From: Thermoplasmata archaeon
Lineage (GTDB): Archaea > Thermoplasmatota > E2 > UBA202 > JdFR-43
Length of the DNA stretch: 64,000 nucleotides
Assembly (NCBI GenBank): GCA_021162065.1
Contig: JAGGZK010000049.1
Span: 11,952-75,951, forward strand
Reading direction: 5' to 3'
Below the pieces are notes generated by a model. That model worked only from the letters and a program-made list of their open reading frames with translations. It did no database searches and was not told where the DNA came from. Every line of letters starts with the position of its first letter. Within the stretch, counting starts at the first letter, position 1. Of this stretch, positions 1-64,000 are shown piece after piece. The translations under genes were made by a program, and so were the position numbers.

Positions 1-1
1 A

Positions 2-1030
2 GTGGTGGAGAGGATATGGTATTTTGGAGACGGAAATGGCTCCGTGGATAAGAATCCCACTCATGCCTATGCAAGGCCAGGCACCTACACCGTCACCCTT
101 GTGGTGGTGTGGAACATAAGCGGAAATAAAACGGCCGATGTGGCAACAAAAAATGTCACCGTCCAGAACAGGGCGCCCGTCGCCAATGCGGGGCCTGACC
201 AGGTGCTGGCTACGAAGACAGTGAAACTGAATGGGAGTTTGAGTTATGATCCCGATGGGGAGATCGTCTCCTATGTATGGAGTTTTGGAGACGGAACCAT
301 GGGGAATGGTAAGGTGGTGCAGCACACCTATGCATCGGATGGCGTCTACATTGTCAGCCTCAATGTTACCGACGACTATGGAGCATATTCGGAGGATAGC
401 TGCCAGATAACCATAGACAGCTCGGCCCCCCATACCACCGCCCAGATTAATGGTACGGAGGGCAGCAATGGATGGTATACAAGCGATGTGAAGGTGAAAC
501 TGGTGGTCAATGAAACGGTGAGCGGCGTGAATGCCACCTTCTACAGGATAGATGAGGGCAACTGGACGTTATACGAGGGGCAGTTCAACATCACGGGAGA
601 GGGCATCCATCTTCTGGAATTCTATTCAGATGACAATGCGGGAAATGTAGAGGAGGTTCAGTCCGTCACCGTCAAGATAGATAAAACCGCTCCCCAGGTT
701 GACATACTAACGCCTCAGGAGAAGAAGATTTACATATTCGGCAGGGGCATACTTCCCACCTTCAAGAGGACATTCATCATAGGGAGAATTACCGTGCAGG
801 TGAATGCTGTTGACAACCTCATGATGGACCAGGTTAAGTTCTTTGTGAATGATGAAATAATGGAGAATGACTCAACACCCCCATATGAGTGGGTGTGGGG
901 CGGCTCCATAGGCTCCAAGACTCTGAAGGTAAGCGGCTATGATGAGGCAGGGCATGAGACGAGTAAAGAAATGGACGTGTTTATAATAAGCTTCTTCAAA
1001 CCCAGAGGCACAAATCTGAGTATGGCTTAG
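2..1030 (+). CDS. PKD-domain surface protein, C-terminal fragment (5' end outside window); ends with an OmpL47-like beta-barrel plus Ig-like domain
   Basis: Open frame from the window edge. PKD signatures 'NAGPDQ' and 'DPDGEIVSYVWSFGDGT'. The C-terminal ~150 aa is paralogous to the C-terminus of the 16317..18779 protein. Confidence 0.6.
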   Translation: MVERIWYFGDGNGSVDKNPTHAYARPGTYTVTLVVVWNISGNKTADVATKNVTVQNRAPVANAGPDQVLATKTVKLNGSLSYDPDGEIVSYVWSFGDGTMGNGKVVQHTYASDGVYIVSLNVTDDYGAYSEDSCQITIDSSAPHTTAQINGTEGSNGWYTSDVKVKLVVNETVSGVNATFYRIDEGNWTLYEGQFNITGEGIHLLEFYSDDNAGNVEEVQSVTVKIDKTAPQVDILTPQEKKIYIFGRGILPTFKRTFIIGRITVQVNAVDNLMMDQVKFFVNDEIMENDSTPPYEWVWGGSIGSKTLKVSGYDEAGHETSKEMDVFIISFFKPRGTNLSMA

Positions 1031-1042
1031 ACGGAAGGCAAA

Positions 1043-2215
1043 ATGCACGAGGAAGTCAATAAACTTTTCCAGTTTAAATTATGCGATTCATGTCTCGGCA
1101 GACAGTTCGCCAAACTGTGGCATGGGATGACCAATGAAGAGAGGGGAAGGAAGATAAGGGAGGAGCACGGCCTGAAAGAGATTCCACCCGAGGAATGCTG
1201 GCTGTGCGAGGGGATAATGGGCGAGATGGACAAATTCGCCTCCTTGGTGGTGGATGCCCTGTCAGACTATGAGTTCAACACCTTTCTTGTGGGATGCAGG
1301 GTTGATGAGGATATAATCGAGAGGGAGGAGAGAATAGCAACGCAGTACAGCGAATCCATAAAGAGGGAGATAAACAGGGAGGTGGGAAAGAAGGTTTACT
1401 CCTTCATTGAGAAACCCGTGGAGTTTGTGCGCCCCGACATAGTCGCCATAATAGACACATCCTACGATACCGTTGAACTGGATGTGAGGCCCGTCTTCAT
1501 ATACGGGAGATACAGGAAACTGGTGAGGGGCCTACCCCAGACAAAATGGTACTGCAGGAAATGCCATGGAAAGGGGTGTGAGTACTGCAATTTCAAGGGA
1601 AAAATGTATGAGGAGAGTGTGGAGGAGATAATAGCAGCCGAGCCTCTTCGCATATTTCAGGCGAAGGAAGAGGAATTCCACGGGGCAGGAAGGGAGGACA
1701 TAGACGTGAGAATGCTGGGCAATGGAAGACCCTTCATTCTGGAATTGAAGGAACCTCGCAAAAGAAATGTGGATATTGAGAAAGTGGAGAAGGCCATAAA
1801 CGAATTCGCCGCCGGAAAGGTGGAGGTGGTTTCCCTTAGATACGCCTCAAGGAATGAGATAGAGATGCTGAAATCCGCCAAATACCCGAAAACATACAGG
1901 GTGGTCGTTGGCTTTGAGGAGAAGGGAAAAATTAATGAAGCAGTTAATGCATTAAGGAGTAGTATAATTGAGCAAAGAACACCCCGAAGGGTGGCTCACA
2001 GAAGGGCCGACAAGGTTAGACGTAGGAAGGTAATCGATATAAGGGTGGAAGAGATGAAGGAAAATGAGGCAACGCTGGTGATAAAGGCGGAATCAGGCAC
2101 ATACATAAAGGAACTCATAACGGGAGATGAAGGAAGAACCGTCCCTTCTTTAAGCCATCTGGCGGGTGTTGATATGGAAGTGAAAATGCTGGATGTAATT
2201 GAAATAGGTGATTGA
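1043..2215 (+). CDS. pus10: tRNA pseudouridine synthase Pus10 (archaeal)
   Basis: 390 aa with an N-terminal CxxC...CxxC zinc finger ('CDSCLGRQF...CWLCEG'). The length and position upstream of rpl21e fit the conserved archaeal arrangement. Assigned from motif recall, not a search. Confidence 0.55.
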   Translation: MHEEVNKLFQFKLCDSCLGRQFAKLWHGMTNEERGRKIREEHGLKEIPPEECWLCEGIMGEMDKFASLVVDALSDYEFNTFLVGCRVDEDIIEREERIATQYSESIKREINREVGKKVYSFIEKPVEFVRPDIVAIIDTSYDTVELDVRPVFIYGRYRKLVRGLPQTKWYCRKCHGKGCEYCNFKGKMYEESVEEIIAAEPLRIFQAKEEEFHGAGREDIDVRMLGNGRPFILELKEPRKRNVDIEKVEKAINEFAAGKVEVVSLRYASRNEIEMLKSAKYPKTYRVVVGFEEKGKINEAVNALRSSIIEQRTPRRVAHRRADKVRRRKVIDIRVEEMKENEATLVIKAESGTYIKELITGDEGRTVPSLSHLAGVDMEVKMLDVIEIGD

Positions 2216-2507
2216 GATGAGAAGGTCTAGGGGATTTAGGAGTAAAAGCCGCGGAAAAATGACCAAAAGGATAAGAAAGGGCATGTCCAACGTGATTACG
2301 AGAGCGATGCAGGAGTATGAGGAAGGAGAGAAGGTGGCAATAGTTATAGACCCGTCGGTGCACAAGGGCATGCCGCATCCGAGATATCACGGACTTACAG
2401 GAGAGATAGTCGGAAAGCAGGGGAGGGCTTACATAGTCAAAATAAGGGACAGAAAGAAAATAAAGCATCTGCTTTCCTATCCGGAGCATCTGAGGAAGGT
2501 AACATGA
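2208..2507 (+). CDS. rpl21e: 50S ribosomal protein L21e
   Basis: 99 aa, 'RSRGFRSKSRGKM...KGMPHPRYHGLTGEIVG' matches the L21e family pattern. It is followed by the conserved rpoF-DUF655-ksgA neighbours. Confidence 0.85.
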   Translation: MIEMRRSRGFRSKSRGKMTKRIRKGMSNVITRAMQEYEEGEKVAIVIDPSVHKGMPHPRYHGLTGEIVGKQGRAYIVKIRDRKKIKHLLSYPEHLRKVT

Positions 2508-2815
2508 AGATAATGCTGATATCTGAGGTTAAGGAAATGCTATCCAAACTGAGCGAGGAACAGGAGTTGAACAGAGAGCAGAAGATAGCGCTGGAGCACA
2601 GCGAGAGGGTCGCCCGCCTTCCCCCGGAGAAGGCGAGGGAACTTGTGGAGCGGCTCATGGAGATAGGGAAGGTGGAGGAGAAGCAGGCATGCAAGATGGC
2701 GGATTTACTGCCGGAGGACAGGGAGGAGGTTGTGGCAATCTTCGCCAAGGAGACATATATTCCGTCTGAGGAGGAGATAGAGCAGATTCTGGAGGTAATA
2801 AGGGAGTATCTTTAA
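2504..2815 (+). CDS. rpoF: DNA-directed RNA polymerase subunit Rpo4/F
   Basis: 103 aa acidic helical protein in the conserved position between rpl21e and the DUF655 gene. Start overlaps the rpl21e stop (ATGA). Confidence 0.6.
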   Translation: MKIMLISEVKEMLSKLSEEQELNREQKIALEHSERVARLPPEKARELVERLMEIGKVEEKQACKMADLLPEDREEVVAIFAKETYIPSEEEIEQILEVIREYL

Positions 2816-2824
2816 GGAGGGGAA

Positions 2825-3379
2825 ATGGAGGATTATGTTTATATTCTGGATTATTTACCAACAGGACGTGTTGGACACAGAAGGGGCGCCATCGCCTATG
2901 GCATAGGGGAGAGCCAGTTTACCCTCCTTGAACTCATTCCGAAGCCCGATGTAACTCTCTCCATAGGGGAAAGGATATACGTGGGAAAGGAACTGGAGAA
3001 AAGAGAAAAGATAGCGAAGGTCAAGGGAAGGGTGAATTACGATGACCTCACCCCGACCGCCCACGGAGAAATGCTGTATGTGATACAGGAGATAGTGGAA
3101 AAGAATGAGGACAGATTTGTGAAATTTTTCAATGAGGCGCCCGCCATCACAACGCGCTTCCATTCCTTGGAGTTGCTTCCTGGTCTTGGCAAAAAAACGA
3201 TGCTGGAGATACTGGATGAGAGAAAGAAGCAGCCCTTCAAAAGTTTTGAGGATATAAAAAACAGAGTGAAGAGCATTCATGCCCCCGAGAAAATAATAGC
3301 AAAGAGGATACTGGATGAACTTGAAAACCCGAATGAAAAGTACCGCCTTTTCACCAGGCCTCCCCTCATAAAAAGATGA
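2825..3379 (+). CDS. DUF655-family RNA-binding protein (HhH motif)
   Basis: 184 aa. 'LELLPGLGKKTMLEILDER' is helix-hairpin-helix-like. Position between rpoF and ksgA is conserved in archaea. Confidence 0.6.
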   Translation: MEDYVYILDYLPTGRVGHRRGAIAYGIGESQFTLLELIPKPDVTLSIGERIYVGKELEKREKIAKVKGRVNYDDLTPTAHGEMLYVIQEIVEKNEDRFVKFFNEAPAITTRFHSLELLPGLGKKTMLEILDERKKQPFKSFEDIKNRVKSIHAPEKIIAKRILDELENPNEKYRLFTRPPLIKR

Positions 3380-4119
3380 GGCTGAGCCAGAATTTTCTCA
3401 TAGACGAAAGGGTGGCGGAAAGACAGATAAGATATGCCGATTTGAAAAGCACGGATAGGGTTCTGGAGGTTGGCCCGGGCAACGGCATTCTCACCAGAAA
3501 AATGGCTCAGGTGGCAAGGGTCATAGCCATAGAAATAGATGCTTCCTTAGCCAAAAAACTGGAGGGATTGAAAAATGTGGAGGTGATTAACGAGGATGCC
3601 ATGAAGGTTGATTTTTCCTCACTGGATTTCAATAAAATTGTGTCGAACATACCATATCACATCTCCTCCCCCCTCACCTTCAAATTTCTGGATGAAACCT
3701 TTGATGTGGCCATCCTGATGTACCAGAAGGAGTTTGCGGAAAGAATGGTTGCCTCCCATGGAAGCAAAAAGTATTCCCGTCTTTCCGTCATGGTTTACCA
3801 GAAGGCGGACTGCAGAATTCTCGAAAATGTGCCGCGAACCGCCTTTCGCCCCGTGCCCAAGGTGGACTCCTGCATAGTTGAGATGAAACCCGTGGGAAAA
3901 AGATTTGATGTGGATGATGAGATATTTGACAGGGTTGTGGCATCCCTCTTCTCCCATCGCAGGAAAAAGATAAAGAATGCCCTCATGATTGACGGAATAA
4001 TAGATGAAGAGATGGTGGTGGCGAGGCTTCCTTTCATGGATGAAAGGGTGGAACACCTCTCCCCTGAGCAGATAGCAGAACTCTGCAGAAAACTGGAGGT
4101 GTTGAATGAAGGTGTTTGA
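3376..4119 (+). CDS. rsmA: 16S rRNA (adenine1518/1519-N6)-dimethyltransferase RsmA/KsgA
   Basis: 'QNFLID', SAM-binding 'VLEVGPGNGILT', and 'NIPYHISSP' (the KsgA NxPY motif). Confidence 0.85.
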   Translation: MRLSQNFLIDERVAERQIRYADLKSTDRVLEVGPGNGILTRKMAQVARVIAIEIDASLAKKLEGLKNVEVINEDAMKVDFSSLDFNKIVSNIPYHISSPLTFKFLDETFDVAILMYQKEFAERMVASHGSKKYSRLSVMVYQKADCRILENVPRTAFRPVPKVDSCIVEMKPVGKRFDVDDEIFDRVVASLFSHRRKKIKNALMIDGIIDEEMVVARLPFMDERVEHLSPEQIAELCRKLEVLNEGV

Positions 4120-5053
4120 AAAGGTGGACGCCGTTATTGTAAAAACGCCGGATGCCAGCTTTTTCTATTTCACGGGACTGGAGGGAACATGGGAATCCAG
4201 CTATGCCATCGTTTTTCCAGATGCCGTGGAGGTGGTGGCCCCGCCGCTGGAAAGGGGAAGGGCACACTTCTACACCAGCAGAAGGGAGATGGAGGCACTG
4301 CTTAAGGAGCTGGCAACAGCAGAGAAAATCGGGTTCAACTCCCGCGGTTTATCCCATGCCGATTATCTTTATCTGAAGAAGATTATTGGAGGAAAATGGA
4401 TTGATGTTGGAAAGGAAATTATGGAGGCGAGGGTGGTTAAGAGAAAAAGCGAGGTGGCCCTCATAAGAAGGGCATGCAGGGAGACGAAAAGGATAATGGA
4501 ATCCCTCTCCATGGAGGGCAAAAGCGAGGCGGAGGTGGCGGCAGAGGCGGAATATGAGATGAGGAAACGGGGCATGAAGGCTGCCTTCGATACCATAGTG
4601 GCCTTTGGAAAAAACTCGTCATCTCCCCACCATACCGCGGGCAAAAAAAGATATGCCACACCCGCCATACTCGATATGGGGGCAAGATACAGAAACTACT
4701 GCTCCGACATAACGAGAACTTTTGTGGAGAGAAGGGGCAGAAAAATATACGAAATTGTGGAAGAAGCGCTTAACATTGCCATAGATGAGATGATGGAGGG
4801 AGTTAAAGCATCTGAAGTGGTGAAAAAGGTGGAGGATTTTCTCAAAAAACATGGCCACGGGATGAGACATTCCCTGGGCCATTCCATAGGGATAGAGGTG
4901 CACGACGGCTTTTCCCTCTCCTCCGCCTCCAACTTCATTCTGAAGGAAAACATGGTTTTTGCCGTGGAGCCGGCGATATACACGGCAGGGATGGGCGTGA
5001 GAATTGAGGAGGATGTCATTGTAAAAAAGGGGAAGGCGGAAATAATCAGATAA
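4106..5053 (+). CDS. M24-family metallopeptidase (Xaa-Pro dipeptidase/aminopeptidase P-like)
   Basis: Pita-bread fold motifs 'HSLGHSIGIEVHD' and 'AVEPAIY..G.GVRIEEDV'. 315 aa. Confidence 0.75.
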   Translation: MKVFEKVDAVIVKTPDASFFYFTGLEGTWESSYAIVFPDAVEVVAPPLERGRAHFYTSRREMEALLKELATAEKIGFNSRGLSHADYLYLKKIIGGKWIDVGKEIMEARVVKRKSEVALIRRACRETKRIMESLSMEGKSEAEVAAEAEYEMRKRGMKAAFDTIVAFGKNSSSPHHTAGKKRYATPAILDMGARYRNYCSDITRTFVERRGRKIYEIVEEALNIAIDEMMEGVKASEVVKKVEDFLKKHGHGMRHSLGHSIGIEVHDGFSLSSASNFILKENMVFAVEPAIYTAGMGVRIEEDVIVKKGKAEIIR

Positions 5054-5082
5054 TCTTATATCCAAGCTGCCATTCAATTTCC

Positions 5083-5760
5083 ATGAAGAATCTTGATGAC
5101 ATCCTCTCTGCCATAGAGGAAGAACTGAACGAGAAGGATGACCTGAGAGAGGAGACGCTCAAAAACTGCAGGGAGATCATAAGAAACAGCAGAAAGGGCA
5201 TAAAGAGCATTCATGAGGGGAATATGGAGGAGGCGAGAGAATATATGAACGAGGCGGGCAAAATTCTCAAGGCAACCAGAAAAAAAATAGAGAGGCATCC
5301 CGACATACTGACTGCTGGCTATATGGAAAATGCGATGCAGGAGGTGGCGGAGGCGGAGATATTCATGGCAATAATGGAGGATAGAGATATACCACCTCCC
5401 GAAGCCATAAATGTGAGCAGCACATCATACCTTCTTGGCTTAGCGGATGTGGTGGGGGAGCTGAGGAGAAGAGGCGTATATCTCATGAAGAGCGGAAACA
5501 TAGGAGAGGTGGAGGAAATACTGGGAATGATGGAGGAGATATGCGACAGGGTGGGGGAGTTTGACTACCCCTCTGGCCTTCTTCCCATAAAGAGGAAGCA
5601 GGATGTCATAAAGAAGGTGCTGGAAAAGATGAGGGGAGAGGTGGCCATATTCAAGAAAACAAGGGAACTGGAAAGCAAGATGGAGGCACTGCTCAGAAAA
5701 ATGAAGGGAAAGGGGGAAGGGGAGGAAGGGGAGGCGATGGATATCGATTCAATCCTCTGA
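5083..5760 (+). CDS. Translin-family protein (tentative)
   Basis: 225 aa helical protein with an acidic C-terminal tail. Family assignment is from recalled archaeal translin-like features and is weak. Confidence 0.3.
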   Translation: MKNLDDILSAIEEELNEKDDLREETLKNCREIIRNSRKGIKSIHEGNMEEAREYMNEAGKILKATRKKIERHPDILTAGYMENAMQEVAEAEIFMAIMEDRDIPPPEAINVSSTSYLLGLADVVGELRRRGVYLMKSGNIGEVEEILGMMEEICDRVGEFDYPSGLLPIKRKQDVIKKVLEKMRGEVAIFKKTRELESKMEALLRKMKGKGEGEEGEAMDIDSIL

Positions 5761-6921
5761 ATAAACCAGCTCTCCCTCTTTAATGACCTTCCTTACCATA
5801 TTCACCCCTATCTTGTAGGGGATAAATTTATGAGATGCTACATTCGTTATGAGAACATCTCCCTTCTTTCCCCGCTCTATGCTTCCCACTTCCCCATCCC
5901 TTTTTATTGCCTTCGCAGCATTGATTGTCGCCGCTCTCAATGCCTCCAGGGGCATCATTCCCATCTTGTAGCATGCAAGCTGAACAATGAACTGCATGTT
6001 TGCCACATAGCAGTTGGGATTGAAGTCCGTGGCAAGAGCGATGGTGAGGCCGATTTCCTTCATCCTTCTGGCATCTGGGTATGAGGTGTTGAGGACAAAG
6101 GGAGTGGCCGGAAGAAGTGTGGCCACCACGCCCGCCCCGGCAAGCGTTTTCATCTCTTCCTCCCCAGCCATAAGAAGATGGTCGGCCGAGACAGCATTTA
6201 TCTCTGCTGCCATCCTGCTGCATCCGATGCATGAAAACTCGTCGGCATGGATTTTGGGCAGCATCCCGTATTCCCTTCCCTTCATGAGGATTCTCCTTGA
6301 TTGCTCCACATCGAAATAGCCCTTCTCGCAGAAAACATCGCAGAACTCCGCCAGTTTCCTTTTCCCCACCTCAGGTATTATCTCCGAAATTATCTCCTCC
6401 GTGTACTCTTCTGCCTCTCTCCCGGAAGGAATGGCATGGGCGAGGAATGTTGGAACTACGTCCATTTTTGTTTTCCTTTTCACCTCCTGAATCGCTTCCA
6501 GCATCTTTATCTCCGTTTCCCTGTCCAGTCCATAACCACTTTTTATCTCCACCGTGGTTGTTCCGTGGGAAAGCATTTCCCTCAGCCTCTCCTCCATCTG
6601 TTTCACCAGTTCTTCCTTACTCGCCCTTCTTGTTTCCTTTACCGTGTATAATATTCCCCCTCCCATCTCCGCAATCTCACTGTAGCTCTTCCCCTCAATC
6701 TTCCACTCAAGTTCGAACTCTCTGCTTCCGGCAAAGACGGTGTGGGTGTGGGGGTCAATAAAGCCGGGCATTACAAATTTGCCTTCCGCATCTATCACCT
6801 CATCGGCCCTCTCCCTCACCCCTATGCTCTCTATCCTCCCCTCCTTTATGTGAATGCACGTATCCCTTATTATCCTGTGGCCGTCAAAAAGTTCCCCTAT
6901 GTTATCAATGAGGATTTCCAT
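5749..6921 (-). CDS. hutI: Imidazolonepropionase (amidohydrolase superfamily)
   Basis: 'PGFIDPHTHTVFAGSREFELEWKIEGKSYSEI' is the HutI N-terminal metal-binding signature. 390 aa. Confidence 0.8.
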   Translation of the reverse strand: MEILIDNIGELFDGHRIIRDTCIHIKEGRIESIGVRERADEVIDAEGKFVMPGFIDPHTHTVFAGSREFELEWKIEGKSYSEIAEMGGGILYTVKETRRASKEELVKQMEERLREMLSHGTTTVEIKSGYGLDRETEIKMLEAIQEVKRKTKMDVVPTFLAHAIPSGREAEEYTEEIISEIIPEVGKRKLAEFCDVFCEKGYFDVEQSRRILMKGREYGMLPKIHADEFSCIGCSRMAAEINAVSADHLLMAGEEEMKTLAGAGVVATLLPATPFVLNTSYPDARRMKEIGLTIALATDFNPNCYVANMQFIVQLACYKMGMMPLEALRAATINAAKAIKRDGEVGSIERGKKGDVLITNVASHKFIPYKIGVNMVRKVIKEGELVYSED

Positions 6922-6956
6922 GGAGATAATATGTAATGGCTAAATAAAGAATATGC

Positions 6957-7631
6957 TCATCTCCAGAAGGCATGGACAGCAAAGAGGATGACAAGGAATA
7001 TGAGACCCAACTTGGTTATGAGGATGCTTTCATTCCTCTTCTTCGCACTCCATCCGTAGTCATCGAGGCGATAGAATAAAAGCCATCCGTACTGACTGAA
7101 GAAGGCAAATAGAGATAGCAGGATCGCCTCTATCCATGCCCTTGTGCTGGAAAATGCTTCCGCGACATCCGCATTATAAAAATATCCCATCTGAACATAG
7201 AAGGAGCCGATGACAAGAAACATGGCGCCGAAGGCCATCTGGGACTCATGATGTATGAGCCCCTCTGCATACAGGGAAACGAGAGCCCCTATGACGGAGA
7301 AGAGGATGACGGGCCATCCCGTTTCAATGGCGAGGTATGCCATTATGGAAAGAAGTATGATGAGGGAGACAATCAGCAAAATCTTAAGAGTGTTCTTGCT
7401 CAGGGTATGCCTCGCCTCTATGTCATAATGATAGAGGTCGTGGATGGTGTGGGCAAGCACGTAATGAGCAAGGAAGCCACCAAAGGAGGTGAGAACAACG
7501 CCTATAATGTAGATGTCATCGATGAAAAGGGCGGCGAAAAAGGAGCCGAGAAGGGGAAAGAAGCCACCTGTGATTATGGAAGTAAATAGGGTGAAAGGCG
7601 AGAGCATTCCCTTCTGCTCAATTGCCATCAA
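6957..7631 (-). CDS. Polytopic membrane protein, possibly a UbiA-like prenyltransferase relative (uncertain)
   Basis: Six to seven predicted TM helices. Start overlaps the stop of the GGPP synthase gene. No clear NDxxDxxxD motif. Confidence 0.35.
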   Translation of the reverse strand: MMAIEQKGMLSPFTLFTSIITGGFFPLLGSFFAALFIDDIYIIGVVLTSFGGFLAHYVLAHTIHDLYHYDIEARHTLSKNTLKILLIVSLIILLSIMAYLAIETGWPVILFSVIGALVSLYAEGLIHHESQMAFGAMFLVIGSFYVQMGYFYNADVAEAFSSTRAWIEAILLSLFAFFSQYGWLLFYRLDDYGWSAKKRNESILITKLGLIFLVILFAVHAFWR

Positions 7632-8611
7632 ACCACCATATCCACATTGCTTATCATGGCGTTTACTATATACGCCGGTGCCTCCTTCAGAAGTTCCTTA
7701 TATGGAGTGTCAGGTATGAGCGGAGAGGAGGCAAGTTCGACGGCGCTGGCAATTCTCTTCCTTATCTCCTCCAGATACACCTTCTTGAGATCAAATCCAT
7801 TCTTGGACAGCACCTCTTCCAGAATATGGGTACCGTTCTCCTTCAGCATTTCCAGAAGTTCCCTCCTTATATTCTTGCCATACGCCCTTATGAGAGGGAT
7901 TATTATTCCTTCCTCCAGCTTCCCATTGGCTATGTCAACAAGGTCGTCAGCCAGCTGGTACGCCATGCCGACCTCTCTCCCGTAAAGCCTCATGAGTTCC
8001 CTCAACTCCTCATTCGCCTTCGCCTCTATGGCGCCCGCCCTGCAGGCGGTGGCGAAGAGGGAGGCGGTCTTCATCTCTATGATTTTGAAATATTCCTGGA
8101 GCAACTTCTCCGGCTCATGCCCGTTGAGAAAATCCTCAAGATGGGCATTGAGATCTATATCCTTTAGCTGGCCTATGAGCGTCTCCTCCCAGGTGTTCAG
8201 AAAAATCCATGCGTTCTCCATTCCATGAGAAAGGGAGATTCTGAAGGCCGTACTTATCATTTTATGGCCTGTGAGGATGGCCGTTCCAAGCCCCTTAACC
8301 ACATGAAGGGCCAGTTTGCCCCTCCTCTCATCATCCCCATCCATTATGTCATCATGAATGAGGGAAGCAGAGTGAGCAAGCTCCATGCCCATGGCACTCT
8401 CAAGGGCATATCTGTAATATTCATCCGCCCCATCGCATGCTCTGAACGAAAGCATAAGCATGGCAGGACGGAGCATCTTTCCGCCCTCAAGAGCATAGAG
8501 CATGTCCTCGTCATGTATATTATGCTCTATCTCCCTCCACACCTCTTCCTGAACCTCCCTGAAGAATTCCTGAAAGGTTATGGTTCTGGATTTTAAGGGC
8601 ATGAAATCCAA
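7628..8611 (-). CDS. idsA: Geranylgeranyl diphosphate synthase (trans-polyprenyl synthetase family)
   Basis: First Asp-rich motif 'LIHDDIMDGDDERRGK' and second motif 'YQLADDLVD'. Confidence 0.85.
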   Translation of the reverse strand: MDFMPLKSRTITFQEFFREVQEEVWREIEHNIHDEDMLYALEGGKMLRPAMLMLSFRACDGADEYYRYALESAMGMELAHSASLIHDDIMDGDDERRGKLALHVVKGLGTAILTGHKMISTAFRISLSHGMENAWIFLNTWEETLIGQLKDIDLNAHLEDFLNGHEPEKLLQEYFKIIEMKTASLFATACRAGAIEAKANEELRELMRLYGREVGMAYQLADDLVDIANGKLEEGIIIPLIRAYGKNIRRELLEMLKENGTHILEEVLSKNGFDLKKVYLEEIRKRIASAVELASSPLIPDTPYKELLKEAPAYIVNAMISNVDMVV

Positions 8612-8698
8612 ATAGCATTTTAGTATAAGTATTTAACCAATCAAAAATAGAATTATAAAAAGAAAAGAAGGGGAAGAGAGGAGGATGTAGGGGGCAAA

Positions 8699-9412
8699 TC
8701 AGCGTGCCCAGATGCCGTTTATGTGCATCACCATAATCCATCCATCATGCATCACTCCATCAACTGTAACATCACTGCCCTCCAGTCCAGCAAACTCCTC
8801 GTACATTCTCTCCAGCAATCCATCTCCGTCTATATCGCTTCTTGAATAGCCTCTCTTGATCCCTAACTCATAGCCATTCACGTAAAAGCTGCCGTTTATG
8901 TTCTCCAGTGTGCCCTCTATGGTGACAACATCCACATCCCTCGGCACTCTGAACCATATTCCGTTTATGTGACTCACATAGAGGGTGCCGTTGTTCAGCA
9001 TTCCATTAACAACGACGTGGCTGCCCTCCAGTCCTTCCAGTTCCTCCCATATCTGCTCATAGACGCCATCCCCGTCATAGTCGCTCCTTGCCAGCATGTT
9101 GAGAAAAGCATCATCGCCGAAGTACAGAGATGTGTTATTTACGTAATAGATCCCATTCACATTCTCAAGTGTTCCTTCAACCCTTGTGATTTCCAGCATA
9201 TGTCTGGCGACATGCTGCCACGCGTGCTGCTGCATCTGCATCCCTCTTCCATGTCCTCGAGCCATCAATCTGCCCAGCATATGTCTCCATTTAGCCATCT
9301 TGCCCGCTGCGTCGTCTCCTCCACTAGCATCTATTCCATTTATTCCGGCCTCCACCAGTGCCACCATCCCTATGATGGCGACAAGGGCGATAGCCATATA
9401 CCATCTCTTCAT
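8699..9412 (-). CDS. Secreted protein with internally duplicated DxDGDG-containing module and a His-rich segment
   Basis: Signal peptide 'MKRWYMAIALVAIIGMVALVEA'. Two ~80-aa repeats ('EGTLEN(V/I)NG..YV.....DGDG...E...LEGS.V.V.G...G...V.HINGIW'). Confidence 0.5.
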   Translation of the reverse strand: MKRWYMAIALVAIIGMVALVEAGINGIDASGGDDAAGKMAKWRHMLGRLMARGHGRGMQMQQHAWQHVARHMLEITRVEGTLENVNGIYYVNNTSLYFGDDAFLNMLARSDYDGDGVYEQIWEELEGLEGSHVVVNGMLNNGTLYVSHINGIWFRVPRDVDVVTIEGTLENINGSFYVNGYELGIKRGYSRSDIDGDGLLERMYEEFAGLEGSDVTVDGVMHDGWIMVMHINGIWAR

Positions 9413-9536
9413 TTTTTATCACCGGCAAAAGAGCATGCCATTATTTATATCGATTTACCAGATTTGTTACAAAATCATTCCCAAATCATTCCCAAATTTT
9501 TACCAGAAAAGTTAAAAATAAAAGAGGGAGAGGGAA

Positions 9537-10889
9537 TCAGTAGATTCCCTGGTCTATCATAGAGTCGGCAACCTTTACGAAGCCGGCAATGTTGGCTCCA
9601 ATAAGCAGGTTGCCGGGATGCCCGAATTTCTCCGCATACTTTGCGCTGGCATTGTAGATGTTCACCATGATATCATGCAGTTTTCTGTCCACTTCCTCTG
9701 CCGTCCACTGCAGTCTTATGCTGTTCTGGCTCATTTCCAAGCCGCTGACGGCAACGCCCCCAGCATTTGCAGCCTTCGCCGGTCCAAAGAGCACGCCGTT
9801 CTCGTGGAAGTAGTCAATTGCCTCCAGCGTGGATGGCATGTTTGCTCCTTCCACCACAGCCATCACTCCTGCATCCACAAGCTTCTTTGCATCATTCAGG
9901 TCAATTTCGTTCTGTGTTGCATTTGGAAATGCAATGTCTGCAGCATCAACAATATCCCATGCTTTCTTTCCGGGATGCCAGTCCAGACCGAATTTCTCCG
10001 CCACTTCCTCCAGTCTTCCATGCTTTATTGCCTTTGTCTCATACACAGCCTGCCATATCTCATCGTTTATTCCGTCTGGCAGATACATTGCTCCCTTGGA
10101 ATCGGAAAGTGTTATCACCTTTCCTCCGAGTTCCGTAACTTTCTTTGCAGCAAACTGGGCAACGTTACCGCTTCCGGACATTACAACCTTCTTTCCATTT
10201 AAGTCCGTTCCCTTTGACTTCAGCATCTCCATGAGGAAGTATGTTGCTCCATAACCAGTTGCCTCAGGCCTTATATATGAACCGCCCCAGTTCAGTCCCT
10301 TTCCTGTGAGCACGCCTTCAAATCTATTGACTATCTTCTTATATGTTCCGAACAAATAGCCGATTTCTCTTCCTCCAACGCCTATATCTCCGGCTGGCAC
10401 ATCAGTATTTGGTCCGATGTGGCGGTACAACTCGCTCATGAATGCCTCGCAGAAGCGGCGAACCTCGCTGTCGCTCTTTCCATGCGGATCAAAATCGCTG
10501 CCGCCCTTGCCGCCGCCCATTGGCAGCCCTGTCAGTGAGTTCTTGAATATCTGCTCGAAACCGAGGAATTTGAGAATGCTCAAGTTGACGGTGGGATGGA
10601 ACCTCAATCCTCCCTTATATGGGCCGAGTGCGCTGTTGAACTCGACTCTATAACCCCTATTTACATGTATCTCGTGATTGTCATCCTCCCATGAAACACG
10701 GAACATTATGACGCGCTCTGGCTCTGTTATCCTCTCCAGTATCTTGTGCTTCATGTATTTTGGCTCCTTCTCTATTACAGGTATCAGTGAGGTCAAAACC
10801 TCCGTTACTGTCTGGTGAAACTCCTTCTCCCCTGGATTCTTCTCCTTCACTTTTTCTATAATATCTTCTACATATTCCTTGGCATTCAT
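9537..10889 (-). CDS. gdhA: NADP-specific glutamate dehydrogenase, bacterial GdhA-type
   Basis: Near-colinear with E. coli GdhA as recalled: 'RVIQFRV.W.DD...I.VNR..RV.F.SA.GPYKGG.RFHP.VNLSILKFLGFEQ.FKN.LT.LPMGGGKGGSDFDP.GKS..EV.RFC'. Start chosen at 'MNAKEYVED' (the in-frame upstream ATG at 10955 is probably not used). Confidence 0.9.
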   Translation of the reverse strand: MNAKEYVEDIIEKVKEKNPGEKEFHQTVTEVLTSLIPVIEKEPKYMKHKILERITEPERVIMFRVSWEDDNHEIHVNRGYRVEFNSALGPYKGGLRFHPTVNLSILKFLGFEQIFKNSLTGLPMGGGKGGSDFDPHGKSDSEVRRFCEAFMSELYRHIGPNTDVPAGDIGVGGREIGYLFGTYKKIVNRFEGVLTGKGLNWGGSYIRPEATGYGATYFLMEMLKSKGTDLNGKKVVMSGSGNVAQFAAKKVTELGGKVITLSDSKGAMYLPDGINDEIWQAVYETKAIKHGRLEEVAEKFGLDWHPGKKAWDIVDAADIAFPNATQNEIDLNDAKKLVDAGVMAVVEGANMPSTLEAIDYFHENGVLFGPAKAANAGGVAVSGLEMSQNSIRLQWTAEEVDRKLHDIMVNIYNASAKYAEKFGHPGNLLIGANIAGFVKVADSMIDQGIY

Positions 10890-11026
10890 TTTTTCACCGC
10901 GGGTAATACCAATACTAAATATAAACTTTAGTTGAGAAATGCTAACATTTATCACGAAAATGAATTAAAGGGTTAGATGCTAATAATCCAGAATGGATAA
11001 GGAACCACCTCCTGAAGGCGATATGC

Positions 11027-12229
11027 ATGGTGCCCGGGATATTCAGGGAAAGCACAGTGGCAAAGGACCTAAAGGAGAGTTTACTCTCTCTTCTTCTATC
11101 CACCTTTGGTGATCTGATAACCGGGGTGACCATCGGCTTTTTTACCGGGAGACTAAATGCTGTTCCTGCCCTTCTGATTTTAATACCCCCTGCCATAGGT
11201 ATGAGGGGCAATATATTCGCCTCTCTTGGCTCACGGCTCGGCACATACCTCCATACTGGAGAACTTGTAATAGGAAAGAGAAATAACATTTTTAAGGAGA
11301 ATCTGAACTCCTCCTTTGCCCTGACCTTCATCATGAGCATCTATATAGCCATAATAGCGTGGATGATAGCAGTGCATCTTGGAATGGAGGTGACAATTAT
11401 CGATATGATTCTCATATCCTCCCTGGCAGGAATCTTCTCCGCCCTCATCATGATATTCTTCACCTTCTTCATAGCATTCATGTCATATAAAAGGGGATGG
11501 AATCCCGACAACATGACGGCGCCCCTCATCACGCTCGCCGGCGACATAATAACGCTTCCCCTTCTCTTCTTCTCCATGGAGATGGTTCTCATCATGAACG
11601 ATGTGGAAAAGGAGATTCTTCTCTTCTCCGTTGTTTCATTCACCCTAATAAATTCTCTTCTATCCATGAAGCAGCCCCTTGCCAGAAGAATTCTCATAGA
11701 GAGTGTGCCTGTCTTTCTGGTATGTGGCCTCCTGAGCAGTTTCTCCGGCAGCGTGCTGGGCTCGAGGTTTGACGCCCTCATGGGCAGCGCCGCCATCCTC
11801 ACCATAGTGCCGGCCTTTCTGGAAGATGGAGGAGCCATAGGAGGCATACTTGCGGCCCGTTTTTCCTCAGCCCTCCACATCGGTGAGATGAAGTATGGAA
11901 GAAAGATTCCGAGGAATGCCCTCAATCTTTTTGTGGTGATGCATCTGATAGGGCTGGTGATATTCCCCCTCATCGGTATCTTTGGCTATTTCATAGGCGG
12001 ATGGATGGGGCTGGAGAGCTACAGCATCCTAAGAATGATTTTCATATCCCTTATAGCAGGAGAATTGATGGTATTTATTGTGAATATTCTATCATATCAT
12101 GTATCCGGTGTATCATTCAAAATGGGAGTGAATCCGGACAATGTGGCAATCCCAATACTCACAAGCCTGATGGATTTCATTGGCGTGAGTTGTCTTATAG
12201 GCGTCGCCCTTGTTTTAGGTTCTGGCTAA
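11027..12229 (+). CDS. Divalent-cation (Mg2+) transporter with tandem MgtE-like membrane domains
   Basis: Two copies of the MgtE/SLC41-like segment ('PPAIGMRGNIFASLGSRLGTYLHTGEL' and 'PAFLEDGGAIGGILAARFSSALHIGEM'). Multi-TM. Confidence 0.55.
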   Translation: MVPGIFRESTVAKDLKESLLSLLLSTFGDLITGVTIGFFTGRLNAVPALLILIPPAIGMRGNIFASLGSRLGTYLHTGELVIGKRNNIFKENLNSSFALTFIMSIYIAIIAWMIAVHLGMEVTIIDMILISSLAGIFSALIMIFFTFFIAFMSYKRGWNPDNMTAPLITLAGDIITLPLLFFSMEMVLIMNDVEKEILLFSVVSFTLINSLLSMKQPLARRILIESVPVFLVCGLLSSFSGSVLGSRFDALMGSAAILTIVPAFLEDGGAIGGILAARFSSALHIGEMKYGRKIPRNALNLFVVMHLIGLVIFPLIGIFGYFIGGWMGLESYSILRMIFISLIAGELMVFIVNILSYHVSGVSFKMGVNPDNVAIPILTSLMDFIGVSCLIGVALVLGSG

Positions 12230-12490
12230 AAGGATCTCTATGGCCGATACGTTCCTGTCCTCCATCTCCTCGGTAAAAATCTTTATGTCCTTTATCTCCA
12301 CGCCCTCCAGGAACTTGTTTATGCTTATCTGGCAGGCGTCAACGGCTGTGGATATTGCCCTCCCCCTTGCCTTTATGGTAACCTCGTTTGCCCCCTTTTC
12401 GAACTCTGTCACCACTGCCGTGGCGTATTTTATCGGTGCCTTATTCCCTATATATATTACTGCTTCGGATTCCATTGAATGGCAATCCAT
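12215..12490 (-). CDS. albA: DNA/RNA-binding protein Alba
   Basis: 91 aa. 'IYIGNKAPIKYATAVVTEFEKGANEVTIKARGRAISTAVD...VEIKDIKIFTEE....NVSAIEI' is the canonical Alba pattern. Confidence 0.85.
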   Translation of the reverse strand: MDCHSMESEAVIYIGNKAPIKYATAVVTEFEKGANEVTIKARGRAISTAVDACQISINKFLEGVEIKDIKIFTEEMEDRNVSAIEILLART

Positions 12491-12574
12491 TTGTTTATAT
12501 AAAGTTTTTTATAAGATTCCCTGATGCATGCGGCTGCCCCAAAACTAATATAATAAAAAAACATAACAAAATTA

Positions 12575-12997
12575 ATGAGAAAGGATAGGGATGGCGAGAT
12601 AAGGATTGGCATTGTCGTTTCGGAATTCAACTATGACATAACCATGATGATGCTTGAGCGCGCCCGAGAGCATGCGGAGTTTCTTGGGGCGAGAGTGGAG
12701 AGGGTCGTTAAGGTGCCGGGCGTCCTGGATATGCCCATCGCGGTGAAAAAGTTAATGCAGGATATAAACATAGACGGCGTTGTTGTTCTCGGGGCGGTTA
12801 TAGAGGGTGAGACGGAGCATGATGAAGTGGTGATGCAGCAGGCAGCCAGGAAAGTTGTGGATTTATCCGTCGAATTTGAAAAGCCCCTTGGCTTTGGCAT
12901 CACGGGCCATGGCATGAGCCGCCTGCAGGCGGAGGAGAGAATAGAGAGGGCGAAGCAGGCGGTGGAAACGGTGGTAAAGCTCTGCAGGAGACTGTGA
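12575..12997 (+). CDS. ribH: 6,7-dimethyl-8-ribityllumazine synthase (archaeal type)
   Basis: 'IGIVVSEFNYDITMMMLERAREHAEFLGA...VPGVLDMPIAVKKL....IDGVVVLGAVIEGETEHDEVV...GHGMSRLQAEER' closely parallels archaeal lumazine synthases (recalled MJ0303). Confidence 0.8.
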   Translation: MRKDRDGEIRIGIVVSEFNYDITMMMLERAREHAEFLGARVERVVKVPGVLDMPIAVKKLMQDINIDGVVVLGAVIEGETEHDEVVMQQAARKVVDLSVEFEKPLGFGITGHGMSRLQAEERIERAKQAVETVVKLCRRL

Positions 12998-13006
12998 TAG
13001 CATAAA

Positions 13007-13741
13007 ATGCTGGATGGAAAGAATGCTCTCGTCACTGGAGCAAGCCGTGGAATCGGAAGGGCCATAGCCGTAAAGTTTGCCCAGCACGGCACCTTTGTTG
13101 GTGTCAACTATTTTAAAAGCCATGAAAAGGCAAAGGAAACCATGGAGGACGTGAGGCGTTACTCCGATGGCATCCTTCTCCAGGGAGATGTGGGAAAGCT
13201 GGATGAAGCAAAAAGAATAGTGGAAAAATTTGTTGATGTCGCGGGAGGAATAGACATCCTGGTAAACAATGCCGGCATATATCATAGAACGAGTTTCTTG
13301 GAAATGGATGAGGAGATATGGAATAAAACCATGGAAACCAACCTCAAATCATGCTATAATATGTGCATCCATGCCATCCCCCACATGAAGGAGGGCGGGA
13401 GAATAATATTCATCTCCTCCCAGCTGGCCTTCAAGGGCTCGCCCCACGGTGCTGCCTATGCGGCCAGCAAGGCGGGAATGCTCGGGCTGATGAAAAGTCT
13501 TGCCCTGGAACTGGGGGAGAGGAAAATAACGGTAAATGCGGTGGCTCCCGGAACCATAGAAACGGACATAATCTCAAACTACACTGAGGAGATGAAGAGG
13601 AGGAGGGCGGAGGAGGTGCCGCTAAAACGGCTGGGGGAGCCGGAGGATGTGGCCAACGCCTGTTTATTCCTGGCGAGCAGGATGGCAGATTACATAACAG
13701 GGGAGACGATAGTGGTGAGCGGCGGACTTTACATGAAGTGA
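13007..13741 (+). CDS. SDR-family oxidoreductase (3-oxoacyl-ACP reductase-like)
   Basis: 'ALVTGASRGIGRAIA', 'NNAG', and the catalytic 'YAASKAG' (YxxxK). Confidence 0.8.
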   Translation: MLDGKNALVTGASRGIGRAIAVKFAQHGTFVGVNYFKSHEKAKETMEDVRRYSDGILLQGDVGKLDEAKRIVEKFVDVAGGIDILVNNAGIYHRTSFLEMDEEIWNKTMETNLKSCYNMCIHAIPHMKEGGRIIFISSQLAFKGSPHGAAYAASKAGMLGLMKSLALELGERKITVNAVAPGTIETDIISNYTEEMKRRRAEEVPLKRLGEPEDVANACLFLASRMADYITGETIVVSGGLYMK

Positions 13742-13816
13742 TTTTATTTACGGAAGCACCGCTCGTGTAAAAATCATCCCGCAGTTGCATTTTTATTCCT
13801 TTAGCCCTTTTGAATC

Positions 13817-14620
13817 ATGGAGCAGGACCGCATCTCCGGAGCGGCTGAGATAGAGGTAAAAGTGATGGAGCATATTCTTCATGCAGAGGACAGATTCTCA
13901 ACCGCCCTGCAAATCCTGCAGGCCTATCCATCTATGGGTTCCATATGGAATGTGGTAAACAATGCCTTTCTGTATGGAGAAAGAGCAGCAGAAAGGTTTG
14001 ATGAGATGAGGAGGGCGCAGGAGAGGATGGTGAAAAACGCCTCTTCCATTATGGAAGATGGCATAACCATAGCCACCTACAGCAGAAGTTCCACCGTGGT
14101 GAGGATACTGAAAAAATGTGCCGGCAAGAAACTAAAGGTAATATGTTCGGAGTCCCGCCCGAACATGGAGGGAAGAAAACTTGCTATAGAGTTGAATGGC
14201 ATTATGGACGTCATAATTACAACAGATGCTGCCCTCCTTTCGTTGGTGGAGGAGGCGGATATGATTCTCATCGGGGCAGATGCCATCACGGAAGGAGGGG
14301 TGGTAAATAAAGTGGGGACAGCCGCCCTCGCATTTCACGCGAAGGCAAAGGAGATACCGATATATGTGGCCGCTCCTTCCTCCAAGGCATTTCCCTTTGT
14401 TTTCATTAAAGAGGAGAGGGGCGAGGAGATATGGGATGACCCTCCTGGAGGGGTGAAAGTGAGGAATGTTTACTTCGACTTCACCCCATCCCATCTGATC
14501 ACCGGCTTCATAACAGAGAAAGGGGTGGCAAAGAATAAACCGGAATTTAACGGAAGAATATCGGAGGAAATAAGGAGAATAGAAAAAATTTTTGTGGAAA
14601 GATATCAGCGGGTGAGATGA
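13817..14620 (+). CDS. eIF-2B alpha/beta/delta-family protein (ribose-1,5-bisphosphate isomerase / MTR-1-P isomerase-like)
   Basis: 'VICSESRPNMEGRKLAIEL...IGADAITEGGVVNKVGTAALAFHAK' is the IF-2B family core. 267 aa, shorter than canonical R15P isomerases. Confidence 0.55.
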   Translation: MEQDRISGAAEIEVKVMEHILHAEDRFSTALQILQAYPSMGSIWNVVNNAFLYGERAAERFDEMRRAQERMVKNASSIMEDGITIATYSRSSTVVRILKKCAGKKLKVICSESRPNMEGRKLAIELNGIMDVIITTDAALLSLVEEADMILIGADAITEGGVVNKVGTAALAFHAKAKEIPIYVAAPSSKAFPFVFIKEERGEEIWDDPPGGVKVRNVYFDFTPSHLITGFITEKGVAKNKPEFNGRISEEIRRIEKIFVERYQRVR

Positions 14621-14985
14621 AATTCGTATTTGACCGGCATCTCATCCATCTTCCCGCTATATCCACACAACCCACATTTATAGCCCAGCACCACCTTCTC
14701 TCCCAGAAGAGAGATGCTTCTGATTGGCTTCATTTTATTTCCGCAGACGGGGCAGTTCTTCCCCTCCATTTTTCCCTTCCCCTTTTTAACCTCCACCCTC
14801 ACAAAACCGGAGCGGGCTGCTATTATCCTTGCCCTCCTCATGCTGAGGCGATAACTGCTGTCCATTTTCTTTAACTCCTTTGCCATCTCGTCTCTTAATT
14901 TCTTTAGGGAGGAAACATAGCCATACTTTTTGAGCACGGCATAAAGAGCCTTCCTTACTTCCTCCTCCTTGGGGATTTTGTACAT
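14605..14985 (-). CDS. Hypothetical zinc-ribbon protein
   Basis: 126 aa. 'CPVCGNK...C.LCGYSG' Cys4 pairs. Basic N-terminal helical region. Confidence 0.4.
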   Translation of the reverse strand: MYKIPKEEEVRKALYAVLKKYGYVSSLKKLRDEMAKELKKMDSSYRLSMRRARIIAARSGFVRVEVKKGKGKMEGKNCPVCGNKMKPIRSISLLGEKVVLGYKCGLCGYSGKMDEMPVKYEFHLTR

Positions 14986-15025
14986 CCATTTTTAAATGTT
15001 TTCCCGATTTATAAAGTAATATGGT

Positions 15026-16105
15026 TCAGTCCCTCATCACATCTATGGAGTAAAGGTCATTGGTCATTATGCTCCATCTGTAGTATTTCCCGCTGCCCCC
15101 CTTCACTATGCCTCCTACGGGAAGGCCTCCCAGATATGGAGACATGAGCGGGTCTGCCACCAGCCAGTAGCCAAATTCATCTTCAAAGAAGGCATAGCTC
15201 AGATTTGCACTATAATAGGAATCCACATTTTTGAGTATTGAAACATCCTTTCCAATATAAACGGCGGCAAAGGCATGATTGTGGGTGATGTATACTCTTG
15301 CATTTCCCCCGGCTGCGGTAATCATGGCGGCAATGAGCATCGCAAATTCTTCGCAATCTCCCCCATGGTGGAGAGCGTATGATGGAGTATTCCATTCGTC
15401 ATCGCTCTCATTAACATATTTTATGTTTGAATAAACCCAGTCAAATATGGCACATATTTTTCCCACATTGTAGCTGCTTCCATATTCCTCCGTTATCTCC
15501 CTCGTCTTCTCCACCACCTCCACATCATTGGTGTTCACAAGTTTGTTTATTTTGTCGAAATAGGTGTAGTAGTTTTTGTGGAGTTTGTATCCCCCGCTCT
15601 GATAACCATTCACACTCATATTCCATTCCCCTTCCAGATATTCCAGCCCGTGGTCATACCATCTCCCTCCTCTGCCCGCCATGGCATAGGCGCCAATCAT
15701 ATATGTGTGATTCCCCTCGCCTGGGCATCTGAAGGAGAGGAAGAAAACCTTGCTCTCTCCGGGGAAAATCTTCTTCCCGCCATGGAGCATCATGCTCTGC
15801 TCCACCCCATCTATCTTTATGGCAAAACCGTAAATGAATATGTCCGTATTGCCTGTATTATTTATCTGGAGGCGGATGGCACCCATGTAGTTCTTGTAGA
15901 GAGGTGAGAGTTCCCATCTTGCCTCATATTTGTAGTAAATTGGAAGGAGATGGGTTGCTATGGGTTTTTCCACCATGTAAAAGGAGTAGGGCAACGGGGG
16001 CGTTAAATCCCCCTCCTTGAAACCCTCCCTTTCCACATTCTGTATGAAGATGCAACCGCTGAGAAAAAGCATGACTGCAACTGCTGCGGTGACATAAACT
16101 TTCAT
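15026..16105 (-). CDS. Lipoprotein with transglutaminase-like cysteine-protease domain
   Basis: Signal/lipobox 'AVMLFLSGCIF'. 'HHGGDCEEFAMLIAAM' matches the transglutaminase-like G-x-C-x-x-F-A catalytic motif, with downstream His/Asp candidates. Confidence 0.55.
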   Translation of the reverse strand: MKVYVTAAVAVMLFLSGCIFIQNVEREGFKEGDLTPPLPYSFYMVEKPIATHLLPIYYKYEARWELSPLYKNYMGAIRLQINNTGNTDIFIYGFAIKIDGVEQSMMLHGGKKIFPGESKVFFLSFRCPGEGNHTYMIGAYAMAGRGGRWYDHGLEYLEGEWNMSVNGYQSGGYKLHKNYYTYFDKINKLVNTNDVEVVEKTREITEEYGSSYNVGKICAIFDWVYSNIKYVNESDDEWNTPSYALHHGGDCEEFAMLIAAMITAAGGNARVYITHNHAFAAVYIGKDVSILKNVDSYYSANLSYAFFEDEFGYWLVADPLMSPYLGGLPVGGIVKGGSGKYYRWSIMTNDLYSIDVMRD

Positions 16106-16152
16106 ATGATGGCAAATTTGTTTGCCCTATAAATGCTTAACCCATGGTAAAG

Positions 16153-16161
16153 TTTTAAAAA
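16153..16161 (+). promoter_or_regulatory. Putative TATA box for tRNA-Leu
   Basis: 'TTTTAAAAA' lies ~22-30 bp upstream of the tRNA 5' end. Confidence 0.4.
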
Positions 16162-16182
16162 TCCGTATATCATTATTCTCGG

Positions 16183-16266
16183 GCGAGGGTAGCCAAGCCA
16201 GGTCCAAGGCGGCAGACTCAAGATCTGCTGGCGTAGGCCATCGCCGGTTCGAATCCGGCCCCTCGC
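16183..16266 (+). tRNA. tRNA-Leu (anticodon CAA)
   Basis: 7-bp acceptor GCGAGGG/CCCTCGC, anticodon stem GCAGA/TCTGC with loop CTCAAGA, long variable arm, T-arm GCCGG-TTCGAAT-CCGGC, discriminator A. CCA not encoded. An A/T box 'TTTTAAAAA' lies ~25 bp upstream. Confidence 0.85.
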
Positions 16267-16316
16267 ATTTCCAGATTACACACAAAACTTTTTAATCCCC
16301 TTTGGTATAAATATCT

Positions 16317-18779
16317 ATGAAGAAGTTTATAATAGCGGGCCTTGTTTTTGCAATCGCCATTTACGCCTTTGCACAGCCCACCATCAACAGTGTAAGCGAT
16401 TCTCCTGATCCCGTCGAGATGCCGGGTTATAACAACATCACCGCCGACATAACCAACGCCACAGATGCATGGGTGGAAATAAGCTATCCCAATGCCACCC
16501 TCATGGGCAACTTTTCCATGAGCAATGTGGCAGCCACAACAACATGGTATTATAACCACACATATACATATCCCGACCCACTGGGAACGTATTCATATGT
16601 TGTCAAAGCCCACAACGGTACGGGGTGGAGCACATCAGCCACCTACACTTTTGTTCTGCAAGATACAACAGCTCCCTCATCAAGTGTTGATACCCTGTCA
16701 AAATACTGGTATAACTCACAGCCCATTACCATTACCGCCACAGCAACAGACAATTATGCTGTAGCAAACGTTTCCCTCTGGTATCGCTATAGCACAGATA
16801 ACGCAACATGGGGTGCATGGACATTCTTCGGAAAGGATACAGCCTCACCATGGCAGTGGGATTTTACATTCCCCAATGGAGAGGGTTATTATGAATTCTA
16901 CACCATAGCCAATGATACCGCCGGCAATACAGAGGCAGCCCCAGGTTCTGCTGACGAGACTGCCGGCTATGACATTACGGCACCGTCAAGCAGCGTGGAC
17001 GCCATATCAGGATACTGGCAGACATCTCTTCCGTTGACCATAAATGCCACCGCTTCTGATGCCCTCTCGGGCCTGGCTCAGGTGAGCCTGTATTACCGCT
17101 TCTCCACCGATAATGCCACATGGGGTGCCTGGCAGTTGTTCTCCACCGATTCCGCATCTCCCTGGCAGTGGAGCTTTACCGCTCCTTCAGGAGATGGATA
17201 TTATGAATTCCATACAAGGGCAACGGACAATGCAGGAAATGCTGAAGCAGCACCTCTCTCCGCTGATGAAATTGCTGGTATCGATACCACTCCGCCTTCC
17301 ACAACCATCTCCGCCAGCCTGGCATATCTCTCATATGTGACTCCCTCGTCCGACATATCCCTTTCAGCCACCGACTCTGTCTCGGGTGTTAACACCACCT
17401 ACTATCGCATATGGAACGGCTCCTGGAATCCGGCGCCGGGAACAGGGGTTGGAAAATCGAACAACTTCTATGTTTACTCGGGCGTTTTCCATCTTACGAA
17501 AGAGGGAACAAACTATGTGGAGTATTACAGCACCGACAATGCGGGAAATGTGGAGAGTACCCATAACAGAACATATACCGTTGATAACTCTCCTCCATCC
17601 CTTGGCGCCATCGTAGCCAATCCATCCACACAGGTTCCGGGAGGAAGCGTGAATATAACCTGTACTGTTGAAGACACCCTCTCGGGCGTAAATGCTGTTT
17701 ATCTGGAAGTGACATATCCTGACTCCTCCTTTGCAAACTTCACCATGAACCACATTCCATGCACCACCTATTACAGGGAGGAGATATACAATGTGGAGGG
17801 GATGTACAACTTCACCATATATGCTGTCGATAACTTAGGAAATGCGGTTAAAAGCGGAGTATATCACTTTAACATCACCAGCGTAAATCACCCGCCCAAC
17901 ACACCAACGCAGCCCTCTGGAGTTACATCCGGCTATACAGGTGTGTCATACACCTACTCCACCTCCACCGTCGACCCCGATGGAGATAACATATACTATT
18001 TCTTCGACTGGGGAGACGGAAGCAACAGCGGATGGGTTGGCCCCTATGCTTCCGGTGTCACTGCAAGCGCATCCCACATATGGAGCAGCAGCGGCACCTA
18101 TCATGTGAGGGTAAAGGCGAAGGACACGAACAATGCGGAAAGCAGCTGGTCTTCTTATCTTTCCGTGACCATAAGCCCGTCCAATGCTCCACCCGTAACC
18201 ACCTATTCTCTTAATCCGCCCACCGCAGATGGTAAAAATGGATGGTATCTCCAGAACGTCACCGTCACCCTCTCAGCCACAGATCCCGAAGGAGATGCGA
18301 TACTGTATACAAAGTATAGAATAGATGGTGGCTCATGGATTACCTACACGGCCCCCTTCACCATAAGCAGCGAAGGTGCCCATCTTCTGGAGTACTACAG
18401 CCAGGACGATAAGGGAAGCACGGAGGACATAAAAAGCACCACCATAAAGATAGATAAATCGAAGCCGCACATAACATTGCAGCGTCCCCTCACCGGCTAC
18501 CTCTACCTCTTCGACAGGCAGATATGGCCTCTCGCCAGCGGCAACACCATCATAATAGGGAGGATACTGGTGAGAACTGTTGCCTATGACAGCGACTCGG
18601 ACATAGAGAATGTCACCTTTTATGTGAATGGAATGGTGGAGAGCATAGACACCATGTATCCCTATGAATGGCTGTGGAGGGGAAGCGTCGGCTATTATTA
18701 CCTCCATGCGGTGGCGTATAACAAGGCAGGACTGAAGGAGGAAACGGAACCCATCTTGGTATACATATTCAGCCTGTAA
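16317..18779 (+). CDS. Large secreted surface protein with two ~100-aa tandem repeats, a PKD domain and a C-terminal OmpL47-like/Ig-like module
   Basis: Signal peptide 'MKKFIIAGLVFAIAIYAFA'. Repeated 'SSSVD..S.YW..S.P.TI.ATA.D......VSL.YR.STDNATWGAW..F..D.ASPWQW.FT.P.G.GYYEF.T.A.D.AGN.EAAP.SADE'. PKD 'DPDGDNIYYFFDWGDG'. C-terminal 'YRIDGGSW..YT.PF.I..EG.H.LEYYS.D..G..E.....IKIDK..P'. Confidence 0.7.
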   Translation: MKKFIIAGLVFAIAIYAFAQPTINSVSDSPDPVEMPGYNNITADITNATDAWVEISYPNATLMGNFSMSNVAATTTWYYNHTYTYPDPLGTYSYVVKAHNGTGWSTSATYTFVLQDTTAPSSSVDTLSKYWYNSQPITITATATDNYAVANVSLWYRYSTDNATWGAWTFFGKDTASPWQWDFTFPNGEGYYEFYTIANDTAGNTEAAPGSADETAGYDITAPSSSVDAISGYWQTSLPLTINATASDALSGLAQVSLYYRFSTDNATWGAWQLFSTDSASPWQWSFTAPSGDGYYEFHTRATDNAGNAEAAPLSADEIAGIDTTPPSTTISASLAYLSYVTPSSDISLSATDSVSGVNTTYYRIWNGSWNPAPGTGVGKSNNFYVYSGVFHLTKEGTNYVEYYSTDNAGNVESTHNRTYTVDNSPPSLGAIVANPSTQVPGGSVNITCTVEDTLSGVNAVYLEVTYPDSSFANFTMNHIPCTTYYREEIYNVEGMYNFTIYAVDNLGNAVKSGVYHFNITSVNHPPNTPTQPSGVTSGYTGVSYTYSTSTVDPDGDNIYYFFDWGDGSNSGWVGPYASGVTASASHIWSSSGTYHVRVKAKDTNNAESSWSSYLSVTISPSNAPPVTTYSLNPPTADGKNGWYLQNVTVTLSATDPEGDAILYTKYRIDGGSWITYTAPFTISSEGAHLLEYYSQDDKGSTEDIKSTTIKIDKSKPHITLQRPLTGYLYLFDRQIWPLASGNTIIIGRILVRTVAYDSDSDIENVTFYVNGMVESIDTMYPYEWLWRGSVGYYYLHAVAYNKAGLKEETEPILVYIFSL

Positions 18780-18780
18780 C

Positions 18781-19488
18781 ATGGATGCATTCATAATACT
18801 TGTCGAACCGAAATACCCAGGCAATACTGGCTCTGTCGCCAGGGTCATGAAGAACTTTGGCTTCAGCAATCTTATTCTGGTGAATCCGGCCTTTTCCATA
18901 GATGAGGACGAGTGCAGAAAGTATGCCATGCATGCCCAAGATGTTCTCGACAATGCCCTCATTCTCTCCTCCTTTGAGGAACTGGTTGATAGCATAGACT
19001 ACCTGGTGGGAACCACATCCATAGAAAGCAGGAACGACAGGCATCATCTGAGAAAGGTGATGATGGTCAAGGATTTTGCCAGAGAGATATACAAGATGGA
19101 TGGCAGAATAGGCATCGCCTTCGGAAGGGAGGACTACGGGCTGCTAAACAGCGAGATAGAAAAATGTGATTTGCTGGTGAAGATACCCACGAGCGATGTT
19201 TATCCGTCGATGAATCTCTCCCATGCAGTTGCTGTTCTTCTCTATGAAATCTTTTCCAGCAGATACGAGCCGGAGGAGCGCATACTCGCCAGCGGGATGG
19301 AGAAAGAAAAGATGTATGAGTTCTTTGATGCCCTTCTGGATGCCATAAACTATCCTGAGTACAAGAAGGAAAACACCCGCATACTCTTCCGCAGGGTCAT
19401 GGGGAGAAGCATGCTCTCCAGATGGGAATACCACACCCTCATGGGAGTTTTCAAAAAGGCCATAAGGGCAGCGGAGAAGAAGAAATAA
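18781..19488 (+). CDS. SpoU/TrmH-class RNA 2'-O-methyltransferase (TrmJ-like)
   Basis: 'LVEPKYPGNTGSVARVMKNFGFSNLILVNP' is the SPOUT motif 1, and 'IAFGREDYGL' fits the family. 235 aa. Confidence 0.75.
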   Translation: MDAFIILVEPKYPGNTGSVARVMKNFGFSNLILVNPAFSIDEDECRKYAMHAQDVLDNALILSSFEELVDSIDYLVGTTSIESRNDRHHLRKVMMVKDFAREIYKMDGRIGIAFGREDYGLLNSEIEKCDLLVKIPTSDVYPSMNLSHAVAVLLYEIFSSRYEPEERILASGMEKEKMYEFFDALLDAINYPEYKKENTRILFRRVMGRSMLSRWEYHTLMGVFKKAIRAAEKKK

Positions 19489-19539
19489 GGCACCGAATAA
19501 CTGCAAAAGATTTTTATTTATTAACTCCCTTATGTATCA

Positions 19540-20088
19540 ATGGATGAAATGGAGCATCTGAGGCAAGTGCTTGATTATATGCCCTGCAGTATATGCGAAA
19601 ATGTTGTGCCGGAGGAGGAAAGGAGATACATGTGCAGCATATGCGCCAGGATAAATAGAATCGTCTCCGCCGACAGGGCCATTCCCAAATGGAGGGTGGA
19701 TGAGGATGGTAACATAGTCCCCATAGAGGGAATGGACATGGAGGAACTCAAGCCAAGCATAAAGGTTATTGAAGAAGGAGAGGAGGAGGAAGAAAAGGAG
19801 GAGAAGGTTGAAATAGAGGTTCTCGAGGTTGGAGAGGATATAAAGGAGGAAGAGCTCACCATAGAGGAGGAGCTCCCAGAATGGGAGGCAATGGGAGATG
19901 AGGTTTACAAACATGGCGACTACACTCTTTACACCAAGGAGGTTATTCTGAGGGGTGGGAGAAAACAGAGGATATACTTCTTCAGCAAAAAGGAGGTGCA
20001 GGACGCAACCCCTTCACCGCTGCCAGAAGGTTATGAAGTGGGCATAAATAAGAGGACGGGACTTCCATATCTGAGAAAGAAGAAATAA
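19540..20088 (+). CDS. Hypothetical protein with N-terminal CxxC zinc finger and highly acidic E/K-rich linker
   Basis: 'CSICEN...CSICARI'. A ~50-aa Glu-rich low-complexity segment. Basic C-terminal end. Confidence 0.4.
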   Translation: MDEMEHLRQVLDYMPCSICENVVPEEERRYMCSICARINRIVSADRAIPKWRVDEDGNIVPIEGMDMEELKPSIKVIEEGEEEEEKEEKVEIEVLEVGEDIKEEELTIEEELPEWEAMGDEVYKHGDYTLYTKEVILRGGRKQRIYFFSKKEVQDATPSPLPEGYEVGINKRTGLPYLRKKK

Positions 20089-21059
20089 TGCTGGAGCAAC
20101 TCGACTATAATCTTCCCAGGGAGAGAATTGCACAGAAACCGTGGATTCCAAGGGATGAGTGCAACCTTCTTGTTTTGAATGGAGACGAGATAGAGCACAG
20201 GAAGTTCTATCATATTCTGGATTATGTTGGAAAAGGGGATGTTGTCATAATGAACAACACCCGTGTCATGAAGGTGAGATTGAAGGGGATAAAAGAAACG
20301 GGAGGAAAACTTGATTTGCTGGTGATAGGAAAGGAAGGAGAATATTACAAATGTCTGGTGAAGGGAAAATACAGGGAGGGCACATCCTTTTATCTGGGAG
20401 AGCATAGGGCTACAATAATAAAAAAGGATGAGGGAATGTGTCTCATTTCCATCCCACTTGAAATGGAGGAGATAAAGAAAATGGGCATCATGCCCACTCC
20501 GCCATACATAAAGGAGGAGGTGAGGGATGAAGAGTGGTATCAGACGGTGTTTGCAAGGGAAAAGGGCTCCATAGCAGCACCTACAGCAGGTCTTCATTTC
20601 ACCCCGTCGCTCCTCAAAAGGATGGAGGAGAAAGGAGTGAAAATTGTCTTTATCACCCTCCATGTGGGCCTTGCCACCTTTCTTCCGCCTGAGAGAATAA
20701 GGGAGGCAAGGGAATACTATCGCATTGGGGCCAGAGAGGCGGAAATCATTAACAGTGCTGATGGAAGAGTTATTGCAGTAGGGACAACCACCGTCAAGGC
20801 TCTGGAGAGCGCCTCGGAAAATGGAAGGGTGAGAGCATCTTCCGGCTGGAGCAATCTTTTTATCTCTCCCGGCTATGAATTCCAGTCGCCCATAAACGGA
20901 ATGCTCACCAACTTCCATATGCCAAAGTCATCACCTTTGCTTCTAACAACCGCCTTTGGAGGAGTGGAGAGGGTGATGAAGGCATATGAGGAGGCACTGA
21001 AAAGGGATTACAGATTTCTCAGCTTCGGAGATGCCATGCTCATACTCAAAAATGTTTGA
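20088..21059 (+). CDS. queA: S-adenosylmethionine:tRNA ribosyltransferase-isomerase (QueA)
   Basis: 'LDYNLPRERIAQKP...R..LLVL', 'GD.V.MNNTRV...RL.G.K.TGGK...L', 'PTPPYI', and 'GSIAAPTAGLHFT' are hallmark QueA blocks. Confidence 0.8.
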   Translation: MLEQLDYNLPRERIAQKPWIPRDECNLLVLNGDEIEHRKFYHILDYVGKGDVVIMNNTRVMKVRLKGIKETGGKLDLLVIGKEGEYYKCLVKGKYREGTSFYLGEHRATIIKKDEGMCLISIPLEMEEIKKMGIMPTPPYIKEEVRDEEWYQTVFAREKGSIAAPTAGLHFTPSLLKRMEEKGVKIVFITLHVGLATFLPPERIREAREYYRIGAREAEIINSADGRVIAVGTTTVKALESASENGRVRASSGWSNLFISPGYEFQSPINGMLTNFHMPKSSPLLLTTAFGGVERVMKAYEEALKRDYRFLSFGDAMLILKNV

Positions 21060-22062
21060 AATAACGGCTGAAAATGGAAGGGCAAGAACAGGGGTGCTCA
21101 GAGCGGGCAATATGAGTGTGGAAACTCCCGCCTTTCTCCCGGTGGCGACAAAGGCCTTCATAAAGACTCTGACTCCCGATGAGGCGAAGAGGACAGGGGT
21201 TAAGGCGATAATAGTCAATGCCCTCCACATATACAGGAGAGCGTATGATGTGGTGTCGAAAATAGGGCTGCATGAATTCATGAAATGGGACGGCATAATA
21301 TTTACCGACAGCGGCGGTTTTCAATCCATAAAGAAGTTTCCCGCCGATGCTGGCCAGGACGGCGTAACCTTCATGATGCCCGATGGAAGAAAGGAGATAT
21401 TCACTCCTGAAAAGTCCATGGAGGTGCAGAAGGCGATAGGAAGCGATTTTTTATTTGCCTTGGATGATTGTCCATCATATCCCTACACAAGAGAGAGGGT
21501 GGAGGAATCGGTGGAGAGGACAATAAAATGGGCAAGGAGATGCCAGGGAGAGAGACATTTTGCCATTCTTCAGGGAGGGGTGTATGCAGACCTCAGAAAA
21601 AAATGCGCAAAGGAGATATCGCAGATGGACTTCTTCGGCTTTGCCATAGGTGGGCTCTGCATAGGGGAGCCCAAGGAGGAGATGCACCATATGGTGGATG
21701 TCACAACACCTCTGCTACCAAAGGAAAAACCCCGTCATCTCATGGGAGTGGGCTCGCCGGAGGACATAATGGCATGTGTGGAGAAGGGCATAGATATATT
21801 CGACAGCGCCTTTCCCACGAGAAATGCGAGGCATGGAACCATCTTCACAAGCCATGGAAAAATAAATCTCGGAAAAGGGAAAGTGAGAGGGGATGCCATA
21901 GATGAAGAGTGCAATTGCTACACATGCAGGAACTTCTCCTTAGACTACTTAAACTATCTTTTCAGGGAGAAAGAAACCCTGGGAATGAGGCTCGCCACCA
22001 TACACAATCTTGCCTACATGAACGACCTTATGGAAAGAATAAGGGAGAAGATAAGGGGCTAA
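21052..22062 (+). CDS. tgt: Queuine tRNA-ribosyltransferase (tRNA-guanine transglycosylase), short bacterial-type without PUA/C-terminal arcTGT domains
   Basis: 'FEITAENGRARTG', 'VETPAFLPVATKA', 'LHEFMKWDGIIFTDSGGFQ', and the Zn site 'CNCYTCRNFS...H'. ~337 aa from the chosen start 'MFEIT' (the ORF track starts 21 nt earlier at 21031). Confidence 0.85.
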   Translation: MFEITAENGRARTGVLRAGNMSVETPAFLPVATKAFIKTLTPDEAKRTGVKAIIVNALHIYRRAYDVVSKIGLHEFMKWDGIIFTDSGGFQSIKKFPADAGQDGVTFMMPDGRKEIFTPEKSMEVQKAIGSDFLFALDDCPSYPYTRERVEESVERTIKWARRCQGERHFAILQGGVYADLRKKCAKEISQMDFFGFAIGGLCIGEPKEEMHHMVDVTTPLLPKEKPRHLMGVGSPEDIMACVEKGIDIFDSAFPTRNARHGTIFTSHGKINLGKGKVRGDAIDEECNCYTCRNFSLDYLNYLFREKETLGMRLATIHNLAYMNDLMERIREKIRG

Positions 22063-22664
22063 ACATTTCTGAGCATCACCACCTCTATATTGCCGTGATA
22101 GAAGGCTGCCCTCTCCACCACCGGGAGATTGAATTCCTCTATTATCCCCTCCATGTATCCTCTCCCTTCATATCTTTTGTAATTCCTGTGATGCTCCTCT
22201 GCCGCCATTCTTTCTACCATCTTAACGAAACGGGAAAGCATTCTCCCCTTCCTGCCTCTTGGAGCGCCGTAATCTGCTATTATTATGCCCCCGCCTTCCC
22301 TCACCACCCTTCTTGCCTCATCGGCGATTTTTCTTATGGATGCCATATCATTCAGATGAAAAACGAAGGAGAGTAAAGCGCAGTCAAAGGTGCTGGAAGG
22401 AAAGGAAAGATGTGCGATATCTCCCCTGACGCATTCAAGGCCCTTTTTTCTTGCCCTGAAAAGCATGTATGGATTTATATCGATACCCGCCACATCCAAG
22501 CCATTTTTACGGAGGAGGGAGCACTGCATTCCTGTTCCGCATCCCATATCCAGAATGTTTCTGCACCCATGTTTTTTCACCATCTCAACAACTTTTCTCT
22601 GCACTCTGTGGAGGATTGGTCCGAAAAGAGCATCATAAAGCCATGCCATCCGTCCCTCTCCCAT
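22059..22664 (-). CDS. Class I SAM-dependent methyltransferase
   Basis: 'ILDMGCGTGMQCSLLRKNGLDVAGIDI' is the Rossmann motif I. 201 aa. Confidence 0.7.
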   Translation of the reverse strand: MGEGRMAWLYDALFGPILHRVQRKVVEMVKKHGCRNILDMGCGTGMQCSLLRKNGLDVAGIDINPYMLFRARKKGLECVRGDIAHLSFPSSTFDCALLSFVFHLNDMASIRKIADEARRVVREGGGIIIADYGAPRGRKGRMLSRFVKMVERMAAEEHHRNYKRYEGRGYMEGIIEEFNLPVVERAAFYHGNIEVVMLRNV

Positions 22665-22670
22665 TTGATC

Positions 22671-23699
22671 TCATCTCCAGGGCTCTATTATCACCTTTAT
22701 GGAGTCCTTTGCTTCCGCCACCAGTTGAAAGCCCTCGCCAGCTTTATCTATGGAAAGGCGATGGGTTATCATATCCTCCACCTTTATTTTCCCACTGGCT
22801 ATTAAATCAATTGCCTTCTGTAAGTCTGAAGGGGAAGCGGCATATGTGGATTTTATCGTCACCCCATCATGCCAGAGGTCAATTATTGGAAAGGGAATCT
22901 CCACTCCCGGCTCGGCAGGGGCAAAGAGAAGGATTGTTCCCCCTCTTCCTATGAGTTCAAATGCCTGTTTGAATGCGGGGGGAGCGCCAGTGCATATGGA
23001 TATGAAATCCGGAAGCATGCCATTATTTGCTTCCCTTATCTTTTTCTCGAGATTTGGGTCGTTGGCAAGGAGGGTGGCATGCGCTCCATATTCCCTCGCC
23101 TTTTCAAGGCGGAATGGGTTTATGTCCGTCGTTATTATTCTACTGGCACCCATTGCCTTGGCCAGTTTCACATGCAGCAACCCCGTTATTCCGCTTCCGA
23201 TGATGAGTATGCTCTGCCCCTTTTTGAATTCCGCAATTCTCAACCCTCTGACAACGCAGCCCAGCGGCTCTATGAAAACCGCCTGCTCGTAGCTCATGTT
23301 TTGAGGCAACAAAAAGGTCCCCTTCTCCACATTTATGGCCGGCACCCTTAAGTATTGAGAGAAGCCACCCGGATAGAAGTTGGTGGAGCGGAGCGTATCG
23401 CAGAGCGTCTCCTGCCCGTTGAGGCAATATCTGCACTCTCCACATGGAACATGATGGGAGACAAAAACTCTGTCCCCTTCGCTGAAATTCTTCACTTTCT
23501 CCCCAACCTTCACAATTTCTCCCACCATTTCATGCCCAAGGACTCGGGGCGCCTTCTTTATGCGATACCACTCCATGACATCGCTCCCGCATATGCCACA
23601 TGCCATAACTTTGACGAGCAACTCATCATCTCCTATCTCCGGCACGGGCATTTCCTCCACTCTGACATCGCTGTTGTTGTAATACATGGCAACCTTCAT
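22671..23699 (-). CDS. Zinc-dependent alcohol dehydrogenase family (threonine/sorbitol dehydrogenase-like)
   Basis: 'ACGICGSDVMEW', catalytic Zn 'GHEMVGEIVKVGEKV', structural Zn 'CGECRYCLNGQETLC', and NAD motif 'IIGSGITGL'. Confidence 0.8.
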   Translation of the reverse strand: MKVAMYYNNSDVRVEEMPVPEIGDDELLVKVMACGICGSDVMEWYRIKKAPRVLGHEMVGEIVKVGEKVKNFSEGDRVFVSHHVPCGECRYCLNGQETLCDTLRSTNFYPGGFSQYLRVPAINVEKGTFLLPQNMSYEQAVFIEPLGCVVRGLRIAEFKKGQSILIIGSGITGLLHVKLAKAMGASRIITTDINPFRLEKAREYGAHATLLANDPNLEKKIREANNGMLPDFISICTGAPPAFKQAFELIGRGGTILLFAPAEPGVEIPFPIIDLWHDGVTIKSTYAASPSDLQKAIDLIASGKIKVEDMITHRLSIDKAGEGFQLVAEAKDSIKVIIEPWR

Positions 23700-24213
23700 G
23701 AAGCCATATCCTGAAAAAGTTTTAAAGATTATGCACTATCATCAGGCAAACTTTAAATATCCCTCCTGCCTTGAAATGAACATGCGTATAAAGAATATGG
23801 AAGTGAGGAGCATAGAGGCGAAGAGATATGTCAGAGACCTGTCCAAGCCCATGAATATAAGGATAGACCACAACAGCAGCGTGGTGAACTTCACCTACAT
23901 GGCGAAGAATGAGGCCCATGTGGAGTTTGAGTATATAACAAGTTATGGTGCCATAGGGGTAATAAAGTTCGAAGGAGATTTTGTTTTTGAGGACGAAAAG
24001 GCTGAGGATATTGCAAAGAGATGGCAGAGCAAGAAGAACATGCCCAATGAGGTGGCGTCCCAGATACATACCGCCATAATGCATTATTGCTTGCCCCAGG
24101 CAGTCATGCTGGCGAGAGAGCTTAAACTGCCGCCCCCCATACCGCTTCCGCAGATAAAGTTCGAGAAGGATGCGGGCAAGAAGGGAAAAGCATTTGGCCC
24201 TGAAGTTGCATAA
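23686..24213 (+). CDS. Hypothetical protein (start uncertain; probably an internal Met)
   Basis: ORF divergent from the ADH gene. First in-frame ATGs overlap the ADH start. The A/T box 'TTTTAAAG' at ~23710 suggests a later start (23731 or 23776). Confidence 0.35.
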   Translation: MATFMKPYPEKVLKIMHYHQANFKYPSCLEMNMRIKNMEVRSIEAKRYVRDLSKPMNIRIDHNSSVVNFTYMAKNEAHVEFEYITSYGAIGVIKFEGDFVFEDEKAEDIAKRWQSKKNMPNEVASQIHTAIMHYCLPQAVMLARELKLPPPIPLPQIKFEKDAGKKGKAFGPEVA

Positions 24214-24245
24214 AATATTTTAACGCATCCTCAATTCTCCTTCAA

Positions 24246-27200
24246 ATGGACGCCAGAAAATATCCAGAGATGGAGGAAGAGATTCTCAGATACTGGGAGG
24301 AAAACAGTATCTTCCAGAAGAGCCTGGAGAAAAGGAAAGGGGGCAAGAAATTCGTTTTTCTTGAAGGCCCTCCCACAGCCAATGGGTTGCCGCATCCAGG
24401 CCATGTCCTCACAAGAACCATGAAGGATGTGGTGCTCCGCTACAAAAGCATGCAGGGGTATTATGTGGAGAGAAAGGCGGGATGGGATACCCACGGGCTG
24501 CCAGTGGAGATAGAAGTGGAGAAGATGCTGGGGCTGAGCAACAAGCAGGATGTGGAAAAGTATGGCATAGAGAAGTTTAACGAAGAATGCAAAAAGAGTG
24601 TTTTCAGATACGAGAAGGCATGGAAGGATATGACAAGGCGCGTCGGCTTCTGGATTGATATGGAAAATCCCTACATCACCCTCAACAATACCTACATAGA
24701 GTCGGTATGGTGGTCCCTCAAAGAGGCATGGAAGAAGGGTTTGCTTTATCGTGGCCATAGAGTAACGCCCTACTGTCCAAGATGTGGAACAACGCTGTCA
24801 TCCCATGAGGTGGCCCAGGGCTATAAGGAAGTTGAAGACCCCTCCATATTCGTTAAGTTTAAGGTGAAGGGAAAAGATGAGTATTTCCTGGCATGGACAA
24901 CAACTCCATGGACTCTAATCTCCAATGTTGCCCTTGCCGTAAATCCGGAGGAGTGGTATGTGAAGATAAAATACAATGGCGAAATTTTTATCCTCGCGGA
25001 GCAGCGGGCGGCGGTGCTGCTGAAAAATGAAGAATATGAGGAGATTGACAGATTTTATGGAAAAGAGTTAGAGGGTATGGAATATGAGCCCCTTTACAGA
25101 TTCACGGAGCCGGATAAGAAATGCTGGTTTGTTATTCTTGCAGACTTTGTCACCATGGACGACGGCACTGGCATAGTCCATATAGCCCCGGCCTTTGGTG
25201 AGGAGGACTATGAGGCAGGGAAGAAATATGACCTGCCGGTGGTGCAGCTTGTTGACATGGAGGGAAAATTCAAGCCAGAAGTTAAACCCTGGGCGGGGAA
25301 ATTTGTGAAGGATGCCGACAGGGAGATAATAGAGGATTTGAGAAAGCGCAACATTCTGGTAAGCGAGCATCGCCATAAACATCAGTATCCATTCTGCTGG
25401 AGATGCGACTCTCCCCTTCTATATTATGCCGTTGAATCATGGTTCGTCGGCATGTCCAAGTTGAGGAAGGAGCTGGTGGCGAACAATGAGAAGATAAACT
25501 GGTATCCGGAGTATATAAAGCACGGGAGATTTGGAGAGTTCATAAAGGAGGCGAGGGACTGGGCTCTTTCCCGTAAAAGATTCTGGGGCACCCCCCTGCC
25601 CATCTGGGTCTGCCAGGATTGCGGAAAGGAAATATGCATTGGAAGCGTTGAAGAATTAAAGGAAATGGCGGAGGAGATGCCGGAGCATCTTGACCTGCAC
25701 CGCCCCTATGTGGACAGAATTGTGCTCAAATGTCCCGAATGCGGGGGAAAAATGAAGAGGGTGGAGGAGGTGATAGATGCGTGGTATGACTCCGGCTCCG
25801 CTCCCTTCGCCCAGTGGCATTACCCCTTTGAAAATGAGGAGAAGTTCAAGGAGAACTTCCCCGCTGACTTCATATGCGAAGCCATAGACCAGACGAGGGG
25901 CTGGTTCTACTCCCTGCTCGCCGTTTCCACCGTGGTTTTCAACGAGGCGCCTTACAGAAATGTGCTAACCCTCGGCCTAATCCTGGATGAGAAGGGACAA
26001 AAAATGTCCAAAAAGATGAGAAACTATGTTGAGCCCACGGAGATTTTTGAGAAGTACGGCAGCGATGCATTAAGATGGTATCTCATAACGGCCTCGCCCC
26101 CCTGGCAGCCGAAGAGATTTTATGAGAAGGCGGTGAAGGACACGCTCAGCAAATTCCTGCTTACCCTGTGGAATGTGTTCTCCTTCTACAGCACCTACTC
26201 ATCTCTGGACGATTTTGATTACAGCAGAGATGCCGTTTCTGTTGAGAGAAGAACTCTCCTGGACCGCTGGATTCTCTCGAGATTGAACAGTGTTGTTATG
26301 GGGGTAAAAGAAAAAATGGATGGGTTCGAGGTGCACAAGGCGGGCAGGCTGCTGGAGGATTTCATAGTGGAGGATTTGAGCAACTGGTACGTGAGAAACT
26401 CCCGCAAAAGATTCTGGAGCGAGGAGAGGGATGAGGCAAAGATGGCCGGCTACTCCACGCTTTATGAAGTGCTCACCACCATTGCAAAACTCATAGCCCC
26501 CTTCACCCCCTTCATAGCAGAGCGAATATATCTGGATATGGAGAGGGGAGAGAGCGTTCATCTCTGCGATTATCCCACGCCAAATAAAACCATGATTGAC
26601 AAAGGGCTTGAGGAAAGGATGGAGATGGTCAGAAAAATCGTGGAGGAGGCAAGGGCTCTGAGGGCAAAGGCAGGGATAAAGTTGAGATATCCTCTTCAAG
26701 AAGTGATGATTTTGGCCCCGCAAAATCTCCAGGAAATGGAGGGAATCATAAGGGAGGAGATAAATGTTAAGGAGGTGAAATTTGTCTCGGACATCCATCA
26801 CTTCATGGAGAAAAAGGCGAGGCCGAATTACTCAAAACTCGGCCCCAAATACAGGGAAATGGCAAGAAAGGTGGCGGAGGCAATAGAAAAGGAAAAGGCG
26901 CTGGAGCCGGGAATGAAGGTGGAAGTGGATGGCAAGACATATGAGATAGAGGAGGATGACATCATTCTGGAGGAGGTGCCAAAGGAGGGGTATGAAGTTG
27001 GAGAGGTGGATGGAATAAAAATTGCCCTGAATATTGTTCAGACACCCGAACTCATAAAGGAGGGCTTTGCGAGAGAGATAATCAGAAGAATACAGGAGAT
27101 GAGAAAGGAGATGGACCTGGAGATGGAGGAAAGGATAGAAGTGGAAATGGATGCCAATGAAGAAATGCTGGAAGGGTGGCTCGAGTATGTAAAAAATGAG

Positions 27201-27305
27201 ACGAGAAGCAGGGAGATAAGATTTGTTGCCGAGCCCAAAGGAGAGCATGTCAAAAAGTGGAAGATTGACGAAAAGGAGATAACCATAGGAATAAGAAGGG
27301 CATAG
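24246..27305 (+). CDS. ileS: Isoleucine--tRNA ligase (archaeal/eukaryal type)
   Basis: HIGH-region 'PPTANGLPHPGHVLTR' and KMSKS 'KMSKKMRNYVEP'. 1019 aa with a C-terminal zinc-knuckle region. Confidence 0.95.
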   Translation: MDARKYPEMEEEILRYWEENSIFQKSLEKRKGGKKFVFLEGPPTANGLPHPGHVLTRTMKDVVLRYKSMQGYYVERKAGWDTHGLPVEIEVEKMLGLSNKQDVEKYGIEKFNEECKKSVFRYEKAWKDMTRRVGFWIDMENPYITLNNTYIESVWWSLKEAWKKGLLYRGHRVTPYCPRCGTTLSSHEVAQGYKEVEDPSIFVKFKVKGKDEYFLAWTTTPWTLISNVALAVNPEEWYVKIKYNGEIFILAEQRAAVLLKNEEYEEIDRFYGKELEGMEYEPLYRFTEPDKKCWFVILADFVTMDDGTGIVHIAPAFGEEDYEAGKKYDLPVVQLVDMEGKFKPEVKPWAGKFVKDADREIIEDLRKRNILVSEHRHKHQYPFCWRCDSPLLYYAVESWFVGMSKLRKELVANNEKINWYPEYIKHGRFGEFIKEARDWALSRKRFWGTPLPIWVCQDCGKEICIGSVEELKEMAEEMPEHLDLHRPYVDRIVLKCPECGGKMKRVEEVIDAWYDSGSAPFAQWHYPFENEEKFKENFPADFICEAIDQTRGWFYSLLAVSTVVFNEAPYRNVLTLGLILDEKGQKMSKKMRNYVEPTEIFEKYGSDALRWYLITASPPWQPKRFYEKAVKDTLSKFLLTLWNVFSFYSTYSSLDDFDYSRDAVSVERRTLLDRWILSRLNSVVMGVKEKMDGFEVHKAGRLLEDFIVEDLSNWYVRNSRKRFWSEERDEAKMAGYSTLYEVLTTIAKLIAPFTPFIAERIYLDMERGESVHLCDYPTPNKTMIDKGLEERMEMVRKIVEEARALRAKAGIKLRYPLQEVMILAPQNLQEMEGIIREEINVKEVKFVSDIHHFMEKKARPNYSKLGPKYREMARKVAEAIEKEKALEPGMKVEVDGKTYEIEEDDIILEEVPKEGYEVGEVDGIKIALNIVQTPELIKEGFAREIIRRIQEMRKEMDLEMEERIEVEMDANEEMLEGWLEYVKNETRSREIRFVAEPKGEHVKKWKIDEKEITIGIRRA

Positions 27306-27318
27306 TCTCAAAAATTTT

Positions 27319-27858
27319 TTAACCTTCTTCCCACCAGATTTCAATCCCTCCCGCATATCCTATAAAAACATCCATGCAGAAAAAAGGATATCCAATTGGT
27401 TTTATGATTGTTGGCAACTGCAGCCATATTCCTGTAAAGTTTTCCATCAGCATATAGAAGGATTTTCCAGTATCTCTGGACCACACTGCCCACTTCTCCT
27501 CCAATCTGTATGTCCATACATACCCCAGAGCCCCATAGGCCATCATATATCTCAGATGGGGCATCTTCATTCCCGGAATGTTGTTTGATATCAAAATATA
27601 AATCAGCATAACTGTAAAAAGCACCACATCTGTTATTATAATGATATGTTCCAGTAAAAAGAGCATAAATTTTATGATCATATCGCCCGCTGAACCTTCG
27701 TCAGGAAAAAAACCAATGCCAAACACCAGACAATTATGGTTCTCCATCTCATTTATGGTATTTGCATCATTTTTGTTTGCATCCTTATAAACGGCCGATG
27801 AAAAAGACGGAATCACAATGCAGAATACAAGAGCAATTGCAATGATTTTCTTAATCAT
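27319..27858 (-). CDS. Hypothetical membrane/secreted protein
   Basis: N-terminal signal/TM 'MIKKIIAIALVFCIVIPSFSSA', further hydrophobic segments, aromatic-rich C-terminal half. Confidence 0.4.
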   Translation of the reverse strand: MIKKIIAIALVFCIVIPSFSSAVYKDANKNDANTINEMENHNCLVFGIGFFPDEGSAGDMIIKFMLFLLEHIIIITDVVLFTVMLIYILISNNIPGMKMPHLRYMMAYGALGYVWTYRLEEKWAVWSRDTGKSFYMLMENFTGIWLQLPTIIKPIGYPFFCMDVFIGYAGGIEIWWEEG

Positions 27859-28060
27859 TGAATTTAGATAATTTAAATAAATTTAAATTTTTTCAGATTG
27901 GAGGGGTTGCCAGATTTTGTGGCGGATGAAAAATATGGAATTGAAAAAACGTCATCGCGGAAATCATCGCCCTCAGAGATACTTTAACCGGTAAAGAAAA
28001 TAAACGCCTTTCAATCGCTTCCGTTCCATTAAATTCCCTGAATTGCTCTCACCAAAAAGA

Positions 28061-28067
28061 TTTATAT
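28061..28067 (+). promoter_or_regulatory. Putative archaeal TATA box for pdxS
   Basis: 'AAAGATTTATAT' lies 20-26 bp upstream of the pdxS ATG (leaderless-type spacing). Confidence 0.4.
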
Positions 28068-28086
28068 CTCTCCATATATCACACTC

Positions 28087-29079
28087 ATGGATATTGAAAA
28101 ACTTCGCTTTGGAACAGAACTCATCAAAAGAGGCTTTGCGAAAATGCAGAAGGGCGGCGTCATCATGGATGTCACCAACTCACAGCAGGCGGAGGTGGCC
28201 GAGCAGGCGGGGGCGGTGGCGGTGATGGCGCTCCATAGAGTGCCTGCGGACATAAGAGCAGAGGGTGGCGTGGCGAGAATGGCCGACCCCAGAAAAATAG
28301 AGGAGATTATGGATGCTGTCACCATACCCGTGATGGCTAAATGCAGGATAGGTCACATTCTTGAGGCAAGGGCGCTGGAGGCGCTGGGAGTAGACATGGT
28401 TGATGAGAGTGAAGTGCTTACTCCCGCTGATGTATTCTTCCACATAGACAAGAGAGAGTTTGTTGTCCCCTTTGTCTGCGGAGCAAGAAGCCTGGGAGAG
28501 GCGGTTCGTCGCATATGGGAGGGGGCTGCGATGATAAGAACCAAGGGAGAGGCAGGGACAGGCAACGTGGTGGAGGCGGTTCGCCACATGCGCCTCATGA
28601 ATTATGCCATTGAGAGGGTCAAGGAGATGGATGAGGGAGAGATATCTCAACTGGCTCAAAAATATGCCATGCCCTATCGCCGCCTGGCGGATGCGATAAA
28701 GGATGAGGGAATAAAAATAGATGATGACGACCCCATCTTCGGAAAATACAGCCTCGAGGAAATAGTCAAGGGGCTTACGGAGGTGCTGAAGGAGGTAAAG
28801 GATATGGGACGCCTTCCCGTGGTGAATTTTGCAGCCGGGGGCATAGCCACGCCCGCCGATGCGGCCTTCATGATGATGCTGGGCTCCGATGGCGTATTTG
28901 TTGGCTCGGGAATATTTAAGTCATCCAATCCGCCGGAATATGCTAGGGCGATAGTGGAGGCAGTGGAGAACTGGGAAAAGGCAGATGTGGTGGCTGAGGT
29001 ATCGAAAGGTCTTGGAGAGGCGATGAAGGGCCAGGAGATAGACAAACTGGAGGAGAAGCTGCAGACAAGGGGATTATGA
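28087..29079 (+). CDS. pdxS: Pyridoxal 5'-phosphate synthase, lyase subunit PdxS
   Basis: '[36 protein letters not shown]' and '[17 protein letters not shown]'. 'TTTATAT' box 20-26 bp upstream of the ATG. Confidence 0.95.
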
Positions 29080-29666
29080 GGGTTGCGGTAATAGCAGTGC
29101 AGGGGGCGGTAAGCGAGCATGTGGAGGCCGTTGAAAGGGCGATGGAAAGGATGGGAGTAGACGGCAGAGCCATCGCCACCCTCAAACCGGAAGAGGTGAG
29201 GGAGAGTGATGCAATCATTTTGCCTGGAGGGGAAAGCACCACCATAGGTAAACTCATATGGAAAAATGGCATAGCGGAGGAGATAATAAGGGCAGCCAAC
29301 GACGGCAGGCCAGTGATGGGAACATGCGCGGGGTGCATTTTAATGGCAAAGCATGGGGATGAGCAGATTGAAAGAACAGGGACGAGGTTGCTTGGATTGA
29401 TGAACATATGGGTTAAAAGAAACGCCTTCGGGAGGCAGAGGGAGAGCTTTCAGACCATGCTGAAAATAAAGCACATAGGCGATTTCGAGGGCGTCTTCAT
29501 AAGGGCGCCGGCCATTCTTAAGGCGGGGGAAGAGGTGGAGGTGCTTTCCACCCTGGAGGAATACATAGTGGGCGCTAAACAGAACAATATGCTGGCCCTT
29601 GCCTTTCATCCAGAACTGACAGGGGACACCAGAATTCATGAATATTTCATCAGAATGGCTTTATGA
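29076..29666 (+). CDS. pdxT: Pyridoxal 5'-phosphate synthase, glutaminase subunit PdxT
   Basis: '[18 protein letters not shown]' and '[11 protein letters not shown]' (catalytic Cys). 'FHPEL' His. Translationally coupled to pdxS. Confidence 0.9.
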
Positions 29667-30222
29667 TGCCCGCATGCTCCAGCGCCTTTCTGACATCCTT
29701 TTCAAAATATTCGGTGAGGGCCCTGTTGTATATGCAGGCGGCGGGGTGGAAAGTGGGAATTATTTTGATTGCATGAAGGGGACTTTCAAAGATTCTGCCC
29801 CTTATGGCGGTTATTTTTCCGTCCCTGAAACCGTGCATTTTTAGTAATGCCGAGGAGGCGAAATTTCCCATAGCAAGGATGATTATTGGCCTCACCACAT
29901 CAATCTGCCTCTGAAGATACGGAAGGCATTTCTCTATCTCCTCCTCCCTCGGATTCCTATTGCCGGGCGGCCTGCACTTCACCACATTTGTTATGTAAAT
30001 TTCTTCCCTCCCCACCCCATTTTTTTTCAATGTTTCAGTGAGCAATTTTCCCGCTGCCCCCACAAAGGGGCGACCTTCCACATCCTCCTTCCTGCCCGGC
30101 GCCTCCCCCACCAGCATGAGGGATGCATCGCTGCACCCCTCTCCCGGCACGGCGTTGGTACGGGTCTTCCAGAGAGGGCATTTTCTGCACTGCCTTATCT
30201 CCTCTTCAATTTCCTGCAGCAT
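29650..30222 (-). CDS. udg: Uracil-DNA glycosylase, family 4 (4Fe-4S, thermophile type)
   Basis: 'CRKCPL', 'MLVGEAPGRKED..GRPFVG.AG', 'NVVKCRPPGNRNP' and 'CLPYL' are family-4 UDG motifs. Confidence 0.85.
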   Translation of the reverse strand: MLQEIEEEIRQCRKCPLWKTRTNAVPGEGCSDASLMLVGEAPGRKEDVEGRPFVGAAGKLLTETLKKNGVGREEIYITNVVKCRPPGNRNPREEEIEKCLPYLQRQIDVVRPIIILAMGNFASSALLKMHGFRDGKITAIRGRIFESPLHAIKIIPTFHPAACIYNRALTEYFEKDVRKALEHAGIIKPF

Positions 30223-30538
30223 TTCTTCTCCTCTCCTTTATTTCCCTTATGTAGGGGTATCTTTTCTTTCCTCCACAGTTGTAGCATGTTATCACAACCC
30301 TGTGCTTTTTGAGTCTGACCCTGCATGTTTTTCCGGGAAGGAGATATGAGTTGCATTTTCTGCAGAACCTGTGCCTGTACTGTTTCGGTATTCTGACGAG
30401 ATACCTCATGGCTATCTTTCTTGCAAGATAGACATAGCGATTTGCCAGTTCCAGACGTCCCTCCATTGCCCTTCTGTCCGCCTCCCTGAAAAGATGATGT
30501 ATTCTCTGTCTGGCGATGGCCCTCCTCTCTCTCTTCAC
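30206..30538 (-). CDS. rnp4: Ribonuclease P protein component 4 (Rpp21/Rnp4), probable GTG start
   Basis: 'RAIARQRIHHLFREA...LANRYVYLARKIAMRY...IP....RFCRKCNSYLLPGKTCRVRL..HRVVITCYNCGGKKRY' matches the Rpp21 zinc-ribbon family. There is no ATG upstream of the N-terminal helix; a GTG at 30538 gives ~110 aa. It lies inside a spurious 319-aa ORF in the six-frame track. Confidence 0.55.
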   Translation of the reverse strand: MKRERRAIARQRIHHLFREADRRAMEGRLELANRYVYLARKIAMRYLVRIPKQYRHRFCRKCNSYLLPGKTCRVRLKKHRVVITCYNCGGKKRYPYIREIKERRRNAAGN

Positions 30539-30622
30539 ATTTCTGAAGGAAAAATCATTACTTATGGTTTGTGAAAGATGATGCCATGGTGACCAAAAAA
30601 ATATATATCTCTCTAAGGCATT

Positions 30623-31873
30623 ATGCTCGTGAACAGCACTGTAATCCAGAAGATAATGGGAGAAAAGGTGGGCAGGAAGGTGGAGGTGGGGGAGAAAATA
30701 CTTCTCCCTCTTGATCTGGTGGTTATGAGGGATTTTGGAGGACCGAATGTAATAAAAAAATATGTAGAGAAGTTTGGAGAGGAAAGGCCATTGGATGCCA
30801 GAAAAATTGCCTTCACCTTCGATTTGCATCTGCCGGCAAGGCAGATAAAGGAGGCGGAGAATCAAAAGGCATGCAGGGAATTTGCCAAAAAATACGGGAT
30901 AAAGGTTTTTGATGTCAACAATGGCATAGGGCAGCACACCCTGCTGGAAAATGGCATGATAAAGCCGGGAAGCGTCGTTATAGGAACGGACAGCCACATG
31001 AATCTGCTTGGGGCAGCCAATTCCTTTTCCACAGGCGTTGGTACAACAGACATAGTGGCGGGTATGAGATTCGGAAAAACATGGTTTAAAGTTCCGGAGA
31101 CAATAAAGATAAATGTGGAGGGCGGGCTGAGTAAAGGCGTGTATGCCAAGGATTTGATTCTTCATATTGTGAAGACGCTGGGCTCAGATGGCGCCGCCTA
31201 TAAGGCGGTGGAGTTCTATGGCGATATCATAGAAAAAATGAATCTGGCAGCGAGGATAACCATGGCCTCCATGGTAACGGAGATGGATGGGAAAATCTCA
31301 TTTTTCCCGATGAACGACGCAGCCAAGGAGGAACTCAGGAAGTACGTAAGCTTTGACAAAGTCTACAACGCCGATGGGGATGCGGAGTATGCGGAGGAGT
31401 ACACCATAGAAACGCCATCTTCCCCCCAGATTGCGTGTCCCCATTCCCCCGATAACGTAAAAAGCATTGAAGAAGTGGAGGGCGTGGAAATAAATCAGGC
31501 CTTCATTGGCTCCTGCACCAATGGACGTCTGGAAGATTTGAGGGAAGCGGCAAAGATATTGAAGGGCAGGAAAATCAAGGAGGGCTTCCGTTTAATAATA
31601 ACGCCTGCCACCATAAATGTGGCGAGGGAGGCGGAGGAGAGAGGTTACATAAAAATCTTCCTGGAGGCAGGGGCAATAGTGACCAATCCCTCCTGCGCTT
31701 TATGCACCATAGGGCATCCGGGCGTGCTTGCCACAGGCGATGCAACGCTTTCCACATCCAATCGCAACTTTCCGGGCAAGATAGGGAAGGGCAGCATATA
31801 TCTCTGCTCTCCTGCCGTTGCCGCCTACTCGGCGATAAAAGGAAAAATAGCAGATCCGAGGGAGGTATTATGA
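30623..31873 (+). CDS. leuC: Aconitase-family hydro-lyase large subunit, LeuC/HACN type (3-isopropylmalate/homoaconitate dehydratase large subunit), copy 1
   Basis: 416 aa. 'GIGQHTLLENG', 'VIGTDSHMNLLGAA', 'AFIGSCTNGR', 'NPSCALCTIGH', 'TSNRNFPGK'. Aconitase Fe-S ligand cysteines present. Confidence 0.8.
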   Translation: MLVNSTVIQKIMGEKVGRKVEVGEKILLPLDLVVMRDFGGPNVIKKYVEKFGEERPLDARKIAFTFDLHLPARQIKEAENQKACREFAKKYGIKVFDVNNGIGQHTLLENGMIKPGSVVIGTDSHMNLLGAANSFSTGVGTTDIVAGMRFGKTWFKVPETIKINVEGGLSKGVYAKDLILHIVKTLGSDGAAYKAVEFYGDIIEKMNLAARITMASMVTEMDGKISFFPMNDAAKEELRKYVSFDKVYNADGDAEYAEEYTIETPSSPQIACPHSPDNVKSIEEVEGVEINQAFIGSCTNGRLEDLREAAKILKGRKIKEGFRLIITPATINVAREAEERGYIKIFLEAGAIVTNPSCALCTIGHPGVLATGDATLSTSNRNFPGKIGKGSIYLCSPAVAAYSAIKGKIADPREVL

Positions 31874-32361
31874 GAGGGAAAGTATGGAAATTTGGAGATG
31901 ATATAGATACCGACCAAATCTACCCGGGAGCATATCTTACGGTTACTGACGAGGATGAGATGGCGAAATATGCCATGACGGGGGTGGAGGGAAGAGAAAA
32001 CTTTGCGGATGTTGTGAGCAAAGGCGATATAATCGTTGCCGGCAAAAATTTTGGATGCGGTTCTTCCAGAGAGCATGCCCCCATGGCCATAAAGAAACTG
32101 GGTATAGCATGCGTCATAGCCAAATCCTTTGCAAGAATTTTTTACAGAAACGCCATAAACATAGGGTTGCCAGTCATAGAATTAAAGGAGACGGATGAGA
32201 TAAATGAAGGGGATGAACTGGAAGTGGATGTGCATGAGGGCGTGATAAAAAATCTTACCACGGGAAAGGTTTACAAAGCAATGCCCATGGGAGAGCTGGA
32301 AAGGAAAATAATGGAAGCGGGAGGGCTTATAGAGTATTTGAGGGGAGAAAATGAAGGATGA
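31870..32361 (+). CDS. leuD: Aconitase-family small subunit, LeuD type, copy 1
   Basis: 'MRGKVWKFGDDIDTDQIYPG', 'GKNFGCGSSREHAP', 'FARIFYRNAINIGLP'. ATGA overlap with the upstream stop. Confidence 0.8.
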   Translation: MRGKVWKFGDDIDTDQIYPGAYLTVTDEDEMAKYAMTGVEGRENFADVVSKGDIIVAGKNFGCGSSREHAPMAIKKLGIACVIAKSFARIFYRNAINIGLPVIELKETDEINEGDELEVDVHEGVIKNLTTGKVYKAMPMGELERKIMEAGGLIEYLRGENEG

Positions 32362-32866
32362 ATATATAAGGCAACTGTTTCCAGAGGTGGAGGAGATAGA
32401 GAGCAAAGAATTAAGGAATAAAGTTGTTAAAATATGGGCTAAGGCCATGGAGATGGGAGGTTGGAATAAAATAGATGACATACCCTTCACCCTGCTCATA
32501 ACCACGGATAAATCACTTGTAAGCCATACACGAATGATTGTTAAAATGGCCATGGCGGTGGCGGATGAGAGAAAAGATTTGGACAGGGATGCGGTGATAG
32601 CAGGGGCATTGCTTCATGATGTGGGCAAGCTGCTGGAGTATGAGAGAAAGGATGGGAAAGTTGTGAAAAGCGGGATGGGAAAAAGAATAAGGCATCCCGT
32701 TTCCGGCGCCGCCCTCGCCATGGAGGAGGGATTGGACAGCATAGCCCACATAATAGCAGCACATTCCAAGGAGGGGGAGTTTGTGGAGCGCAGCAAAGAG
32801 GCGATACTGATTCATCATTGCGATTTCATAGATTTTGAGATTGAAAAGGCAAAGGTGAAGAAGTGA
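32351..32866 (+). CDS. HD-domain metal-dependent phosphohydrolase
   Basis: 'HTRMIVKMA...AGALLHDVGK' (H...HD) and a later 'HH.D'. 171 aa. Embedded in the leuCD/citF operon. Confidence 0.6.
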   Translation: MKDEYIRQLFPEVEEIESKELRNKVVKIWAKAMEMGGWNKIDDIPFTLLITTDKSLVSHTRMIVKMAMAVADERKDLDRDAVIAGALLHDVGKLLEYERKDGKVVKSGMGKRIRHPVSGAALAMEEGLDSIAHIIAAHSKEGEFVERSKEAILIHHCDFIDFEIEKAKVKK

Positions 32867-34272
32867 AGGGGAGGGAGGCAAAAATAACGGAGTTAAAAAA
32901 TGCACTGAAGAAGTGCGGGATTAAGGACGGCTGCACCATCTCCTTCCATCATCAGCTCCGCAATGGAGACAACGTCATCAATTTAACGCTTGAGGCGGTG
33001 AGGGAGTTAGGAATCAAAAACATACGGCTTGCCCAGACTGCCATATTTGATGTTCATAAGCCGGTGATAGAGTATATAGAGGATGGAACCATAGGAAGCA
33101 TAGAGGGAAGCATAAACGGCATTGTGGGCGATTATGTTTCAAAAAATCCCATGGAAAAGCCAGTCATCCTGAGAAGCCACGGAAGAAGATGGGGCGATGT
33201 GAGGAACGGCACACTTCATATAGACATCGCTGTCATAGCAGCCTCGGCGGCAGATGAAATGGGAAACTGCACGGGCATAATCGGAAAGAATCCCTTTGGC
33301 CCCATCGCATACTCTCAAATGGATGCCATGATGGCCGACAGGGTCATAGTGGTTACCGATACCCTTGAAGAATATCCCTGTCCCTATCAGGAAATAACGG
33401 AGAATTATGTTGATTATGTGGCTGTGGTGGATAACATAGGAGATCCATCGAGAATAGCATGGGGAACAACGAAAATAACCACGGATCCGGTAAAGCAGAA
33501 AATTGCCCACAACTGCGTCGATTTTATGGAAGCAGCGGGCATTGTAAGGGATGGTATGGGTTTTCAGTTCGGGGCAGGTGGAACATCGCTTGCAGTAACG
33601 AAATATCTTGGCGATTTACTGAGGGAGCGCAATATAAAGGCTTCCTTTGCCATAGGAGGAGTAACGAAGATACTGGTGGATATGTTTAAGGAAGGGCTTA
33701 TAAAGAAACTCTTCTACGGCCAGTGCTTTGATGACCATGCGGTAAAATTCTTTGCCGAACGCCCTTTGAATACGCCGGTCATGAACGTGGGCAACTATGC
33801 AGATCCGGAGGGCAAGAGCAGGGCAGTGGAGAGCTTAGATGTGGTGGTGCTCGGAGGGACGGAGGTGGACACAAACTTCAATGTGAATGTGAACACCCAC
33901 AGCGATGGCCGCCTCCTTCATGGCATAGGAGGACATCAGGACACGGCGGCGGGGGCAAAGGTGACGATGATAGCATTGCCCATATATAGAAAGACGAATC
34001 CCATTGTGAGGGAGAAGGTCACCACAATAACAACTCCTGGAGATGTGGTTGACGTTGTCGTCACGGATGTGGGAATAGCAATAAATCCCAGAAGAAAGGA
34101 TTTGATGGAAAAGGTAAGGGGAATGGATGTTTTCTCCATAGAGGAGCTGAAGGAAATGGCGTATGCCCATACAGGAGAGCCGTTGCCGCCATCCACTGGC
34201 AAGGAGGTTGTGGCGGAGGTCAAATGGATTGACGGGAATGTAATCGATAAAGTTTACAGAGTGGTGGAATAA
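32863..34272 (+). CDS. citF: Citrate lyase alpha-subunit family (citrate CoA-transferase, CitF)
   Basis: Colinear with recalled E. coli CitF: 'DGCTISFHHQLRNGD.V.N', 'HIDIAVI.A...DE.GN', 'QFGAGG.SLAVT', 'FNVNV.T.SDG...GIGGH.DTA', and the C-terminal 'TGEPLP.....VVAEVKWIDGNVIDKVYRV'. Confidence 0.75.
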   Translation: MKGREAKITELKNALKKCGIKDGCTISFHHQLRNGDNVINLTLEAVRELGIKNIRLAQTAIFDVHKPVIEYIEDGTIGSIEGSINGIVGDYVSKNPMEKPVILRSHGRRWGDVRNGTLHIDIAVIAASAADEMGNCTGIIGKNPFGPIAYSQMDAMMADRVIVVTDTLEEYPCPYQEITENYVDYVAVVDNIGDPSRIAWGTTKITTDPVKQKIAHNCVDFMEAAGIVRDGMGFQFGAGGTSLAVTKYLGDLLRERNIKASFAIGGVTKILVDMFKEGLIKKLFYGQCFDDHAVKFFAERPLNTPVMNVGNYADPEGKSRAVESLDVVVLGGTEVDTNFNVNVNTHSDGRLLHGIGGHQDTAAGAKVTMIALPIYRKTNPIVREKVTTITTPGDVVDVVVTDVGIAINPRRKDLMEKVRGMDVFSIEELKEMAYAHTGEPLPPSTGKEVVAEVKWIDGNVIDKVYRVVE

Positions 34273-35322
34273 ATGGAATGGGAGACGTATATAACAAAAA
34301 TAGAGCCCAATGTCATAGCCATAAGAGGATATCCCATACAAAAGCTGATAAAGGAAAGGGATTTTTTCGACTCCCTTCATTTAATAATCACGGGCGAGTT
34401 TCCCGATGGGGAGAAAAAGAGAGGAATGGAGGAGATGTTTGGGAAAGCAATATCTCTGCCTGTAAATAAATTTGAAAGGTTTGAAAAGGAGGACATATCG
34501 AAGGTGCTGGCGAGATATCTATTAATGGATGAGCATCTCGTTTCTTTTGATGGGGAAAAGGAGGAAAGGGCTGCGTTCATGGCAGGAAGAATGGTAACTT
34601 ATCTTTCCTCCATCTATTCCGTGGAAATCAATGGCCAGGAATTTTCTCATATCCTTTCTGGAGTTCTTTCAGGAGATGGAAATGGAAAATATGCGAGAAT
34701 GATGGAGGCAATGGTTATCGCTTCCTTAGATCATGGAGTTACGCCCCCTTCTGTTCAATCAGCCGTAATTGCCGCCTCTGTCCGTGCATCCCATGAGGTA
34801 GCCATGGCAAATGGCATCTCTGCCATTACAGATGTGCATGGAGGGGCGGGGATGAAGGCAGCAGAATTCTTCAAAAAATGTGTGGAGATGGCGGAAAGGG
34901 AGCAAATGGACATAGAGGAGGCGGCGAGGAAGATGGTCATGGAATATGTGGAGCAGGGAAAGAGAATAAAGGGACTGGGGCATCGTATTCATTCCGCCGA
35001 CCCAAGAAAAGATGCATTGCTGGAGATTGCGAGGAAGGAAGGCATAGATGGCGATGCTGTCAGGGTGGCAGAGATGCTTGAAGATATATTTTATGAGGTG
35101 AAGGGGAAAAGGTTGCCGCTCAACGTTGATGGAGTCATAGGGGCGTTGGTGGCGGATATGAATCTTAAACCTGAGGTGGCGAAGATATTATTTATATATG
35201 GTAGGGTTGCGGGGCTTTCCGCCCATTATTTCGAGGAAGTGGAAAATTATCCGCCCATGAGGAGAATAGATTTCTCCAGGGCGGTTTATAAGGGAAAGGA
35301 GGTGAAAGATTGGGAACCTTAG
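34273..35322 (+). CDS. Citrate-synthase-family protein, minimal (349 aa): candidate citryl-CoA lyase / small citrate-type synthase
   Basis: All three citrate synthase catalytic positions are recognisable: 'DVHGGAG' (His), 'GLGHRIHSADPR' (His), 'LPLNVDGVIGALV' (Asp). N-terminal 'IRGYPIQKLI...FFDSLHLIITGEFP' resembles CS 'YRGY.I.DL....F.EV.YLL..G.LP'. About 30-80 aa shorter than typical archaeal citrate synthases. Confidence 0.7.
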   Translation: MEWETYITKIEPNVIAIRGYPIQKLIKERDFFDSLHLIITGEFPDGEKKRGMEEMFGKAISLPVNKFERFEKEDISKVLARYLLMDEHLVSFDGEKEERAAFMAGRMVTYLSSIYSVEINGQEFSHILSGVLSGDGNGKYARMMEAMVIASLDHGVTPPSVQSAVIAASVRASHEVAMANGISAITDVHGGAGMKAAEFFKKCVEMAEREQMDIEEAARKMVMEYVEQGKRIKGLGHRIHSADPRKDALLEIARKEGIDGDAVRVAEMLEDIFYEVKGKRLPLNVDGVIGALVADMNLKPEVAKILFIYGRVAGLSAHYFEEVENYPPMRRIDFSRAVYKGKEVKDWEP

Positions 35323-36563
35323 CGGAGAATATTCTTGCAGAAGCAAGCGGGAAGAGTGTATCACCAGGGGAGATTGTTTATGCGGGCGTTGATACGGCCA
35401 TGTCCCATGAGAATGCCGCCCTCGTGATAAGATGGTTCAGAGAAATAGGAAGAGAAAGGGTGTGGGATAACGAAAAGATTGTTATAATATTCGATCATCG
35501 TGTGCCCGCTGAATCAATAAAAACGGCTGAGGGGCAGAAGAAGATAAGGAACTTTGTCAAGGAGCAGGGGATAAAGCACTTCTACGACATAAACACGGGC
35601 ATATGCCATCAGGTGCTGGCAGAGAAGGGCTTTTCACGCCCTGGAATAGTGCTTGTTGGCACCGACAGCCATACCACAACAGCAGGGGCATTCGGGGCAT
35701 TCGCCACAGGCATAGGGGCAACGGAAATGGCGGGAGTATGGGCAACGGGCAGAATATGGTTCAAGGTGCCGGAGACAATAAAGATAAATGTGGAGGGTGA
35801 GTTGAGCAAGGGTGTGTATGCTAAAGATGTTATACTCCACATCATAGGCCATCTGAGAGCAGATGGTGCCAACTACATGGCGGTGGAGTTTGATGGAGAT
35901 ACAATCAAAAACATGAGCATTGCATCCAGAATGGTTCTCTCCAATCTTTCCATGGAAATGGGAGCGAAGGTGGCCTTTGTCTATCCCGATGAAAAAACAA
36001 AGAAATGGCTGGAGGAAAGGAAGGCAAAGCCATACAGATTCATTCTTCCTGATAAAGAGGCAAGATATGTGGATGAATACAACTTTGATGCCTCGGAGAT
36101 AACGCCAAAGGTGGCATGCCCCCATACCGTGGATAACGTAAAAAGCATTGAGGAGGTTGAAGGCACAGAGATAAATCAGGCCTTCATCGGCTCCTGCACC
36201 AATGGACGCCTGGAGGATCTAAGGGAGGCGGCGAAGATATTGAAGGGAAGAAAGGTTAAGGAGGGGGTGCGTTTGATAATCGGCCCCGCATCATGGGAGG
36301 TTTACAGGGATGCCATGAGGGAAGGTTTGTTAGACATATTCATAGAGGCGGGGGGCGTGATAATAAATCCGGGTTGTGGACCCTGCTTGGGCGCCCATCA
36401 GGGAATACTTGCCTCTGGTGAGGTGGCCATATCCACCACCAACAGAAACTTCCAGGGAAGGATGGGCTCCCCGGAATCATTTGTGTATCTCGCCTCTCCC
36501 GCTGCCGTGGCTGCTTCAGCCATAGAGGGAAAGATAGCAGACCCAAGAAAATATTTGAGGTGA
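35310..36563 (+). CDS. leuC: Aconitase-family hydro-lyase large subunit, LeuC/HACN type, copy 2
   Basis: 417 aa paralog of 30623..31873 with the same motif blocks ('VLVGTDSHTTTAGA', 'AFIGSCTNGRLEDLREAAKILKGRK', 'NPGCGPCLGAH', 'TTNRNFQGR'). Confidence 0.8.
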   Translation: MGTLAENILAEASGKSVSPGEIVYAGVDTAMSHENAALVIRWFREIGRERVWDNEKIVIIFDHRVPAESIKTAEGQKKIRNFVKEQGIKHFYDINTGICHQVLAEKGFSRPGIVLVGTDSHTTTAGAFGAFATGIGATEMAGVWATGRIWFKVPETIKINVEGELSKGVYAKDVILHIIGHLRADGANYMAVEFDGDTIKNMSIASRMVLSNLSMEMGAKVAFVYPDEKTKKWLEERKAKPYRFILPDKEARYVDEYNFDASEITPKVACPHTVDNVKSIEEVEGTEINQAFIGSCTNGRLEDLREAAKILKGRKVKEGVRLIIGPASWEVYRDAMREGLLDIFIEAGGVIINPGCGPCLGAHQGILASGEVAISTTNRNFQGRMGSPESFVYLASPAAVAASAIEGKIADPRKYLR

Positions 36564-36567
36564 TGAG

Positions 36568-37050
36568 ATGGGCAAGGTATGGAAATTTGGAGATGATGTA
36601 AATACAGATGTGATTTATCCGGGATATGCTCTCAAGGTCACCAATCCGGATGAGATGGCAAAGTATGCCTTTGCGGAGGTGTATCCCGAATTCTCAAAAG
36701 AGGTGAAGGAGGGCGATATAATCGTTGCTGGCAAGAATTTTGGATGCGGTTCCTCCAGAGAGCAGGCGGCGCTGTGTTTAAAGTATGTGGGCATCTCATG
36801 CGTCATAGCCAAATCCTTTGCAAGAATTTTTTACAGAAACGCCATAAACATAGGGCTTCCGGTCATAGAATTAAAGGAGACGGACGAGATAAATGAGGGG
36901 GATGAGCTGGAAGTGGATTTGAATGAGGGTATTCTGAGGAATGTAACGCAGGGAAAGGAATATAAGATAAAGCCGTATCCTGAAATAATCAGGAGAATAA
37001 TAGATGCCGGAGGCCTGATAAATTATCTGAAGGAGGGAAAAAATGTATAA
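36568..37050 (+). CDS. leuD: Aconitase-family small subunit, LeuD type, copy 2
   Basis: 'MGKVWKFGDDVNTDVIYPG', 'GKNFGCGSSREQAA', 'FARIFYRNAINIGLPVIELKETDEINEGDELEVD' (nearly identical to copy 1 over this block). Confidence 0.8.
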   Translation: MGKVWKFGDDVNTDVIYPGYALKVTNPDEMAKYAFAEVYPEFSKEVKEGDIIVAGKNFGCGSSREQAALCLKYVGISCVIAKSFARIFYRNAINIGLPVIELKETDEINEGDELEVDLNEGILRNVTQGKEYKIKPYPEIIRRIIDAGGLINYLKEGKNV

Positions 37051-38149
37051 AATAGCCATACTGCCGGGAGATGGAGTGGGAAAGGAGGTTATAGAAGCGG
37101 CGATGATGGTGCTTGAAAAGGTTGAATTGGACGCGGAATACATATACGGAGACATAGGATGGGAGTTCTGGAGGAAGGAGGGAAATCCCCTGCCGGAGAG
37201 GACCATAGAACTGCTTAAGGAAACGGATTGCGCTTTAATGGGTGCCATAACATCCAAGCCAAAAAAAGAGGCGGAGAAGGAACTGGCACCGGAATTGCAG
37301 GGGAAGGGTCTGGAGTATTACAGCCCCATTGTGGCATTGCGCCAGCTCTTCAACCTCTACGCCAACATAAGGCCTGTGAAGGCGTATGAAGGCAATCCTC
37401 TGAATTTTAAAGAAAACATCAACCTTGTCATTTTCAGAGAAAACACGGAAGGGCTGTATACAGGCGTTGAATATCGCCCGGTTCCAGAGGAACTGGAGGA
37501 GGTGCTTGCGAAACATGAAAGATATAAGAAGTTCGTGGGAAAGGAGAAGGCCATATCCCTCCGCATAATATCAAGGGAAGGGGCGGAGAGGATAGTGAGA
37601 AAGGCCTTTGAGTATGCCAGGGAGAATAATCTTGGCAAGGTAACGGTGGCGGAGAAACCCAATGTGCTTAGGGAGACGAGCGGCCTTTTTGTGGAGGTGG
37701 CAAGAAAGATACATGAGGAATATGGAGAGATAGAGATGGATGAGGCGAACATAGATGCGATGGCCATGTGGCTGATAAAGAATCCGGAGAACTATGATGT
37801 CATCGTCACATCCAACCTATTTGGAGACATACTATCCGACCTGGCGAATCAGCTTGTGGGCGGCCTTGGCTTCGCCGCCGCCGGTAACGTGGGAGATGAC
37901 TATGCTTTATTTGAACCCGTGCATGGCTCCGCTCCAAAATATGCTGGCATGTATAAAGTAAATCCGATAGCGACGATAAGGGCTGCGGTGATGATGCTTC
38001 TTTATCTCGGCGAGAGAGAGAAGGCAGAGGCAATAGAGTATGCCATTGAGGAGGTTGTCAGAGAGGGTAAGGTAAGAACATATGACATGGGCGGCAATGC
38101 TTCCACTTTGGAAATGGCGGAGGCAATAGCAGGGAAGATAGAGGGCTAA
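37043..38149 (+). CDS. Beta-decarboxylating dehydrogenase (isocitrate / isopropylmalate / homoisocitrate dehydrogenase family)
   Basis: 'KIAILPGDGVGKEV', 'SPIVALRQLFNLYANIRPV', 'NLFGDILSDLA', and C-terminal 'YDMGG.AST.EM'. Substrate specificity is not assignable by eye. Confidence 0.8.
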   Translation: MYKIAILPGDGVGKEVIEAAMMVLEKVELDAEYIYGDIGWEFWRKEGNPLPERTIELLKETDCALMGAITSKPKKEAEKELAPELQGKGLEYYSPIVALRQLFNLYANIRPVKAYEGNPLNFKENINLVIFRENTEGLYTGVEYRPVPEELEEVLAKHERYKKFVGKEKAISLRIISREGAERIVRKAFEYARENNLGKVTVAEKPNVLRETSGLFVEVARKIHEEYGEIEMDEANIDAMAMWLIKNPENYDVIVTSNLFGDILSDLANQLVGGLGFAAAGNVGDDYALFEPVHGSAPKYAGMYKVNPIATIRAAVMMLLYLGEREKAEAIEYAIEEVVREGKVRTYDMGGNASTLEMAEAIAGKIEG

Positions 38150-38640
38150 AGCTCCACTATCTCCGCCTCCATTTTATTTAAATTTATTATGCCCACGGTT
38201 TTTTTCCCGGTTAGATAACCGCAGCATTCTCCGGGGTTGACAATGAGACAATCTTCCTTTCTTATATCCACCTCGTGGGTGTGGCCATATATCACCACAT
38301 CATATTTTAAAGATAAAGCATCCACTATCTCCGGCTTGTGGGTCATGGCGATGCTCTTGCCATTTATCACATCAATATAGGGGTCCCTGCGAAATTCACC
38401 TATCCCATGGAACTTTTCCCTCAGATATAATCTATCGCCATCATTATTCCCATAGATGAGGATCATCTTTCCTTTTAATCCTGAAAAAACATCGGCAGTG
38501 AAGGGGGATACGATATCTCCCGCATGAAGTATGAGAGAAGCATGATGCTCATTAAAAACATCCACTGCCTTTCTTATGGCATCCATATTGTCATGCGAGT
38601 CGGATATTACGCCAATTATATTGTCATTCGCCTCCTTACT
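38146..38640 (-). CDS. Metallophosphoesterase, YfcE/MJ0936 family
   Basis: 'IIGVISDSHDN', 'LHAGDIVSP', 'GNNDGD' and 'GHTHE' are the calcineurin-like motif series. Start chosen at 'MSKEAND' (the ORF track extends 12 codons further). Confidence 0.7.
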   Translation of the reverse strand, partial: SKEANDNIIGVISDSHDNMDAIRKAVDVFNEHHASLILHAGDIVSPFTADVFSGLKGKMILIYGNNDGDRLYLREKFHGIGEFRRDPYIDVINGKSIAMTHKPEIVDALSLKYDVVIYGHTHEVDIRKEDCLIVNPGECCGYLTGKKTVGIINLNKMEAEIVEL

Positions 38641-38717
38641 CATAAAAATTTCCTGCTGTATCATAATGATAAGCATTCTTTTTTATAAATTTTTTATACT
38701 CGAACGTCTATAACATT

Positions 38718-39425
38718 GTGTTTGGAAGATATGGCCTCAGCATGAACCTCCAGACAGAGGAGTTTGAAATAGAGGTGACAGGCAGGGGAAAGAGAAGATT
38801 ATACAGAAGAAGGGCAGGCGATGAGGAAGTGGAGAAGATAATATATGCGGATGATGGCAACATCGTCGTCTGCCCCGTGGAGCCGGTGAACATGCCCAAA
38901 ATAGGGGCGGCGGAGCATTTAATGGTAGAGTTGAAGAAGTCCGTTATCTTTGAACCAGATACAAAAAACACCTTTTATGTTAAATTTCCGATAGAGGTGG
39001 GCGTTTTTACCGTGGACAAGAAAGATGTGGAGAGAATAGATATATTCACAACTGTAAAGGCGAAATATGCCCTATATGGCCCGCCGGAGAGCGGAATAAT
39101 ATGCAGATGGTGGAGAAGCGATGTATATGCCGAGGAGCCGGAGGTGAACCCTCTCAAGGAGGGAGTGCTCAGAGTGGATGTGGAGAACAAGTACCACGAA
39201 TGGGTTGAACTCCAGAAGGTGGTTTTTAGAGCCTTTGATATGAAAATTTTCTACAACGAACATGCCTACATGCATGGCATGCTCACCCTTCTGAAGAAAA
39301 CCACAGGAGAAACGTCGTTTAATACAAGAAAGCCAAAGAATATGCATGGGGCCATAGACATATATGCCGCCAAGGGAATCAAAAAGTTTGATAAGAAGTA
39401 CTTCATGGAGTGGGGATTTAAATGA
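38718..39425 (+). CDS. Hypothetical protein
   Basis: 235 aa, no recognisable motifs. Alternative start at 'MNLQTEEF' (38742). Confidence 0.4.
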   Translation: MFGRYGLSMNLQTEEFEIEVTGRGKRRLYRRRAGDEEVEKIIYADDGNIVVCPVEPVNMPKIGAAEHLMVELKKSVIFEPDTKNTFYVKFPIEVGVFTVDKKDVERIDIFTTVKAKYALYGPPESGIICRWWRSDVYAEEPEVNPLKEGVLRVDVENKYHEWVELQKVVFRAFDMKIFYNEHAYMHGMLTLLKKTTGETSFNTRKPKNMHGAIDIYAAKGIKKFDKKYFMEWGFK

Positions 39426-40270
39426 ACATAGTAGCCACCATTCAGGAAACCCTGGACTATGAGATTGCGGGGATAAAGGTAATTGAGATGATAGAGTTCG
39501 CCGTCATATTCATAATTGCGGTGATAATCGCAAGGATAGCCAGAATGGCCGTGAGACGTCGTTTTAAGGAAAAACTCAGCCCCACAACGCTGAATAACAT
39601 GGAAAAGGTTGTGTATTACGGCATCATCCTCATAGGATTTTTCATAGCCCTGCCCAAGGGTGTTTCCCTGGGCGGCCTGCTGGTGGCGGGGGGCATTGCG
39701 GGCATAGTCATCGGTTTTGCCAGTCAGACGGTGGTCGCCAATCTGATAAGCGGACTGTTTCTCATGGTGGAGAGGCCCGTGGAGATAGGGGATAGCATAG
39801 CCGTGGGGGATGTAAGCGGGGTGGTGAAGGATATAAAGGTGCTCTCCACGACCATAAGGACATGGGACGGCATATATGTGCGCATTCCCAATGAAAAGGT
39901 TTTCAACTCCAATATTTACAACTATGTTGCCCATGGGGCCAGAAGGTTTGAGTACACCATAGGAATCCGTTATTCGGATGATGCCAGCAAGGCAATAGAC
40001 ATAATAAAGGGGATACTGGCGGAGCATCCCCTCGTGCTGAAATACCCTGAGCCGGATGTCTTTGTGAGCGAACTGGGAGAGAGCAGCGTCATCATAGCGG
40101 TGAAGATATGGGCTCCATCAAGCCACTGGTACTCGGTGAAGAAGGAACTTTTATGGAAGATAAAGACCATACTGGAAGAAAATGGAATAGAGATACCCTT
40201 CCCCCAGCGCGTCATATGGATGGCAGGGGGAGAAAAGAAGGAGGGGAGGGGGAAGGGAAAGCAACGTTAA
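39422..40270 (+). CDS. mscS: Small-conductance mechanosensitive channel (MscS family)
   Basis: Three N-terminal TM helices then 'LISGLFLMVERPVEIGDSIAVGDVSGVVKDIKVLSTTIRTWDGIYVRIPNEKVFNSNIYN', the MscS beta-domain signature. Confidence 0.8.
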   Translation: MNIVATIQETLDYEIAGIKVIEMIEFAVIFIIAVIIARIARMAVRRRFKEKLSPTTLNNMEKVVYYGIILIGFFIALPKGVSLGGLLVAGGIAGIVIGFASQTVVANLISGLFLMVERPVEIGDSIAVGDVSGVVKDIKVLSTTIRTWDGIYVRIPNEKVFNSNIYNYVAHGARRFEYTIGIRYSDDASKAIDIIKGILAEHPLVLKYPEPDVFVSELGESSVIIAVKIWAPSSHWYSVKKELLWKIKTILEENGIEIPFPQRVIWMAGGEKKEGRGKGKQR

Positions 40271-40588
40271 ACCGCATGTGCCCGCTTCAGGGCGCTTTAT
40301 TTACATGCGGTTCATCACCTTAATGATAGAACATGTGTGGAGTATATAAGCGGAGGAGGGGGTCTTAACTGCTTATAAACTTTTCGGTTAATTCTACAAA
40401 TTTCGCAAGTAATTCTACTTCTATCCCAACGTTATTCAATTCTAAGTGAAGATTCAATCAACCATTCCAATCAGCAAATAAATATGAAATAAGTTGATGA
40501 ACTCGGAAAAATTTTAAGAAAAGGGAAAATACAGTCCATAAAACATATCAAACAATGGGAATCCTTCCAAATTTTATGCGGTCAATCT

Positions 40589-40607
40589 GTTACTTGGGAA
40601 ATCTGTA
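40589..40607. repeat. 19-bp direct repeat copy 1 (GTTACTTGGGAAATCTGTA)
   Basis: Exact copy also at 41383..41401; the two bracket the gene 40608..41183. Confidence 0.7.
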
Positions 40608-41183
40608 CTAATATTTTACGATGTAATCATTCCCATATAGGGCACCGTTAGGGGCATAGTCCTTGACCAGTTCGCCGAGGGCACTGCTATAAAATCTCAA
40701 AGCTGTCCATGCAAATGTATTTGTGAGCGCATCCCCCGGTTCAGGATTTCCAATAACGCTCTTTGATATTTTCCAGGTAATGGTATCTGTTTCCAAGTCG
40801 AAGGAACATTCACATGGTTCAAGCCCTCCGTAATATTTTCCGGCAAATTGCTGTTCGAAATTTCCTGAAAATTGAGTATGGAAAACTGCCACATACTGGA
40901 TACCATTATACGTCCAGTGAACAGAATATATTGCCCTCAATAATGAACTGTATTCTAAGTTTTTAATTTTTATCGCTGTAAACAAATAATCTGGTTCATT
41001 TGGATCTTCATAAAACCATGCTGAAACAATATCTATATGAGCGAATGATAAAGGTAAAATAGCCAATGGTCCAAACACATCATTTTTTTCATCAACTATT
41101 TCTGGGTCACTAGAAATACATTTACCATTTATTGGAATTAACAACAACCCAATTAATATCAAGCATAAAGCTTTTTTCTTCAT
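40608..41183 (-). CDS. Secreted hypothetical protein (low-GC gene flanked by 19-bp direct repeats)
   Basis: Signal peptide 'MKKKALCLILIGLLLIPINGKC'. No recognisable family. Confidence 0.45.
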   Translation of the reverse strand: MKKKALCLILIGLLLIPINGKCISSDPEIVDEKNDVFGPLAILPLSFAHIDIVSAWFYEDPNEPDYLFTAIKIKNLEYSSLLRAIYSVHWTYNGIQYVAVFHTQFSGNFEQQFAGKYYGGLEPCECSFDLETDTITWKISKSVIGNPEPGDALTNTFAWTALRFYSSALGELVKDYAPNGALYGNDYIVKY

Positions 41184-41382
41184 GTTACTAATAGTTAAAA
41201 TCTTTATAAAAATTTCTTATAGCGCCTGGATAACCGATCTTGAATGAATAGTTTGATTTGCCCCAATATATATTCTACAGATTAAAAAGGTTGGATTTGC
41301 TCATCAAAACTATATGCTACCATTAGCCCTACTTCTCAATCTGAGATTGAATAGTTTATCGTGTGAAGTGTAATAACTATCG

Positions 41383-41401
41383 GTTACTTGGGAAATCTGT
41401 A
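41383..41401. repeat. 19-bp direct repeat copy 2 (GTTACTTGGGAAATCTGTA)
   Basis: Exact match to 40589..40607. Confidence 0.7.
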
Positions 41402-41638
41402 TGGTTATGCTGCAGTACCAGAGAAAGGTTTTAATTTCCCAGGGATATTACAAACGTGGAGAAAAAGATATGTCCCATATGCCATGGAAAGGGATACATA
41501 ATAAATCCCCTGCATACACATTCTGAAAAATTGAAGCCATCCGACAGAACTCCCTATGTGGAAAAGATATGCCCATTTTGCAGGGGGAAGGGAGAGGTGG
41601 CGGTATAAACTTTTAAAATCTCTCCCCCATATAATCTC

Positions 41639-42040
41639 ATGAAGAATTTCTATGATTTGAGGGTAAAGGACGTTATGAACTCATTTGTATGGGATATGCC
41701 CCTCATTGAAAGCGATGCCGACATAAGAACGGTGCTTCTCATAATAATCTCCAGATGTTATGTATGGGTTGTTAAAAGCACAGAAAGCATGGAAATGGTG
41801 GGCGTGATTACAGAGCACGATTTTCTCAAAATGTTCCAGAAGTTTGATCCCGATGCTACCGCAGAGGATTTTGCCACCAAGGATATAATATACTGCACCA
41901 TGGAAGAAAGCGTCGGGGATGTGATGGAAAAAATCAGGAAATATAATGTGAGGCGTCTCCCTGTGCTGGAGAATGGAAAACTGGTGGGGGAGGTGACACT
42001 TCGCAACCTTATAGGAAAATTCTACTCGCTCGTATCCTGA
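41639..42040 (+). CDS. CBS-domain protein
   Basis: 133 aa with two CBS-like halves ('VKDVM...' and 'VGDVMEKIRKYNVRRLPVLENGKLVGEVTLRNLI'). Confidence 0.7.
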   Translation: MKNFYDLRVKDVMNSFVWDMPLIESDADIRTVLLIIISRCYVWVVKSTESMEMVGVITEHDFLKMFQKFDPDATAEDFATKDIIYCTMEESVGDVMEKIRKYNVRRLPVLENGKLVGEVTLRNLIGKFYSLVS

Positions 42041-42444
42041 GATTTTTTTCTCATCTCCGACATAACCTCGCATGCGGCGGCGTAAACTTCATCCACCCCA
42101 TAATCCTCCCTGTGCTTCTTTATGAATTCGTCCATTAACTTTCTCACCGTGGGTCTCTCCATCTTTTTTGCCATCCTTCTAAGGCTTTCCATTATGATTT
42201 CCCTGTTTCTCACGCTGGAGATGTGCTCGTTTATCTCCTTTACAACGGCTATGATTTCAAGTATGGAGAGAAAAAGAACGAAAGAGGCGTTTATGAATAT
42301 GTAGAACTCCTTTTTCTGCCAGGCGAAGATAAATATCTCAAGATCTATGATGAGAACTATAAAGGGAATTATGAGAACTATCTTCTCCAGTTTGCTCGCC
42401 TTGAAAATCTCGCCCATGAAGCTTCTGATGAATCTGTGTCTCAT
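42022..42444 (-). CDS. Hypothetical small membrane protein
   Basis: Two hydrophobic helices in the N-terminal half, charged C-terminal half. Convergent overlap with the CBS gene. Confidence 0.35.
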   Translation of the reverse strand: MRHRFIRSFMGEIFKASKLEKIVLIIPFIVLIIDLEIFIFAWQKKEFYIFINASFVLFLSILEIIAVVKEINEHISSVRNREIIMESLRRMAKKMERPTVRKLMDEFIKKHREDYGVDEVYAAACEVMSEMRKKSQDTSE

Positions 42445-42466
42445 CTAAAATGAATGCTCAAGAAGG

Positions 42467-43048
42467 TTAAAACTCTTTTTCCTCTCCGCTCGCCAGTGCC
42501 AGAAAATGCTCCATGCCTTCCCTTGAGCCGCGGGCAAAAAGTATGTCGCCGCCCTTCAACTCAACATTCTTGCCCGGATCATAAATCCATCGCTCCCCCC
42601 TCTTAATGGCGATTATCCACATCCCTGTCTGGGAGGCGAGTTTTACATCCCCTATTTTCTTATTTGCAAGAACTGAGTTGGGCGAAAGCTCCACCCTCAG
42701 CACCACTTCTTCTGACTCCATCACGCTCTCCTTTATTATGGGGTGGAGTTCCACATCTCTTAGTTCAACATCTGCTATATCCCTGGCGGCATCTGCTATG
42801 GCTTCAGAGCTTGCCCCCAGCTGGATTATGGCCAGCGCCTCATTGACTTCAAGCTCTCCCTTTTTCACATCCTCTATGGCCAGTTTCTGCAACCTCTCAT
42901 TGAGAACGTCTATGAAATTCTCCAGCTGATACACCTCCTCTGCAATGTCCCTGTTGTCATATATGACGGAGGAATATGCCAGGTCAACCATGAGTTCCGC
43001 CTTCTCCTTTAACTCCAGCAGCAATTCCTCCGCTTCCTTTTCACTCAT
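42467..43048 (-). CDS. PhoU-like helical domain + TrkA-C (RCK_C) domain protein
   Basis: Helical N-terminal region then TrkA_C-like 'VVLRVELSPNSVLANKKIGDVKLASQTGMWIIAIKRGERWIYDPG..VELKGGDILFARG'. Start chosen at 'MSEKEAEE'. Confidence 0.55.
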   Translation of the reverse strand: MSEKEAEELLLELKEKAELMVDLAYSSVIYDNRDIAEEVYQLENFIDVLNERLQKLAIEDVKKGELEVNEALAIIQLGASSEAIADAARDIADVELRDVELHPIIKESVMESEEVVLRVELSPNSVLANKKIGDVKLASQTGMWIIAIKRGERWIYDPGKNVELKGGDILFARGSREGMEHFLALASGEEKEF

Positions 43049-43668
43049 TCCAGCACCTCTATCTCTCCTTTCAGAAGCTTTCTCAGATGCTTTATGCCCT
43101 CCTCCGGCCCCATGCATATGAGCAAATCTCCTTCCTTCAACCTCACCCTTCCCTTGGGCCCGTATATCCACCTGTCCCTTCTACGGATGGCGAGTATTCT
43201 CACCCCCGTTTCGGAGGATATCCTGAGTTCGCTTATATTTTTCCCTATTGCCTTGGAATTCTCCTCCACCCTTATCCTTCTTATCACCTCGTCCGACTCC
43301 TTTATGAGATGGGGAAGTATGGGATGGTCGAGTTTATAGGCCAGAAGTTTCACCATGTCGGCGGCGGCGTTGGAGATGGTATCCGCGGCCTGGGCAATCT
43401 GAAGTATGCCCGCCATTTTTTCTGCATCCTCAGCGTTCCTTGCAGCCATCATGGCCATTATTCTTATCTCGTAGTTGAGTTTGTCCATTCTGACCTCGAG
43501 ATATCTCACCTCTTCGGCAATCTCCCTGTTATTGAAAAGTATGGCGCTGTAGGCAAGGTCAACTATGAGTTCGCTTATGTTTTTCATCTCCTTCAAAAGT
43601 TCCCTTATGCTTGTTGGCTCGTACTCTATCTCCTCAAATTCCGCCTTTTTCCACCGGGGAAGTTTCAT
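43045..43668 (-). CDS. PhoU-like + TrkA-C domain protein (tandem paralog)
   Basis: Same architecture ('RRIRVEENSKAIGKNISELRISSETGVRILAIRRRDRWIYGPKG.VRLKEGDLLICMG'). ATGA overlap with the downstream paralog. Confidence 0.55.
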   Translation of the reverse strand: MKLPRWKKAEFEEIEYEPTSIRELLKEMKNISELIVDLAYSAILFNNREIAEEVRYLEVRMDKLNYEIRIMAMMAARNAEDAEKMAGILQIAQAADTISNAAADMVKLLAYKLDHPILPHLIKESDEVIRRIRVEENSKAIGKNISELRISSETGVRILAIRRRDRWIYGPKGRVRLKEGDLLICMGPEEGIKHLRKLLKGEIEVLE

Positions 43669-43858
43669 TTTGCAATACTATATGTTCTATACCTTAAATA
43701 GATTATGCCTCCTTCTCTTACAAAACAGCGAGATAAAAATTTGCTATCGACTTACAAAACATTTGGCAGGGATAAAAGGCAAGAATTAAAGAATCTCATT
43801 GGAGTTTCAAAAGCCACAAAAAATAAATATGGTGCTCTCTTAACTCTGTAGGGGTACA

Positions 43859-45193
43859 ATGAAAACAGATGTATTGATAATTGGAGGGGGGCCGGCAGGC
43901 ATAGTGGCTGCCATTACAGCAAGGCAGAACTACCCTGACAAAAGGATTCTTATAGTAAGAAAGGAAAAATATGTGGTTGTACCCTGCGGCATTCCATACA
44001 TATTTGGGACACTGAAAGATGTTGACAAGGATAAAATTTCAGATGGCATCCTTTTGGATAATGAAATTGAGATAATGGTTGATGAGATTGAAAGTGTTGA
44101 CCCCGATAATAAATTGGCAGTGAGCAAAAATCATGGAGAGATTTATTTTGAAAAACTCATTTTAGCCACAGGTTCAAAACCCGTAAAACCACCCATAAAG
44201 GGAATAGAGGGAAATAATATATTTTTTGTAAGGAAGGACCCGGATTACTTAAAAATGTTAATGAAGAAAGTTGAAGAAAGCAATGATGTAATAATCATAG
44301 GCGGTGGTTTCATAGGTGCAGAGTTCGCAGACGAGATAAGAAAATTGGGAAAAGGAGTCACCATAGTCGAAATGCTTCCCCATATTCTTTCCATCTCATT
44401 TGATGAGGAGTTCTGCGAATTGGCTGAACAGGAACTCAGCAGATTGGGGGTGAAGATTCACACAAATTCTAAGGTCGTTGAAATAAGAGAAGATGGAGTT
44501 GTTCTATCCTCTGGAGAGAAATTAAATGGAGATATGATTATTGTCAGTGCAGGAGCCAAGCCAAACATAGAACTGGCGGAAAAAATGGGACTGAAAGTAA
44601 ACAAAAATGGAATCGTGGTTGATGAATACATGCGAACATCTCATCCAGATATTTTTGCAATCGGAGATTGTGCAGAGAAGAGGGATTTTTTCACGAGGAA
44701 AATAAAACCCGTTATGCTTGCCTCTGTGGCCACAGCAGAGGCCAGGATTGCAGGTTCAAATCTATATAAAATTAAAGCCTTCAAGCAACTTAAGGGCACC
44801 ATCGGGATTTTTGTTACCAAAATTGGGGATATCTCAATGGGTGCTGCAGGGCTTATTGAAAGGCAGGCCATAGAAGAGGGCTTTGATTATGTTGTTGGGA
44901 GGAGTGAGGCGGTTGACAAACATCCTGGCTCTCTTCCTGATACAAGAAAAATAAAAGCAAAACTTCTTTTCACAAAACAGGGTGAATTCTTCTTGGGCGG
45001 TCAAATTGCAGGTGGAGATACTGTGGGAGAGCTGATCAATCTCGTGGGTTTTGCCATCGAAAGCGGATATACTGCATCGAGGTATCTGACTCTCCAGATA
45101 GGAACTCATCCTCTATTGACTCCGCCGCCAACGGCACCAGCAACGCTCAAAGCCGTAGAGGATGCTATACTAAAACTACACCATGGAAAATAA
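43859..45193 (+). CDS. NADH oxidase / CoA-disulfide reductase family flavoprotein
   Basis: FAD motif 'DVLIIGGGPAGIVAA', redox-active Cys 'VVVPCGIPY', second Rossmann 'VIIIGGGFIGAEFA', and 'FAIGDCA'. Confidence 0.75.
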   Translation: MKTDVLIIGGGPAGIVAAITARQNYPDKRILIVRKEKYVVVPCGIPYIFGTLKDVDKDKISDGILLDNEIEIMVDEIESVDPDNKLAVSKNHGEIYFEKLILATGSKPVKPPIKGIEGNNIFFVRKDPDYLKMLMKKVEESNDVIIIGGGFIGAEFADEIRKLGKGVTIVEMLPHILSISFDEEFCELAEQELSRLGVKIHTNSKVVEIREDGVVLSSGEKLNGDMIIVSAGAKPNIELAEKMGLKVNKNGIVVDEYMRTSHPDIFAIGDCAEKRDFFTRKIKPVMLASVATAEARIAGSNLYKIKAFKQLKGTIGIFVTKIGDISMGAAGLIERQAIEEGFDYVVGRSEAVDKHPGSLPDTRKIKAKLLFTKQGEFFLGGQIAGGDTVGELINLVGFAIESGYTASRYLTLQIGTHPLLTPPPTAPATLKAVEDAILKLHHGK

Positions 45194-45296
45194 ATTTGGT
45201 AATTTTAAATTTGCAAATTTTTACCTTTTTCTTATTTAAGAAGTTGGTTTTAAAGAAATTGTTAAATACTTTTCCGCAATTCACCAATGATGCCCT

Positions 45297-47559
<2,263 letters not shown>

Positions 47560-47724
47560 TTTTTGAGCGTCCCCTCACTTTTATTTAAAATCCAGAATTA
47601 TAATTTTAGGGCATTCAGTATTATAATTTTGGAAATTCTAATTGATTAAAATGCAAAAATTTACAATTCAACACCTCTCAAATACAAAAAATTTATTATT
47701 AGATATGGCATTAACACGTAAAGT

Positions 47725-48762
47725 GTGATAAATATGGGAGTGAAAATTGCTAAAAACAGAGTAAATGAATTCTTGAAATACCTTAAAGAGGAATACATTC
47801 TTTATGCTCCTGTTGAGGAAAACGGTGTTTCAAAAATTTCTAAGATAGAGGATACATCGGACATAATAAATCTTCCATATAGAACACAAATATCTTTAAA
47901 ACCCATATTTTTCCCCCCTGAACAAAAATTTTTCAGGTTTGAGAAAAAAAATGGAGGAGTTGAGATTGAAGACTATCTTCCGCAGGAAGGTGATGATAAG
48001 AGCATAATCTTCGGCGTGCGTGGTTGCGATGTTAATGCTATTGAGGTTCTGGATAAATATATGTTGGATGAATTTGAGGATCCCTACTACAGGAAAAGGC
48101 GGGAGAATGCTATAATTATAGGCATCTCCTGTGACTATCCAAAAGAATCCTGCTTCTGCACCGCCTTCGGAGGAATGGTGCCAGAGAGATATGATCTCTG
48201 GTTTACAGATATTGGCCCCCATTTCTATGTCGATATTGGCAGTAAGAGAGGGGAAAAATTGATTGATGACAAATTTTTTGAGGAGGCATCTGAAGAAGAT
48301 GAAATGAGAAAAATTCGAAGAATAAACTCCGTAGAAACCAAGATAAATCGGAAAGTGAAAACGAATCTACATGATATAAAAAAATATTATCATAAGATAA
48401 AAAACAGGGCTGATGATTCAATATGGGAAGAACTCGGAAGAAAATGTGTCTCCTGTGGAAAATGCAATTTCATATGTCCCACATGCCACTGCTTTGACGT
48501 GAAAGACATGACAAATATTGACGGCAGTGCTGGAGAAAGAATAAGAGTGTGGGACTCATGTCATCTTTATGATTATGCAAAGACCTCTGCAGAGAATTTC
48601 AGAGAGGAGAGAAAAGCAAGGGTGAGATACAGGATATATGATAAATTTGTTTTTCCGGTTATGAGATACGGTGTCTATGCATGCACTGGATGTGGAAGAT
48701 GTAGTGAGGTTTGTCCTGCCGGAATAGATATCCATGCAGTTGTAAGGAGGTTGATAAAATGA
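47725..48762 (+). CDS. hydB: Cytoplasmic NiFe sulfhydrogenase beta subunit (Fe-S)
   Basis: Cys clusters 'CVSCGKCNFICPTCHCFD' and 'CTGCGRCSEVCPAGI'. First gene of the hydBGDA-like run. Alternative start at 47734. Confidence 0.7.
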   Translation: MINMGVKIAKNRVNEFLKYLKEEYILYAPVEENGVSKISKIEDTSDIINLPYRTQISLKPIFFPPEQKFFRFEKKNGGVEIEDYLPQEGDDKSIIFGVRGCDVNAIEVLDKYMLDEFEDPYYRKRRENAIIIGISCDYPKESCFCTAFGGMVPERYDLWFTDIGPHFYVDIGSKRGEKLIDDKFFEEASEEDEMRKIRRINSVETKINRKVKTNLHDIKKYYHKIKNRADDSIWEELGRKCVSCGKCNFICPTCHCFDVKDMTNIDGSAGERIRVWDSCHLYDYAKTSAENFREERKARVRYRIYDKFVFPVMRYGVYACTGCGRCSEVCPAGIDIHAVVRRLIK

Positions 48763-49574
48763 ATAATCCATATCTTCCTGCTGTAGCCAGAATAACTGAT
48801 ATAATAGAGGAAACCCCAGATACAAAAACTTTTGTTATATCATCGCCCCTCAAATTCAAACCCGGACAGTTTGTGGAACTCAGCATTTTTGGATATGGAG
48901 AGGCACCAATATCAATTTCTGGTGGAAATGAAAAAAGTATAGATTTAACAATAAGAGCTGTGGGAAACATTACAAAAAAGATTCACAGGATGAACGTGGG
49001 AGATTATGTTGGAATAAGAGGGCCCTTTGGCAATGGATGGCCCGTAGAAAGGGCGGAGGGAAGGAATCTCCTCATAGCAGCAGGCGGCATAGGTCTGGCA
49101 CCATTAAAGCCCGTAATCGAGTATGTTTGCAACAACAGAAAAAAGTTCAGGAATGTGACATTGCTCTATGGCGCAAGAAAACCCTCTCTGATGCTTTTCA
49201 AATACAAATTAGAGGAATGGTCAAAACACATGGATGTTCTGTTAACAGTGGACGAGCCAGAAGAAGGTTGGAAAGGGAATGTGGGCGTTGTAACAACACT
49301 TTGTGACAGGATAAAACACGTTTCAGATACTGTAACACTGATGTGTGGCCCACCCATAATGATGAAGTACACATCCATTTCCCTTATGGAACTCGGCTTT
49401 CCAACAGGCGAGATGTATCTATCTCTGGAAAGGAATATGAAATGTGGCATAGGAATATGCGGGCATTGCGCCGTCGGCGGCCTGTATGTTTGCAGAGATG
49501 GCCCTGTATTCTCCCTGAATGACGCCCTTAAACTTATTGAAAAGCCGCACGAGGTGCAGGGGGTGATAGATTGA
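48759..49574 (+). CDS. hydG: NiFe sulfhydrogenase gamma subunit (FAD/NAD(P)-binding, 2Fe-2S)
   Basis: FNR-like 'GQFVELS', 'LLIAAGGIGLAPL', and C-terminal 'CGIGICGHCAVGGLYVCRDGPVF'. ATGA overlap with hydB. Confidence 0.75.
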   Translation: MNNPYLPAVARITDIIEETPDTKTFVISSPLKFKPGQFVELSIFGYGEAPISISGGNEKSIDLTIRAVGNITKKIHRMNVGDYVGIRGPFGNGWPVERAEGRNLLIAAGGIGLAPLKPVIEYVCNNRKKFRNVTLLYGARKPSLMLFKYKLEEWSKHMDVLLTVDEPEEGWKGNVGVVTTLCDRIKHVSDTVTLMCGPPIMMKYTSISLMELGFPTGEMYLSLERNMKCGIGICGHCAVGGLYVCRDGPVFSLNDALKLIEKPHEVQGVID

Positions 49575-50317
49575 ATATAGGCATATTTTCTCTTTCATGC
49601 TGCGAGGGTTGCTCTGTGCAATTTCTCAACTTGGAGGCAAAAATTCTTGAAATTCTTAAATACCTAAATATAAAAAATTTCAGGCTCGCCAAAGAGTACA
49701 ACGAGATGCCCGTAGATATAGCCTTTGTGGAAGGAACACCGACAACAAGAGAAGAGGTACTAAAATTACTTACGATACGAAAGGAGAGTAAAATACTGGT
49801 GGCTCTGGGAACATGTGCCGTCACTGGAGGAGTGCCTGGACTGGTAAACATGATGGCCAAAAAGGAAGCCATGGAGGTTTATGATGGTTTTCCTCCAGAT
49901 GTGCCCATAGATCCCAAACCGTTGGAATACTATGTAAATGTGGACTACAACATTTATGGATGCACCTTCTCAAAAGACGAGTTGATTGAACTCATAACCT
50001 CACTTATTATTGGTAAAGAATACCGGGATAAGGAATACAGCGTGTGTGTGGAATGCTCCCTGCGAGAGAATAACTGTCTCCTTGATGATGGCCATCTATG
50101 TTTGGGGCCCATAACAAGGGGCGGCTGCAAGGCACTCTGCCCAAATAATGGAAAAATGTGCCTTGGTTGCCGCGGCCCATATGAGGATGCCAATATCAAG
50201 GGACATATAAAGATTCTTCAGGATATGGGATTCACCAAAGATGAAATAATAGAGAGTCTTTCCCTTTTTTCATATGAAAAATTTAAGGAGGTTATATCAT
50301 GGCTAAAAGAAGAATAA
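49571..50317 (+). CDS. hydD: NiFe hydrogenase small (delta) subunit
   Basis: 'IGIFSLSCCEGCSVQF' proximal-cluster motif, 'GTCAVTGGVPG', 'CVECSLREN', 'CLGCRGP'. Apparent TTG start overlapping the hydG stop. Confidence 0.8.
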   Translation: MNIGIFSLSCCEGCSVQFLNLEAKILEILKYLNIKNFRLAKEYNEMPVDIAFVEGTPTTREEVLKLLTIRKESKILVALGTCAVTGGVPGLVNMMAKKEAMEVYDGFPPDVPIDPKPLEYYVNVDYNIYGCTFSKDELIELITSLIIGKEYRDKEYSVCVECSLRENNCLLDDGHLCLGPITRGGCKALCPNNGKMCLGCRGPYEDANIKGHIKILQDMGFTKDEIIESLSLFSYEKFKEVISWLKEE

Positions 50318-51564
50318 GCATTAAGGAGATAACAAAAATAGAGGGACATGCCAATCTTAGTGTAGAACTGGAAGATGACAAAATCAGGCGTGTGATATTT
50401 GGTGTTCACGAGGGTTCACGATACTTTGAAGCATTTATGAAAGGGAAAAATTACATGTATATCCATGAGCTGGCAGGTAAAGTGTGTGGGATATGCACCG
50501 TAGCCCATGAACTTGCAAGCATAAAAGCTGTAGAAAATGCCTTGGAGATTGAAGTTCCAGAAAATGTAGAGAGAATAAGAGAGATGATGCTCATAAGCTC
50601 CCACATCCAGAGCCACATTCTCCACCTCTACTTTCTTGCCCTCCCTGATTATGTAAATGCCGAGAGTGCAATAGAGATGGCTGAAAGAGATTATGACCTT
50701 GTCAAAAAGGCATTTCGCATAAAGGAGGCGACAAATTACATGACAGCACTGCTTGGGGGAAGGGAAGTGCAACCCTGCACTCTGGTTCCAGGAGGATTCA
50801 GTAAAAGAATAACCAAGGATGTGATAGAAAGATACATAAAAAAAATGAAAGAAATATATCCCCTTCTGGTGGAAACGGCTGAACTGTTTTCATCTCTCGA
50901 ATACCCACACTTCGAAAGAAAGAGCGATTATGTATCGCTTTACGATGGAAAAAGCATACCTCTCTATAATGGAAAAATAAAAACTCTTCATATGGAATTT
51001 GAAGGCGAGGAATATGAAAAGCATTTTGAGGAATATGTGGTGAATTACTCCTCTGCCAAGAGATCGTTAGTTGGAGGGAGGGATTACATGGTGGGCGCCC
51101 TCGCCAGATTGAATATAAATCCATATCTTAGGGAAGAGGCGAAGGATATCGCCCTCTCCTATTCCATTAAATTCCCCAGCGATAGAGTTGCCTGGATAAA
51201 TGTTGCCCAAGCCATAGAGAATGTGCATTACGCCATAGAAGCCATGGAAATAGCAGATAATGTTAAGGAATATGAGCCGATGCACATTTCTCCCAAAAAT
51301 ATTGATGGAGAAGGAATATCTGCTATTGAAGCGCCCAGAGGATTGCTGATTCACCATTACAAATTTAAGAATGGCAAATGCACCTATGCAAATATAATAA
51401 CTCCCACTGCCATGAATACAGAGAACATCGAAAGGAATCTGGAGGAATACCTTAAAGATATTGCAGGAGAAAGTGACGAAGTCATAAAAAAGGAAGCTGA
51501 GAAGATAATACGGGCTTATGACCCCTGTATTTCCTGTTCTGTACATGTGATCAGGACAAAATAG
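50299..51564 (+). CDS. hydA: NiFe hydrogenase large (alpha) subunit, group 3b-like
   Basis: N-terminal 'KIEGHANL', 'AGKVCGICTVAH' (CxxC Ni ligands), and C-terminal 'DPCISCSVHVI' (DPCxxCxxH). Confidence 0.85.
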   Translation: MAKRRISIKEITKIEGHANLSVELEDDKIRRVIFGVHEGSRYFEAFMKGKNYMYIHELAGKVCGICTVAHELASIKAVENALEIEVPENVERIREMMLISSHIQSHILHLYFLALPDYVNAESAIEMAERDYDLVKKAFRIKEATNYMTALLGGREVQPCTLVPGGFSKRITKDVIERYIKKMKEIYPLLVETAELFSSLEYPHFERKSDYVSLYDGKSIPLYNGKIKTLHMEFEGEEYEKHFEEYVVNYSSAKRSLVGGRDYMVGALARLNINPYLREEAKDIALSYSIKFPSDRVAWINVAQAIENVHYAIEAMEIADNVKEYEPMHISPKNIDGEGISAIEAPRGLLIHHYKFKNGKCTYANIITPTAMNTENIERNLEEYLKDIAGESDEVIKKEAEKIIRAYDPCISCSVHVIRTK

Positions 51565-51683
51565 TTCAGCCCTTCCTTTCCTCCTCACCCCCAAAAATTG
51601 ATAATGAAATCCACGCATGCAATAATCTCATCAAGCGAAACTATTATAGGCACAAAGAATATAACGTATTAAGAGGGATAAAA

Positions 51684-54353
51684 ATGGACAGGAAAAAACT
51701 GGCTATAATGGTTGTATTGGCTCTCTCCCTGCCTATTTTGAGCGGATGTGTGGAAAAATTTAATGAGGTGAGCGGTTTTGATATGGGCACCATAGACGGC
51801 ATAGAGTCAGAAAGAAATGAGGATGCAGTTCCTGTGGTGGTGAGTGAGGAAAATCCCTTCTACGCTCTCATAGCCACCCCCGTGGCTTTATATTATGATG
51901 ACAACGGAAGGCATGTGGAGCCACTCCTCGTGGAAAATTTTGATAATCCATCAAAACCTGTGGAGAGATTCATGGATTTATATCCTGCGCCTTATGAAGA
52001 GATAAGGAGGGGAAGTCCGGAGAATGTTTCCATAGAGATGAGCAGCATATGGAAGAGAAGCGATGCAGCCCTACTTATAGAAAATAATCAGCATGGTTAT
52101 GAGCTCGGAGTGGTGGCAACACCCATAGCCAGCTATCTCAACATACCTGTGTTTGTGACCAACGATACAAACAATGTGAGAAGTGTGTTAAAATCCTTGG
52201 GAGTGAAGTATACATTCGTATGCGGCAATCTCGAGGGGCATGGTCAGACATGGAGATTTGAGAGCGCGGATGAGATAACGGACTTCCTCATAGATTTGGT
52301 GAAGAACAGATTCGGAGGCGTTGACTACATCACCATGACGAATCCGCTGGATGTGACCTCTGTCAACGTTCTTAATGTCACCTCCTATGAATTTGAGAAT
52401 ACCACCGCCTCCGTTGATATACTGCCGGCTCAGACCTTCAACGCCATAATGAATGGCCTCTTCAGTCTGAACTCTTTTGTTATCCCCGAAGATTACAAAT
52501 ATGCCCGCCTCAAGATAGATTTGATAAATGAAAATTCCGAGCACGTGAGTGAGCTGGGCGATGATTTAATTCTTCTGATTTACAGCCCCGATGAGGAAGA
52601 GTATGTGTACACCTCCACCGCCGCCGGCATCCCGGAGGTGGAAAATGGAGATATTGTAACGGATAAGGTGCATTATGAAACGATAATATACAACAAGCCC
52701 GGGAAATATGTGACGGAGGTGCTTGGAAGATGGGTCTCCACACTCAACGGAAAATACAGATTGAAGATAGATGTGGAGGAGGTGGATTCTCCCCTTGAGC
52801 CATTGATGAACAACCTGTCCACCATGGCTCCCTATCTTGCATCATATCATCAGGGCATAGTATTCGCCAAGCCGGAGTTTGCCTTCGCGGGAAATGAGAG
52901 TGTTGGTGTGGAAGGTGTTGTTTATCCATCCACCAATCAGGAACTTGTGGACCCATGCAATGAGCATGTTCTAAAAATCCACGAGCAGCTCAACAACATT
53001 CTGGCGAAGATAGCGGAGATAAATGCAAGCGACACAAAAGCATTATGGGAGCATTACAGAGAGAATCCCATCTACATAGCCATAATGGCAGATCCGACCA
53101 TGGTACCCATGTATTACTACTACAACCCAGATAGCGATAATATAATAGGAGTACAGTTGCCCAGCGACTTCATATATGGAGACATAGATCCCAAACCAAA
53201 CGACATAGAAAATAACTCCTACACCTACTATCCGGAAATGGAGAATGCCGTGGGCAGGGTCACAGGATATGATGCTGAAGACTGCTCCGCCCTCATAGCC
53301 AGAACCGCCTTCTACAACGCCATAATAGACAAATTTGGCAGCTGGAAGAACAATGCGACGGTGCAGACGGGCGCCGGCTTAGAATTCCAGTGGGTCCCGA
53401 TAATTACGCCCCTCACCTCAATGATAACTGGAAGCGAGGAGCCGACGAAATGGCCCAGCGGAGAAAGTTTATTCATAAATCTCCGCCTTTCCCATGATCT
53501 TCAGGAGGCAGGATATAATGTTAGGAGGACTCATTTGCTGGCATCTCAGCGTGAGGGCTTCAAGGATGTGGCGAAATACACATCCCGCCTCAACATTCCG
53601 TTTCCGCACTTCCTGGAGTTCATAAGTGGGGAAAGAGTTGTCAAAGGAGGAGAATATCAGGAGAACAGCAACATCATCTTTGTTTTCAACCATGGAATAT
53701 ACTATCTCTACGAATCTGGAGACGTCCTTCTTGATTCCCGTGGCTTCCCACCCATAACCTGGCTCTCCAGATTTCTTGGACCCCTCGGCATATCGAGCGG
53801 GCTGTCAAGCCATGGAGCATATGCTGTGAGATATGTGGTGAACATGGATATGGGACCGAGCGTCATATTCGTGGAGAGCTGCATTGTGGGAAGAACAGAT
53901 GGACTTATTCCCGAAAACTGTCTCACACAGGCGTATCTACATGCAGGGGTAAATGCCATAGTGGCATCCACCCGTGTGACTGCAGATCCGGGTTATCTTG
54001 AGCCGGGACTGATATTCAAGGGATTCGGAGCAAAGGGATTTGTGAAGGCGCTCTTCAATTTGATCACCAAAGGTGAGTATCCTGACCCACACTTTGGAGC
54101 GGTGGTTGCCAACGACTTCATCCTGGACATAACGCAGAATGATAGCACCGTCGGAATGGCTCTGAGGGATGCAAAGAACATGTATCTCTACAAGGATGCC
54201 AACTCCACATTCCTGTGGACGCCGCCGCTGGAGAATGGATGGACCAATGCAAAATTTGAGGAAGGAAAATTCATGGACAAGAAATATGTGTGCCTGCATG
54301 AGTTCAATCTATATGGGGATCCTGCCTTCAACCCCTACAGCCCGAGTGACTAA
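51684..54353 (+). CDS. Large secreted lipoprotein with C-terminal C25 (gingipain-like) cysteine-peptidase-like domain
   Basis: Signal/lipobox 'LSLPILSGC'. Candidate His 'VFNHGIYY' and Cys 'VIFVESCIVG' spaced as in the caspase-like fold. Paralogous to 55610..57124 in this region. Confidence 0.5.
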   Translation: MDRKKLAIMVVLALSLPILSGCVEKFNEVSGFDMGTIDGIESERNEDAVPVVVSEENPFYALIATPVALYYDDNGRHVEPLLVENFDNPSKPVERFMDLYPAPYEEIRRGSPENVSIEMSSIWKRSDAALLIENNQHGYELGVVATPIASYLNIPVFVTNDTNNVRSVLKSLGVKYTFVCGNLEGHGQTWRFESADEITDFLIDLVKNRFGGVDYITMTNPLDVTSVNVLNVTSYEFENTTASVDILPAQTFNAIMNGLFSLNSFVIPEDYKYARLKIDLINENSEHVSELGDDLILLIYSPDEEEYVYTSTAAGIPEVENGDIVTDKVHYETIIYNKPGKYVTEVLGRWVSTLNGKYRLKIDVEEVDSPLEPLMNNLSTMAPYLASYHQGIVFAKPEFAFAGNESVGVEGVVYPSTNQELVDPCNEHVLKIHEQLNNILAKIAEINASDTKALWEHYRENPIYIAIMADPTMVPMYYYYNPDSDNIIGVQLPSDFIYGDIDPKPNDIENNSYTYYPEMENAVGRVTGYDAEDCSALIARTAFYNAIIDKFGSWKNNATVQTGAGLEFQWVPIITPLTSMITGSEEPTKWPSGESLFINLRLSHDLQEAGYNVRRTHLLASQREGFKDVAKYTSRLNIPFPHFLEFISGERVVKGGEYQENSNIIFVFNHGIYYLYESGDVLLDSRGFPPITWLSRFLGPLGISSGLSSHGAYAVRYVVNMDMGPSVIFVESCIVGRTDGLIPENCLTQAYLHAGVNAIVASTRVTADPGYLEPGLIFKGFGAKGFVKALFNLITKGEYPDPHFGAVVANDFILDITQNDSTVGMALRDAKNMYLYKDANSTFLWTPPLENGWTNAKFEEGKFMDKKYVCLHEFNLYGDPAFNPYSPSD

Positions 54354-55531
54354 CCTCCCTCCTCCCTTTTAATATATCTCCATAGAACTACTGTGGCGAA
54401 GGTGAGTGCAGAAAAAACTGCAGAGAACCCCGGAGATTTTTTATTGTAAACATATATCCGTCTTTCCGCAACGGTATCCCCGTTTCTCACCCGTATAATA
54501 TGTTCCCCATTTCCAAGTTTTTCAGTGTCTATGGCGAAGGACCAGAAAAAGGTTCCATTTGCCCTCTTCCAGGAAGCATTGTCCACCTGCCATTCCACCT
54601 TTCCACCCCCCTCATTCAGTCCCTCCACCTTCACCACACCAGAAACTCTTTCTCCCTCCTTCGGGCAGAATATCACTATCTCCATTTTTGAAGATATATT
54701 CAGGGCATATGGAGAGGATGCGGGACAATGGTCTATGTTATCCCCATAGATTACATATTCCCCGCTTCCATTGTAATCGTCCCAGTAATTCCCTCTTCCG
54801 CCAAAATCCCATCTGTTTTTTTCTCCATACACATAGGCATTCATCTTGTTTTTCATAAAATTATTCATGAAAACATAGTTTTCACTGCTCTTGCAGCACA
54901 TGTGGATGCCCTTCTCATCATTGCCCATTATGCTGTTAAGTTTGATGACATTTTCATAACTTGCCTGTATTTTCATACCTTCCGTATTGTTTTTTATGAT
55001 GTTCCCCGCTATTAAATTCCTGTCGGAATGTTCCAGATACATCCCCCACATGTTTTCGTAGAGTTCATTTTCTTCTACAATATTATCATTTGAAAAATCC
55101 AGGTTTATCCCATAGAACCTATTATCGAATATTTTATTAGAGAGGATGGTGTTGTTATTACCGTCTATCTTCATTCCGTAGGAATTTCCCGCCACCACAC
55201 AATTTTTTATCGTGTTGTTGTCTCCATGAACTTCCATGGCATGATAGGAATTTCTCACTATAAGGTTTTCAAGGGTGACATTGTCTGCATTTATTATTAT
55301 ATCTCCCTCTATCACTCCTCCCTCTCCCCTTAGAGTTATGGATTTGTTTATCTCTGTACCATTGTAAAAACCCTCCTTTATTATTATGATGTCCCCCGGC
55401 GAAGAGGCATCGACCGCGTCCTGAATGCTGGGATAGCCACCATCGCCCACGTAGAGGGTGGAAGCGGAGGAGGATATAAAAAAGATTGAAAGGGCAAAAA
55501 CGGAAAGATATGGAACAAGAATTTTCCTCAT
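54350..55531 (-). CDS. Right-handed parallel beta-helix (NosD/pectate-lyase-like) surface protein with PGF-CTERM archaeosortase sorting signal
   Basis: Signal peptide 'MRKILVPYLSVFALSIFFISSSAS'. Repeated 'N..I..N...G' beta-helix rungs. C-terminus '...SPGFSAVFSALTFATVVLWRYIKREEGG' (PGF + TM + basic tail). Confidence 0.65.
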   Translation of the reverse strand: MRKILVPYLSVFALSIFFISSSASTLYVGDGGYPSIQDAVDASSPGDIIIIKEGFYNGTEINKSITLRGEGGVIEGDIIINADNVTLENLIVRNSYHAMEVHGDNNTIKNCVVAGNSYGMKIDGNNNTILSNKIFDNRFYGINLDFSNDNIVEENELYENMWGMYLEHSDRNLIAGNIIKNNTEGMKIQASYENVIKLNSIMGNDEKGIHMCCKSSENYVFMNNFMKNKMNAYVYGEKNRWDFGGRGNYWDDYNGSGEYVIYGDNIDHCPASSPYALNISSKMEIVIFCPKEGERVSGVVKVEGLNEGGGKVEWQVDNASWKRANGTFFWSFAIDTEKLGNGEHIIRVRNGDTVAERRIYVYNKKSPGFSAVFSALTFATVVLWRYIKREEGG

Positions 55532-55609
55532 GATGATGCATTGCACAGGAGTTTAAAATGTTTCTCCACATCAAAGGTAGTTATTTATATGCCAAAACAT
55601 ATTCTTTCC

Positions 55610-57124
55610 ATGAAATGGCAGGTCAGCGTGGTTATTTTACTGCTGCTTCTATCATCAACCATGGCAGGGATAAATTTTCCTGCAACAAAGGACTTTTCCT
55701 TTACAGAAACTGAAAGAGTTTCGTCTGCGGAAAAGGAAATTCATTGGCTCTCACCAGAACATCCTCCGTGGGAAATGAAGAAGGTGATGGAGAAGGGGGT
55801 TGGTATAGAAAACGGAAGGAGGGTTATGATTTATTATGAGGACGGGAATCTCAAAAGAGAATACCTTCCGGAAAGTGTTGATGTATACGATTTTCTCATA
55901 ATAACTCCTGATGAATGGGCCTCCGAGCTTCAGCCACTCAAGGAGCACAAAGAGAAGCATGGAATAAAGACGATGGTTGTGGGGCTGAATGAAATTTACA
56001 GCGGAAAATACTTTACCCCTGAAGGAAGAGATGATGCGGAGAAGATAAAATACTTTATTAAAAATGCCATAGAGAACTGGGGAGTAAAATACGTCCTGCT
56101 GGTGGGGAGCGTCTACAAAATGCCCATAAGAAACGCCGTGTATAAATGGAGAGGGAGCTATAAAATAGAGACGTTCCTAATGCCCACGGATTTATATTAC
56201 GCAGATATATACAGAATAGAAGGATGCTGCAAGGTCGTCTTTTCCTCATGGGATACCAATGGCAACGGCATCTACGGGGAGGATTGCGAGGAGGGAGTGG
56301 GGGAAAGTGATATAATAGATCTGCATCCCGATGTCTATCTTGGAAGAATTGCCTGTGAGAATAAGAGGGTCGTCAGAAATGTGGTGAAAAAGATAATAGA
56401 TTATGAAAACAACGCCCATGGTTCAGAATGGTTTGATAAATTGATTCTGGTGGGCGGCGACACCTTTCCCGGATGGGGAGTGGTGGAGGGAGAGTTCATG
56501 AATCAACTTGTGGCGGAGATGATGGATGGTTTTGAAGCTTACAGAATATGGGATTCCCTTGGCAATCTCAATGCTTTGGAGATAGAGAAGGCCATGGAGA
56601 GTGGTGCAGGATTTTTGTATTATTCCGGACATGGCTTTCCCTATGGATGGGGCACACATCCAATAAATGGAAGCGATGAGGAATGGGTGGGGAGCTATTT
56701 CACCCCCTACATAATGGCCCTCTTCAACAATCCCCACCTTCCAGTGATTTTCCTGGATGCATGCTCCACGGCCAAACTTGATTTCAACACCTCAGATCTG
56801 GAGGAGGAGGGCATACCTGTACCCTTCGATGCCAAATTCCCATGCTTTGCCTGGTATTTTATAAGGCAACCAACAGGAGGAGGGATAGCGAGTATTGGCT
56901 CCACAAGAGTGGCCTTCACAGGCGTGGATGAAAGCGGACCTCACTGGGGCGCCGGATATCTCGCCTACCAGTTCTTCAAGGCATGGGAAAAAACGAACGT
57001 GCTTGGAGAGATGTTTGTTGAAATGCAGATGAGATACATTGCTGAAAATCCGGGAGATAACTGGACGATGGAGGAATTCATACTGCTCGGTGACCCTACG
57101 CTCAGAATAGGAGGATATGAGTAA
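55610..57124 (+). CDS. Peptidase C25 (gingipain/clostripain-like) family cysteine peptidase, secreted
   Basis: Signal peptide 'MKWQVSVVILLLLLSSTMA'. Catalytic dyad context 'FLYYSGHGFPYGWG' (His) and 'VIFLDACSTAKLD' (Cys). A 'TTTATAT' box sits 20-26 bp upstream of this ATG, consistent with a leaderless start (the ORF track begins earlier at 55541). Confidence 0.6.
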   Translation: MKWQVSVVILLLLLSSTMAGINFPATKDFSFTETERVSSAEKEIHWLSPEHPPWEMKKVMEKGVGIENGRRVMIYYEDGNLKREYLPESVDVYDFLIITPDEWASELQPLKEHKEKHGIKTMVVGLNEIYSGKYFTPEGRDDAEKIKYFIKNAIENWGVKYVLLVGSVYKMPIRNAVYKWRGSYKIETFLMPTDLYYADIYRIEGCCKVVFSSWDTNGNGIYGEDCEEGVGESDIIDLHPDVYLGRIACENKRVVRNVVKKIIDYENNAHGSEWFDKLILVGGDTFPGWGVVEGEFMNQLVAEMMDGFEAYRIWDSLGNLNALEIEKAMESGAGFLYYSGHGFPYGWGTHPINGSDEEWVGSYFTPYIMALFNNPHLPVIFLDACSTAKLDFNTSDLEEEGIPVPFDAKFPCFAWYFIRQPTGGGIASIGSTRVAFTGVDESGPHWGAGYLAYQFFKAWEKTNVLGEMFVEMQMRYIAENPGDNWTMEEFILLGDPTLRIGGYE

Positions 57125-57125
57125 A

Positions 57126-57135
57126 TTTTTATATT
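57126..57135 (+). promoter_or_regulatory. Putative TATA box for tRNA-CAU
   Basis: 'TTTTTATATT' lies ~22-31 bp upstream of the tRNA 5' end. Confidence 0.4.
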
Positions 57136-57156
57136 GAAAATCTATTTTGTTTCGAG

Positions 57157-57230
57157 GGGCCCGTAGCTTAGCCAGGTGGAGCGCCTGGCTCATAACCAGG
57201 TGGTCGCCGGTTCGAATCCGGCCGGGCCCA
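57157..57230 (+). tRNA. tRNA with anticodon CAU (elongator tRNA-Met, or tRNA-Ile2 if C34 is agmatinylated)
   Basis: Acceptor GGGCCCG/CGGGCCC (G1-C72, so not an initiator), anticodon stem CCTGG/CCAGG with loop CTCATAA, T-arm GCCGG-TTCGAAT-CCGGC, discriminator A. Oligo-T (TTTTTT) immediately 3'. An A/T box 'TTTTTATATT' lies ~25 bp upstream. Confidence 0.85.
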
Positions 57231-57237
57231 TTTTTTA
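57231..57237 (+). terminator. Oligo-T terminator after tRNA-CAU
   Basis: 'TTTTTTA' immediately follows the discriminator base; archaeal RNAP terminates at T-runs. Confidence 0.4.
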
Positions 57238-57309
57238 TGAGTAAGGCCTGTATGAGATACTTATAATTTTAGTGAAAGCAGTTTCCTCTATAAGTTATTT
57301 AAATGATTT

Positions 57310-58890
57310 TCAGTCGAATAATTCTTCAACAGCCATCAGATCAATCTTTATATTATCCTCTAATCTTGCTCGATATGCTTCTTCATATGCCCCTTTAGTA
57401 AAGCTAAACGCCACAATAATCCCTTTCAATATTTTCTTAGTGCTGGGATAATATCTTCTTAAAGCTGTTTCGAAATTATCAACAACATTTCTACCAACAT
57501 TTTCTGATTGTTTTACTTGTATGGGAATACCATCCGAAGTTATACCATCTATCCCCATATCAGCGACCTTTTTGTCGCTGGAAACACCGTTTAATGCCTC
57601 AATGATTCTGTCTTGAAAATCTTGCCAATCCATCTCTTTTAATTTACTTTCTGTTAACACGGCTAACTGGCTAAATTTTTTCTCCTTTAGATCATCCAAC
57701 ACTCTTCTTAATCTCTTGGGATAGGAAAGCATTTTCTCCATTTTTAGTTTTAGATCATCACGCTCACGAGAATATTGCTTTATCCCATAATAACCTCCTC
57801 TTTCTCTAAGTTTCTTAATTTTCTTCATTAAATTATTGATTTGACTTTCTATCTTCTTAATCTCCCTTTCTACACTTGTCAAAAGTTTCCTCACATCCTC
57901 TAAAACTCTAGGGTCTCCTATCTCGCCTAATGCTTCAGCGGCAGCAACTTTTACATCCCAATTTCTATCCTTTAACGCCTCTAAAAGCGGTCTAATCGCT
58001 CTTTTATCATGTGATATTCCTAATTTTAATGCTGCATCCGCACGAATATAATCTTTTTTATTTCCTAACCTAGATATTTCCTTTGTTAAATTAATCTGTC
58101 TCTGCATCATGTGTAAGAGGTTTCTTTTACCATATCTTCTAATTTTATTCCATAAATTATCCCCTAGTCTATCTCTTTGTTTTTTGTCAAGAGTCATACC
58201 ATATATTTTTTTTGATTGAGATATGAACTCCTTCTTCACTTCTTCATCAACATTTGTCCAATCATTTTCATACCTATAAACCAAATATAGCACTTTAAAA
58301 AAATTTTTTTTATTTTGTTCACCAGCCATAAATTTTCCAATTCTCTTTATGACGACTTTTTCTGTGACCTTTTTCCATACTATTTTAGCAAACTTATAAT
58401 CAATTTTTATACCATATGCTCTCTCTAAATGACTTATGAACTCTTCCTCTCCCTGTAAAAAGTTACCGTTACAACTTTCTACAATAGAGAAAAGGGGTTC
58501 GATATTATTATTTTTAATATCACATAAAATTTTTTTCTTAATTCTTTCTCTCTTTTCTTTCCTCTTTTTTTCCTTCTCAATCTTTAATTTTTTCCTTTCC
58601 TTTAGAGTCTCTACAATTTTTTCCCAAGCCCAACGTGCATCGTCAGCATCTATTTTGATGTCCCATCTTTGTTTTATATATTTTTTAAATTTATACTCAA
58701 TATATAGCCCCTGAGTTTCAAATGGCTCTAAAGTTCCTTCCATTACGATCTGTTCAAGATCTCCCCATTTCTTATTCTCTATGTCTTGTTTAAAATTATC
58801 AATCTGCTTTTTTAGTTCTTCTTTTCTTCTTGATCTGGAAAGTAGGCCCATCTTACAATCACCACTTTTGTATACTTTGTAGTATATCAT
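57310..58890 (-). CDS. Fusion protein: N-terminal triplicated ~25-aa module + K/E-rich coiled coil + PBS-lyase HEAT-like repeats + C-terminal Mrr-like PD-(D/E)xK restriction-endonuclease domain; encoded on an AT-rich island
   Basis: HEAT-like 'ADAALKLGISHDKRAIRPLLEALKDRNWDVKVAAAEALGEIGDPRV'. Nuclease core 'VADMGIDGITSDGIPIQVKQSE' (D...D-G...Q-V-K, Mrr_cat-like). The gene is markedly AT-richer than its neighbours and lies directly 3' of a tRNA. Confidence 0.5.
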   Translation of the reverse strand: MIYYKVYKSGDCKMGLLSRSRRKEELKKQIDNFKQDIENKKWGDLEQIVMEGTLEPFETQGLYIEYKFKKYIKQRWDIKIDADDARWAWEKIVETLKERKKLKIEKEKKRKEKRERIKKKILCDIKNNNIEPLFSIVESCNGNFLQGEEEFISHLERAYGIKIDYKFAKIVWKKVTEKVVIKRIGKFMAGEQNKKNFFKVLYLVYRYENDWTNVDEEVKKEFISQSKKIYGMTLDKKQRDRLGDNLWNKIRRYGKRNLLHMMQRQINLTKEISRLGNKKDYIRADAALKLGISHDKRAIRPLLEALKDRNWDVKVAAAEALGEIGDPRVLEDVRKLLTSVEREIKKIESQINNLMKKIKKLRERGGYYGIKQYSRERDDLKLKMEKMLSYPKRLRRVLDDLKEKKFSQLAVLTESKLKEMDWQDFQDRIIEALNGVSSDKKVADMGIDGITSDGIPIQVKQSENVGRNVVDNFETALRRYYPSTKKILKGIIVAFSFTKGAYEEAYRARLEDNIKIDLMAVEELFD

Positions 58891-59082
58891 AACATAATTC
58901 TAATATAAACTCATCGATATATTGTATAAAAACCCTCTCTAAAAAATGTTACTATAGTAAGAGTTTGAATAAAAGACCCACATGAGAATAGGAAAATAAA
59001 CATTTGTATGAGAAGGCAGAGGAAAATTATTCTTATCCATAAAATAAGTCTTAGAGAAAATGCCTCGGACTTTCCCTACTTT

Positions 59083-60285
59083 TCACCCAAATATCACCTT
59101 CTCTGCCTTTTCTGCCACTTTTTCTCTGTACTCTTCGGGGCAGGAAACCATGATGGCCCACTCCGTTATGCCCCTCATCTGAAGGGCGGTGGCCAGTGGC
59201 GTGTAATGGCTGAGAGGATTTATCTCGCTTCCCTCCATCACCTTTATGTCAATCCTCCTTATCCTGGGCTCGGAAAGAAAGATGTCCTTCCCGGGGATAT
59301 CCACTATTATATATTCCTCCGGCACTCCCGTAGCTGCCGAAATCTCCTCCTCCAGCTGTTTCTCATCAGGCAGGGATGCCATCGCCTCCTTTTCCTCTTC
59401 GCTCATCTCCTCCAATCCCATGGCAAAGGCTCTTTTGAACAATCTTCTGTATTTAAGGCGGGAAACCATGTCCCTCTGGTAGCCGCCCATTTCTCTGAGA
59501 TGTGAGAGCAGTTCGCAATCCGTCATGAAGGCAAAATCAAACCTTTCCGCCCTTTCCACCGCCTTTATGAGCATGAGTTCCGCTATCCTCACCGTTTTGT
59601 GGAGATATACGGAGGAATACATCAATGCTCTTGCCACCAGCATGCTTTCAAGTGCACTCACTCCCTTTCTCTCAAAGACGATTTCATCATCGTAAACTTT
59701 CATGGTCTGGATTATTCTGTCCATATCTATAACGCCGTAGGCGACTCCCGTGTAATATGCATCTCTCATGAGATAGTCCATCTGATCCGCATCGAGAGGA
59801 CCATGTATTATCTGCGAAGCAACCTCCTTTTTCCCTTCAAGTATTTCCAAAATTTCCCTCGCATCCATTCCATGTTCAGAAAGAATTTCCTTTATGGTTT
59901 TTCCCCCTTTATAGTCCTCAAGCCTCCTCTCCCCACTTATTATTTCCTTCGTTATCTCCACATGATTTTTTCCCTCCCTGGAATGCATCAGATATTCCAG
60001 AGTGTGGGAAAAGGGTCCGTGGCCTATATCATGAAGAAGAGCAGCAACAGCAACAACATCTTCCTCCATATCCAGAGCATGGGCCATCTCCCGGGCAACG
60101 TGAGACACGCCAAGAGAGTGCTCCATTCTTGTATGATTCGCTCCCGGATAAACAAGATAAGCAAACCCCAGTTGCTTTATCCCATGCAATCTCTGCATCT
60201 CCGGAGATTCGATGAGGTCAACGAATACCCCCTCGAACCTCAGATTTCCGTATATAGAATCCCTGATGTATTTCACATTCTCCAT
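59083..60285 (-). CDS. HD-domain phosphohydrolase (dGTPase/dNTP triphosphohydrolase-like superfamily)
   Basis: 'RMEHSLGVSHVAR....AALLHDIGHGPFSH' is the canonical HD motif. 400 aa. Confidence 0.7.
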   Translation of the reverse strand: MENVKYIRDSIYGNLRFEGVFVDLIESPEMQRLHGIKQLGFAYLVYPGANHTRMEHSLGVSHVAREMAHALDMEEDVVAVAALLHDIGHGPFSHTLEYLMHSREGKNHVEITKEIISGERRLEDYKGGKTIKEILSEHGMDAREILEILEGKKEVASQIIHGPLDADQMDYLMRDAYYTGVAYGVIDMDRIIQTMKVYDDEIVFERKGVSALESMLVARALMYSSVYLHKTVRIAELMLIKAVERAERFDFAFMTDCELLSHLREMGGYQRDMVSRLKYRRLFKRAFAMGLEEMSEEEKEAMASLPDEKQLEEEISAATGVPEEYIIVDIPGKDIFLSEPRIRRIDIKVMEGSEINPLSHYTPLATALQMRGITEWAIMVSCPEEYREKVAEKAEKVIFG

Positions 60286-63200
60286 ATTCCTATCCTTCGC
60301 CTTTTCATAAATATCAGTATGGCAGAGGCAGCCAGAAGTATCATGAGCTCAAATCCGGGCGTCTTCTCCTTCTCTCTCACATTCACCACAAAGGTGAAGG
60401 TGTCCTGCGCCCCATCGTCGTCCACAACCGTGAGAGTCACAGTATACGGCTTCTTTTCACCAAAAGCATGTTTCACCTCCTCTCCATATGCATCTATGAT
60501 GCCATCGCTTTCAAAATCCCAGGAATAATTTTTAATTTCACCATCTGCATCCTTGCTGGCACTGGCATTGAAGGTAACCACCTCATCCTGTCTGGGCTTC
60601 TCAGGCTTGAATGTGAAAAGGGCGGTTGGAGGCTTATTTTTAATCGTAAGCCATACCGACATCACTCCAATATCGTTGTCATCGTCTTTAACGATGAGTT
60701 TCACGGTGTAGTTTCCGTCATCGCCGTATCTATGGGTGGCATTCTCGGTATAGGAGATGTTGCCGTCTCCGAAATCCCATGTATGATTCACGATCTCGCC
60801 ATCCTCATCATAACTGTGGGAAATGAAACTCACATCCTGAATATCCGTAGGCTCCTCAGGTGTCCAGGTGAAATTGGCAACAGGAGGAACATTTCTTATA
60901 AGAATTGCACGGGATGTGCTGGATGTGGAGCCGTCGTTATCCACAACGGTAAGAACAACGGTGTAGATTCCATTCTCAGCATATATGTGCTCGGGATTCT
61001 TTTCATAACTGTAATTTCCATCTCCAAACTGCCAAGATATGTTGACTATCTCGCCATCCGCATCATAGGAGTGGTCCATGAATTTTACAGGCTCAACATC
61101 ATTTGGTTCATCCGGGGTATAATCGAAGAAGGCAGAGGGCGGAACATTCTTTATCTCCATTATCTTTGATATGAAATCTGTGCCCCCATCGTCGTCCTCT
61201 ATGGACAGCCTTACAATATATGTGCCATTATCCGGATATACATGCTTCACCTCCATTCCATAGGCAATGCTCCCGTCTCCAAAGTCCCAGGTGTAGTTAA
61301 CAATCATGCCATCTATATCGTAGGAGGAAGAAGCATTGAACACAATTTCATCAATATCAGTTGGCTCCTCAGGGGTCCAGGTGAAATTGGCAACAGGATT
61401 ATTGTTTTCTATCATTATTCCGTGGGAAATGCTTGCTGTGTCGCCATCATCATCCATAACAGTGAGTGTAATCTCGTAAACTCCATTGTCATCGTAACTG
61501 TGCTTCACCTCCATTCCATAGGCAATGCTCCCGTCTCCAAAGTCCCAGGTGTAATTAACAATAATGCCATCTATATCGTAGGAGGAAGAAGCATTGAAGG
61601 TGACATCCTCCTTTGCCATAATTTCACCCGTTGGCACAGTAAAGGAGGGAGATGGCGGAACATTCAGCACAGTAATCTCTAAAGATAGTTCATCCGTTCC
61701 TCCATCATCATCCATCACAGAAAGTGTAACCATATAGTTTCCATTGTTAGCATAGGTATGCTTCACCTCCATTCCATAGGCAATGCTCCCGTCTCCAAAG
61801 TCCCAGGTGTAGTTAACAATCATGCCATCTATATCGTAGGAGGAAGAAGCATTGAATGTAACTTCTTCAATATCTGTAGGCTTCTCTGGAACCCAAGTGA
61901 AATTGGCAACAGGATAGGTGTTAAGAACCGTTATCTCCTTCTCAATGCTTCCGTTGTTGCCATCGTTATCAAATATGGTGAGGTTTACAATATACACTCC
62001 ATTGTCGGCATAAAAGTGGGTAGGATTCTGCTCATTGCTTGTATTTCCATCTCCAAAGTCCCACTGCCATGCCACAATGGTGCCGTCAAGATCGACGGAG
62101 TTATCATAAAACGAAACGCTCTGGTACGTGTATGGAGTTGTGGGAGCGAAGGAGAAATACGCCACCGGCAATCCCGCCCTTCTTATGAGCGGACGGTAAT
62201 CCATTCCGTAGCCATTTATCCTGTATGGAACATCCCCTATGCCATCCTCATTGAGATCCGTGCCGGAATAATCATCCCAGTAGTTTCCAACACTGTCGTT
62301 CCATACATTTACGGTGTTGTCATACACATGCTCTCCATTCCCCACAAAGTTGTTGAAATGGAAAACATTGTTTGGAGAATACTGCAGGTAAACGCCCCAT
62401 GCGTTGTTCTCAAAATCGCTGTGATGAAATACATTATCGTGGCACTGGAATAGCCAAACACCGTTGACAAAGTTGTTGACTATCCTGCTTCCCTCCACAG
62501 TGTTATTGAAGGCATATCTCATTATCATTCCATTATTGTTTCCATATATCTCACAATCCTTTATTTCCGAAGAAGAGGTGTACTGCATCAGTATGCCCGC
62601 ATAGGAATTGTCGAAAATGCCGCATCCCTCCACCTGGATGTCCATGCCATTGGTTGTGATACCATAATAATTGTTGTAAACACTGCATCCCTCCACCCTC
62701 ACATTGCTTCCTGTAATCTTTATGCCCGCATCATCCCAGGCATTTCTCACATTTAGATTTATCATCTCCACATCATCAGAGTTTATATACACAACCATTT
62801 CCCCATTCCCGTCCAGAATGCTTCCTTCCTCTCCAGTGATAAACATTCTCTTGGATACTATTATATTTTCAACATATGTTCCGTCAAAGATGTGGCATCC
62901 TCCAGCCTCCACCACATTATCTATGGCATTTCCCACGGAAGTGAAATGGTCAAGTCCCCATCCGGGGAATGATGGATCGTATTTCCCATTCACCCATACA
63001 AAAAGGGGCGGATTCTGGACAGGATTCATCAGAGGATATTCATCTATGGCGCCGCCATTTATGAGATATGGCTCGTCACCCATTCCATCCCTGTTGGCGT
63101 CTGTACCATCATAATCCCACCAGTAATTTCCGATGGCATCCTCCCTTAATCCATTCCAGCTGTTGTCGCACTCGTCATAGGAAGGATTGTTCATGAAATT

Positions 63201-64000
63201 GTTGTGGTAGATGCCGTTTCCATTGGAGTTCTGCACAATGCATAATCCATAATTTCCGTTGTTTTCAAAGGTATTGTCGTATATCATATTATCCATGGAG
63301 CCATGGCTTATCTCCATTCCAAAGTAGGAGTTGTTGTGCAATTTGTTGCTCCAGATGCTGGAATGGGAAACATTGAAAAGAAATATGCCCTTCATGCAAT
63401 CGTAGAATTCACTTCCTCCTATGCTGCAGTTCATGGAGTTTATGAGATATGCTCCAAATATGGCATCCGTGGCAGAACAGTTGTAGATGCTTACATTCAT
63501 CGCACCCAACACCTTTATTCCATTCATGTCAGCATATATGGTAAAGCCCTCCACCCTCACATAGCTGGCAAGGATGAATATTCCCTCGCCTGGGGAATCG
63601 ATGACGGCATCCTCTCCAACCAACGTCAACCTCTTTTCGACCACAATCTCCTGGGCATAGTAACCTGGGTAGACATAGCATTCTCCTCCCTCCTGCACCG
63701 CATCTATGGCCATCTGTATCTCATCAAAATGGTCTATACCCCATCCGGGAGTGGTGGAGTCATAGTCATCATCGACCCACACAAACATTGGGGAGGAGGA
63801 TATTTCATACACCAGCGGGCGGTAATCCATGTTGCTCCCCACTGCATAGGACACATCTCCTATGCCGTCCTGGTTGGCGTCTGGAGCAGAGTAATCATCC
63901 CAGTAGTTTCCAACGCTGCTATTCCATATGTTGGCTCCAGTATCGTAGGCATTTATTCCATTTCCTATAAAATTGTTATGATGAATGAGGTTGGCATAGG
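60273..64000 (-). CDS. Very large surface protein (more than 1,200 aa; N-terminus outside window): NosD-like beta-helix repeats + six PKD domains + PGF-CTERM sorting signal
   Basis: The frame stays open to the window edge upstream of the annotated Met. Beta-helix rungs ('NNFMNN...GNYWWDYDGTDANRDGMGDEPY', 'NNFVGN...GNYWDDYSGTDLNEDGIGDVPY'). Six PKD repeats ('VANFTW.PE.PTDI.EV.FNASSSYDIDG.IVNYTWDFGDGS...HTY..NG.Y.V.L...DDDG'). C-terminus '...KTPGFELMILLAASAILIFMKRRRIGIWRM'. Confidence 0.75.
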   Translation of the reverse strand, partial: YANLIHHNNFIGNGINAYDTGANIWNSSVGNYWDDYSAPDANQDGIGDVSYAVGSNMDYRPLVYEISSSPMFVWVDDDYDSTTPGWGIDHFDEIQMAIDAVQEGGECYVYPGYYAQEIVVEKRLTLVGEDAVIDSPGEGIFILASYVRVEGFTIYADMNGIKVLGAMNVSIYNCSATDAIFGAYLINSMNCSIGGSEFYDCMKGIFLFNVSHSSIWSNKLHNNSYFGMEISHGSMDNMIYDNTFENNGNYGLCIVQNSNGNGIYHNNFMNNPSYDECDNSWNGLREDAIGNYWWDYDGTDANRDGMGDEPYLINGGAIDEYPLMNPVQNPPLFVWVNGKYDPSFPGWGLDHFTSVGNAIDNVVEAGGCHIFDGTYVENIIVSKRMFITGEEGSILDGNGEMVVYINSDDVEMINLNVRNAWDDAGIKITGSNVRVEGCSVYNNYYGITTNGMDIQVEGCGIFDNSYAGILMQYTSSSEIKDCEIYGNNNGMIMRYAFNNTVEGSRIVNNFVNGVWLFQCHDNVFHHSDFENNAWGVYLQYSPNNVFHFNNFVGNGEHVYDNTVNVWNDSVGNYWDDYSGTDLNEDGIGDVPYRINGYGMDYRPLIRRAGLPVAYFSFAPTTPYTYQSVSFYDNSVDLDGTIVAWQWDFGDGNTSNEQNPTHFYADNGVYIVNLTIFDNDGNNGSIEKEITVLNTYPVANFTWVPEKPTDIEEVTFNASSSYDIDGMIVNYTWDFGDGSIAYGMEVKHTYANNGNYMVTLSVMDDDGGTDELSLEITVLNVPPSPSFTVPTGEIMAKEDVTFNASSSYDIDGIIVNYTWDFGDGSIAYGMEVKHSYDDNGVYEITLTVMDDDGDTASISHGIMIENNNPVANFTWTPEEPTDIDEIVFNASSSYDIDGMIVNYTWDFGDGSIAYGMEVKHVYPDNGTYIVRLSIEDDDGGTDFISKIMEIKNVPPSAFFDYTPDEPNDVEPVKFMDHSYDADGEIVNISWQFGDGNYSYEKNPEHIYAENGIYTVVLTVVDNDGSTSSTSRAILIRNVPPVANFTWTPEEPTDIQDVSFISHSYDEDGEIVNHTWDFGDGNISYTENATHRYGDDGNYTVKLIVKDDDNDIGVMSVWLTIKNKPPTALFTFKPEKPRQDEVVTFNASASKDADGEIKNYSWDFESDGIIDAYGEEVKHAFGEKKPYTVTLTVVDDDGAQDTFTFVVNVREKEKTPGFELMILLAASAILIFMKRRRIGIWRM
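61243..62020. repeat. Three near-identical ~260-bp tandem DNA repeats inside the PKD-domain gene
   Basis: The string 'CTTCACCTCCATTCCATAGGCAATGCTCCCGTCTCCAAAGTCCCAGGTGTA(G/A)TTAACAAT(C/A)ATGCCATCTATATCGTAGGAGGAAGAAGCATTGAA' recurs at ~61243, ~61503 and ~61763 (period 260). Confidence 0.75.

Follow-up and report, generated by a model that had tools for sequence, protein, structure and literature searches.

Which pathway is served by an operon in which citrate-lyase-like genes stand between two sets of isomerase genes, with a dehydrogenase gene at its end? The question is raised by a locus in a 64,000-nucleotide stretch of DNA from a Thermoplasmata archaeon (contig JAGGZK010000049.1), the whole of which we refer to as the window.

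Organization of the operon

Eight genes on the + strand form one tight operon at 30623-38149, in the order LeuC-like, LeuD-like, HD, CitF, a 349-aa citrate-synthase-family protein, LeuC-like, LeuD-like, and an IDH-like dehydrogenase; no overlap or gap between neighbors exceeds 13 nt. The ORF of the first LeuD-like gene was listed from 31702 (31702-32361); its true start is the ATG at 31870, in agreement with the gene calls on other contigs. With this start the first three junctions, read 5' to 3', overlap by 4, 11, and 4 nt; the fourth has neither overlap nor gap (0 nt), the fifth overlaps by 13 nt, the sixth leaves 4 nt between the genes, and the last overlaps by 8 nt. The ORF coordinates and Pfam domains confirmed the eight same-strand, tightly joined genes of a preliminary description of this DNA. 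Read directly from the sequence, a TATA-box-like A/T stretch (AAAAAATATATATC; 30596-30609, + strand) sits in the 84-nt divergent spacer between an Rpr2 gene and the operon, with its end 14 nt upstream of the ATG at 30623, and is a candidate archaeal promoter for a leaderless or short-leader transcript. The identical eight-gene order was found again on independent metagenome contigs and the gene set repeats in distant phyla, arguing that the adjacency is not coincidental. Among the ~56 scanned ORFs of the window there was no LeuA/HMGL-type synthase, as had been noted before, and likewise no CitE, ATP-grasp, or CoA-ligase domain; a tblastn query with an E. coli CitD sequence gave no match in the window.

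The third gene (32351-32866, + strand) codes for a 171-aa HD/HDIG-domain protein (Pfam HD, E 7e-11; TIGR00277 HDIG), which the preliminary description had listed without assigning any role. Its metal-ligand set H...HD...H...H...D is complete (H59, H89-D90, H115, H138, and D158), and these columns are invariant in the homologues, of which those from WOR-3 bacteria and Aciduliprofundum are 57-64% identical. The AlphaFold model has a pLDDT of 97; the top fold match is the HD domain of YhaM (E 6e-6) and the remaining matches are generic HD phosphohydrolases. Of 50 loci, 38 have the HD gene within 9 kb of the lyase gene described below; of 63 loci, 47 have it immediately before citF. The HD protein is accordingly a conserved companion of the lyase and ranks among the best-conserved members of the module.

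CitF and its citrate-synthase-family partner

CitF (32863-34272, + strand; 469 aa, GTG start; Pfam CitF, E 6e-138) belongs to the citrate CoA-transferase (citrate lyase alpha-subunit) family. It narrowly cleared the TIGR01584 citF equivalog model of NCBIfam (504.6 bits vs. a cut-off of 501.45), aligned end to end with Salmonella CitF (1xr4; E 5e-113, residues 7-466), and is labeled "citrate lyase subunit alpha" by NCBI (MCD6481616.1). The isolated alpha subunit of citrate lyase takes free acetyl-CoA (EC 2.8.3.10).

The citrate-synthase-family protein (34273-35322, + strand; 349 aa; Pfam Citrate_synt, E 3e-36), labeled "hypothetical protein" by NCBI, had been described as a minimal member of that family. 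Family and fold were right, whereas NCBIfam and PDB matches pointed specifically to a citryl-CoA lyase and away from a housekeeping citrate synthase. Its best NCBIfam matches were citryl-CoA lyase families, at 206 bits against a cut-off of 245 and below the curated cut-offs of every citryl-CoA lyase model; citrate synthase models gave at most 81 bits, and 2-methylcitrate synthase models scored far below the lyase models. The closest PDB match was the biochemically characterized Ccl of Hydrogenobacter (6hxp; E 2e-33), its nearest solved relative, with citrate synthases at E 1e-13 or worse; compared to Aquificae Ccl, the window protein is a "long" form with ~90 extra residues (48-139). The catalytic His/His/Asp positions named in the preliminary description are indeed present (H189 in DVHGGAG, H237 in GLGHRIH, and D286 in NVDG) and are invariant across 35 homologues, as are the positions that bind oxaloacetate in citrate synthase; the arginines R245, R311, and R330 are also conserved. 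In homologues of 44-50% identity this domain is joined to Ligase_CoA and Succ_CoA_lig domains, and the closest database relatives mostly carry a succinyl-CoA-synthetase-like fusion, an ATP-citrate-lyase-like architecture. As judged from its sequence, which does not by itself separate it from a true, citryl-CoA-hydrolyzing citrate synthase, the protein is a citryl-CoA lyase (CCL) of the Ccl/ACL-CCL lineage.

In a CitF-centered survey, 55 of the 68 metagenome loci that could be judged had CCL as the next gene after CitF, and the commonest context was [AcnX small]-HD-CitF-CCL-type-A aconitase. Standard citDEF loci had been considered as a possible setting of this CitF; none of its relatives of at least 55% identity lies in one, and some relatives of ~50% identity adjoin CitE instead of CCL, indicating that CCL takes the place of CitE as the lyase partner. 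The proposed ACP-less, citrate-lyase-like pair of CitF and a citrate-synthase-fold protein was upheld.

The two isomerase pairs and the dehydrogenase

The first LeuC-like protein (30623-31873, + strand; 416 aa; Pfam Aconitase, E 3e-80) is an aconitase-family large subunit that we call type A. It keeps the three [4Fe-4S] cysteines (GSCTNGR, CALC), and its active site is remodeled: the xHDxT/SHEN motif reads RDFGG, FDH reads FDLH, GICHQ reads GIGQH, and NRNFxGR reads NRNFPGK. NCBIfam matched it at subfamily level only; the nearest solved relative is the IPMI large subunit of M. jannaschii (E 5e-99), and its orthologues include the type-A subunits of a WOR-3 cluster (L096; 54%) and a Methanomassiliicoccales cluster (L098; 57%) and a fused 600-aa "AcnF" of bacterial clusters (40-43%). 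Type A has no equivalent of aconitase His101 and shows these further changes, so citrate and cis-aconitate may not be among its substrates. Its small subunit (31870-32361, + strand; 163 aa; Aconitase_C, E 3e-21) retains the catalytic GSSRE motif, has the specificity loop YPGAYLTVTD, and shares 57% identity with its type-A counterparts in L096 and L098 vs. 46-49% with the type-B small subunits there.

The second LeuC-like protein, the type-B large subunit (35310-36563, + strand; 417 aa, TTG start; Pfam Aconitase, E 1e-106), has the canonical IPMI/homoaconitase motifs SHEN, FDH, GICHQ, DSHT, CGPC, and NRNFQGR. It fell just short of the NCBIfam model for methanogen homoaconitase (HacA_Meth; 545.9 bits vs. 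a cut-off of 550) and shares 61-65% identity with its type-B counterparts in L096 and L098 and 46-51% with LeuC of bacterial clusters. The type-B small subunit (36568-37050, + strand; 160 aa; Aconitase_C, E 1e-21) also keeps GSSRE, carries the specificity loop YPGYALKVTN, and scored 228.8 bits against TIGR02084 (cut-off 245.85).

The likeness of the two pairs within the window is due only to local gene-conversion patches, seen on the + strand as direct repeats between the LeuC genes at 31428-31599 and 36109-36280 (81% nucleotide identity), between 31073-31167 and 35748-35842 (80%), and between the LeuD genes at 32014-32285 and 36703-36974 (82%). In these patches the A and B proteins are 93-100% identical in the window, in contrast to 40-66% between the two types in other genomes. 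These comparisons indicate that the pairs are ancient orthologous types, patched later by gene conversion, and not a recent duplicate. Across Bacteria and Archaea, CCL, the HD protein, and the IDH-like enzyme accompany types A and B, so the earlier picture of a lyase spliced into a duplicated LeuCD cassette does not hold.

The last gene (37043-38149, + strand) codes for a 368-aa beta-decarboxylating dehydrogenase of the IDH/IPMDH family (Pfam Iso_dh, E 2e-97), in a cluster-specific subfamily that carries an insertion, SKPKKEAEKELAPELQGKGLEYY, followed by SPIVALRQ; the dehydrogenases of the L012, L013, L096, and L098 clusters (50-65% identical) have the same insertion and SPIV motif. It passed no NCBIfam equivalog cut-off, its best scores being to homoisocitrate dehydrogenase models (AksF2), and its first PDB match was an NAD-IDH (6lky; E 6e-77), with Thermus homoisocitrate dehydrogenase next. 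On what we take to be the correspondence to E. coli IDH, the equivalent of Ser113 is kept and that of Asn115 is Ile, as in the Thermus enzyme; Arg85 of homoisocitrate dehydrogenase is absent, and the APKYAG motif resembles its counterpart in the NADP-dependent E. coli IDH.

Module interchange and a candidate citrate route

The set of A, B, dehydrogenase, HD, and lyase was present, in varying gene order, in Myxococcota, Planctomycetota, WOR-3, Heimdallarchaeia, Bathyarchaeia, and Thermoplasmatota. In the WOR-3 cluster the order is IDH-LeuCa-LeuDa-HD-CcsA-CcsB-Ccl-LeuCb-LeuDb, the Methanomassiliicoccales cluster has the same gene set, and the isomerases, HD protein, and dehydrogenase of the window are 51-65% identical to their counterparts in both. 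CcsAB and a short Ccl, which in WOR-3 clears the NCBIfam citryl-CoA lyase cut-off, stand where the window has CitF and CCL, with gene order also kept in WOR-3. In most other relatives CCL is fused to CcsB with CcsA before it, and this ACL-like enzyme again has HD, type A, type B, and IDH as neighbors.

The sequences directly support the family memberships, the conserved catalytic residues, the tight operon, the recurrent co-occurrence, and the module interchange. We consider it probable from these features that the eight genes together specify a single linear route, likely reversible, oxaloacetate + acetyl-CoA/acetate <-> 2-oxoglutarate + CO2, running via citrate independently of ATP and ACP. 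CitF would shift CoA (citrate + acetyl-CoA <-> (3S)-citryl-CoA + acetate) and CCL would split or make citryl-CoA (citryl-CoA <-> acetyl-CoA + oxaloacetate), summing to the citrate lyase reaction, citrate <-> acetate + oxaloacetate, with acetyl-CoA catalytic and with no ATP or acyl-carrier subunit. Because only catalytic acetyl-CoA and no ATP would be required, thioester energy would be neither spent nor wasted. The Fe-S hydro-lyases LeuCD1 (type A) and LeuCD2 (type B) would interconvert citrate and isocitrate through cis-aconitate, most likely with the more tightly lyase-linked type A handling the citrate half and type B the isocitrate half; the IDH-like enzyme would catalyze isocitrate <-> 2-oxoglutarate + CO2, probably with NADP as its coenzyme. 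We infer the substrates, this division of half-reactions, and the coenzyme from the features above. Published values place CCL and CCS close to equilibrium (PMC13147460), so the CoA-transferase version should work in both directions. Of the two pathways suggested in the preliminary description, the one that best fits the evidence is the compact branch from citrate through isocitrate to 2-oxoglutarate, with its ATP-independent step, given the CitF equivalog match, the CCL site, the module interchange, and the lack of LeuA-type synthase, CitD, CitE, and ATP-grasp genes in the window. Against the citrate route, one canonical aconitase would suffice, yet two hydro-lyases and an HD enzyme are conserved; the missing Asn115 equivalent, the subfamily-specific insertion and the homoisocitrate-dehydrogenase-leaning scores of the dehydrogenase, and the closeness of LeuC2 to the homoaconitase cut-off also count against it, as do the remodeled site of type A, the below-cut-off scores of CCL, and, in L012, the canonical aclBA pair beside the module.

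The other suggested pathway, 2-oxoacid chain elongation (or shortening), would have CCL join acetyl-CoA to a 2-oxoacid such as 2-oxoglutarate and CitF free the acid, with the two LeuCD types isomerizing acids of one or two chain lengths and the dehydrogenase decarboxylating the product, as from homocitrate to 2-oxoadipate. The HacA_Meth and AksF2 scores, the Ile shared with the Thermus enzyme, and the conservation of two distinct isomerase types are in its favor, as is the L012 module, which directly adjoins a canonical aclBA pair and whose substrate could therefore differ. We nevertheless regard it as unlikely, being weakened by the equivalog-level match of CitF to a citrate enzyme, the invariant oxaloacetate/citryl-CoA site of CCL, and the interchange of CitF and CCL with CcsAB and a Ccl above the citryl-CoA lyase cut-off; in addition, the Ser113 equivalent is kept, Arg85 is missing, and we know of no citrate-synthase-fold enzyme with 2-oxoglutarate as acceptor.

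It is also improbable that CitF and CCL (with HD) are a stand-alone citrate-fermentation lyase merely co-transcribed with LeuCD and dehydrogenase genes for leucine/isoleucine or lysine (alpha-aminoadipate) biosynthesis. HD-CitF-CCL does occur without the rest of the module in L005 and L008-L010, NCBI labels the LeuCD genes 3-isopropylmalate dehydratase, and archaeal LeuCD/LeuB-like enzymes can be broad in specificity; however, the full set repeats across the six lineages above, type A directly follows CCL in the commonest CitF context, the type-A active site is not the same as in isopropylmalate isomerase, and the window lacks leuA, leuB, ilv, and lysWXYZ. A propionyl-CoA variant in which CCL makes or splits 2-methylcitryl-CoA, with two aconitase-family enzymes for stereochemistry as in the methylcitrate cycle (AcnD or PrpD, then AcnB), would account for two non-equivalent conserved hydro-lyases, one with a remodeled site, and the citrate-synthase family includes 2-methylcitrate synthases (weak NCBIfam matches), but it is very improbable, as the last enzyme of that cycle is 2-methylisocitrate lyase and not a beta-decarboxylating dehydrogenase, none of the clusters examined contained a PrpB or PrpF homologue, CitF matches the citrate enzyme, and CCL models by far outscore those for 2-methylcitrate synthase.

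Returning to the citrate route, neither the pairing of CitF with a citrate-synthase-fold citryl-CoA lyase nor, as the preliminary description had supposed, the whole gene combination was found described in the literature searched. Desulfobacter postgatei runs ACL toward citrate formation. CitF together with CCL would take over the role of the known citrate-cleaving enzymes that depend on ATP or on a carrier protein.

The operon and its setting

Eight open reading frames on the + strand between 30623 and 38149 bore out the eight-gene operon proposed in the preliminary description. In gene order, their Pfam matches are Aconitase (LeuC1), Aconitase_C (LeuD1), HD, CitF (E 6e-138), Citrate_synt (E 3e-36; a 349-aa protein of citrate-synthase fold at 34273–35322, referred to here as CCL, for citryl-CoA lyase), Aconitase (LeuC2), Aconitase_C (LeuD2) and Iso_dh. 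With the ATG at 31870 taken as the start of the second gene, as it is gene-called on other contigs, each of the first three genes overlaps the next, by 4, 11 and 4 nt; CitF directly abuts CCL (0 nt), CCL overlaps LeuC2 by 13 nt, LeuC2 and LeuD2 lie 4 nt apart, and LeuD2 overlaps the dehydrogenase gene by 8 nt. The operon is flanked by a divergent gene for the RNase P Rpr2 subunit upstream and a convergent metallophosphoesterase gene downstream, and the 84-nt upstream spacer contains a candidate promoter, an A/T-rich TATA-like box with its 3′ end 14 nt ahead of the first ATG. GC content over 28–38 kb (0.47–0.49) is the same as in the left flank, giving no compositional sign of recent acquisition, and Rfam and tRNA scans returned no RNA elements in the operon. 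Archaeal genes in the window include those for Rpr2, Pus10, DUF432 and an IleRS with DUF5915. The NCBI proteins of the operon are MCD6481613–MCD6481620 (from a "Thermoplasmata archaeon" MAG, on an 80.8-kb contig), among which CitF is MCD6481616 and the citrate-synthase-family protein, MCD6481617, is labeled "hypothetical protein," and the same operon is present, identical, on at least four independent assemblies. In one otherwise identical copy (locus L002, 6351–7601; GCA_054010735.1, JBPCYZ010000057.1) LeuC1 is called in two pieces (335 + 64 aa), which is a frameshift or assembly error.

Among the ~56 window ORFs scanned there was no HpcH_HpaI match (CitE), and the scans likewise gave no Pfam matches for CitC, CitG or CitX and no ATP-grasp or CoA-binding/CoA-ligase domains (phosphohistidine loop) in window ORFs; ATP-grasp and CoA-ligase domains do occur in relatives of the operon. 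A tblastn search of the window with an E. coli CitD query returned nothing at E ≤ 10, and the operon, with no junction longer than 13 nt, leaves no room for CitD. A LeuA/HMGL-family condensing enzyme was matched neither in the window nor in the related clusters inspected.

Elsewhere in the window, a gene for QueA (Queuosine_synth, E 9e-102) overlaps a short 343-aa TGT gene (E 9e-125) at 20088–22062 (+); a queuosine pair of this kind is bacterial in type, an archaeal genome being expected to carry a TGT of the archaeosine type, and it may have been acquired horizontally. A redox run on the + strand comprises a DHODB-type Fe-S/FAD subunit and a GltD/NfnB-like subunit (45297–47559), followed by four genes (47725–51564) for a 4Fe-4S protein, an NAD-binding/Fe-S subunit and the small and large subunits of a NiFe-hydrogenase; the run (45297–51564) is reminiscent of a group 3 hydrogenase of the sulfhydrogenase type, in keeping with an anaerobic, fermentative organism. 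Large predicted surface proteins (PKD, Big, NosD/beta-helix), together with two Peptidase_C25 (gingipain-like) genes, at 2–1030, 16317–18779, 51684–57124 and 60273–63854 suggest extracellular protein degradation.

CitF, the lyase and their companion enzymes

CitF scored just above the NCBIfam citF equivalog cut-off (TIGR01584: 504.6 vs 501.45 bits) and aligned over its full length with Salmonella CitF (1xr4; E 5e-113); its N-terminus is ~40 residues shorter than in most relatives. The best NCBIfam matches of the 349-aa CCL were citryl-CoA lyase families (top NF004866, 206 bits, under the cut-off of 245), in comparison to 81 bits or less with citrate synthase models. The shortfall coincides with an insertion at residues 48–139, ~90 residues that are extra relative to Ccl, and the short Ccl of an equivalent WOR-3 operon is above the citryl-CoA lyase cut-off (299 bits). 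Ccl of Hydrogenobacter thermophilus was the closest solved structure (6hxp, E 2e-33), ahead of citrate synthases (E 1e-13) and ACLY (E 1e-8 to 1e-5). The catalytic His/His/Asp (H189, H237, D286) is invariant in 35 homologues, as are R245, R311 and R330, which by alignment to 6hxp and citrate synthases occupy the positions that bind oxaloacetate in citrate synthase. Many database homologues at 44–50% identity bear Ligase_CoA and Succ_CoA_lig domains and, counting one genome per species, the commonest form of the clade is a 700–720-aa fusion of CCL to the B subunit of citryl-CoA synthetase (CcsAB), with a 427-aa ATP-grasp subunit ahead; the CcsB-CCL clade is far from canonical ATP-citrate lyase (ACL; 33% identity to AclA of the bacterial locus L012). 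Because the clade consists mostly of such fusions, which are ACL-like enzymes, we regard the window protein as a stand-alone CCL module. A housekeeping citrate synthase was rejected on the model scores, the best structure and the predominance of CcsB-CCL fusions in the clade. The fusions to CcsB-like domains also argue, indirectly, that CCL would cleave citryl-CoA without hydrolysis of the thioester. Our tree of the CCL domain, built by neighbour-joining only, is too rough to count the origins of the stand-alone, CitF-linked form.

The two LeuCD pairs had been described as a duplicated cassette, a view that gave way once they were aligned with copies in other genomes, where they fall into two orthologous types. 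Identity between the pairs is 50% for the large subunit and 68% for the small one. A recent tandem duplication was rejected: LeuC1 groups with LeuCa of a WOR-3 locus (L096), LeuCa of a Methanomassiliicoccales locus (L098) and AcnF, the fused ~600-aa aconitase-family protein of bacterial clusters, and LeuC2 groups with the other copy of each genome. Type A thus comprises LeuC1/D1, the a copies of L096 and L098 and fused AcnF, and type B comprises LeuC2/D2, the b copies of the same two loci and the LeuCD of bacterial clusters. Both types keep the Fe-S cysteines (type A, CA[LG]C; type B, CGPC), the three [4Fe-4S] ligands being present as GSCTNGR plus CALC in LeuC1 or CGPC in LeuC2, and both LeuD copies carry the catalytic Ser/Arg motif FGCGSSRE. 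The remaining large-subunit motifs differ: RDFGG in type A vs (S/T)H(E/D)N in type B (VHDIT in M. jannaschii IPMI), FD[LC]x, with the His lost, vs FDH, GIG[QT]H vs GICHQ, and NRNFxGK vs NRNFxGR. The canonical catalytic histidines and arginine are therefore present in LeuC2, whereas LeuC1 is without the canonical residues (FDLH, GIGQH, NRNFPGK), as are its L096 orthologue and the fused AcnF proteins. We take the type-A changes to fall at the equivalents of pig aconitase Gln72, His101, His147 and Arg452. In view of these changes type A is a distinct, uncharacterized subfamily; in a CitF-centred survey it also showed the tightest linkage to the lyase of any aconitase-family gene. Its assignment to the "putative aconitase" TIGR01342/PRK07229 was not supported (fused AcnF, 313 bits vs a cut-off of 612), and the best 120 matches, all metagenomic, included no cultured organism with a type-A enzyme.

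Three repeats between the pairs (31073–31167/35748–35842, 31428–31599/36109–36280 and 32014–32285/36703–36974) share 80–82% nucleotide identity, and inside them protein identity is 93–100% in the window vs 40–66% between A and B copies elsewhere. These patches look like gene conversion in the window lineage only, sparing the N-terminal regions that define the active site, and such lineage-specific conversion would account for the high local identity of the pairs.

For the dehydrogenase, the closest structures were an NAD-IDH (6lky, E 6e-77) and next Thermus homoisocitrate dehydrogenase, and it passed no NCBIfam equivalog cut-off. An insertion (SKPKKxAxxELxPxLxGKGxxY) and an SPIV motif are common to all cluster-associated dehydrogenases. 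At the gamma-carboxylate site the equivalent of E. coli IDH Ser113 is kept and that of Asn115 is Ile (YSPIVALRQ vs RSVNVTLRQ of 6lky), and Arg85 of homoisocitrate dehydrogenase is absent; the APKYAG coenzyme motif resembles that of the NADP-dependent E. coli IDH. We read the protein as a putative isocitrate dehydrogenase from an unusual subfamily; of all the assignments along the route, this one is the weakest.

Conserved neighbourhoods and exchange of the activating enzyme

Genes of related loci were called by a simple longest-ORF procedure and classed by best BLAST match to a small reference set. A recurrent CCL neighbourhood, [IDH-like]–HD–[fused 600-aa aconitase-family protein]–[LeuC-LeuD]–(CcsA + CcsB)–CCL, was seen in Myxococcota, Planctomycetota and Heimdallarchaeia, with variants in Bathyarchaeia and Bipolaricaulota; in most loci of Aminicenantes, the set next to the lyase genes is reduced to HD and the fused aconitase-family protein. 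Complete chromosomes with the module include CP070705.1 (WOR-3), OY969696.1 (Aminicenantes), and CP070760.1 and CP070695.1 (Heimdallarchaeia). In the 50 loci whose upstream sequence extended for 6 kb or more, features within 9 kb of CCL were HD (38/50), a type-A (26/50) or type-B (22/50) aconitase-family gene, both types together (19/50) and an IDH-like dehydrogenase (14/50). On a complete WOR-3 chromosome, L096 reads IDH–LeuCa-LeuDa–HD–CcsA–CcsB–short Ccl–LeuCb-LeuDb, which is the gene order of the window with CcsAB and a short Ccl replacing CitF and the long CCL, and the Methanomassiliicoccales MAG locus L098 has the same gene set. The isomerases, HD protein and dehydrogenase of the window are 51–65% identical to their counterparts in these two loci, whereas identity between CCL and their short Ccl is a mere 37%. 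We conclude that the lyase/activation block was swapped as a unit.

A CitF-centred metagenome scan yielded 80 loci at 49–99% identity, with CCL directly downstream of CitF in 55 of the 68 that could be judged and an HD gene directly upstream in 47 of 63; the most frequent context was [AcnX small]–HD–CitF–CCL–type-A aconitase-family protein. Some CitF genes at ~50% identity are preceded by CitE (HpcH_HpaI), and acetate-kinase-like genes follow. In Heimdall-, Hod- and Hermodarchaeota genomes, eight Asgard MAG loci (L019, L020, L023, L030–L033 and L036) have a divergent 513–526-aa CitF beside an ACL-like CcsA + CcsB-CCL pair, so that CitF also accompanies the ATP-dependent form; CitF stands ahead of such a pair in two bacterial loci, and at L088 both systems lie side by side. 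These arrangements show that the activating half of the citrate-cleaving machinery is exchangeable (CcsAB, a CcsB fusion or CitF), and that the lyase partner of CitF is exchangeable as well (CitE or CCL). On this comparative ground we argue that CitF + CCL is a probable functional equivalent of CcsAB + Ccl, in which a protein of citrate-synthase fold would have displaced CitE as the partner of CitF.

Several further arrangements were observed. At L165 (3965–7444) and L167 (1895–6433), CitE, CitF and acetate/butyrate-kinase-like genes follow one another with no CitD-sized ORF noticed between them, which may be another ACP-less form of citrate lyase in metagenomes. On the 1.1-Mb bacterial contig of L012 (475–12681), an IDH–HD–fused aconitase-family gene–LeuCD–CcsA–CcsB–CCL cluster is followed by canonical aclB-aclA; with two systems of the citrate-cleaving type adjacent, the question arises whether they share a substrate. 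In Thermoplasmatota a gene for the AcnX "swivel" small subunit (PF01989, 127–144 aa) recurs just 5′ of HD-CitF-CCL or HD-CcsA-CCL (L005, 1942–2325; L016, L018, L028, L037, L042, L045, L053, L063 and L067; and 18 loci of the CitF-centred survey), whether as a functional link or as lineage synteny. At L011 (5234–6136) and L075, in clusters without an adjacent Ccs gene, an HDOD-domain gene lies between the fused aconitase-family gene and LeuC.

Conservation of the HD protein exceeds that of the neighbouring enzymes, with 57–64% identity between copies from archaea and WOR-3 bacteria, and H59, H89-D90, H115, H138 and D158 are invariant together with K93, E96, R114 and E141. Its AlphaFold model (pLDDT 97) had the YhaM HD domain as top fold match (E 6e-6), and sequence and fold pointed to no function beyond generic HD phosphohydrolases (YhaM, PgpH, YqeK, dNTPases); no fusion partners were seen among the best 120 homologues. 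Its presence with both ATP-dependent and CoA-transferase forms makes a part in the activation chemistry unlikely. The HD gene of Aciduliprofundum boonei adjoins no lyase. A dGTPase-like HD + HD_assoc_2 protein is encoded at 59083–60285 (−) of the window, and a homologous architecture occurs at L097 (11245–12489) directly after a type-A LeuC without an adjacent small subunit.

Proposed reactions, alternatives and known citrate systems

In the route that we propose, CitF would exchange citrate and acetyl-CoA for citryl-CoA and acetate, CCL would interconvert citryl-CoA with acetyl-CoA and oxaloacetate, types A and B would interconvert citrate, cis-aconitate and isocitrate, and the dehydrogenase would convert isocitrate and NADP+ to 2-oxoglutarate, CO2 and NADPH, each step being reversible. 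Reaction energies of −2.1 kJ/mol for CCL and −5.9 kJ/mol for CCS place both near equilibrium (PMC13147460), and the lyase step is expected to proceed in either direction, CoA transfer being close to isoenergetic. The gene set is compatible with anabolic supply of 2-oxoglutarate with the thioester conserved, with citrate cleavage, and with the reductive carboxylation of 2-oxoglutarate derived from glutamate. At 9537–10955 (−), 20 kb from the operon and not co-transcribed with it, lies a gene for glutamate dehydrogenase (ELFV_dehydrog, E 4e-81) that possibly links the 2-oxoglutarate end of the operon to glutamate; aminotransferase genes flank relatives of the operon and a gene for a CitMHS-type transporter flanks L098. 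We regard these genes as supporting context for all three directions.

One alternative, in a weakened state, is a 2-oxoacid elongation pathway that does not involve citrate, to which the homoaconitase-like score of LeuC2 (545.9 vs the 550-bit cut-off of methanogen homoaconitase), the atypical dehydrogenase and the placement of the L012 module beside a canonical aclBA pair all lend themselves; the equivalog match of CitF, the invariant site of CCL and the exchange with bona fide CcsAB/Ccl speak against it. A methylcitrate variant would explain why there are two hydro-lyases, but neither PrpB nor PrpF was seen in the clusters inspected and that cycle has no place for a beta-decarboxylating dehydrogenase. 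The gene set recurs across phyla, which contradicts a mosaic of unrelated functions.

A more far-reaching reading, which we consider unlikely, makes the operon the CoA-transferase form of a widespread unnamed module (types A and B, an HD metalloenzyme, the SPIV dehydrogenase and CCL) that numerous uncultured anaerobes among the Archaea and Bacteria share; the activating enzyme for CCL would be exchangeable, and the chemistry would go beyond the textbook citrate branch. Type A, without its His101 equivalent, and the dinuclear HD protein would then catalyze steps without a described counterpart, oxaloacetate decarboxylase or tautomerase being one possibility for HD. Glutamate would pass by way of 2-oxoglutarate, reductive carboxylation to isocitrate, and citrate to acetate and oxaloacetate, the last step by the ATP-free lyase, in a redox-neutral sequence ending in acetate and pyruvate. 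If so, the sequence would stand beside the methylaspartate pathway as an alternative, and its reverse would be an energy-conserving synthesis of citrate.

Current overviews of how citrate is cleaved (for example PMC13147460 and PMC9802188) name ATP-citrate lyase, CCS/CCL and reversible citrate synthase, and in full-text literature searches ACL/CCS-CCL homologues were found reported from Asgard archaea, Bathyarchaeota and Thermoplasmatota. In the literature searched we found no mention of a CitF + CCL system, its HD companion or the type-A hydro-lyase, and nothing relevant on CitF in Thermoplasmatota, on HD domains associated with ACL or on glutamate fermentation by way of citrate; nor did it contain a described pathway with this gene combination, in agreement with the preliminary description. 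The chemistry of the proposed CitF + CCL system is known (EC 2.8.3.10 + EC 4.1.3.34); the enzyme combination is new, in a conserved module undescribed in the literature searched. If it operates as proposed, CitF + CCL would be a further solution to citrate cleavage, near equilibrium and with neither ATP nor an acyl-carrier subunit, and would escape marker-based predictions of TCA or reductive TCA capacity. The exchangeability of its parts bears on the evolution of ACL and citrate synthase, and the HD protein and remodelled type A offer biochemistry concrete targets in how abundant, uncultured lineages of sediments run their central carbon metabolism.

Bacterial CitDEF (EC 4.1.3.6), known from citrate fermentation, has an alpha subunit of the same family, CitF, and the same predicted net reaction, citrate to acetate and oxaloacetate and back through a citryl thioester with no ATP per turnover. 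The window is without CitD, CitE (an HpcH/HpaI TIM-barrel) and the CitC/G/X activation genes, however; its lyase is an unrelated protein of citrate-synthase fold, and its thiol carrier would be free CoA. With CcsAB + Ccl of Hydrogenobacter thermophilus and Leptospirillum the window system shares the fold and lineage of the lyase, two steps through free citryl-CoA and, in the WOR-3 and Methanomassiliicoccales clusters, the operon context, but the predicted source of citryl-CoA is transfer from acetyl-CoA rather than an ATP-dependent synthetase, and CCL, with its additional residues, is under the curated cut-offs. ATP-citrate lyase (AclAB/ACLY) is approached through the closest relatives of CCL, the C-terminal domains of CcsB-CCL fusions with the ATP-grasp subunit ahead; the window, in contrast, has no ATP-grasp or CoA-ligase domains, and the clade is distant from canonical ACL. 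Archaeal isopropylmalate isomerase and methanogen homoaconitase (LeuCD, HacAB), with dehydrogenases of AksF/LeuB type, likewise draw on the families found in the window, pairing Fe-S hydro-lyases that are heterodimers with a beta-decarboxylating dehydrogenase, whereas the window has no LeuA/AksA-type synthase, type A lacks the FDH His and has four further active-site motifs changed, and the dehydrogenase belongs to a separate subfamily marked by the insertion and SPIV motif. Finally, the reversible citrate synthase of the reversed oxidative TCA cycle (Desulfurella, Thermosulfidibacter) is also ATP-independent, bidirectional and of citrate-synthase fold, but it is a true citrate synthase for which cleavage is very unfavourable (+38.8 kJ/mol; PMC13147460), whereas the window step is predicted to lie near equilibrium because CoA transfer conserves the thioester.

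Follow-up and report, generated by a model that had tools for sequence, protein, structure and literature searches.

In an uncultured Thermoplasmata archaeon (phylum Thermoplasmatota) from sediment, the gene for a citrate lyase alpha-type CoA-transferase (CitF) is paired with one for a citrate-synthase-fold protein of the citryl-CoA lyase (CCL) type, and the two products probably form a citrate lyase that acts on free CoA thioesters and depends neither on an acyl carrier protein (ACP) nor on ATP. In the first step CitF, with the chemistry of EC 2.8.3.10, would convert citrate and acetyl-CoA reversibly to (3S)-citryl-CoA and acetate; in the second CCL, with the chemistry of EC 4.1.3.34, would interconvert citryl-CoA with acetyl-CoA and oxaloacetate. 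The net reaction would be the reversible conversion of citrate into acetate plus oxaloacetate, with acetyl-CoA serving purely as a catalyst. Free citryl-CoA is the only intermediate that the two proteins can share. Such a system would be a hybrid, in which the transferase comes from the bacterial CitDEF complex and a citrate-synthase-fold lyase stands in for CitE and CitD. This reading is supported by comparative genomics rather than biochemistry. The initial annotation had suggested a two-protein, free-CoA-dependent citrate lyase or the reverse synthase, and this suggestion gains support from a clade-level exchange of partners, from synteny with a WOR-3 genome and from the affinity of the fold protein to the CCL clade. 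No published description of a combination of CitF with citryl-CoA lyase was found; the combination recurs across the Thermoplasmatota group.

Both genes belong to an operon of eight genes (30623-38149, all on the + strand) within the window, the whole 64-kb stretch of DNA analysed, and neighbouring genes in this operon overlap or are separated by gaps of at most 5 nt. Besides CitF and CCL, it encodes an HD protein, an enzyme resembling isocitrate dehydrogenase and two hydro-lyases of the aconitase family. The large (LeuC1, LeuC/HacA-like, 416 aa, 30623-31873) and small (LeuD1, LeuD-like, 163 aa, 31870-32361) subunits of the first hydro-lyase are followed by the HDIG/HD-domain protein (171 aa, 32351-32866), CitF (469 aa, GTG start, 32863-34272), the long-form CCL (349 aa, 34273-35322), the large (LeuC2, HacA/LeuC-like, 417 aa, 35310-36563) and small (LeuD2, 160 aa, 36568-37050) subunits of the second hydro-lyase, and a beta-decarboxylating dehydrogenase of the isocitrate/homoisocitrate type (368 aa, 37043-38149). 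As read from the sequence, the CitF start overlaps the stop of the HD gene by 4 nt; the CCL start directly abuts the CitF stop, and the CCL end overlaps the following gene by 13 nt. The CitF-CCL pair is translationally coupled inside the operon. The same CitF and CCL genes were obtained when genes were called independently on the identical metagenome contig (L001), and so was LeuD1, the first 4 nt of which coincide with the end of LeuC1. An A/T-rich, TATA-like box, aaaaaaatatatat (30597-30610, +), precedes the operon's first ATG by 13-26 nt and faintly suggests that an archaeal promoter may lie here, in which case the leader would be very short.

CitF matches the Pfam family PF04223 over almost the entire profile (positions 6-466 of 466; 461.1 bits, E 6e-138, cutoff 27), narrowly exceeds the cutoff of the NCBIfam equivalog TIGR01584 citF (504.6 against 501.45 bits) and scores about 380 bits against both PDB 1XR4 (381.7 bits) and 2HJ0. 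The initial annotation had described a CitF without CitE, CitD or the genes for holo-ACP maturation, and within 64 kb this description was borne out. Across the window, 60 non-overlapping ORFs of 90 aa or more were scanned with Pfam, and no ACP/CitD (PF06857), HpcH_HpaI/CitE, CitC, CitG or CitX was detected. The search for citC, citD, citE, citX and citG, which the initial annotation had put forward as a check of the full genome, was run on the window by tblastn with the E. coli proteins, and none matched at E<=1e-5. The genes are packed so tightly that there is no room for a hidden small gene. Thus, in these 64 kb the alpha subunit is not encoded together with beta and gamma subunits, as it is in a classical CitDEF system.

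When the partners of CitF were compared across 92 loci, the CitFs linked to CCL fell into a single Thermoplasmatota-type clade of 27 loci, which includes the CitF of the window; CCL adjoins in 24 of them, and CitD or CitE in none. At one of the remaining three loci the contig stops at CitF, and the other two are orphans; no CCL lies near CitF in the sub-lineage L002 and L003, which shows that CitF also occurs with no partner beside it. Among bacterial CitFs, on the other hand, CitE adjoins wherever the flanks allow, and CitD is usually adjacent as well. At least three different CCL lineages supply the partners of the single archaeal-type CitF clade, a pattern that speaks for selection on the pairing.

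These comparisons also bear on the carrier of the citryl group. CitF could act on an ACP with a phosphoribosyl-dephospho-CoA arm encoded elsewhere, the fold protein replacing CitE only and acting on citryl-S-ACP. The CitF sequence would allow this, being highly conserved relative to the ACP-dependent enzymes: 84 positions that are at least 90 % conserved are identical in the CCL-linked and CitE-linked groups, and only eight, mostly conservative, positions discriminate between them. Moreover, the view spans 64 kb, and citD, citE, citX and citG could lie elsewhere in the genome. Nevertheless, no CitE, no CitD or other ACP and no maturation gene was found at a distance of up to 10 kb from CitF in any of the archaeal-clade loci examined, although bacterial CitD is almost always adjacent. 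To our knowledge, the characterized relatives of the lyase (CCL, ATP-citrate lyase and citrate synthase) all use free CoA esters. A hidden carrier is therefore considered highly improbable. In the work of Dimroth and Eggerer, and under IUBMB EC 2.8.3.10, the isolated alpha subunit is said to take acetyl-CoA instead of acetyl-ACP. We propose that CitF functions as a citrate:acetyl-CoA CoA-transferase, with free CoA esters as its likely substrates.

The citrate-synthase-fold protein that the initial annotation had placed beside CitF is indeed encoded there, matching Citrate_synt PF00285, a model of the whole superfamily, with 125.8 bits. The resemblance to the Aquificae citryl-CoA lyase was likewise confirmed, the best PDB match being the Hydrogenobacter enzyme (6HXP_A, E 1.9e-33, 119 bits), whereas the highest-scoring citrate synthase reaches 53 bits. 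In NCBIfam the top four matches are citryl-CoA lyase models, two of which give scores just below their cutoffs (206.0 against 245 for NF004866; 200.7 against 212 for NF004869) because a segment of 92 aa is absent from the models. Close relatives exceed these cutoffs: P0125 reaches 226.8 bits (cutoff 212), and the short CCL linked to CitF in Thermoprofundales SG8-52-3 reaches 298.4 bits (cutoff 245). The citrate synthase models all score at most 81 bits, with cutoffs of 332-590. As judged from these sequence comparisons, the protein belongs to the CCL/ATP-citrate-lyase clade rather than to the citrate synthases.

The description of the protein as truncated was only partly right, as it does not have the size of the Aquificae CCL: it comprises 349 aa and superposes on whole citrate synthases. 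Its AF2 model (pLDDT 91.6) contains the whole citrate-synthase fold, with TM values of 0.72-0.79 to complete archaeal and bacterial citrate synthases and 0.50 to 6HXP. Residues 48-139 (about 92 aa) have no counterpart in 6HXP and align with the citrate-synthase N-terminal region, and the window CCL thus differs from the compact architecture of about 260 aa that is devoid of the citrate-synthase N-terminal helices. The CitF-linked CCLs at loci L008-L020 are of the short form. Residues H154, H189, H237, R245, D286, F307 and R311 correspond to H229, H264, H305, R314, D362, F383 and R387 of E. coli citrate synthase (active-site list from PMC13147460), and all seven are invariant in 20 family members. 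The position of R407 is occupied by R331 in the window CCL and is variable in the family, with the neighbouring R330 being invariant.

Since the whole citrate-synthase architecture is kept in the model, the protein may possess thioesterase activity and behave as a true synthase. The two proteins would then share no intermediate: the fold protein would be a hydrolysing citrate synthase for glutamate synthesis, with CitF a separate CoA-transferase or one serving CitDE elsewhere. The complete fold and catalytic residues are compatible with this, as is the related locus L090, where CCL-like and aconitase genes occur together and neither CitF nor a ligase is encoded up to 6 kb away, and anaerobes commonly combine citrate synthase, aconitase and isocitrate dehydrogenase in one operon. 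We nonetheless regard this explanation as very unlikely. The citrate synthase models fall far below their cutoffs, all of which are above 330 bits; the strict clade-level exchange of CitE and CitD for CCL, together with the repeated association of one CitF clade with three CCL lineages, would be hard to explain if the genes were uncoupled; and a citryl-CoA-forming transferase combined with a citryl-CoA hydrolase would amount to a futile acetyl-CoA hydrolase. Furthermore, the long-form protein is also encountered as a fusion with CoA-ligase domains, a lyase-type usage: over its full length CCL shows 44-50 % identity to the C-terminal halves of proteins of 530-611 aa with such domains (Ligase_CoA/Succ_CoA_lig). 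The fusions and the partner context suggest indirectly that CCL would cleave citryl-CoA without hydrolysing it.

The same context shows which position CitF takes up. Across 80 metagenome loci of the CCL family, a succinyl-CoA-synthetase-alpha-like domain is mostly fused to CCL or encoded directly upstream, and CitF takes that upstream position in a minority. In the WOR-3 genome CP070705 the gene order is IDH-LeuC-LeuD-HD-SucC-like-SucD-like-CCL-LeuC-LeuD, which is the order of the window operon with a ligase pair where the window has CitF. The positional orthologues are 53 % (LeuC1), 64 % (LeuC2), 59 % (HD) and 58 % (IDH) identical. The matching order implies that CitF occupies the slot of an ATP-dependent, presumed citryl-CoA-forming enzyme. 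The WOR-3 ligase pair scores as a succinyl-CoA synthetase, so that its designation as a citryl-CoA synthetase is presumptive. Neither PF00549, PF13607, PF02629 nor an ATP-grasp domain was detected in the operon or elsewhere in the 64-kb window.

The predicted system shares features with several known ones. With the bacterial CitDEF complex and its CitC, CitX and CitG proteins (EC 4.1.3.6; Klebsiella, E. coli, Leuconostoc) it shares the CitF family (41-50 % identity) and the predicted ATP-independent conversion of citrate into acetate plus oxaloacetate via a citryl thioester. It differs in that an acyl carrier protein, the TIM-barrel CitE and prosthetic-group maturation genes are absent from the 64 kb, the lyase step is assigned to an unrelated enzyme of the citrate-synthase fold, and free CoA would have to serve as the thioester carrier. 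The two-step logic, in which free citryl-CoA is passed to a homologous lyase, is common to the CCS/CCL system of Hydrogenobacter thermophilus (EC 6.2.1.18 and 4.1.3.34). There, however, citryl-CoA is made by an ATP-dependent succinyl-CoA-synthetase homologue rather than by the CoA transfer from acetyl-CoA proposed for CitF, the products are acetyl-CoA and oxaloacetate instead of the predicted acetate and oxaloacetate, and the lyase lacks the approximately 92 extra residues of the 349-aa long form. Of ATP-citrate lyase (AclAB/ACLY) and its related forms, the fusions of the lyase to a succinyl-CoA-synthetase-alpha-like domain contain a C-terminal module that is 44-50 % identical to the window lyase, and ligase-linked or fused clusters share HD, aconitase-family and IDH-like genes with the window; in the window operon, by contrast, the lyase module stands alone, and CitF is found in the position of the ATP-grasp/CoA-ligase subunit. 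Whether the homologous module of human ACLY has a catalytic or an allosteric role is debated (PMC10115795). Citrate synthase (EC 2.3.3.1) has the fold and the catalytic His/His/Asp and Arg residues in common with the window lyase, but the sequence of the latter groups with the lyase clade, and its CitF or ligase partners and fusions imply that citryl-CoA is released or accepted, not hydrolysed. The clusters of Ignavibacteria, Acidobacteria and Bacteroidales that encode CitF and a fused CitE-CitD include aconitase-family genes and accessory HD (41-44 % identical) and IDH-like (49-53 % identical) proteins; they keep CitE and the carrier, often in one ORF, whereas the archaeal clusters have CCL in place of both. 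The cluster has been noted in Ignavibacterium album, for which ATP-independent citrate cleavage, possibly for a reverse TCA branch, has already been speculated (PMC3362086).

The HD gene adjoins CitF in all archaeal loci with flanks and is kept beside citrate-cleaving genes in all cluster types. Its product (PF01966, 42.9 bits; invariant H59, H89-D90, H115, H138 and D158) is 57-66 % identical to WOR-3 and Aciduliprofundum homologues, and its structure model matches generic HD folds only. The dehydrogenase (PF00180, 327 bits) shares the motif GAITSKPK...SPIV.[ML]RQ and a 13-aa insert with those of the CitF-CCL, CitDEF and ligase-CCL clusters, features that mark it as a member of a separate 'SPIV' subfamily associated with clusters for citrate cleavage. 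Compared with the WOR-3 operon, LeuC1 (PF00330, 270.8 bits; PRK00402, 472 bits, cutoff 385) is 53 % identical to the upstream LeuC and 40 % to the downstream one, and LeuC2 (PF00330, 358 bits) is 64 % identical to the latter. The small subunits score 221 bits on TIGR02087 (LeuD1), and 228.8 bits on TIGR02084 and 227.9 bits on TIGR02087 (LeuD2).

An operon with two hydro-lyases and an IDH-type enzyme should connect 2-oxoglutarate, (iso)citrate, oxaloacetate and acetate, and citrate is the presumed substrate of the pair. Alternatively, the operon could handle a citrate analogue, such as homocitrate (2-oxoglutarate plus an acetyl unit) or some other tri- or dicarboxylate bearing a 2-hydroxy group, with CitF and CCL acting as a homocitrate-type CoA-transferase and lyase in 2-oxoacid chain elongation or shortening. 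LeuC2 reaches 545.9 bits on the methanogen homoaconitase model HacA_Meth, slightly below the cutoff of 550. The best NCBIfam matches of the dehydrogenase are homoisocitrate dehydrogenases, and the Thermus enzyme (237 bits) is among its top PDB matches, along with the NAD-IDH 6LKY (263 bits). It also has Ile in place of the Asn115 of isocitrate dehydrogenases, with which E. coli IDH binds the gamma-carboxylate of isocitrate. The absence of this Asn, together with the nearly homoaconitase-level score of LeuC2, means that the tricarboxylate might not be citrate; in addition, two separate hydro-lyases, as found here, are typical of homocitrate and methylcitrate routes. However, Arg85, the hallmark of Thermus homoisocitrate dehydrogenase, is missing from the dehydrogenase, which retains the Ser found in isocitrate dehydrogenases, and the substrate loops of the small subunits, YLTV in LeuD1 and ALKV in LeuD2, differ from the YLRT of methanogen homoaconitase. 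Since CitF also clears the citF equivalog threshold and CCL keeps the oxaloacetate-binding residues and is closest to bona fide citryl-CoA lyase/ATP-citrate-lyase-type proteins, an analogue is judged unlikely.

For the CitF-CCL pair as a citrate lyase, cleavage is the favoured direction at physiological concentrations, because the equilibrium constant of citrate lyase is of the order of 0.1-1 M. The pair may also run in reverse, forming citrate from acetate and oxaloacetate with catalytic acetyl-CoA and feeding the hydro-lyases and the dehydrogenase towards 2-oxoglutarate. This would parallel Desulfobacter, which runs ATP-citrate lyase backwards and gains ATP. More broadly, the HD protein, two aconitase-family enzymes, the 'SPIV' dehydrogenase and a citryl-thioester module may represent an undescribed, widespread anaerobic citrate/2-oxoglutarate pathway, in which CitF-CCL, CitDEF and ligase-CCL or its fused form may be interchangeable modules. 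That all of this holds jointly, with CitF-CCL as a thioester-sparing citrate synthase, a widespread modular pathway and the lyase as an evolutionary intermediate, is a speculative view to which we give limited credence. If the reverse reaction operates, energy-starved sediment archaea would spare the acetyl-CoA thioester and the ATP for acetate activation. If the pathway is modular, the long-form lyase would represent an extant intermediate between citryl-CoA lyase and citrate synthase.

The CoA-transferase CitF, related to the citrate lyase alpha subunit (32863-34272, + strand, 469 aa), and the citrate-synthase-fold protein that follows it (34273-35322, + strand, 349 aa) belong to an eight-gene + strand operon (30623-38149), in which adjacent genes overlap or are separated by no more than 5 nt. 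The first ATG is preceded, at a distance of 13-26 nt, by an A/T-rich TATA-like box, and the gene downstream of the operon is on the opposite strand. The operon opens with the large (30623-31873) and small (31870-32361) subunits of an aconitase-family hydro-lyase (paralogue 1) and a 171-aa HD-domain protein (32351-32866), and it closes with the large (35310-36563) and small (36568-37050) subunits of a second such enzyme (paralogue 2) and an isocitrate/homoisocitrate-dehydrogenase-like protein (37043-38149), all on the + strand. The GC skew of this region is +0.25 to +0.29; over the whole window, GC and AT skew flip sign jointly, apparently tracking the coding strand.

CitF is full length, scoring 461 bits against PF04223, 504.6 bits against the equivalog model TIGR01584 (cutoff 501.45) and approximately 380 bits against two solved CitF structures. 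Pfam scans of the 64 kb, covering 60 non-overlapping ORFs with a minimum length of 90 aa, revealed no CitD, CitE, CitC, CitX or CitG, and tblastn with the E. coli CitC, CitD, CitE, CitX and CitG sequences gave no match in the window. By both methods, the initial annotation of a CitF without CitE, CitD or maturation genes beside a citrate-synthase-fold protein is confirmed within the 64 kb. A citrate-fermentation (uptake) locus was considered and rejected, as the window contains neither a citrate transporter nor an oxaloacetate decarboxylase, while the Firmicutes loci have CitT.

On sequence criteria, the citrate-synthase-fold protein is assigned to the citryl-CoA lyases (CCL) rather than to the synthases. 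The Pfam domain of citrate synthase is present (125.8 bits), and the top solved relative of the protein is the Hydrogenobacter thermophilus CCL (6HXP, E 1.9e-33, 119 bits); the best citrate synthase reaches 53 bits. Its top four NCBIfam matches are citryl-CoA lyase models, of which it narrowly misses the cutoffs (206 vs 245 and 200.7 vs 212), and every citrate synthase model is far under its cutoff; close relatives of the protein exceed the citryl-CoA lyase cutoffs. The proposed relation to the Aquificae citryl-CoA lyase fold was thus borne out, but the description of the protein as truncated holds only in part. The Aquificae-type enzymes comprise 256-268 aa, whereas the window CCL is longer by approximately 92 residues (48-139), a segment matching the N-terminal region of citrate synthase in the alignment, and its AlphaFold model (pLDDT 91.6) can be overlaid on whole citrate synthases with TM scores of 0.72-0.79. 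As modelled, the protein is a long-form member of the lyase clade with a complete synthase fold. Its active site is intact: H154, H189, H237, R245, D286, F307 and R311 correspond to E. coli citrate synthase H229, H264, H305, R314, D362, F383 and R387, which serve as citrate-synthase markers (PMC13147460). All seven counterparts are invariant in 20 members of the CCL family, and the R407 position of the E. coli enzyme is represented by R330/R331. In a large protein database, full-length identities of 44-50 % link the window CCL to stand-alone proteins of 345-370 aa, and it is equally near the C-terminal half of 530-611-aa proteins with an N-terminal half bearing Ligase_CoA and Succ_CoA_lig domains, an architecture shared with the ATP-citrate lyase alpha subunit.

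The pairing of CitF with CCL recurs well beyond this contig. A CitF scan of one genome per species yielded 80 loci, or 92 CitF sequences when metagenome loci were included, and in a rough neighbour-joining tree of these 92 the CCL-adjacent CitFs form one Thermoplasmatota-type clade of 27 loci. The lyase is directly downstream of CitF in 24 of the 27, and these lyase-bearing loci, except for one at a contig start, also have the HD gene upstream; the remaining three comprise a contig that stops at CitF and two orphans. The orphans (loci L002, 10001-11491, and L003) consist of a solitary archaeal-clade CitF (496 aa), not adjoined by a lyase, on a 152-kb contig; the only HD gene is approximately 8 kb away, beside Trm56. 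Neither CitE nor CitD was found within 10 kb at any of the 27 loci, and the bacterial CitFs adjoin CitE wherever the flanks permit, usually together with CitD. In Thermoplasmatales archaeon SG8-52-3 (locus L009, 9383-13951), the order is HD-CitF-short CCL (256 aa)-fused LeuCD, and this short CCL exceeds the NCBIfam citryl-CoA lyase cutoff (298 bits over 245).

Viewed from the lyase, the partner also varies. When metagenomes were scanned with an alignment of the lyase family, 80 loci were recovered, most with a succinyl-CoA-synthetase-alpha-like domain directly upstream of the lyase or fused to it, and a minority with CitF in the exact position of that domain. A WOR-3 bacterial genome has an order like that of the window (IDH-LeuC-LeuD-HD-[SucC-like]-[SucD-like]-CCL-LeuC-LeuD), with a ligase pair occupying the place of CitF. 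This pair scores as succinyl-CoA synthetase and, judging from the fused forms, presumably acts as a citryl-CoA synthetase. Identities between positional orthologues are 53 % (paralogue 1), 64 % (paralogue 2), 59 % (HD protein) and 58 % (dehydrogenase), and cross-comparisons of the hydro-lyase paralogues give 40-45 %. A Myxococcota cluster combines IDH-HD-aconitase-LeuC-LeuD-CCL with two ligase subunits that follow. In the lyase-core tree, also a rough neighbour-joining tree, CitF-linked lyases make up at least three separate lineages, of which one is a short-form clade, one is the clade of the window protein and one comprises two loci placed among the ligase-fused forms, and their CitFs are monophyletic. 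These comparisons establish a partner swap, in which CitF is found with CitDE or CCL, and CCL with an ATP-dependent ligase or CitF.

Free citryl-CoA is the sole metabolite able to link a CitF-type transferase to a CCL-type lyase. With homology and gene context as the basis of every functional statement on this operon, CitF would convert citrate and acetyl-CoA to citryl-CoA and acetate, and CCL would then split citryl-CoA into acetyl-CoA and oxaloacetate, both steps being reversible. Overall, the two steps would amount to the citrate lyase reaction, in which acetyl-CoA serves as a catalytic cofactor and neither ATP nor a carrier protein is needed. The scheme presumes that CitF uses free CoA, that citrate is the substrate and that thioesterase activity is absent. 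Isolated CitF (EC 2.8.3.10) reportedly takes acetyl-CoA instead of the acetyl-carrier protein, a finding attributed to Dimroth and Eggerer. CCL-linked and CitE-linked CitFs have 84 conserved positions in common and only eight that differ consistently, which is consistent with acceptance of acetyl-CoA by CitF. The eight changes are mild, the largest being H70Q, P168S and C185F (E. coli numbering), and the N-terminal length varies inside the CCL-linked clade; these eight positions are all that a comparison for possible remodelling towards CoA rather than ACP turned up, and sequence alone does not distinguish the two.

With an equilibrium constant of approximately 0.1-1 M for the citrate lyase reaction, cleavage is the favoured direction at physiological concentrations. 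The CCL step is listed as close to equilibrium (PMC13147460). The operon would connect citrate with 2-oxoglutarate, and cleavage would suit the conversion of glutamate-derived 2-oxoglutarate to acetate and oxaloacetate in a peptide-degrading anaerobe; in the reverse direction, the pair may act as a thioester-sparing citrate synthase. The window also encodes a glutamate dehydrogenase (9537-10955, - strand), C25-family peptidases and a NiFe-hydrogenase cluster. The two C25 peptidases accompany several large surface proteins with PKD, Big or NosD repeats (2-1030, 16317-18779, 51684-57124 and 60273-63854), which suggests an extracellular protein-degrading lifestyle. The four-gene NiFe (sulf)hydrogenase-like cluster (Fer4_22, NAD-binding/DHODB Fe-S, Oxidored_q6 and NiFeSe_Hases) comes after an NfnAB/GltD-like oxidoreductase pair, the two together spanning 45297-51564.

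Nearest to the dehydrogenase of the operon are 6LKY, an NAD-dependent isocitrate dehydrogenase (263 bits), and the homoisocitrate dehydrogenase of Thermus (237 bits). The cluster dehydrogenases form a distinct subfamily common to all cluster types (window 37043-38149; comparison loci L086, 7317-8549, L088, 335-1519, and L173, 4108-5199), marked by an insert of 13 aa and by the motif SPIV where isocitrate dehydrogenases have S-x-N. They have Ser at E. coli IDH S113, Ile for Asn115 and Val for Arg85 of the Thermus enzyme, a mixed pattern of specificity positions. Each cluster (window 30623-32361 and 35310-37050; L173; L088; L086) also has one member from each of two hydro-lyase groups, namely a LeuCD1-type or 600-aa fused form and a LeuCD2-type; Acidobacteria clusters have a PrpD-family dehydratase, replacing one hydro-lyase, and one aconitase. 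The presence of two groups per cluster suggests that the two half-reactions leading from citrate via cis-aconitate to isocitrate may be divided between two enzymes, as in the homocitrate and methylcitrate routes. Such a division is also compatible with a homocitrate-type pathway in place of a citrate pathway, and paralogue 2 reaches 545.9 bits against a methanogen homoaconitase model with a cutoff of 550; this alternative is the less probable of the two.

The accessory genes of the citrate reading recur around the classical enzyme as well. Many loci from Acidobacteriaceae, Terriglobia, Ignavibacteria and Bacteroidales encode the same HD protein (41-44 %) and dehydrogenase (49-53 %), and mostly aconitase-family genes too. 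Unlike the archaeal CitF-CCL loci, they retain CitD-CitE-CitF, with CitD and CitE as one ORF in the locus examined. In many Acidobacteriaceae and Terriglobia (loci L024-L065 and L086, for example L086 8521-11398), CitD and CitE precede CitF, as one 428-aa ORF in L086, and E. coli queries detected no CitX, CitG or CitC within 10 kb of these CitF loci. The Ignavibacterium album genome paper noted CitF with a fused CitE-CitD and speculated on an ATP-independent reverse TCA cycle (PMC3362086). The HDIG protein (approximately 170 aa; window 32351-32866; L086, L088, L090, L173 and many of L091-L170) adjoins the genes for citrate cleavage in each of the four cluster types (CitF-CCL, CitDEF, ligase plus CCL and the fused form), and its archaeal and WOR-3 bacterial versions share 57-66 % identity. 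Its H...HD...H...H...D pattern is invariant (H59, H89-D90, H115, H138 and D158); a PDB sequence search, an AF2 model and Foldseek gave generic HD matches only, the best being the YhaM HD domain, and a 63 % identical homologue in Aciduliprofundum boonei does not adjoin citrate genes. The module of HD protein, dehydrogenase and hydro-lyases thus occurs with four citrate-cleaving solutions, which are interchangeable around it. Chance adjacency of leucine-biosynthesis genes and CitF was also considered and rejected, as the paralogue pairs and the dehydrogenase subfamily found here also occur with citrate-cleaving genes of unrelated bacteria.

The window itself is archaeal, with ribosomal protein L21e, Rpb4, Pus10 and RNase P Rpr2 genes on the identical contig and the nearest homologues of its proteins in uncultured Thermoplasmatota and Thermoplasmatales MAGs; an ENA metagenome scaffold carries sequence identical to it. 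At 20088-22062, a QueA-type gene (PF02547, E 8.5e-102) and the gene for a short tRNA-guanine transglycosylase (343 aa, PF01702) overlap; we take this pair to resemble the bacterial queuosine pair rather than the archaeal archaeosine enzyme, which is odd for an archaeal window.

To our knowledge, citrate cleavage is at present ascribed to three systems, namely ATP-citrate lyase, the citryl-CoA synthetase/citryl-CoA lyase system (CCS/CCL) and ACP-dependent CitDEF, as well as to reversed citrate synthase. CitF-CCL shares its net reaction and alpha subunit with citrate lyase but has no CitD or CitE, and it shares free citryl-CoA and the lyase family with CCS/CCL but has no ATP-dependent synthetase; it therefore lacks the defining features of both. 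The citrate lyase alpha subunit and the CCL family are already known, and what appears new here is their joining. No description of the pairing was found in literature on citrate lyase, Thermoplasmatota/Thermoprofundales and Pyrobaculum, the coverage being incomplete and novelty unproven. Hu and Holden (2006) reportedly detected an ATP-independent 'acetylated citrate lyase' activity in Pyrobaculum.

The stand-alone CCL, which naturally lacks an acyl-CoA-synthetase-homology domain, bears on the disputed role, catalytic or merely allosteric, of the homologous module in human ACLY (PMC10115795), while the long-form lyase with its complete fold is relevant to the proposed origin of citrate synthase from a CCL-like ancestor. 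CitF-CCL is present in Thermoplasmatota lineages including Thermoprofundales (MBG-D), and SG8-52-3, a MAG of the published Thermoprofundales analysis, carries HD-CitF-CCL. The Thermoprofundales genome paper assessed the reverse TCA potential from the missing aclAB and frdAB, without any mention of citrate or citrate lyase. Pathway prediction restricted to aclAB, ccsAB/ccl or citDEF would overlook CitF-CCL. The hypothesis is directly testable with two recombinant proteins and, if true, the pair would represent a fourth solution to citrate cleavage, one that dispenses with ATP as well as with the carrier protein and the three enzymes of its maturation.

Follow-up and report, generated by a model that had tools for sequence, protein, structure and literature searches.

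The islet and its boundaries

The window, as the whole analysed stretch of 64,000 nucleotides from an archaeon of the Thermoplasmata is called here, contains an AT-rich islet of 1.85 kb. It lies in a slot that is limited proximally by the 3' end of a tRNA-Met(CAU) gene and distally by the stop codon of a conserved gene for an HD-domain protein (Table 1). The tRNA was recognised by both ARAGORN and Rfam, and the islet starts 1 nt after it, as expected from the initial annotation, which had placed it beside a tRNA-CAU. This tRNA has the same sequence in the window and in L008, a more distant relative. The islet opens with a spacer whose first ~10-17 nt are similar to the L008 tRNA trailer, the remainder being unique. 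The ORF of 526 aa that had been reported before was confirmed behind this spacer, and it is referred to below as the HEAT-Mrr gene. It had been described as the only cargo; this holds for intact genes, and the description has to be amended, as the islet also contains the decayed 3' end of a ParE/RelE-type toxin gene. Neither an integrase nor a methylase was found among the islet ORFs, in line with the earlier reading.

Table 1. Features of the islet and its flanks (positions in the window).
Feature	Position	Strand	Basis
tRNA-Met, anticodon CAU (CAT)	57157-57230	+	ARAGORN; Rfam RF00005, 70.3 bits
tRNA-proximal spacer of the islet, 79 nt	57231-57309	no strand	Sequence comparison
HEAT-Mrr gene, longest ORF (526 aa)	57310-58890	-	ORF call
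C-terminal Mrr-family PD-(D/E)xK domain, aa ~413-526	57313-57654	-	Pfam Mrr_cat, motifs, AF2
Long helical, coiled-coil-like linker from HEAT repeats to nuclease domain, aa ~327-417	57640-57912	-	AF2
Two PBS-lyase-type HEAT repeats, aa 274-342	57865-58071	-	Pfam HEAT_2, HEAT_PBS
N-terminal region, three copies of a ~55-60-aa helical module	58117-58776	-	Internal repeats, AF2
Candidate TATA-like box, TTTATATT on the minus strand	58902-58909	-	Read directly from the sequence
Decayed 3' remnant of a ParE/RelE-type toxin gene	58981-59063	+	Alignment to the L008 toxin gene
HD-domain protein gene (HD + HD_assoc_2), conserved distal flank	59083-60285	-	Pfam

The abrupt drop in composition that had been claimed between the tRNA and the next gene of normal GC is evident in a 300-nt profile, in which GC falls from 0.48 to 0.27-0.36 right after the tRNA, the minimum of the window, and rises again to 0.47-0.52 at the HD gene. 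The islet as a whole (57231-59082) has a GC of 0.316, against 0.459 for the window, and it forms the global minimum of 1580-nt sliding windows (mean 0.458, sd 0.035). Equally low values were observed in 0.6% of these, each overlapping the islet. The HEAT-Mrr gene itself has a GC of 0.323 and a GC3 of 0.283 (z -3.6), whereas the other 44 ORFs that reach 200 aa or more average 0.536 (sd 0.071). This GC3 ranks lowest among the 45 ORFs, and so do GC1 and GC2, so that the AT-richness goes beyond a mere effect of a Lys/Glu/Ile-rich protein. The proposed check by sliding-window GC and GC3 thus marks the gene as the compositional outlier of the window. The islet agrees in composition with low-GC genomes that carry homologs: the hosts of the homologs P0003 and P0004 have a GC of 0.33 and a GC3 of ~0.25, and the genes themselves, with values of 0.31 and 0.23-0.25, are native there.

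The HEAT-Mrr protein

Translation of the gene probably starts at M14, at position 58851, which would shorten the protein to 513 aa. The homologs P0002-P0004 begin at the equivalent position (MGL...), and a GGTGAT stands 6 nt upstream of the M14 ATG. The position of the candidate TATA-like box suggests that transcripts would begin near or after M1, which also favours M14. The protein contains 15% Lys and is rich in Glu, Ile and Leu.

The three N-terminal modules share a consensus of roughly F..(Y/W)GIK(I/L)D...A...W.K(I/V), and their similarity stands out from 1000 shuffles (R1-R2: z 6.7, 0/1000; R2-R3: z 5.0, 2/1000). In the AF2 model this region is all-helical, with pLDDT values of 84-93. The N-terminal 270 aa gave no Pfam or NCBIfam match, and a search of 1.84 billion representatives returned four relatives, all of them family members or fragments. 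The HEAT repeats named in the initial annotation are supported by HEAT_2 (E 1.1e-11, 45.3 bits, cut-off 27.7) and HEAT_PBS (E 1.7e-8, 34.6 bits, cut-off 20.9); they matched alphaRep and MTH187 in a sequence search of the PDB, and alphaRep again by Foldseek. The linker is modelled as three helices (327-364, 367-387 and 389-417), with pLDDT mostly 83-96.

The C-terminal Mrr-type PD-(D/E)xK core, also part of the first reading, was recovered with the profile Mrr_cat (PF04471) at E 1.7e-7 and 31.8 bits (cut-off 21), over 111 of the 115 profile positions. This match was obtained only when the C-terminal 128 aa were scanned alone, and it is absent from the listing of the full-length scan. In homologs, precomputed Pfam annotation labels Mrr_cat as 'weak'. 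With the motif definitions of PMC2790908, and with conservation counted in 92 aligned sequences, motif II is D444-M-G446-I-D448 (D-x-G-h-D), in which D444, G446 and D448 are invariant, and motif III is Q458-V-K460 (Q-x-K), in which Q and K are invariant. The profile check that had been suggested for the C-terminus therefore gave both a score above threshold and the Mrr-specific motifs II and III. Motif I is F425-Q426 and not the canonical F-E: the Phe is kept, and at least 90% of the subfamily has Gln in place of Glu. Short-form homologs have F-E. In LlaGI, the two motif II Asp and the motif III Lys proved critical on mutagenesis, and the motif I mutant E38A retains partial activity (PMC2790908); hence the Gln in motif I does not by itself exclude catalysis.

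An AF2 model of the domain, built with the 92-sequence alignment, reached a pLDDT of 84.6 and a pTM of 0.78, with the expected alpha-beta-beta-beta-alpha-beta order. Its top Foldseek matches in the PDB were NucS/EndoMS, FokI, MspJI and LlaBIII (4xqk), all weak (E 7e-3 to 0.3, TM ~0.5), and a sequence search of the PDB with the C-terminal domain returned no match. The nearest relatives of the domain are the C-terminal parts of N6/N4 methyltransferases (PF01555), 45-60% identical over ~110 aa, with the common block GDMGIDG...PIQVKQS..VGRNVVDNFETA; such methyltransferase-fused copies also occur on viral contigs. Between loci, the DNA of the domain is up to 85% identical, and this strong conservation indicates purifying selection on it. 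The combination of novel helical modules, HEAT repeats, a coiled coil and an Mrr domain is previously undescribed for an Mrr-family nuclease.

Distribution of the family

Billions of predicted proteins include only about a dozen relatives of the HEAT-Mrr protein, and the closest homologs, at 53-56% identity, are too distant for any of them to be taken as the actual donor. In other genomes the homologs occupy unrelated loci, and every one of them is solitary: neither a methylase nor a conserved partner gene occurs in its locus. As Mrr-type enzymes are solitary by nature and all homologs stand alone, the lack of a methylase in the islet is no sign of decay.

Searches of defence and mobile-element collections returned little. 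PADLOC-DB 2.0 gave no curated defence match beyond a weak HEAT-ARM_XIII hit over the HEAT repeats (19.8 bits), PHROGs gave nothing meaningful, and tblastn against phage and plasmid collections gave no match. The full-length protein is absent from viral contigs, where the C-terminal domain was found only in its methyltransferase-fused form. A contig look-up for the exact 526-aa protein returned no contig on record; a JGI contig of the same organism (L001, 99.92% identical) ends within the HEAT-Mrr gene. L001 and L004 derive from JGI metagenome 3300017593, L074 and L075 from Ga0164318, and L005 from SRR18053868.

The slot in related genomes and the ParE remnant

The comparison with related genomes proposed at the outset, for presence or absence of the islet at this tRNA, revealed three different slot contents in three related lineages. 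L074 comes from a close relative (HD ortholog 94% identical, flank DNA 85-90% identical), and there merely 160 nt, unrelated to the islet and with no trace of the HEAT-Mrr gene, separate the HD stop codon from the same tRNA. In L008 (HD ortholog 79% identical) and in L075 synteny is kept, and a slot of 761 nt holds a ParE toxin gene with a small ORF upstream. The L008 toxin has 88 aa, overlaps the small ORF and scores 31.5 bits with Pfam ParE_toxin (cut-off 23). Homology of the window to L074 and L008 ends at 57231-57240 and restarts at 59081-59082, the breaks against L074 falling exactly at 57231 and 59082. Distant HD-gene loci (L009-L012 and L076-L080) were uninformative for the slot, since no tRNA adjoins HD in them. 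The neighbouring NosD-like gene shows 55% identity, against 83-94% for its own neighbours, and is AT-rich in L074.

The toxin remnant of the window lies on the HD side of the islet and is orthologous to the intact toxin in the L008 and L075 slots. It carries a frameshift and lacks the stop codon; of the cassette, the antitoxin is missing altogether, and so are two thirds of the toxin. In a local DNA alignment with the 3' end of the L008 toxin gene, it reached a score of 43 (z 7.4), which was equalled by 1 of 1000 shuffles. The two were also aligned by MAFFT, and BLASTP against the L008 toxin found 8/19 identical and 15/19 positive residues (E 2e-4). Alone, this short fragment gave no Pfam match. 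As the window keeps the remnant of a toxin-antitoxin (TA) cassette that is still intact in the outgroup L008, the cassette is the older occupant of the slot, and the position of the remnant indicates that the nuclease gene arrived on the tRNA-proximal side of it.

Taken together, the GC and GC3 of the gene, the empty slot of L074 and the other cargo of L008 and L075 support the horizontal acquisition proposed in the initial annotation. By this comparative evidence the 1.85-kb islet is horizontally acquired DNA.

tRNA-end repeats

The further duplication of the tRNA 3' end that was to be searched for does not occur in the window: searches with a 22-mer and a 16-mer (up to 3 mismatches), a repeat finder and Smith-Waterman alignment against shuffles found no copy above chance. 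No tRNA-end repeat above chance surrounds the L008 cargo, and none was found at the tRNA-Val in L002 or L004. A 9-nt repeat flanking the tRNA on both sides, TATGAGTAA, was rejected, as L074 lacks it, its occurrence is close to random expectation, and the upstream copy coincides with the end of a C25 peptidase ORF.

A tRNA-end repeat does occur in L005, from an archaeon of 33% GC. There, the exact 16-mer AAATGGGCCCGGCCGG is present twice, 3174 nt apart, where chance would give 0.00 occurrences. One of the two forms the 3' terminus of a tRNA and the other lies beyond P0003, so that the repeats bracket this homolog. The tRNA is truncated by the end of the contig, its anticodon falling outside; over its final 28 nt a single base separates it from the tRNA-Met of the window, and it appears to be the same tRNA. 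P0003 has the same orientation relative to it as the gene in the window. A repeat placed in this way around a homolog supports the earlier suggestion that the islet is a decayed integrated element. Instead of an att core, the 16-mer may represent a target-site duplication. No integrase or integrase fragment was found in the 3.2-kb element of L005; its two small ORFs belong to no family, no ORF runs across the repeat, and no terminal inverted repeats were seen by eye at the ends of the element. P0004 lies 282 nt 3' of a tRNA-Val. Of the four homolog loci whose flanks extend far enough, three adjoin tRNA genes (tRNA-Met twice, tRNA-Val once).

Origin of the islet

The explanation that we favour, as a probable one, is that the acquired islet is what decay has left of a small element which used the 3' end of tRNA-Met(CAU) and which carried a solitary Type IV-like defence nuclease. 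Such an element would have come from an archaeal lineage of low GC (~33%), where the composition of the gene is native, and would have inserted between the tRNA and the older ParE-type TA cassette. A later deletion would have removed the distal att copy, any other genes of the element, the antitoxin and most of the toxin, and one intact HEAT-Mrr gene would have survived. The mechanism of integration in the window genome is one that we infer, and some observations stand against it. The window has neither an att duplicate nor an integrase, the L005 element likewise has no integrase, and the ~17 nt that follow the tRNA are alike in the window and L008, a poor fit to a fresh junction at the tRNA end.

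The missing att repeat and integrase would also be accommodated if cassettes were swapped in a hot spot without site-specific integration. DNA taken up from relatives would then recombine with the slot, either homologously, through the flanks that are conserved, or illegitimately, and the tRNA would lie nearby only incidentally. Three slot contents in three lineages, with breakpoints exactly at the conserved flanks, would fit this course of events, as would a region made generally plastic, which the divergent NosD-like neighbour suggests. We nevertheless regard it as unlikely: a clean replacement mediated by the flanks would leave no truncated ParE remnant at the HD side, the exact tRNA-end repeat of L005 and the tRNA-Val beside P0004 point to tRNA-directed insertion, and the gene has the composition of a different low-GC lineage, which would not share these flanks. 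An ancestral gene that was lost in L074 and L008, and that is AT-rich only through its amino acids, deserves far less credence. A protein so rich in Lys, Glu, Ile and Leu does lower GC1 and GC2, but GC3 is largely independent of amino-acid content and it is also the lowest of the 45 ORFs; moreover, homologs at unrelated loci, the greater age of the TA cassette and the traceless L074 spacer are all at odds with ancestry of the gene in this slot.

It is also conceivable, although improbable, that a minimal element without integrase is mobilised by the HEAT-Mrr gene itself, whose nuclease, directed by the helical and HEAT region, would cut at the 3' ends of tRNA genes and drive its own insertion. 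This could happen in a homing-like manner, or the cut could be staggered and so give rise to the 16-nt duplication of L005. The three homolog loci of four that abut tRNA genes fit this idea, together with the lack of an integrase beside any copy and the solitary state of the family everywhere.

The locus is a compact and well-bounded case of the turnover of small genes for defence or addiction in a slot next to a tRNA of uncultured Thermoplasmata. The ParE remnant is a molecular fossil that gives the order of events across three lineage states. In turn, the integrase-less 3.2-kb element of L005, with its 16-nt repeat, raises the question of what mobilises archaeal mini-elements.

Proposed function

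The nuclease activity of the protein, its substrate and its role in defence are properties that we infer from sequence and models. The protein would be a Type IV-like defence nuclease that acts by itself, independently of any methylase. Its helical N-terminus and HEAT repeats would recognise the target or regulate the enzyme, the long helices would mediate the dimerisation that a PD-(D/E)xK domain needs for double-strand cutting, and the D-x-G-I-D / Q-x-K site would cut invading DNA. Some observations weigh against this reading: the Gln at the place where Mrr and LlaGI have the Glu of motif I, the possibility that the domain is only a DNA-binding module in its methyltransferase-fused relatives, and the lack of matches, apart from the weak HEAT hit, to known defence systems and to phage and plasmid databases.

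Several features would suit a protein that is no defence nuclease, in which the Mrr-like domain is a weakened DNA-binding module and which serves as a chromatin- or DNA-associated scaffold, or as a selfish toxin or addiction gene for its own retention. The Gln is found in motif I in more than 90% of the subfamily, the closest relatives of the domain (50-60% identity) are C-terminal appendages of methyltransferases, some of them on viral contigs, the other known cargo of the slot is an addiction-type ParE module, and no curated defence system was matched. We give this alternative a minor share of the probability, since the two motif II aspartates and the motif III lysine, which are critical to LlaGI, are invariant, the Glu-to-Ala change in motif I leaves LlaGI partly active, and the conservation of the domain indicates purifying selection. 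If the defence nuclease that we prefer is active, Type IV-like restriction would gain a new recognition module, and the protein would also help to understand a widespread, uncharacterised Mrr-like domain that is fused to cellular and viral N6/N4 methyltransferases.

Comparison with known systems

Archaeal elements that integrate at tRNA genes, e.g., with SSV-type 'suicidal' integrases (PMC7253208), resemble the islet by their site at the tRNA 3' end, their foreign composition and their absence from close relatives, and the direct repeat at the tRNA end of L005 is a further likeness. They differ in that neither the window nor L005 contains an integrase or a fragment of one, and that the repeat is just 16 nt long in L005 and missing in the window. 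ParE/RelE type II TA cassettes, intact in the slot of the sister lineage, are represented in the window by a dead 3' remnant that is separate from the HEAT-Mrr gene.

Regarding the protein, the PF01555 N6/N4 methyltransferase fusions (e.g., P0024) carry an Mrr_cat-like domain behind a complete beta-class methyltransferase; in the HEAT-Mrr protein, the HEAT and helical region takes its place, and no methyltransferase lies nearby. The Type ISP enzymes LlaGI and LlaBIII share the three-motif signature of the Mrr family, and LlaBIII is among the fold matches. These enzymes are fusions of helicase, methyltransferase and TRD of more than 1500 aa, whereas the HEAT-Mrr protein has no ATPase, methyltransferase or TRD. 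The E. coli Type IV enzyme Mrr (PF04471) has an Mrr_N winged helix and F-E in motif I. The HEAT-Mrr protein has F-Q and no Mrr_N; it carries instead the three novel helical modules, the two PBS-type HEAT repeats and a coiled-coil-like linker of ~90 aa. According to PMC3152355, Mrr is solitary, without a cognate methylase, and laterally acquired. The HEAT-Mrr gene is alike in these respects, and with a score above the Mrr_cat threshold its product has the Mrr-specific motifs II and III in common with the E. coli enzyme.

Composition and setting of the islet

The islet, 1852 nt located between the tRNA-Met(CAU) gene and an HD-domain gene (57231-59082), has a GC content of 0.316 against 0.459 for the window, and constitutes its global GC minimum in sliding windows of 1580 nt (mean 0.458, sd 0.035). 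Its one intact gene, named here HEAT-Mrr, has the lowest GC3 (0.283), the 44 other long ORFs of the window having 0.536 +/- 0.071; the AT-rich signal is therefore not just the composition of a protein rich in Lys, Glu and Ile. The initial annotation had described an AT-rich islet at this tRNA, which was borne out by the quantitative GC and codon analysis; the remaining parts of the observation were confirmed as well. The pair G1-C72 of the tRNA excludes an archaeal initiator, elongator Met and Ile2 not being separable by ARAGORN and Rfam. The ORF and the tRNA face each other with their 3' ends 79 nt apart, and 192 nt separate the ORF start from the stop codon of the HD gene. The true start is likely to be M14 (58851), judging from a Shine-Dalgarno-like hexamer, GGTGAT, 6 nt upstream and from the closest homologs, which start at the equivalent position.

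Coordinates of the features of the islet, of its counterparts in other assemblies and of related genes
Feature	Sequence	Position	Strand	Basis or remark
tRNA, anticodon CAU	window	57157-57230	+	ARAGORN, Rfam
HEAT-Mrr ORF, 526 aa	window	58890 to 57310	-	ORF
Decayed ParE/RelE-type toxin, 3' remnant, between HEAT-Mrr and HD genes	window	58981-59063	+	alignment to L008/L075 toxin
HD-domain gene, distal flank of islet	window	59083-60285		Pfam
Intact orthologous ParE cassette	L008, also L075	3212-3478 (L008)
P0004, HEAT-Mrr homolog	L002, also L003, L004	7221-8720 (L002)		tRNA-Val(GAC) at L002 6866-6938
16-mer repeat, two exact copies	L005	7659-7674 and 10833-10848		second copy at tRNA 3' end
Two small ORFs, no known family	L005	9832-10194 and 10245-10658	-	DUF5677 and TPR matches weak, below threshold
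N6/N4 DNA methyltransferases with Mrr_cat-like C-terminus	IMG/VR viral contigs L150, L153	4814-6061 (L150); 20-1462 (L153)

Two other regions of the window attract attention by their composition. A run of seven genes (43859-51564, +) shows GC3 of 0.35-0.44, compared with 0.48-0.62 elsewhere in the window, and may be a second atypical block; from 47726 onward it matches hydrogenase-like genes (NiFeSe_Hases, Oxidored_q6, NAD_binding_1/DHODB_Fe-S_bind) of L001, a separate assembly of this organism (JGI 3300017593). The second-lowest GC stretch (~40270-42470, about 0.37 over 1.6 kb) contains small ORFs only, among them a 191-aa protein whose N-terminus resembles a signal peptide (40608-41183, -) and a 133-aa ORF (41639-42040, +). 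L001 is 99.92% identical to the window over 10,474 nt and stops within HEAT-Mrr, its position 1 corresponding to 58199, and most homologs of the gene lie on contigs shorter than 2.5 kb. Such breaks at AT-rich islets may be due to heterogeneity among strains or to low coverage.

The same slot in related genomes

The closest relatives of the HD protein are found in Thermoplasmata/Thermoplasmatota MAGs, and the gene order PKD protein, HD, tRNA-Met, C25 peptidase, NosD-like, C25 peptidase is preserved in two relatives. In the close relative L074 (HD protein 94%, C25 peptidase 83% and flanking DNA 85-90% identical), homology with the window ends at 57231 and restarts at 59082; the 160 nt (GC 0.38) from the HD stop to the tRNA 3' end have no similarity to the islet. 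In L008 and L075, whose HD protein is 79% identical, the slot of 761 nt (GC ~0.30) carries an 88-aa gene recognized as ParE_toxin (Pfam, 31.5 bits, cut-off 23), which overlaps an upstream ORF of 59-74 aa. An overlapping small upstream ORF followed by a toxin is the usual type II toxin-antitoxin layout. Comparison at this tRNA, proposed in the initial annotation as a check, thus favours insertion, the slot existing in three states across three related lineages: empty, with a ParE cassette, and with HEAT-Mrr.

At the HD-proximal end of the islet, a remnant corresponds to the 3' end of the toxin gene of L008 and L075 (DNA local alignment score 43, z 7.4, equalled by 1 of 1000 shuffles), and its translation, ...RKIILIHKISLRENA, matches ...ERIILIHRIGFRKDA of the toxin with a BLASTP E of 2e-4. 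It has a frameshift and has lost its stop codon; scanned by itself, the fragment is too short to give a Pfam match. From this remnant we infer that the toxin-antitoxin cassette was the older occupant, that HEAT-Mrr arrived tRNA-proximal to it, and that a later deletion took away the antitoxin along with about two thirds of the toxin. This deletion would also account for the missing distal att copy in the window.

The neighbourhood offers two further observations. Two genes away from the islet, the gene of a NosD/beta-helix surface protein (54350-55546, -) shares only 55% identity with its L074 counterpart (3698-4897), which is markedly AT-rich (GC 0.27-0.33), compared with 83-94% for the neighbours, and gives the impression of a second locus that evolves fast or has been replaced. 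The ~17 nt directly 3' of the tRNA (57231-57247) are alike in the window (TTTTTTATGAGTAAGG) and on the L008 reverse strand (TTTATTATGAATGAAA) despite different cargos, and unlike those of L074 (TGAATTTCTTCTTTGG). The likeness could stem from an old junction common to both, from a tRNA terminator or from chance.

Association with tRNA genes

Of the four homolog loci whose flanks could be used, three (the window, P0004 and P0003) adjoin tRNA genes. By a rough estimate, some 5% of archaeal genes taken at random would have a tRNA within 300 nt, and three in four would then be unlikely by chance. Three independent assemblies place P0004 282 nt 3' of tRNA-Val(GAC), in the orientation opposite to that of the window and L005, and no direct repeat flanking it was detected. 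On L005, an archaeal contig of 33% GC, the 16-mer AAATGGGCCCGGCCGG is repeated exactly (chance expectation 0.00, 200 shuffles), enclosing 3.2 kb with P0003 and two small ORFs. The second copy is a tRNA 3' end on the minus strand (13 nt and the TTT trailer); this tRNA is truncated by the contig end, and its visible 28 nt have one mismatch to the window tRNA-Met. As in the window, the 3' end of P0003 is directed to the tRNA. The repeat would represent either the classic attL/attR picture or a 16-nt target-site duplication. Neither the 3.2-kb element nor the window contains an integrase or a fragment of one, and no repeat of the tRNA 3' end above chance was found in the window.

Domains, motifs and family

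The HEAT-repeat protein with an Mrr-type C-terminus that had been read by eye was confirmed by Pfam, with HEAT_2 and HEAT_PBS at aa 274-342 and Mrr_cat at 31.8 bits (cut-off 21) when the C-terminal 128 aa were scanned by themselves. The full AlphaFold2 model (12-member family alignment, pLDDT 80.9) is helical throughout to residue ~417, with three repeat modules, two HEAT hairpins and very long helices (327-417), the C-terminal domain being poorly resolved. The three N-terminal modules, of ~55-60 aa, are mutually similar (R1-R2 z 6.7; R2-R3 z 5.0). Re-modelled from a 92-sequence alignment, which includes ~11 family members, the C-terminal 132 aa reached a pLDDT of 84.6 with the alpha-beta-beta-beta-alpha-beta order of a PD-(D/E)xK nuclease; the best PDB folds were NucS/EndoMS, FokI, MspJI and Type ISP LlaBIII, every score being weak.

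In the Mrr family, motif I is F-E, motif III is Q-x-K, and the catalytic Asp of motif II is preceded four residues earlier by a supplementary Asp, with Gly as link; in LlaGI both Asp and the Lys are critical, and mutants of the motif I Glu and motif III Gln are partly active (Smith et al., PMC2790908). HEAT-Mrr has D444-M-G-I-D448 and Q458-V-K460, invariant in the 92 sequences, and F425-Q426 as motif I. By these motifs, the domain belongs to the Mrr family, its motif I being deviant, and catalysis is plausible. Outside the HEAT-Mrr family, the domain is closest (45-60% identity) to extensions at the C-terminus of beta-class N6/N4 DNA methyltransferases, both cellular and on viral contigs, a fusion for which no literature description was found.

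About a dozen proteins share the overall architecture (31-58% identity; 5.8 billion protein clusters searched), all from metagenomes or MAGs; the sole named member is 'HEAT repeat domain-containing protein [Thermoplasmata archaeon]', and the N-terminal 270 aa have four relatives only among 1.84 billion representatives. The homologs are solitary, at unrelated chromosomal sites amid housekeeping genes, and no methyltransferase, integrase or conserved partner was found beside them. The family was not found in plasmid and phage collections, nor the full-length protein on viral contigs. The host genomes of P0004 and P0003 have a GC of 0.33 and GC3 of ~0.25, and there the composition of the gene is native; in the 46%-GC genome of the window it retains this low-GC signature, consistent with gain from a low-GC lineage. 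At 53-56% identity, these homologs do not single out an actual donor. The P0004 host and the organism of the window both occur in JGI sample 3300017593. In the homolog P0006 (745 aa, 2593-nt ENA contig), the Mrr domain stops after ...KKLLEG and is followed by DDE transposase-like sequence (PF01609/PF13751), perhaps because an IS has inserted into the nuclease domain or because the assembly is chimeric.

Proposed function

HEAT-Mrr is most likely a stand-alone, Type IV-like putative nuclease acquired as defence cargo, since the ORF is intact and solitary, the slot elsewhere hosts an addiction module, and the catalytic block is strongly conserved (DNA identity up to 85% between homolog loci). 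The helical/HEAT region would serve in recognition or regulation, the long helices in dimerisation and the Mrr site in DNA cleavage. That the protein binds DNA without cleaving it, or is purely selfish, is unlikely in view of the invariant catalytic residues. There is a very slim prospect that the nuclease targets the ends of tRNA genes by itself and mobilises its own element.

Concerning the slot, swapping of cargo as a cassette without site-specific integration is improbable, as both the ParE remnant and the L005 16-nt repeat speak against it. Differential loss in the relatives would have to accommodate the remnant as well as the low GC3, and is hardly credible.

Comparison with known systems

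In its workings the locus resembles a decayed tRNA-integrated islet with a Type IV-like restriction gene, both kinds being already known. Compared with integrative elements, the window islet departs in two defining features, the att repeat and the integrase, both absent. HEAT-Mrr also falls outside the strict E. coli Mrr type because Mrr_N is absent and motif I deviates. What is new is the domain architecture, the rarity of the family, the record of serial replacement at the tRNA/HD slot and, on L005, a mini-element without integrase that bears a 16-nt tRNA-end repeat.
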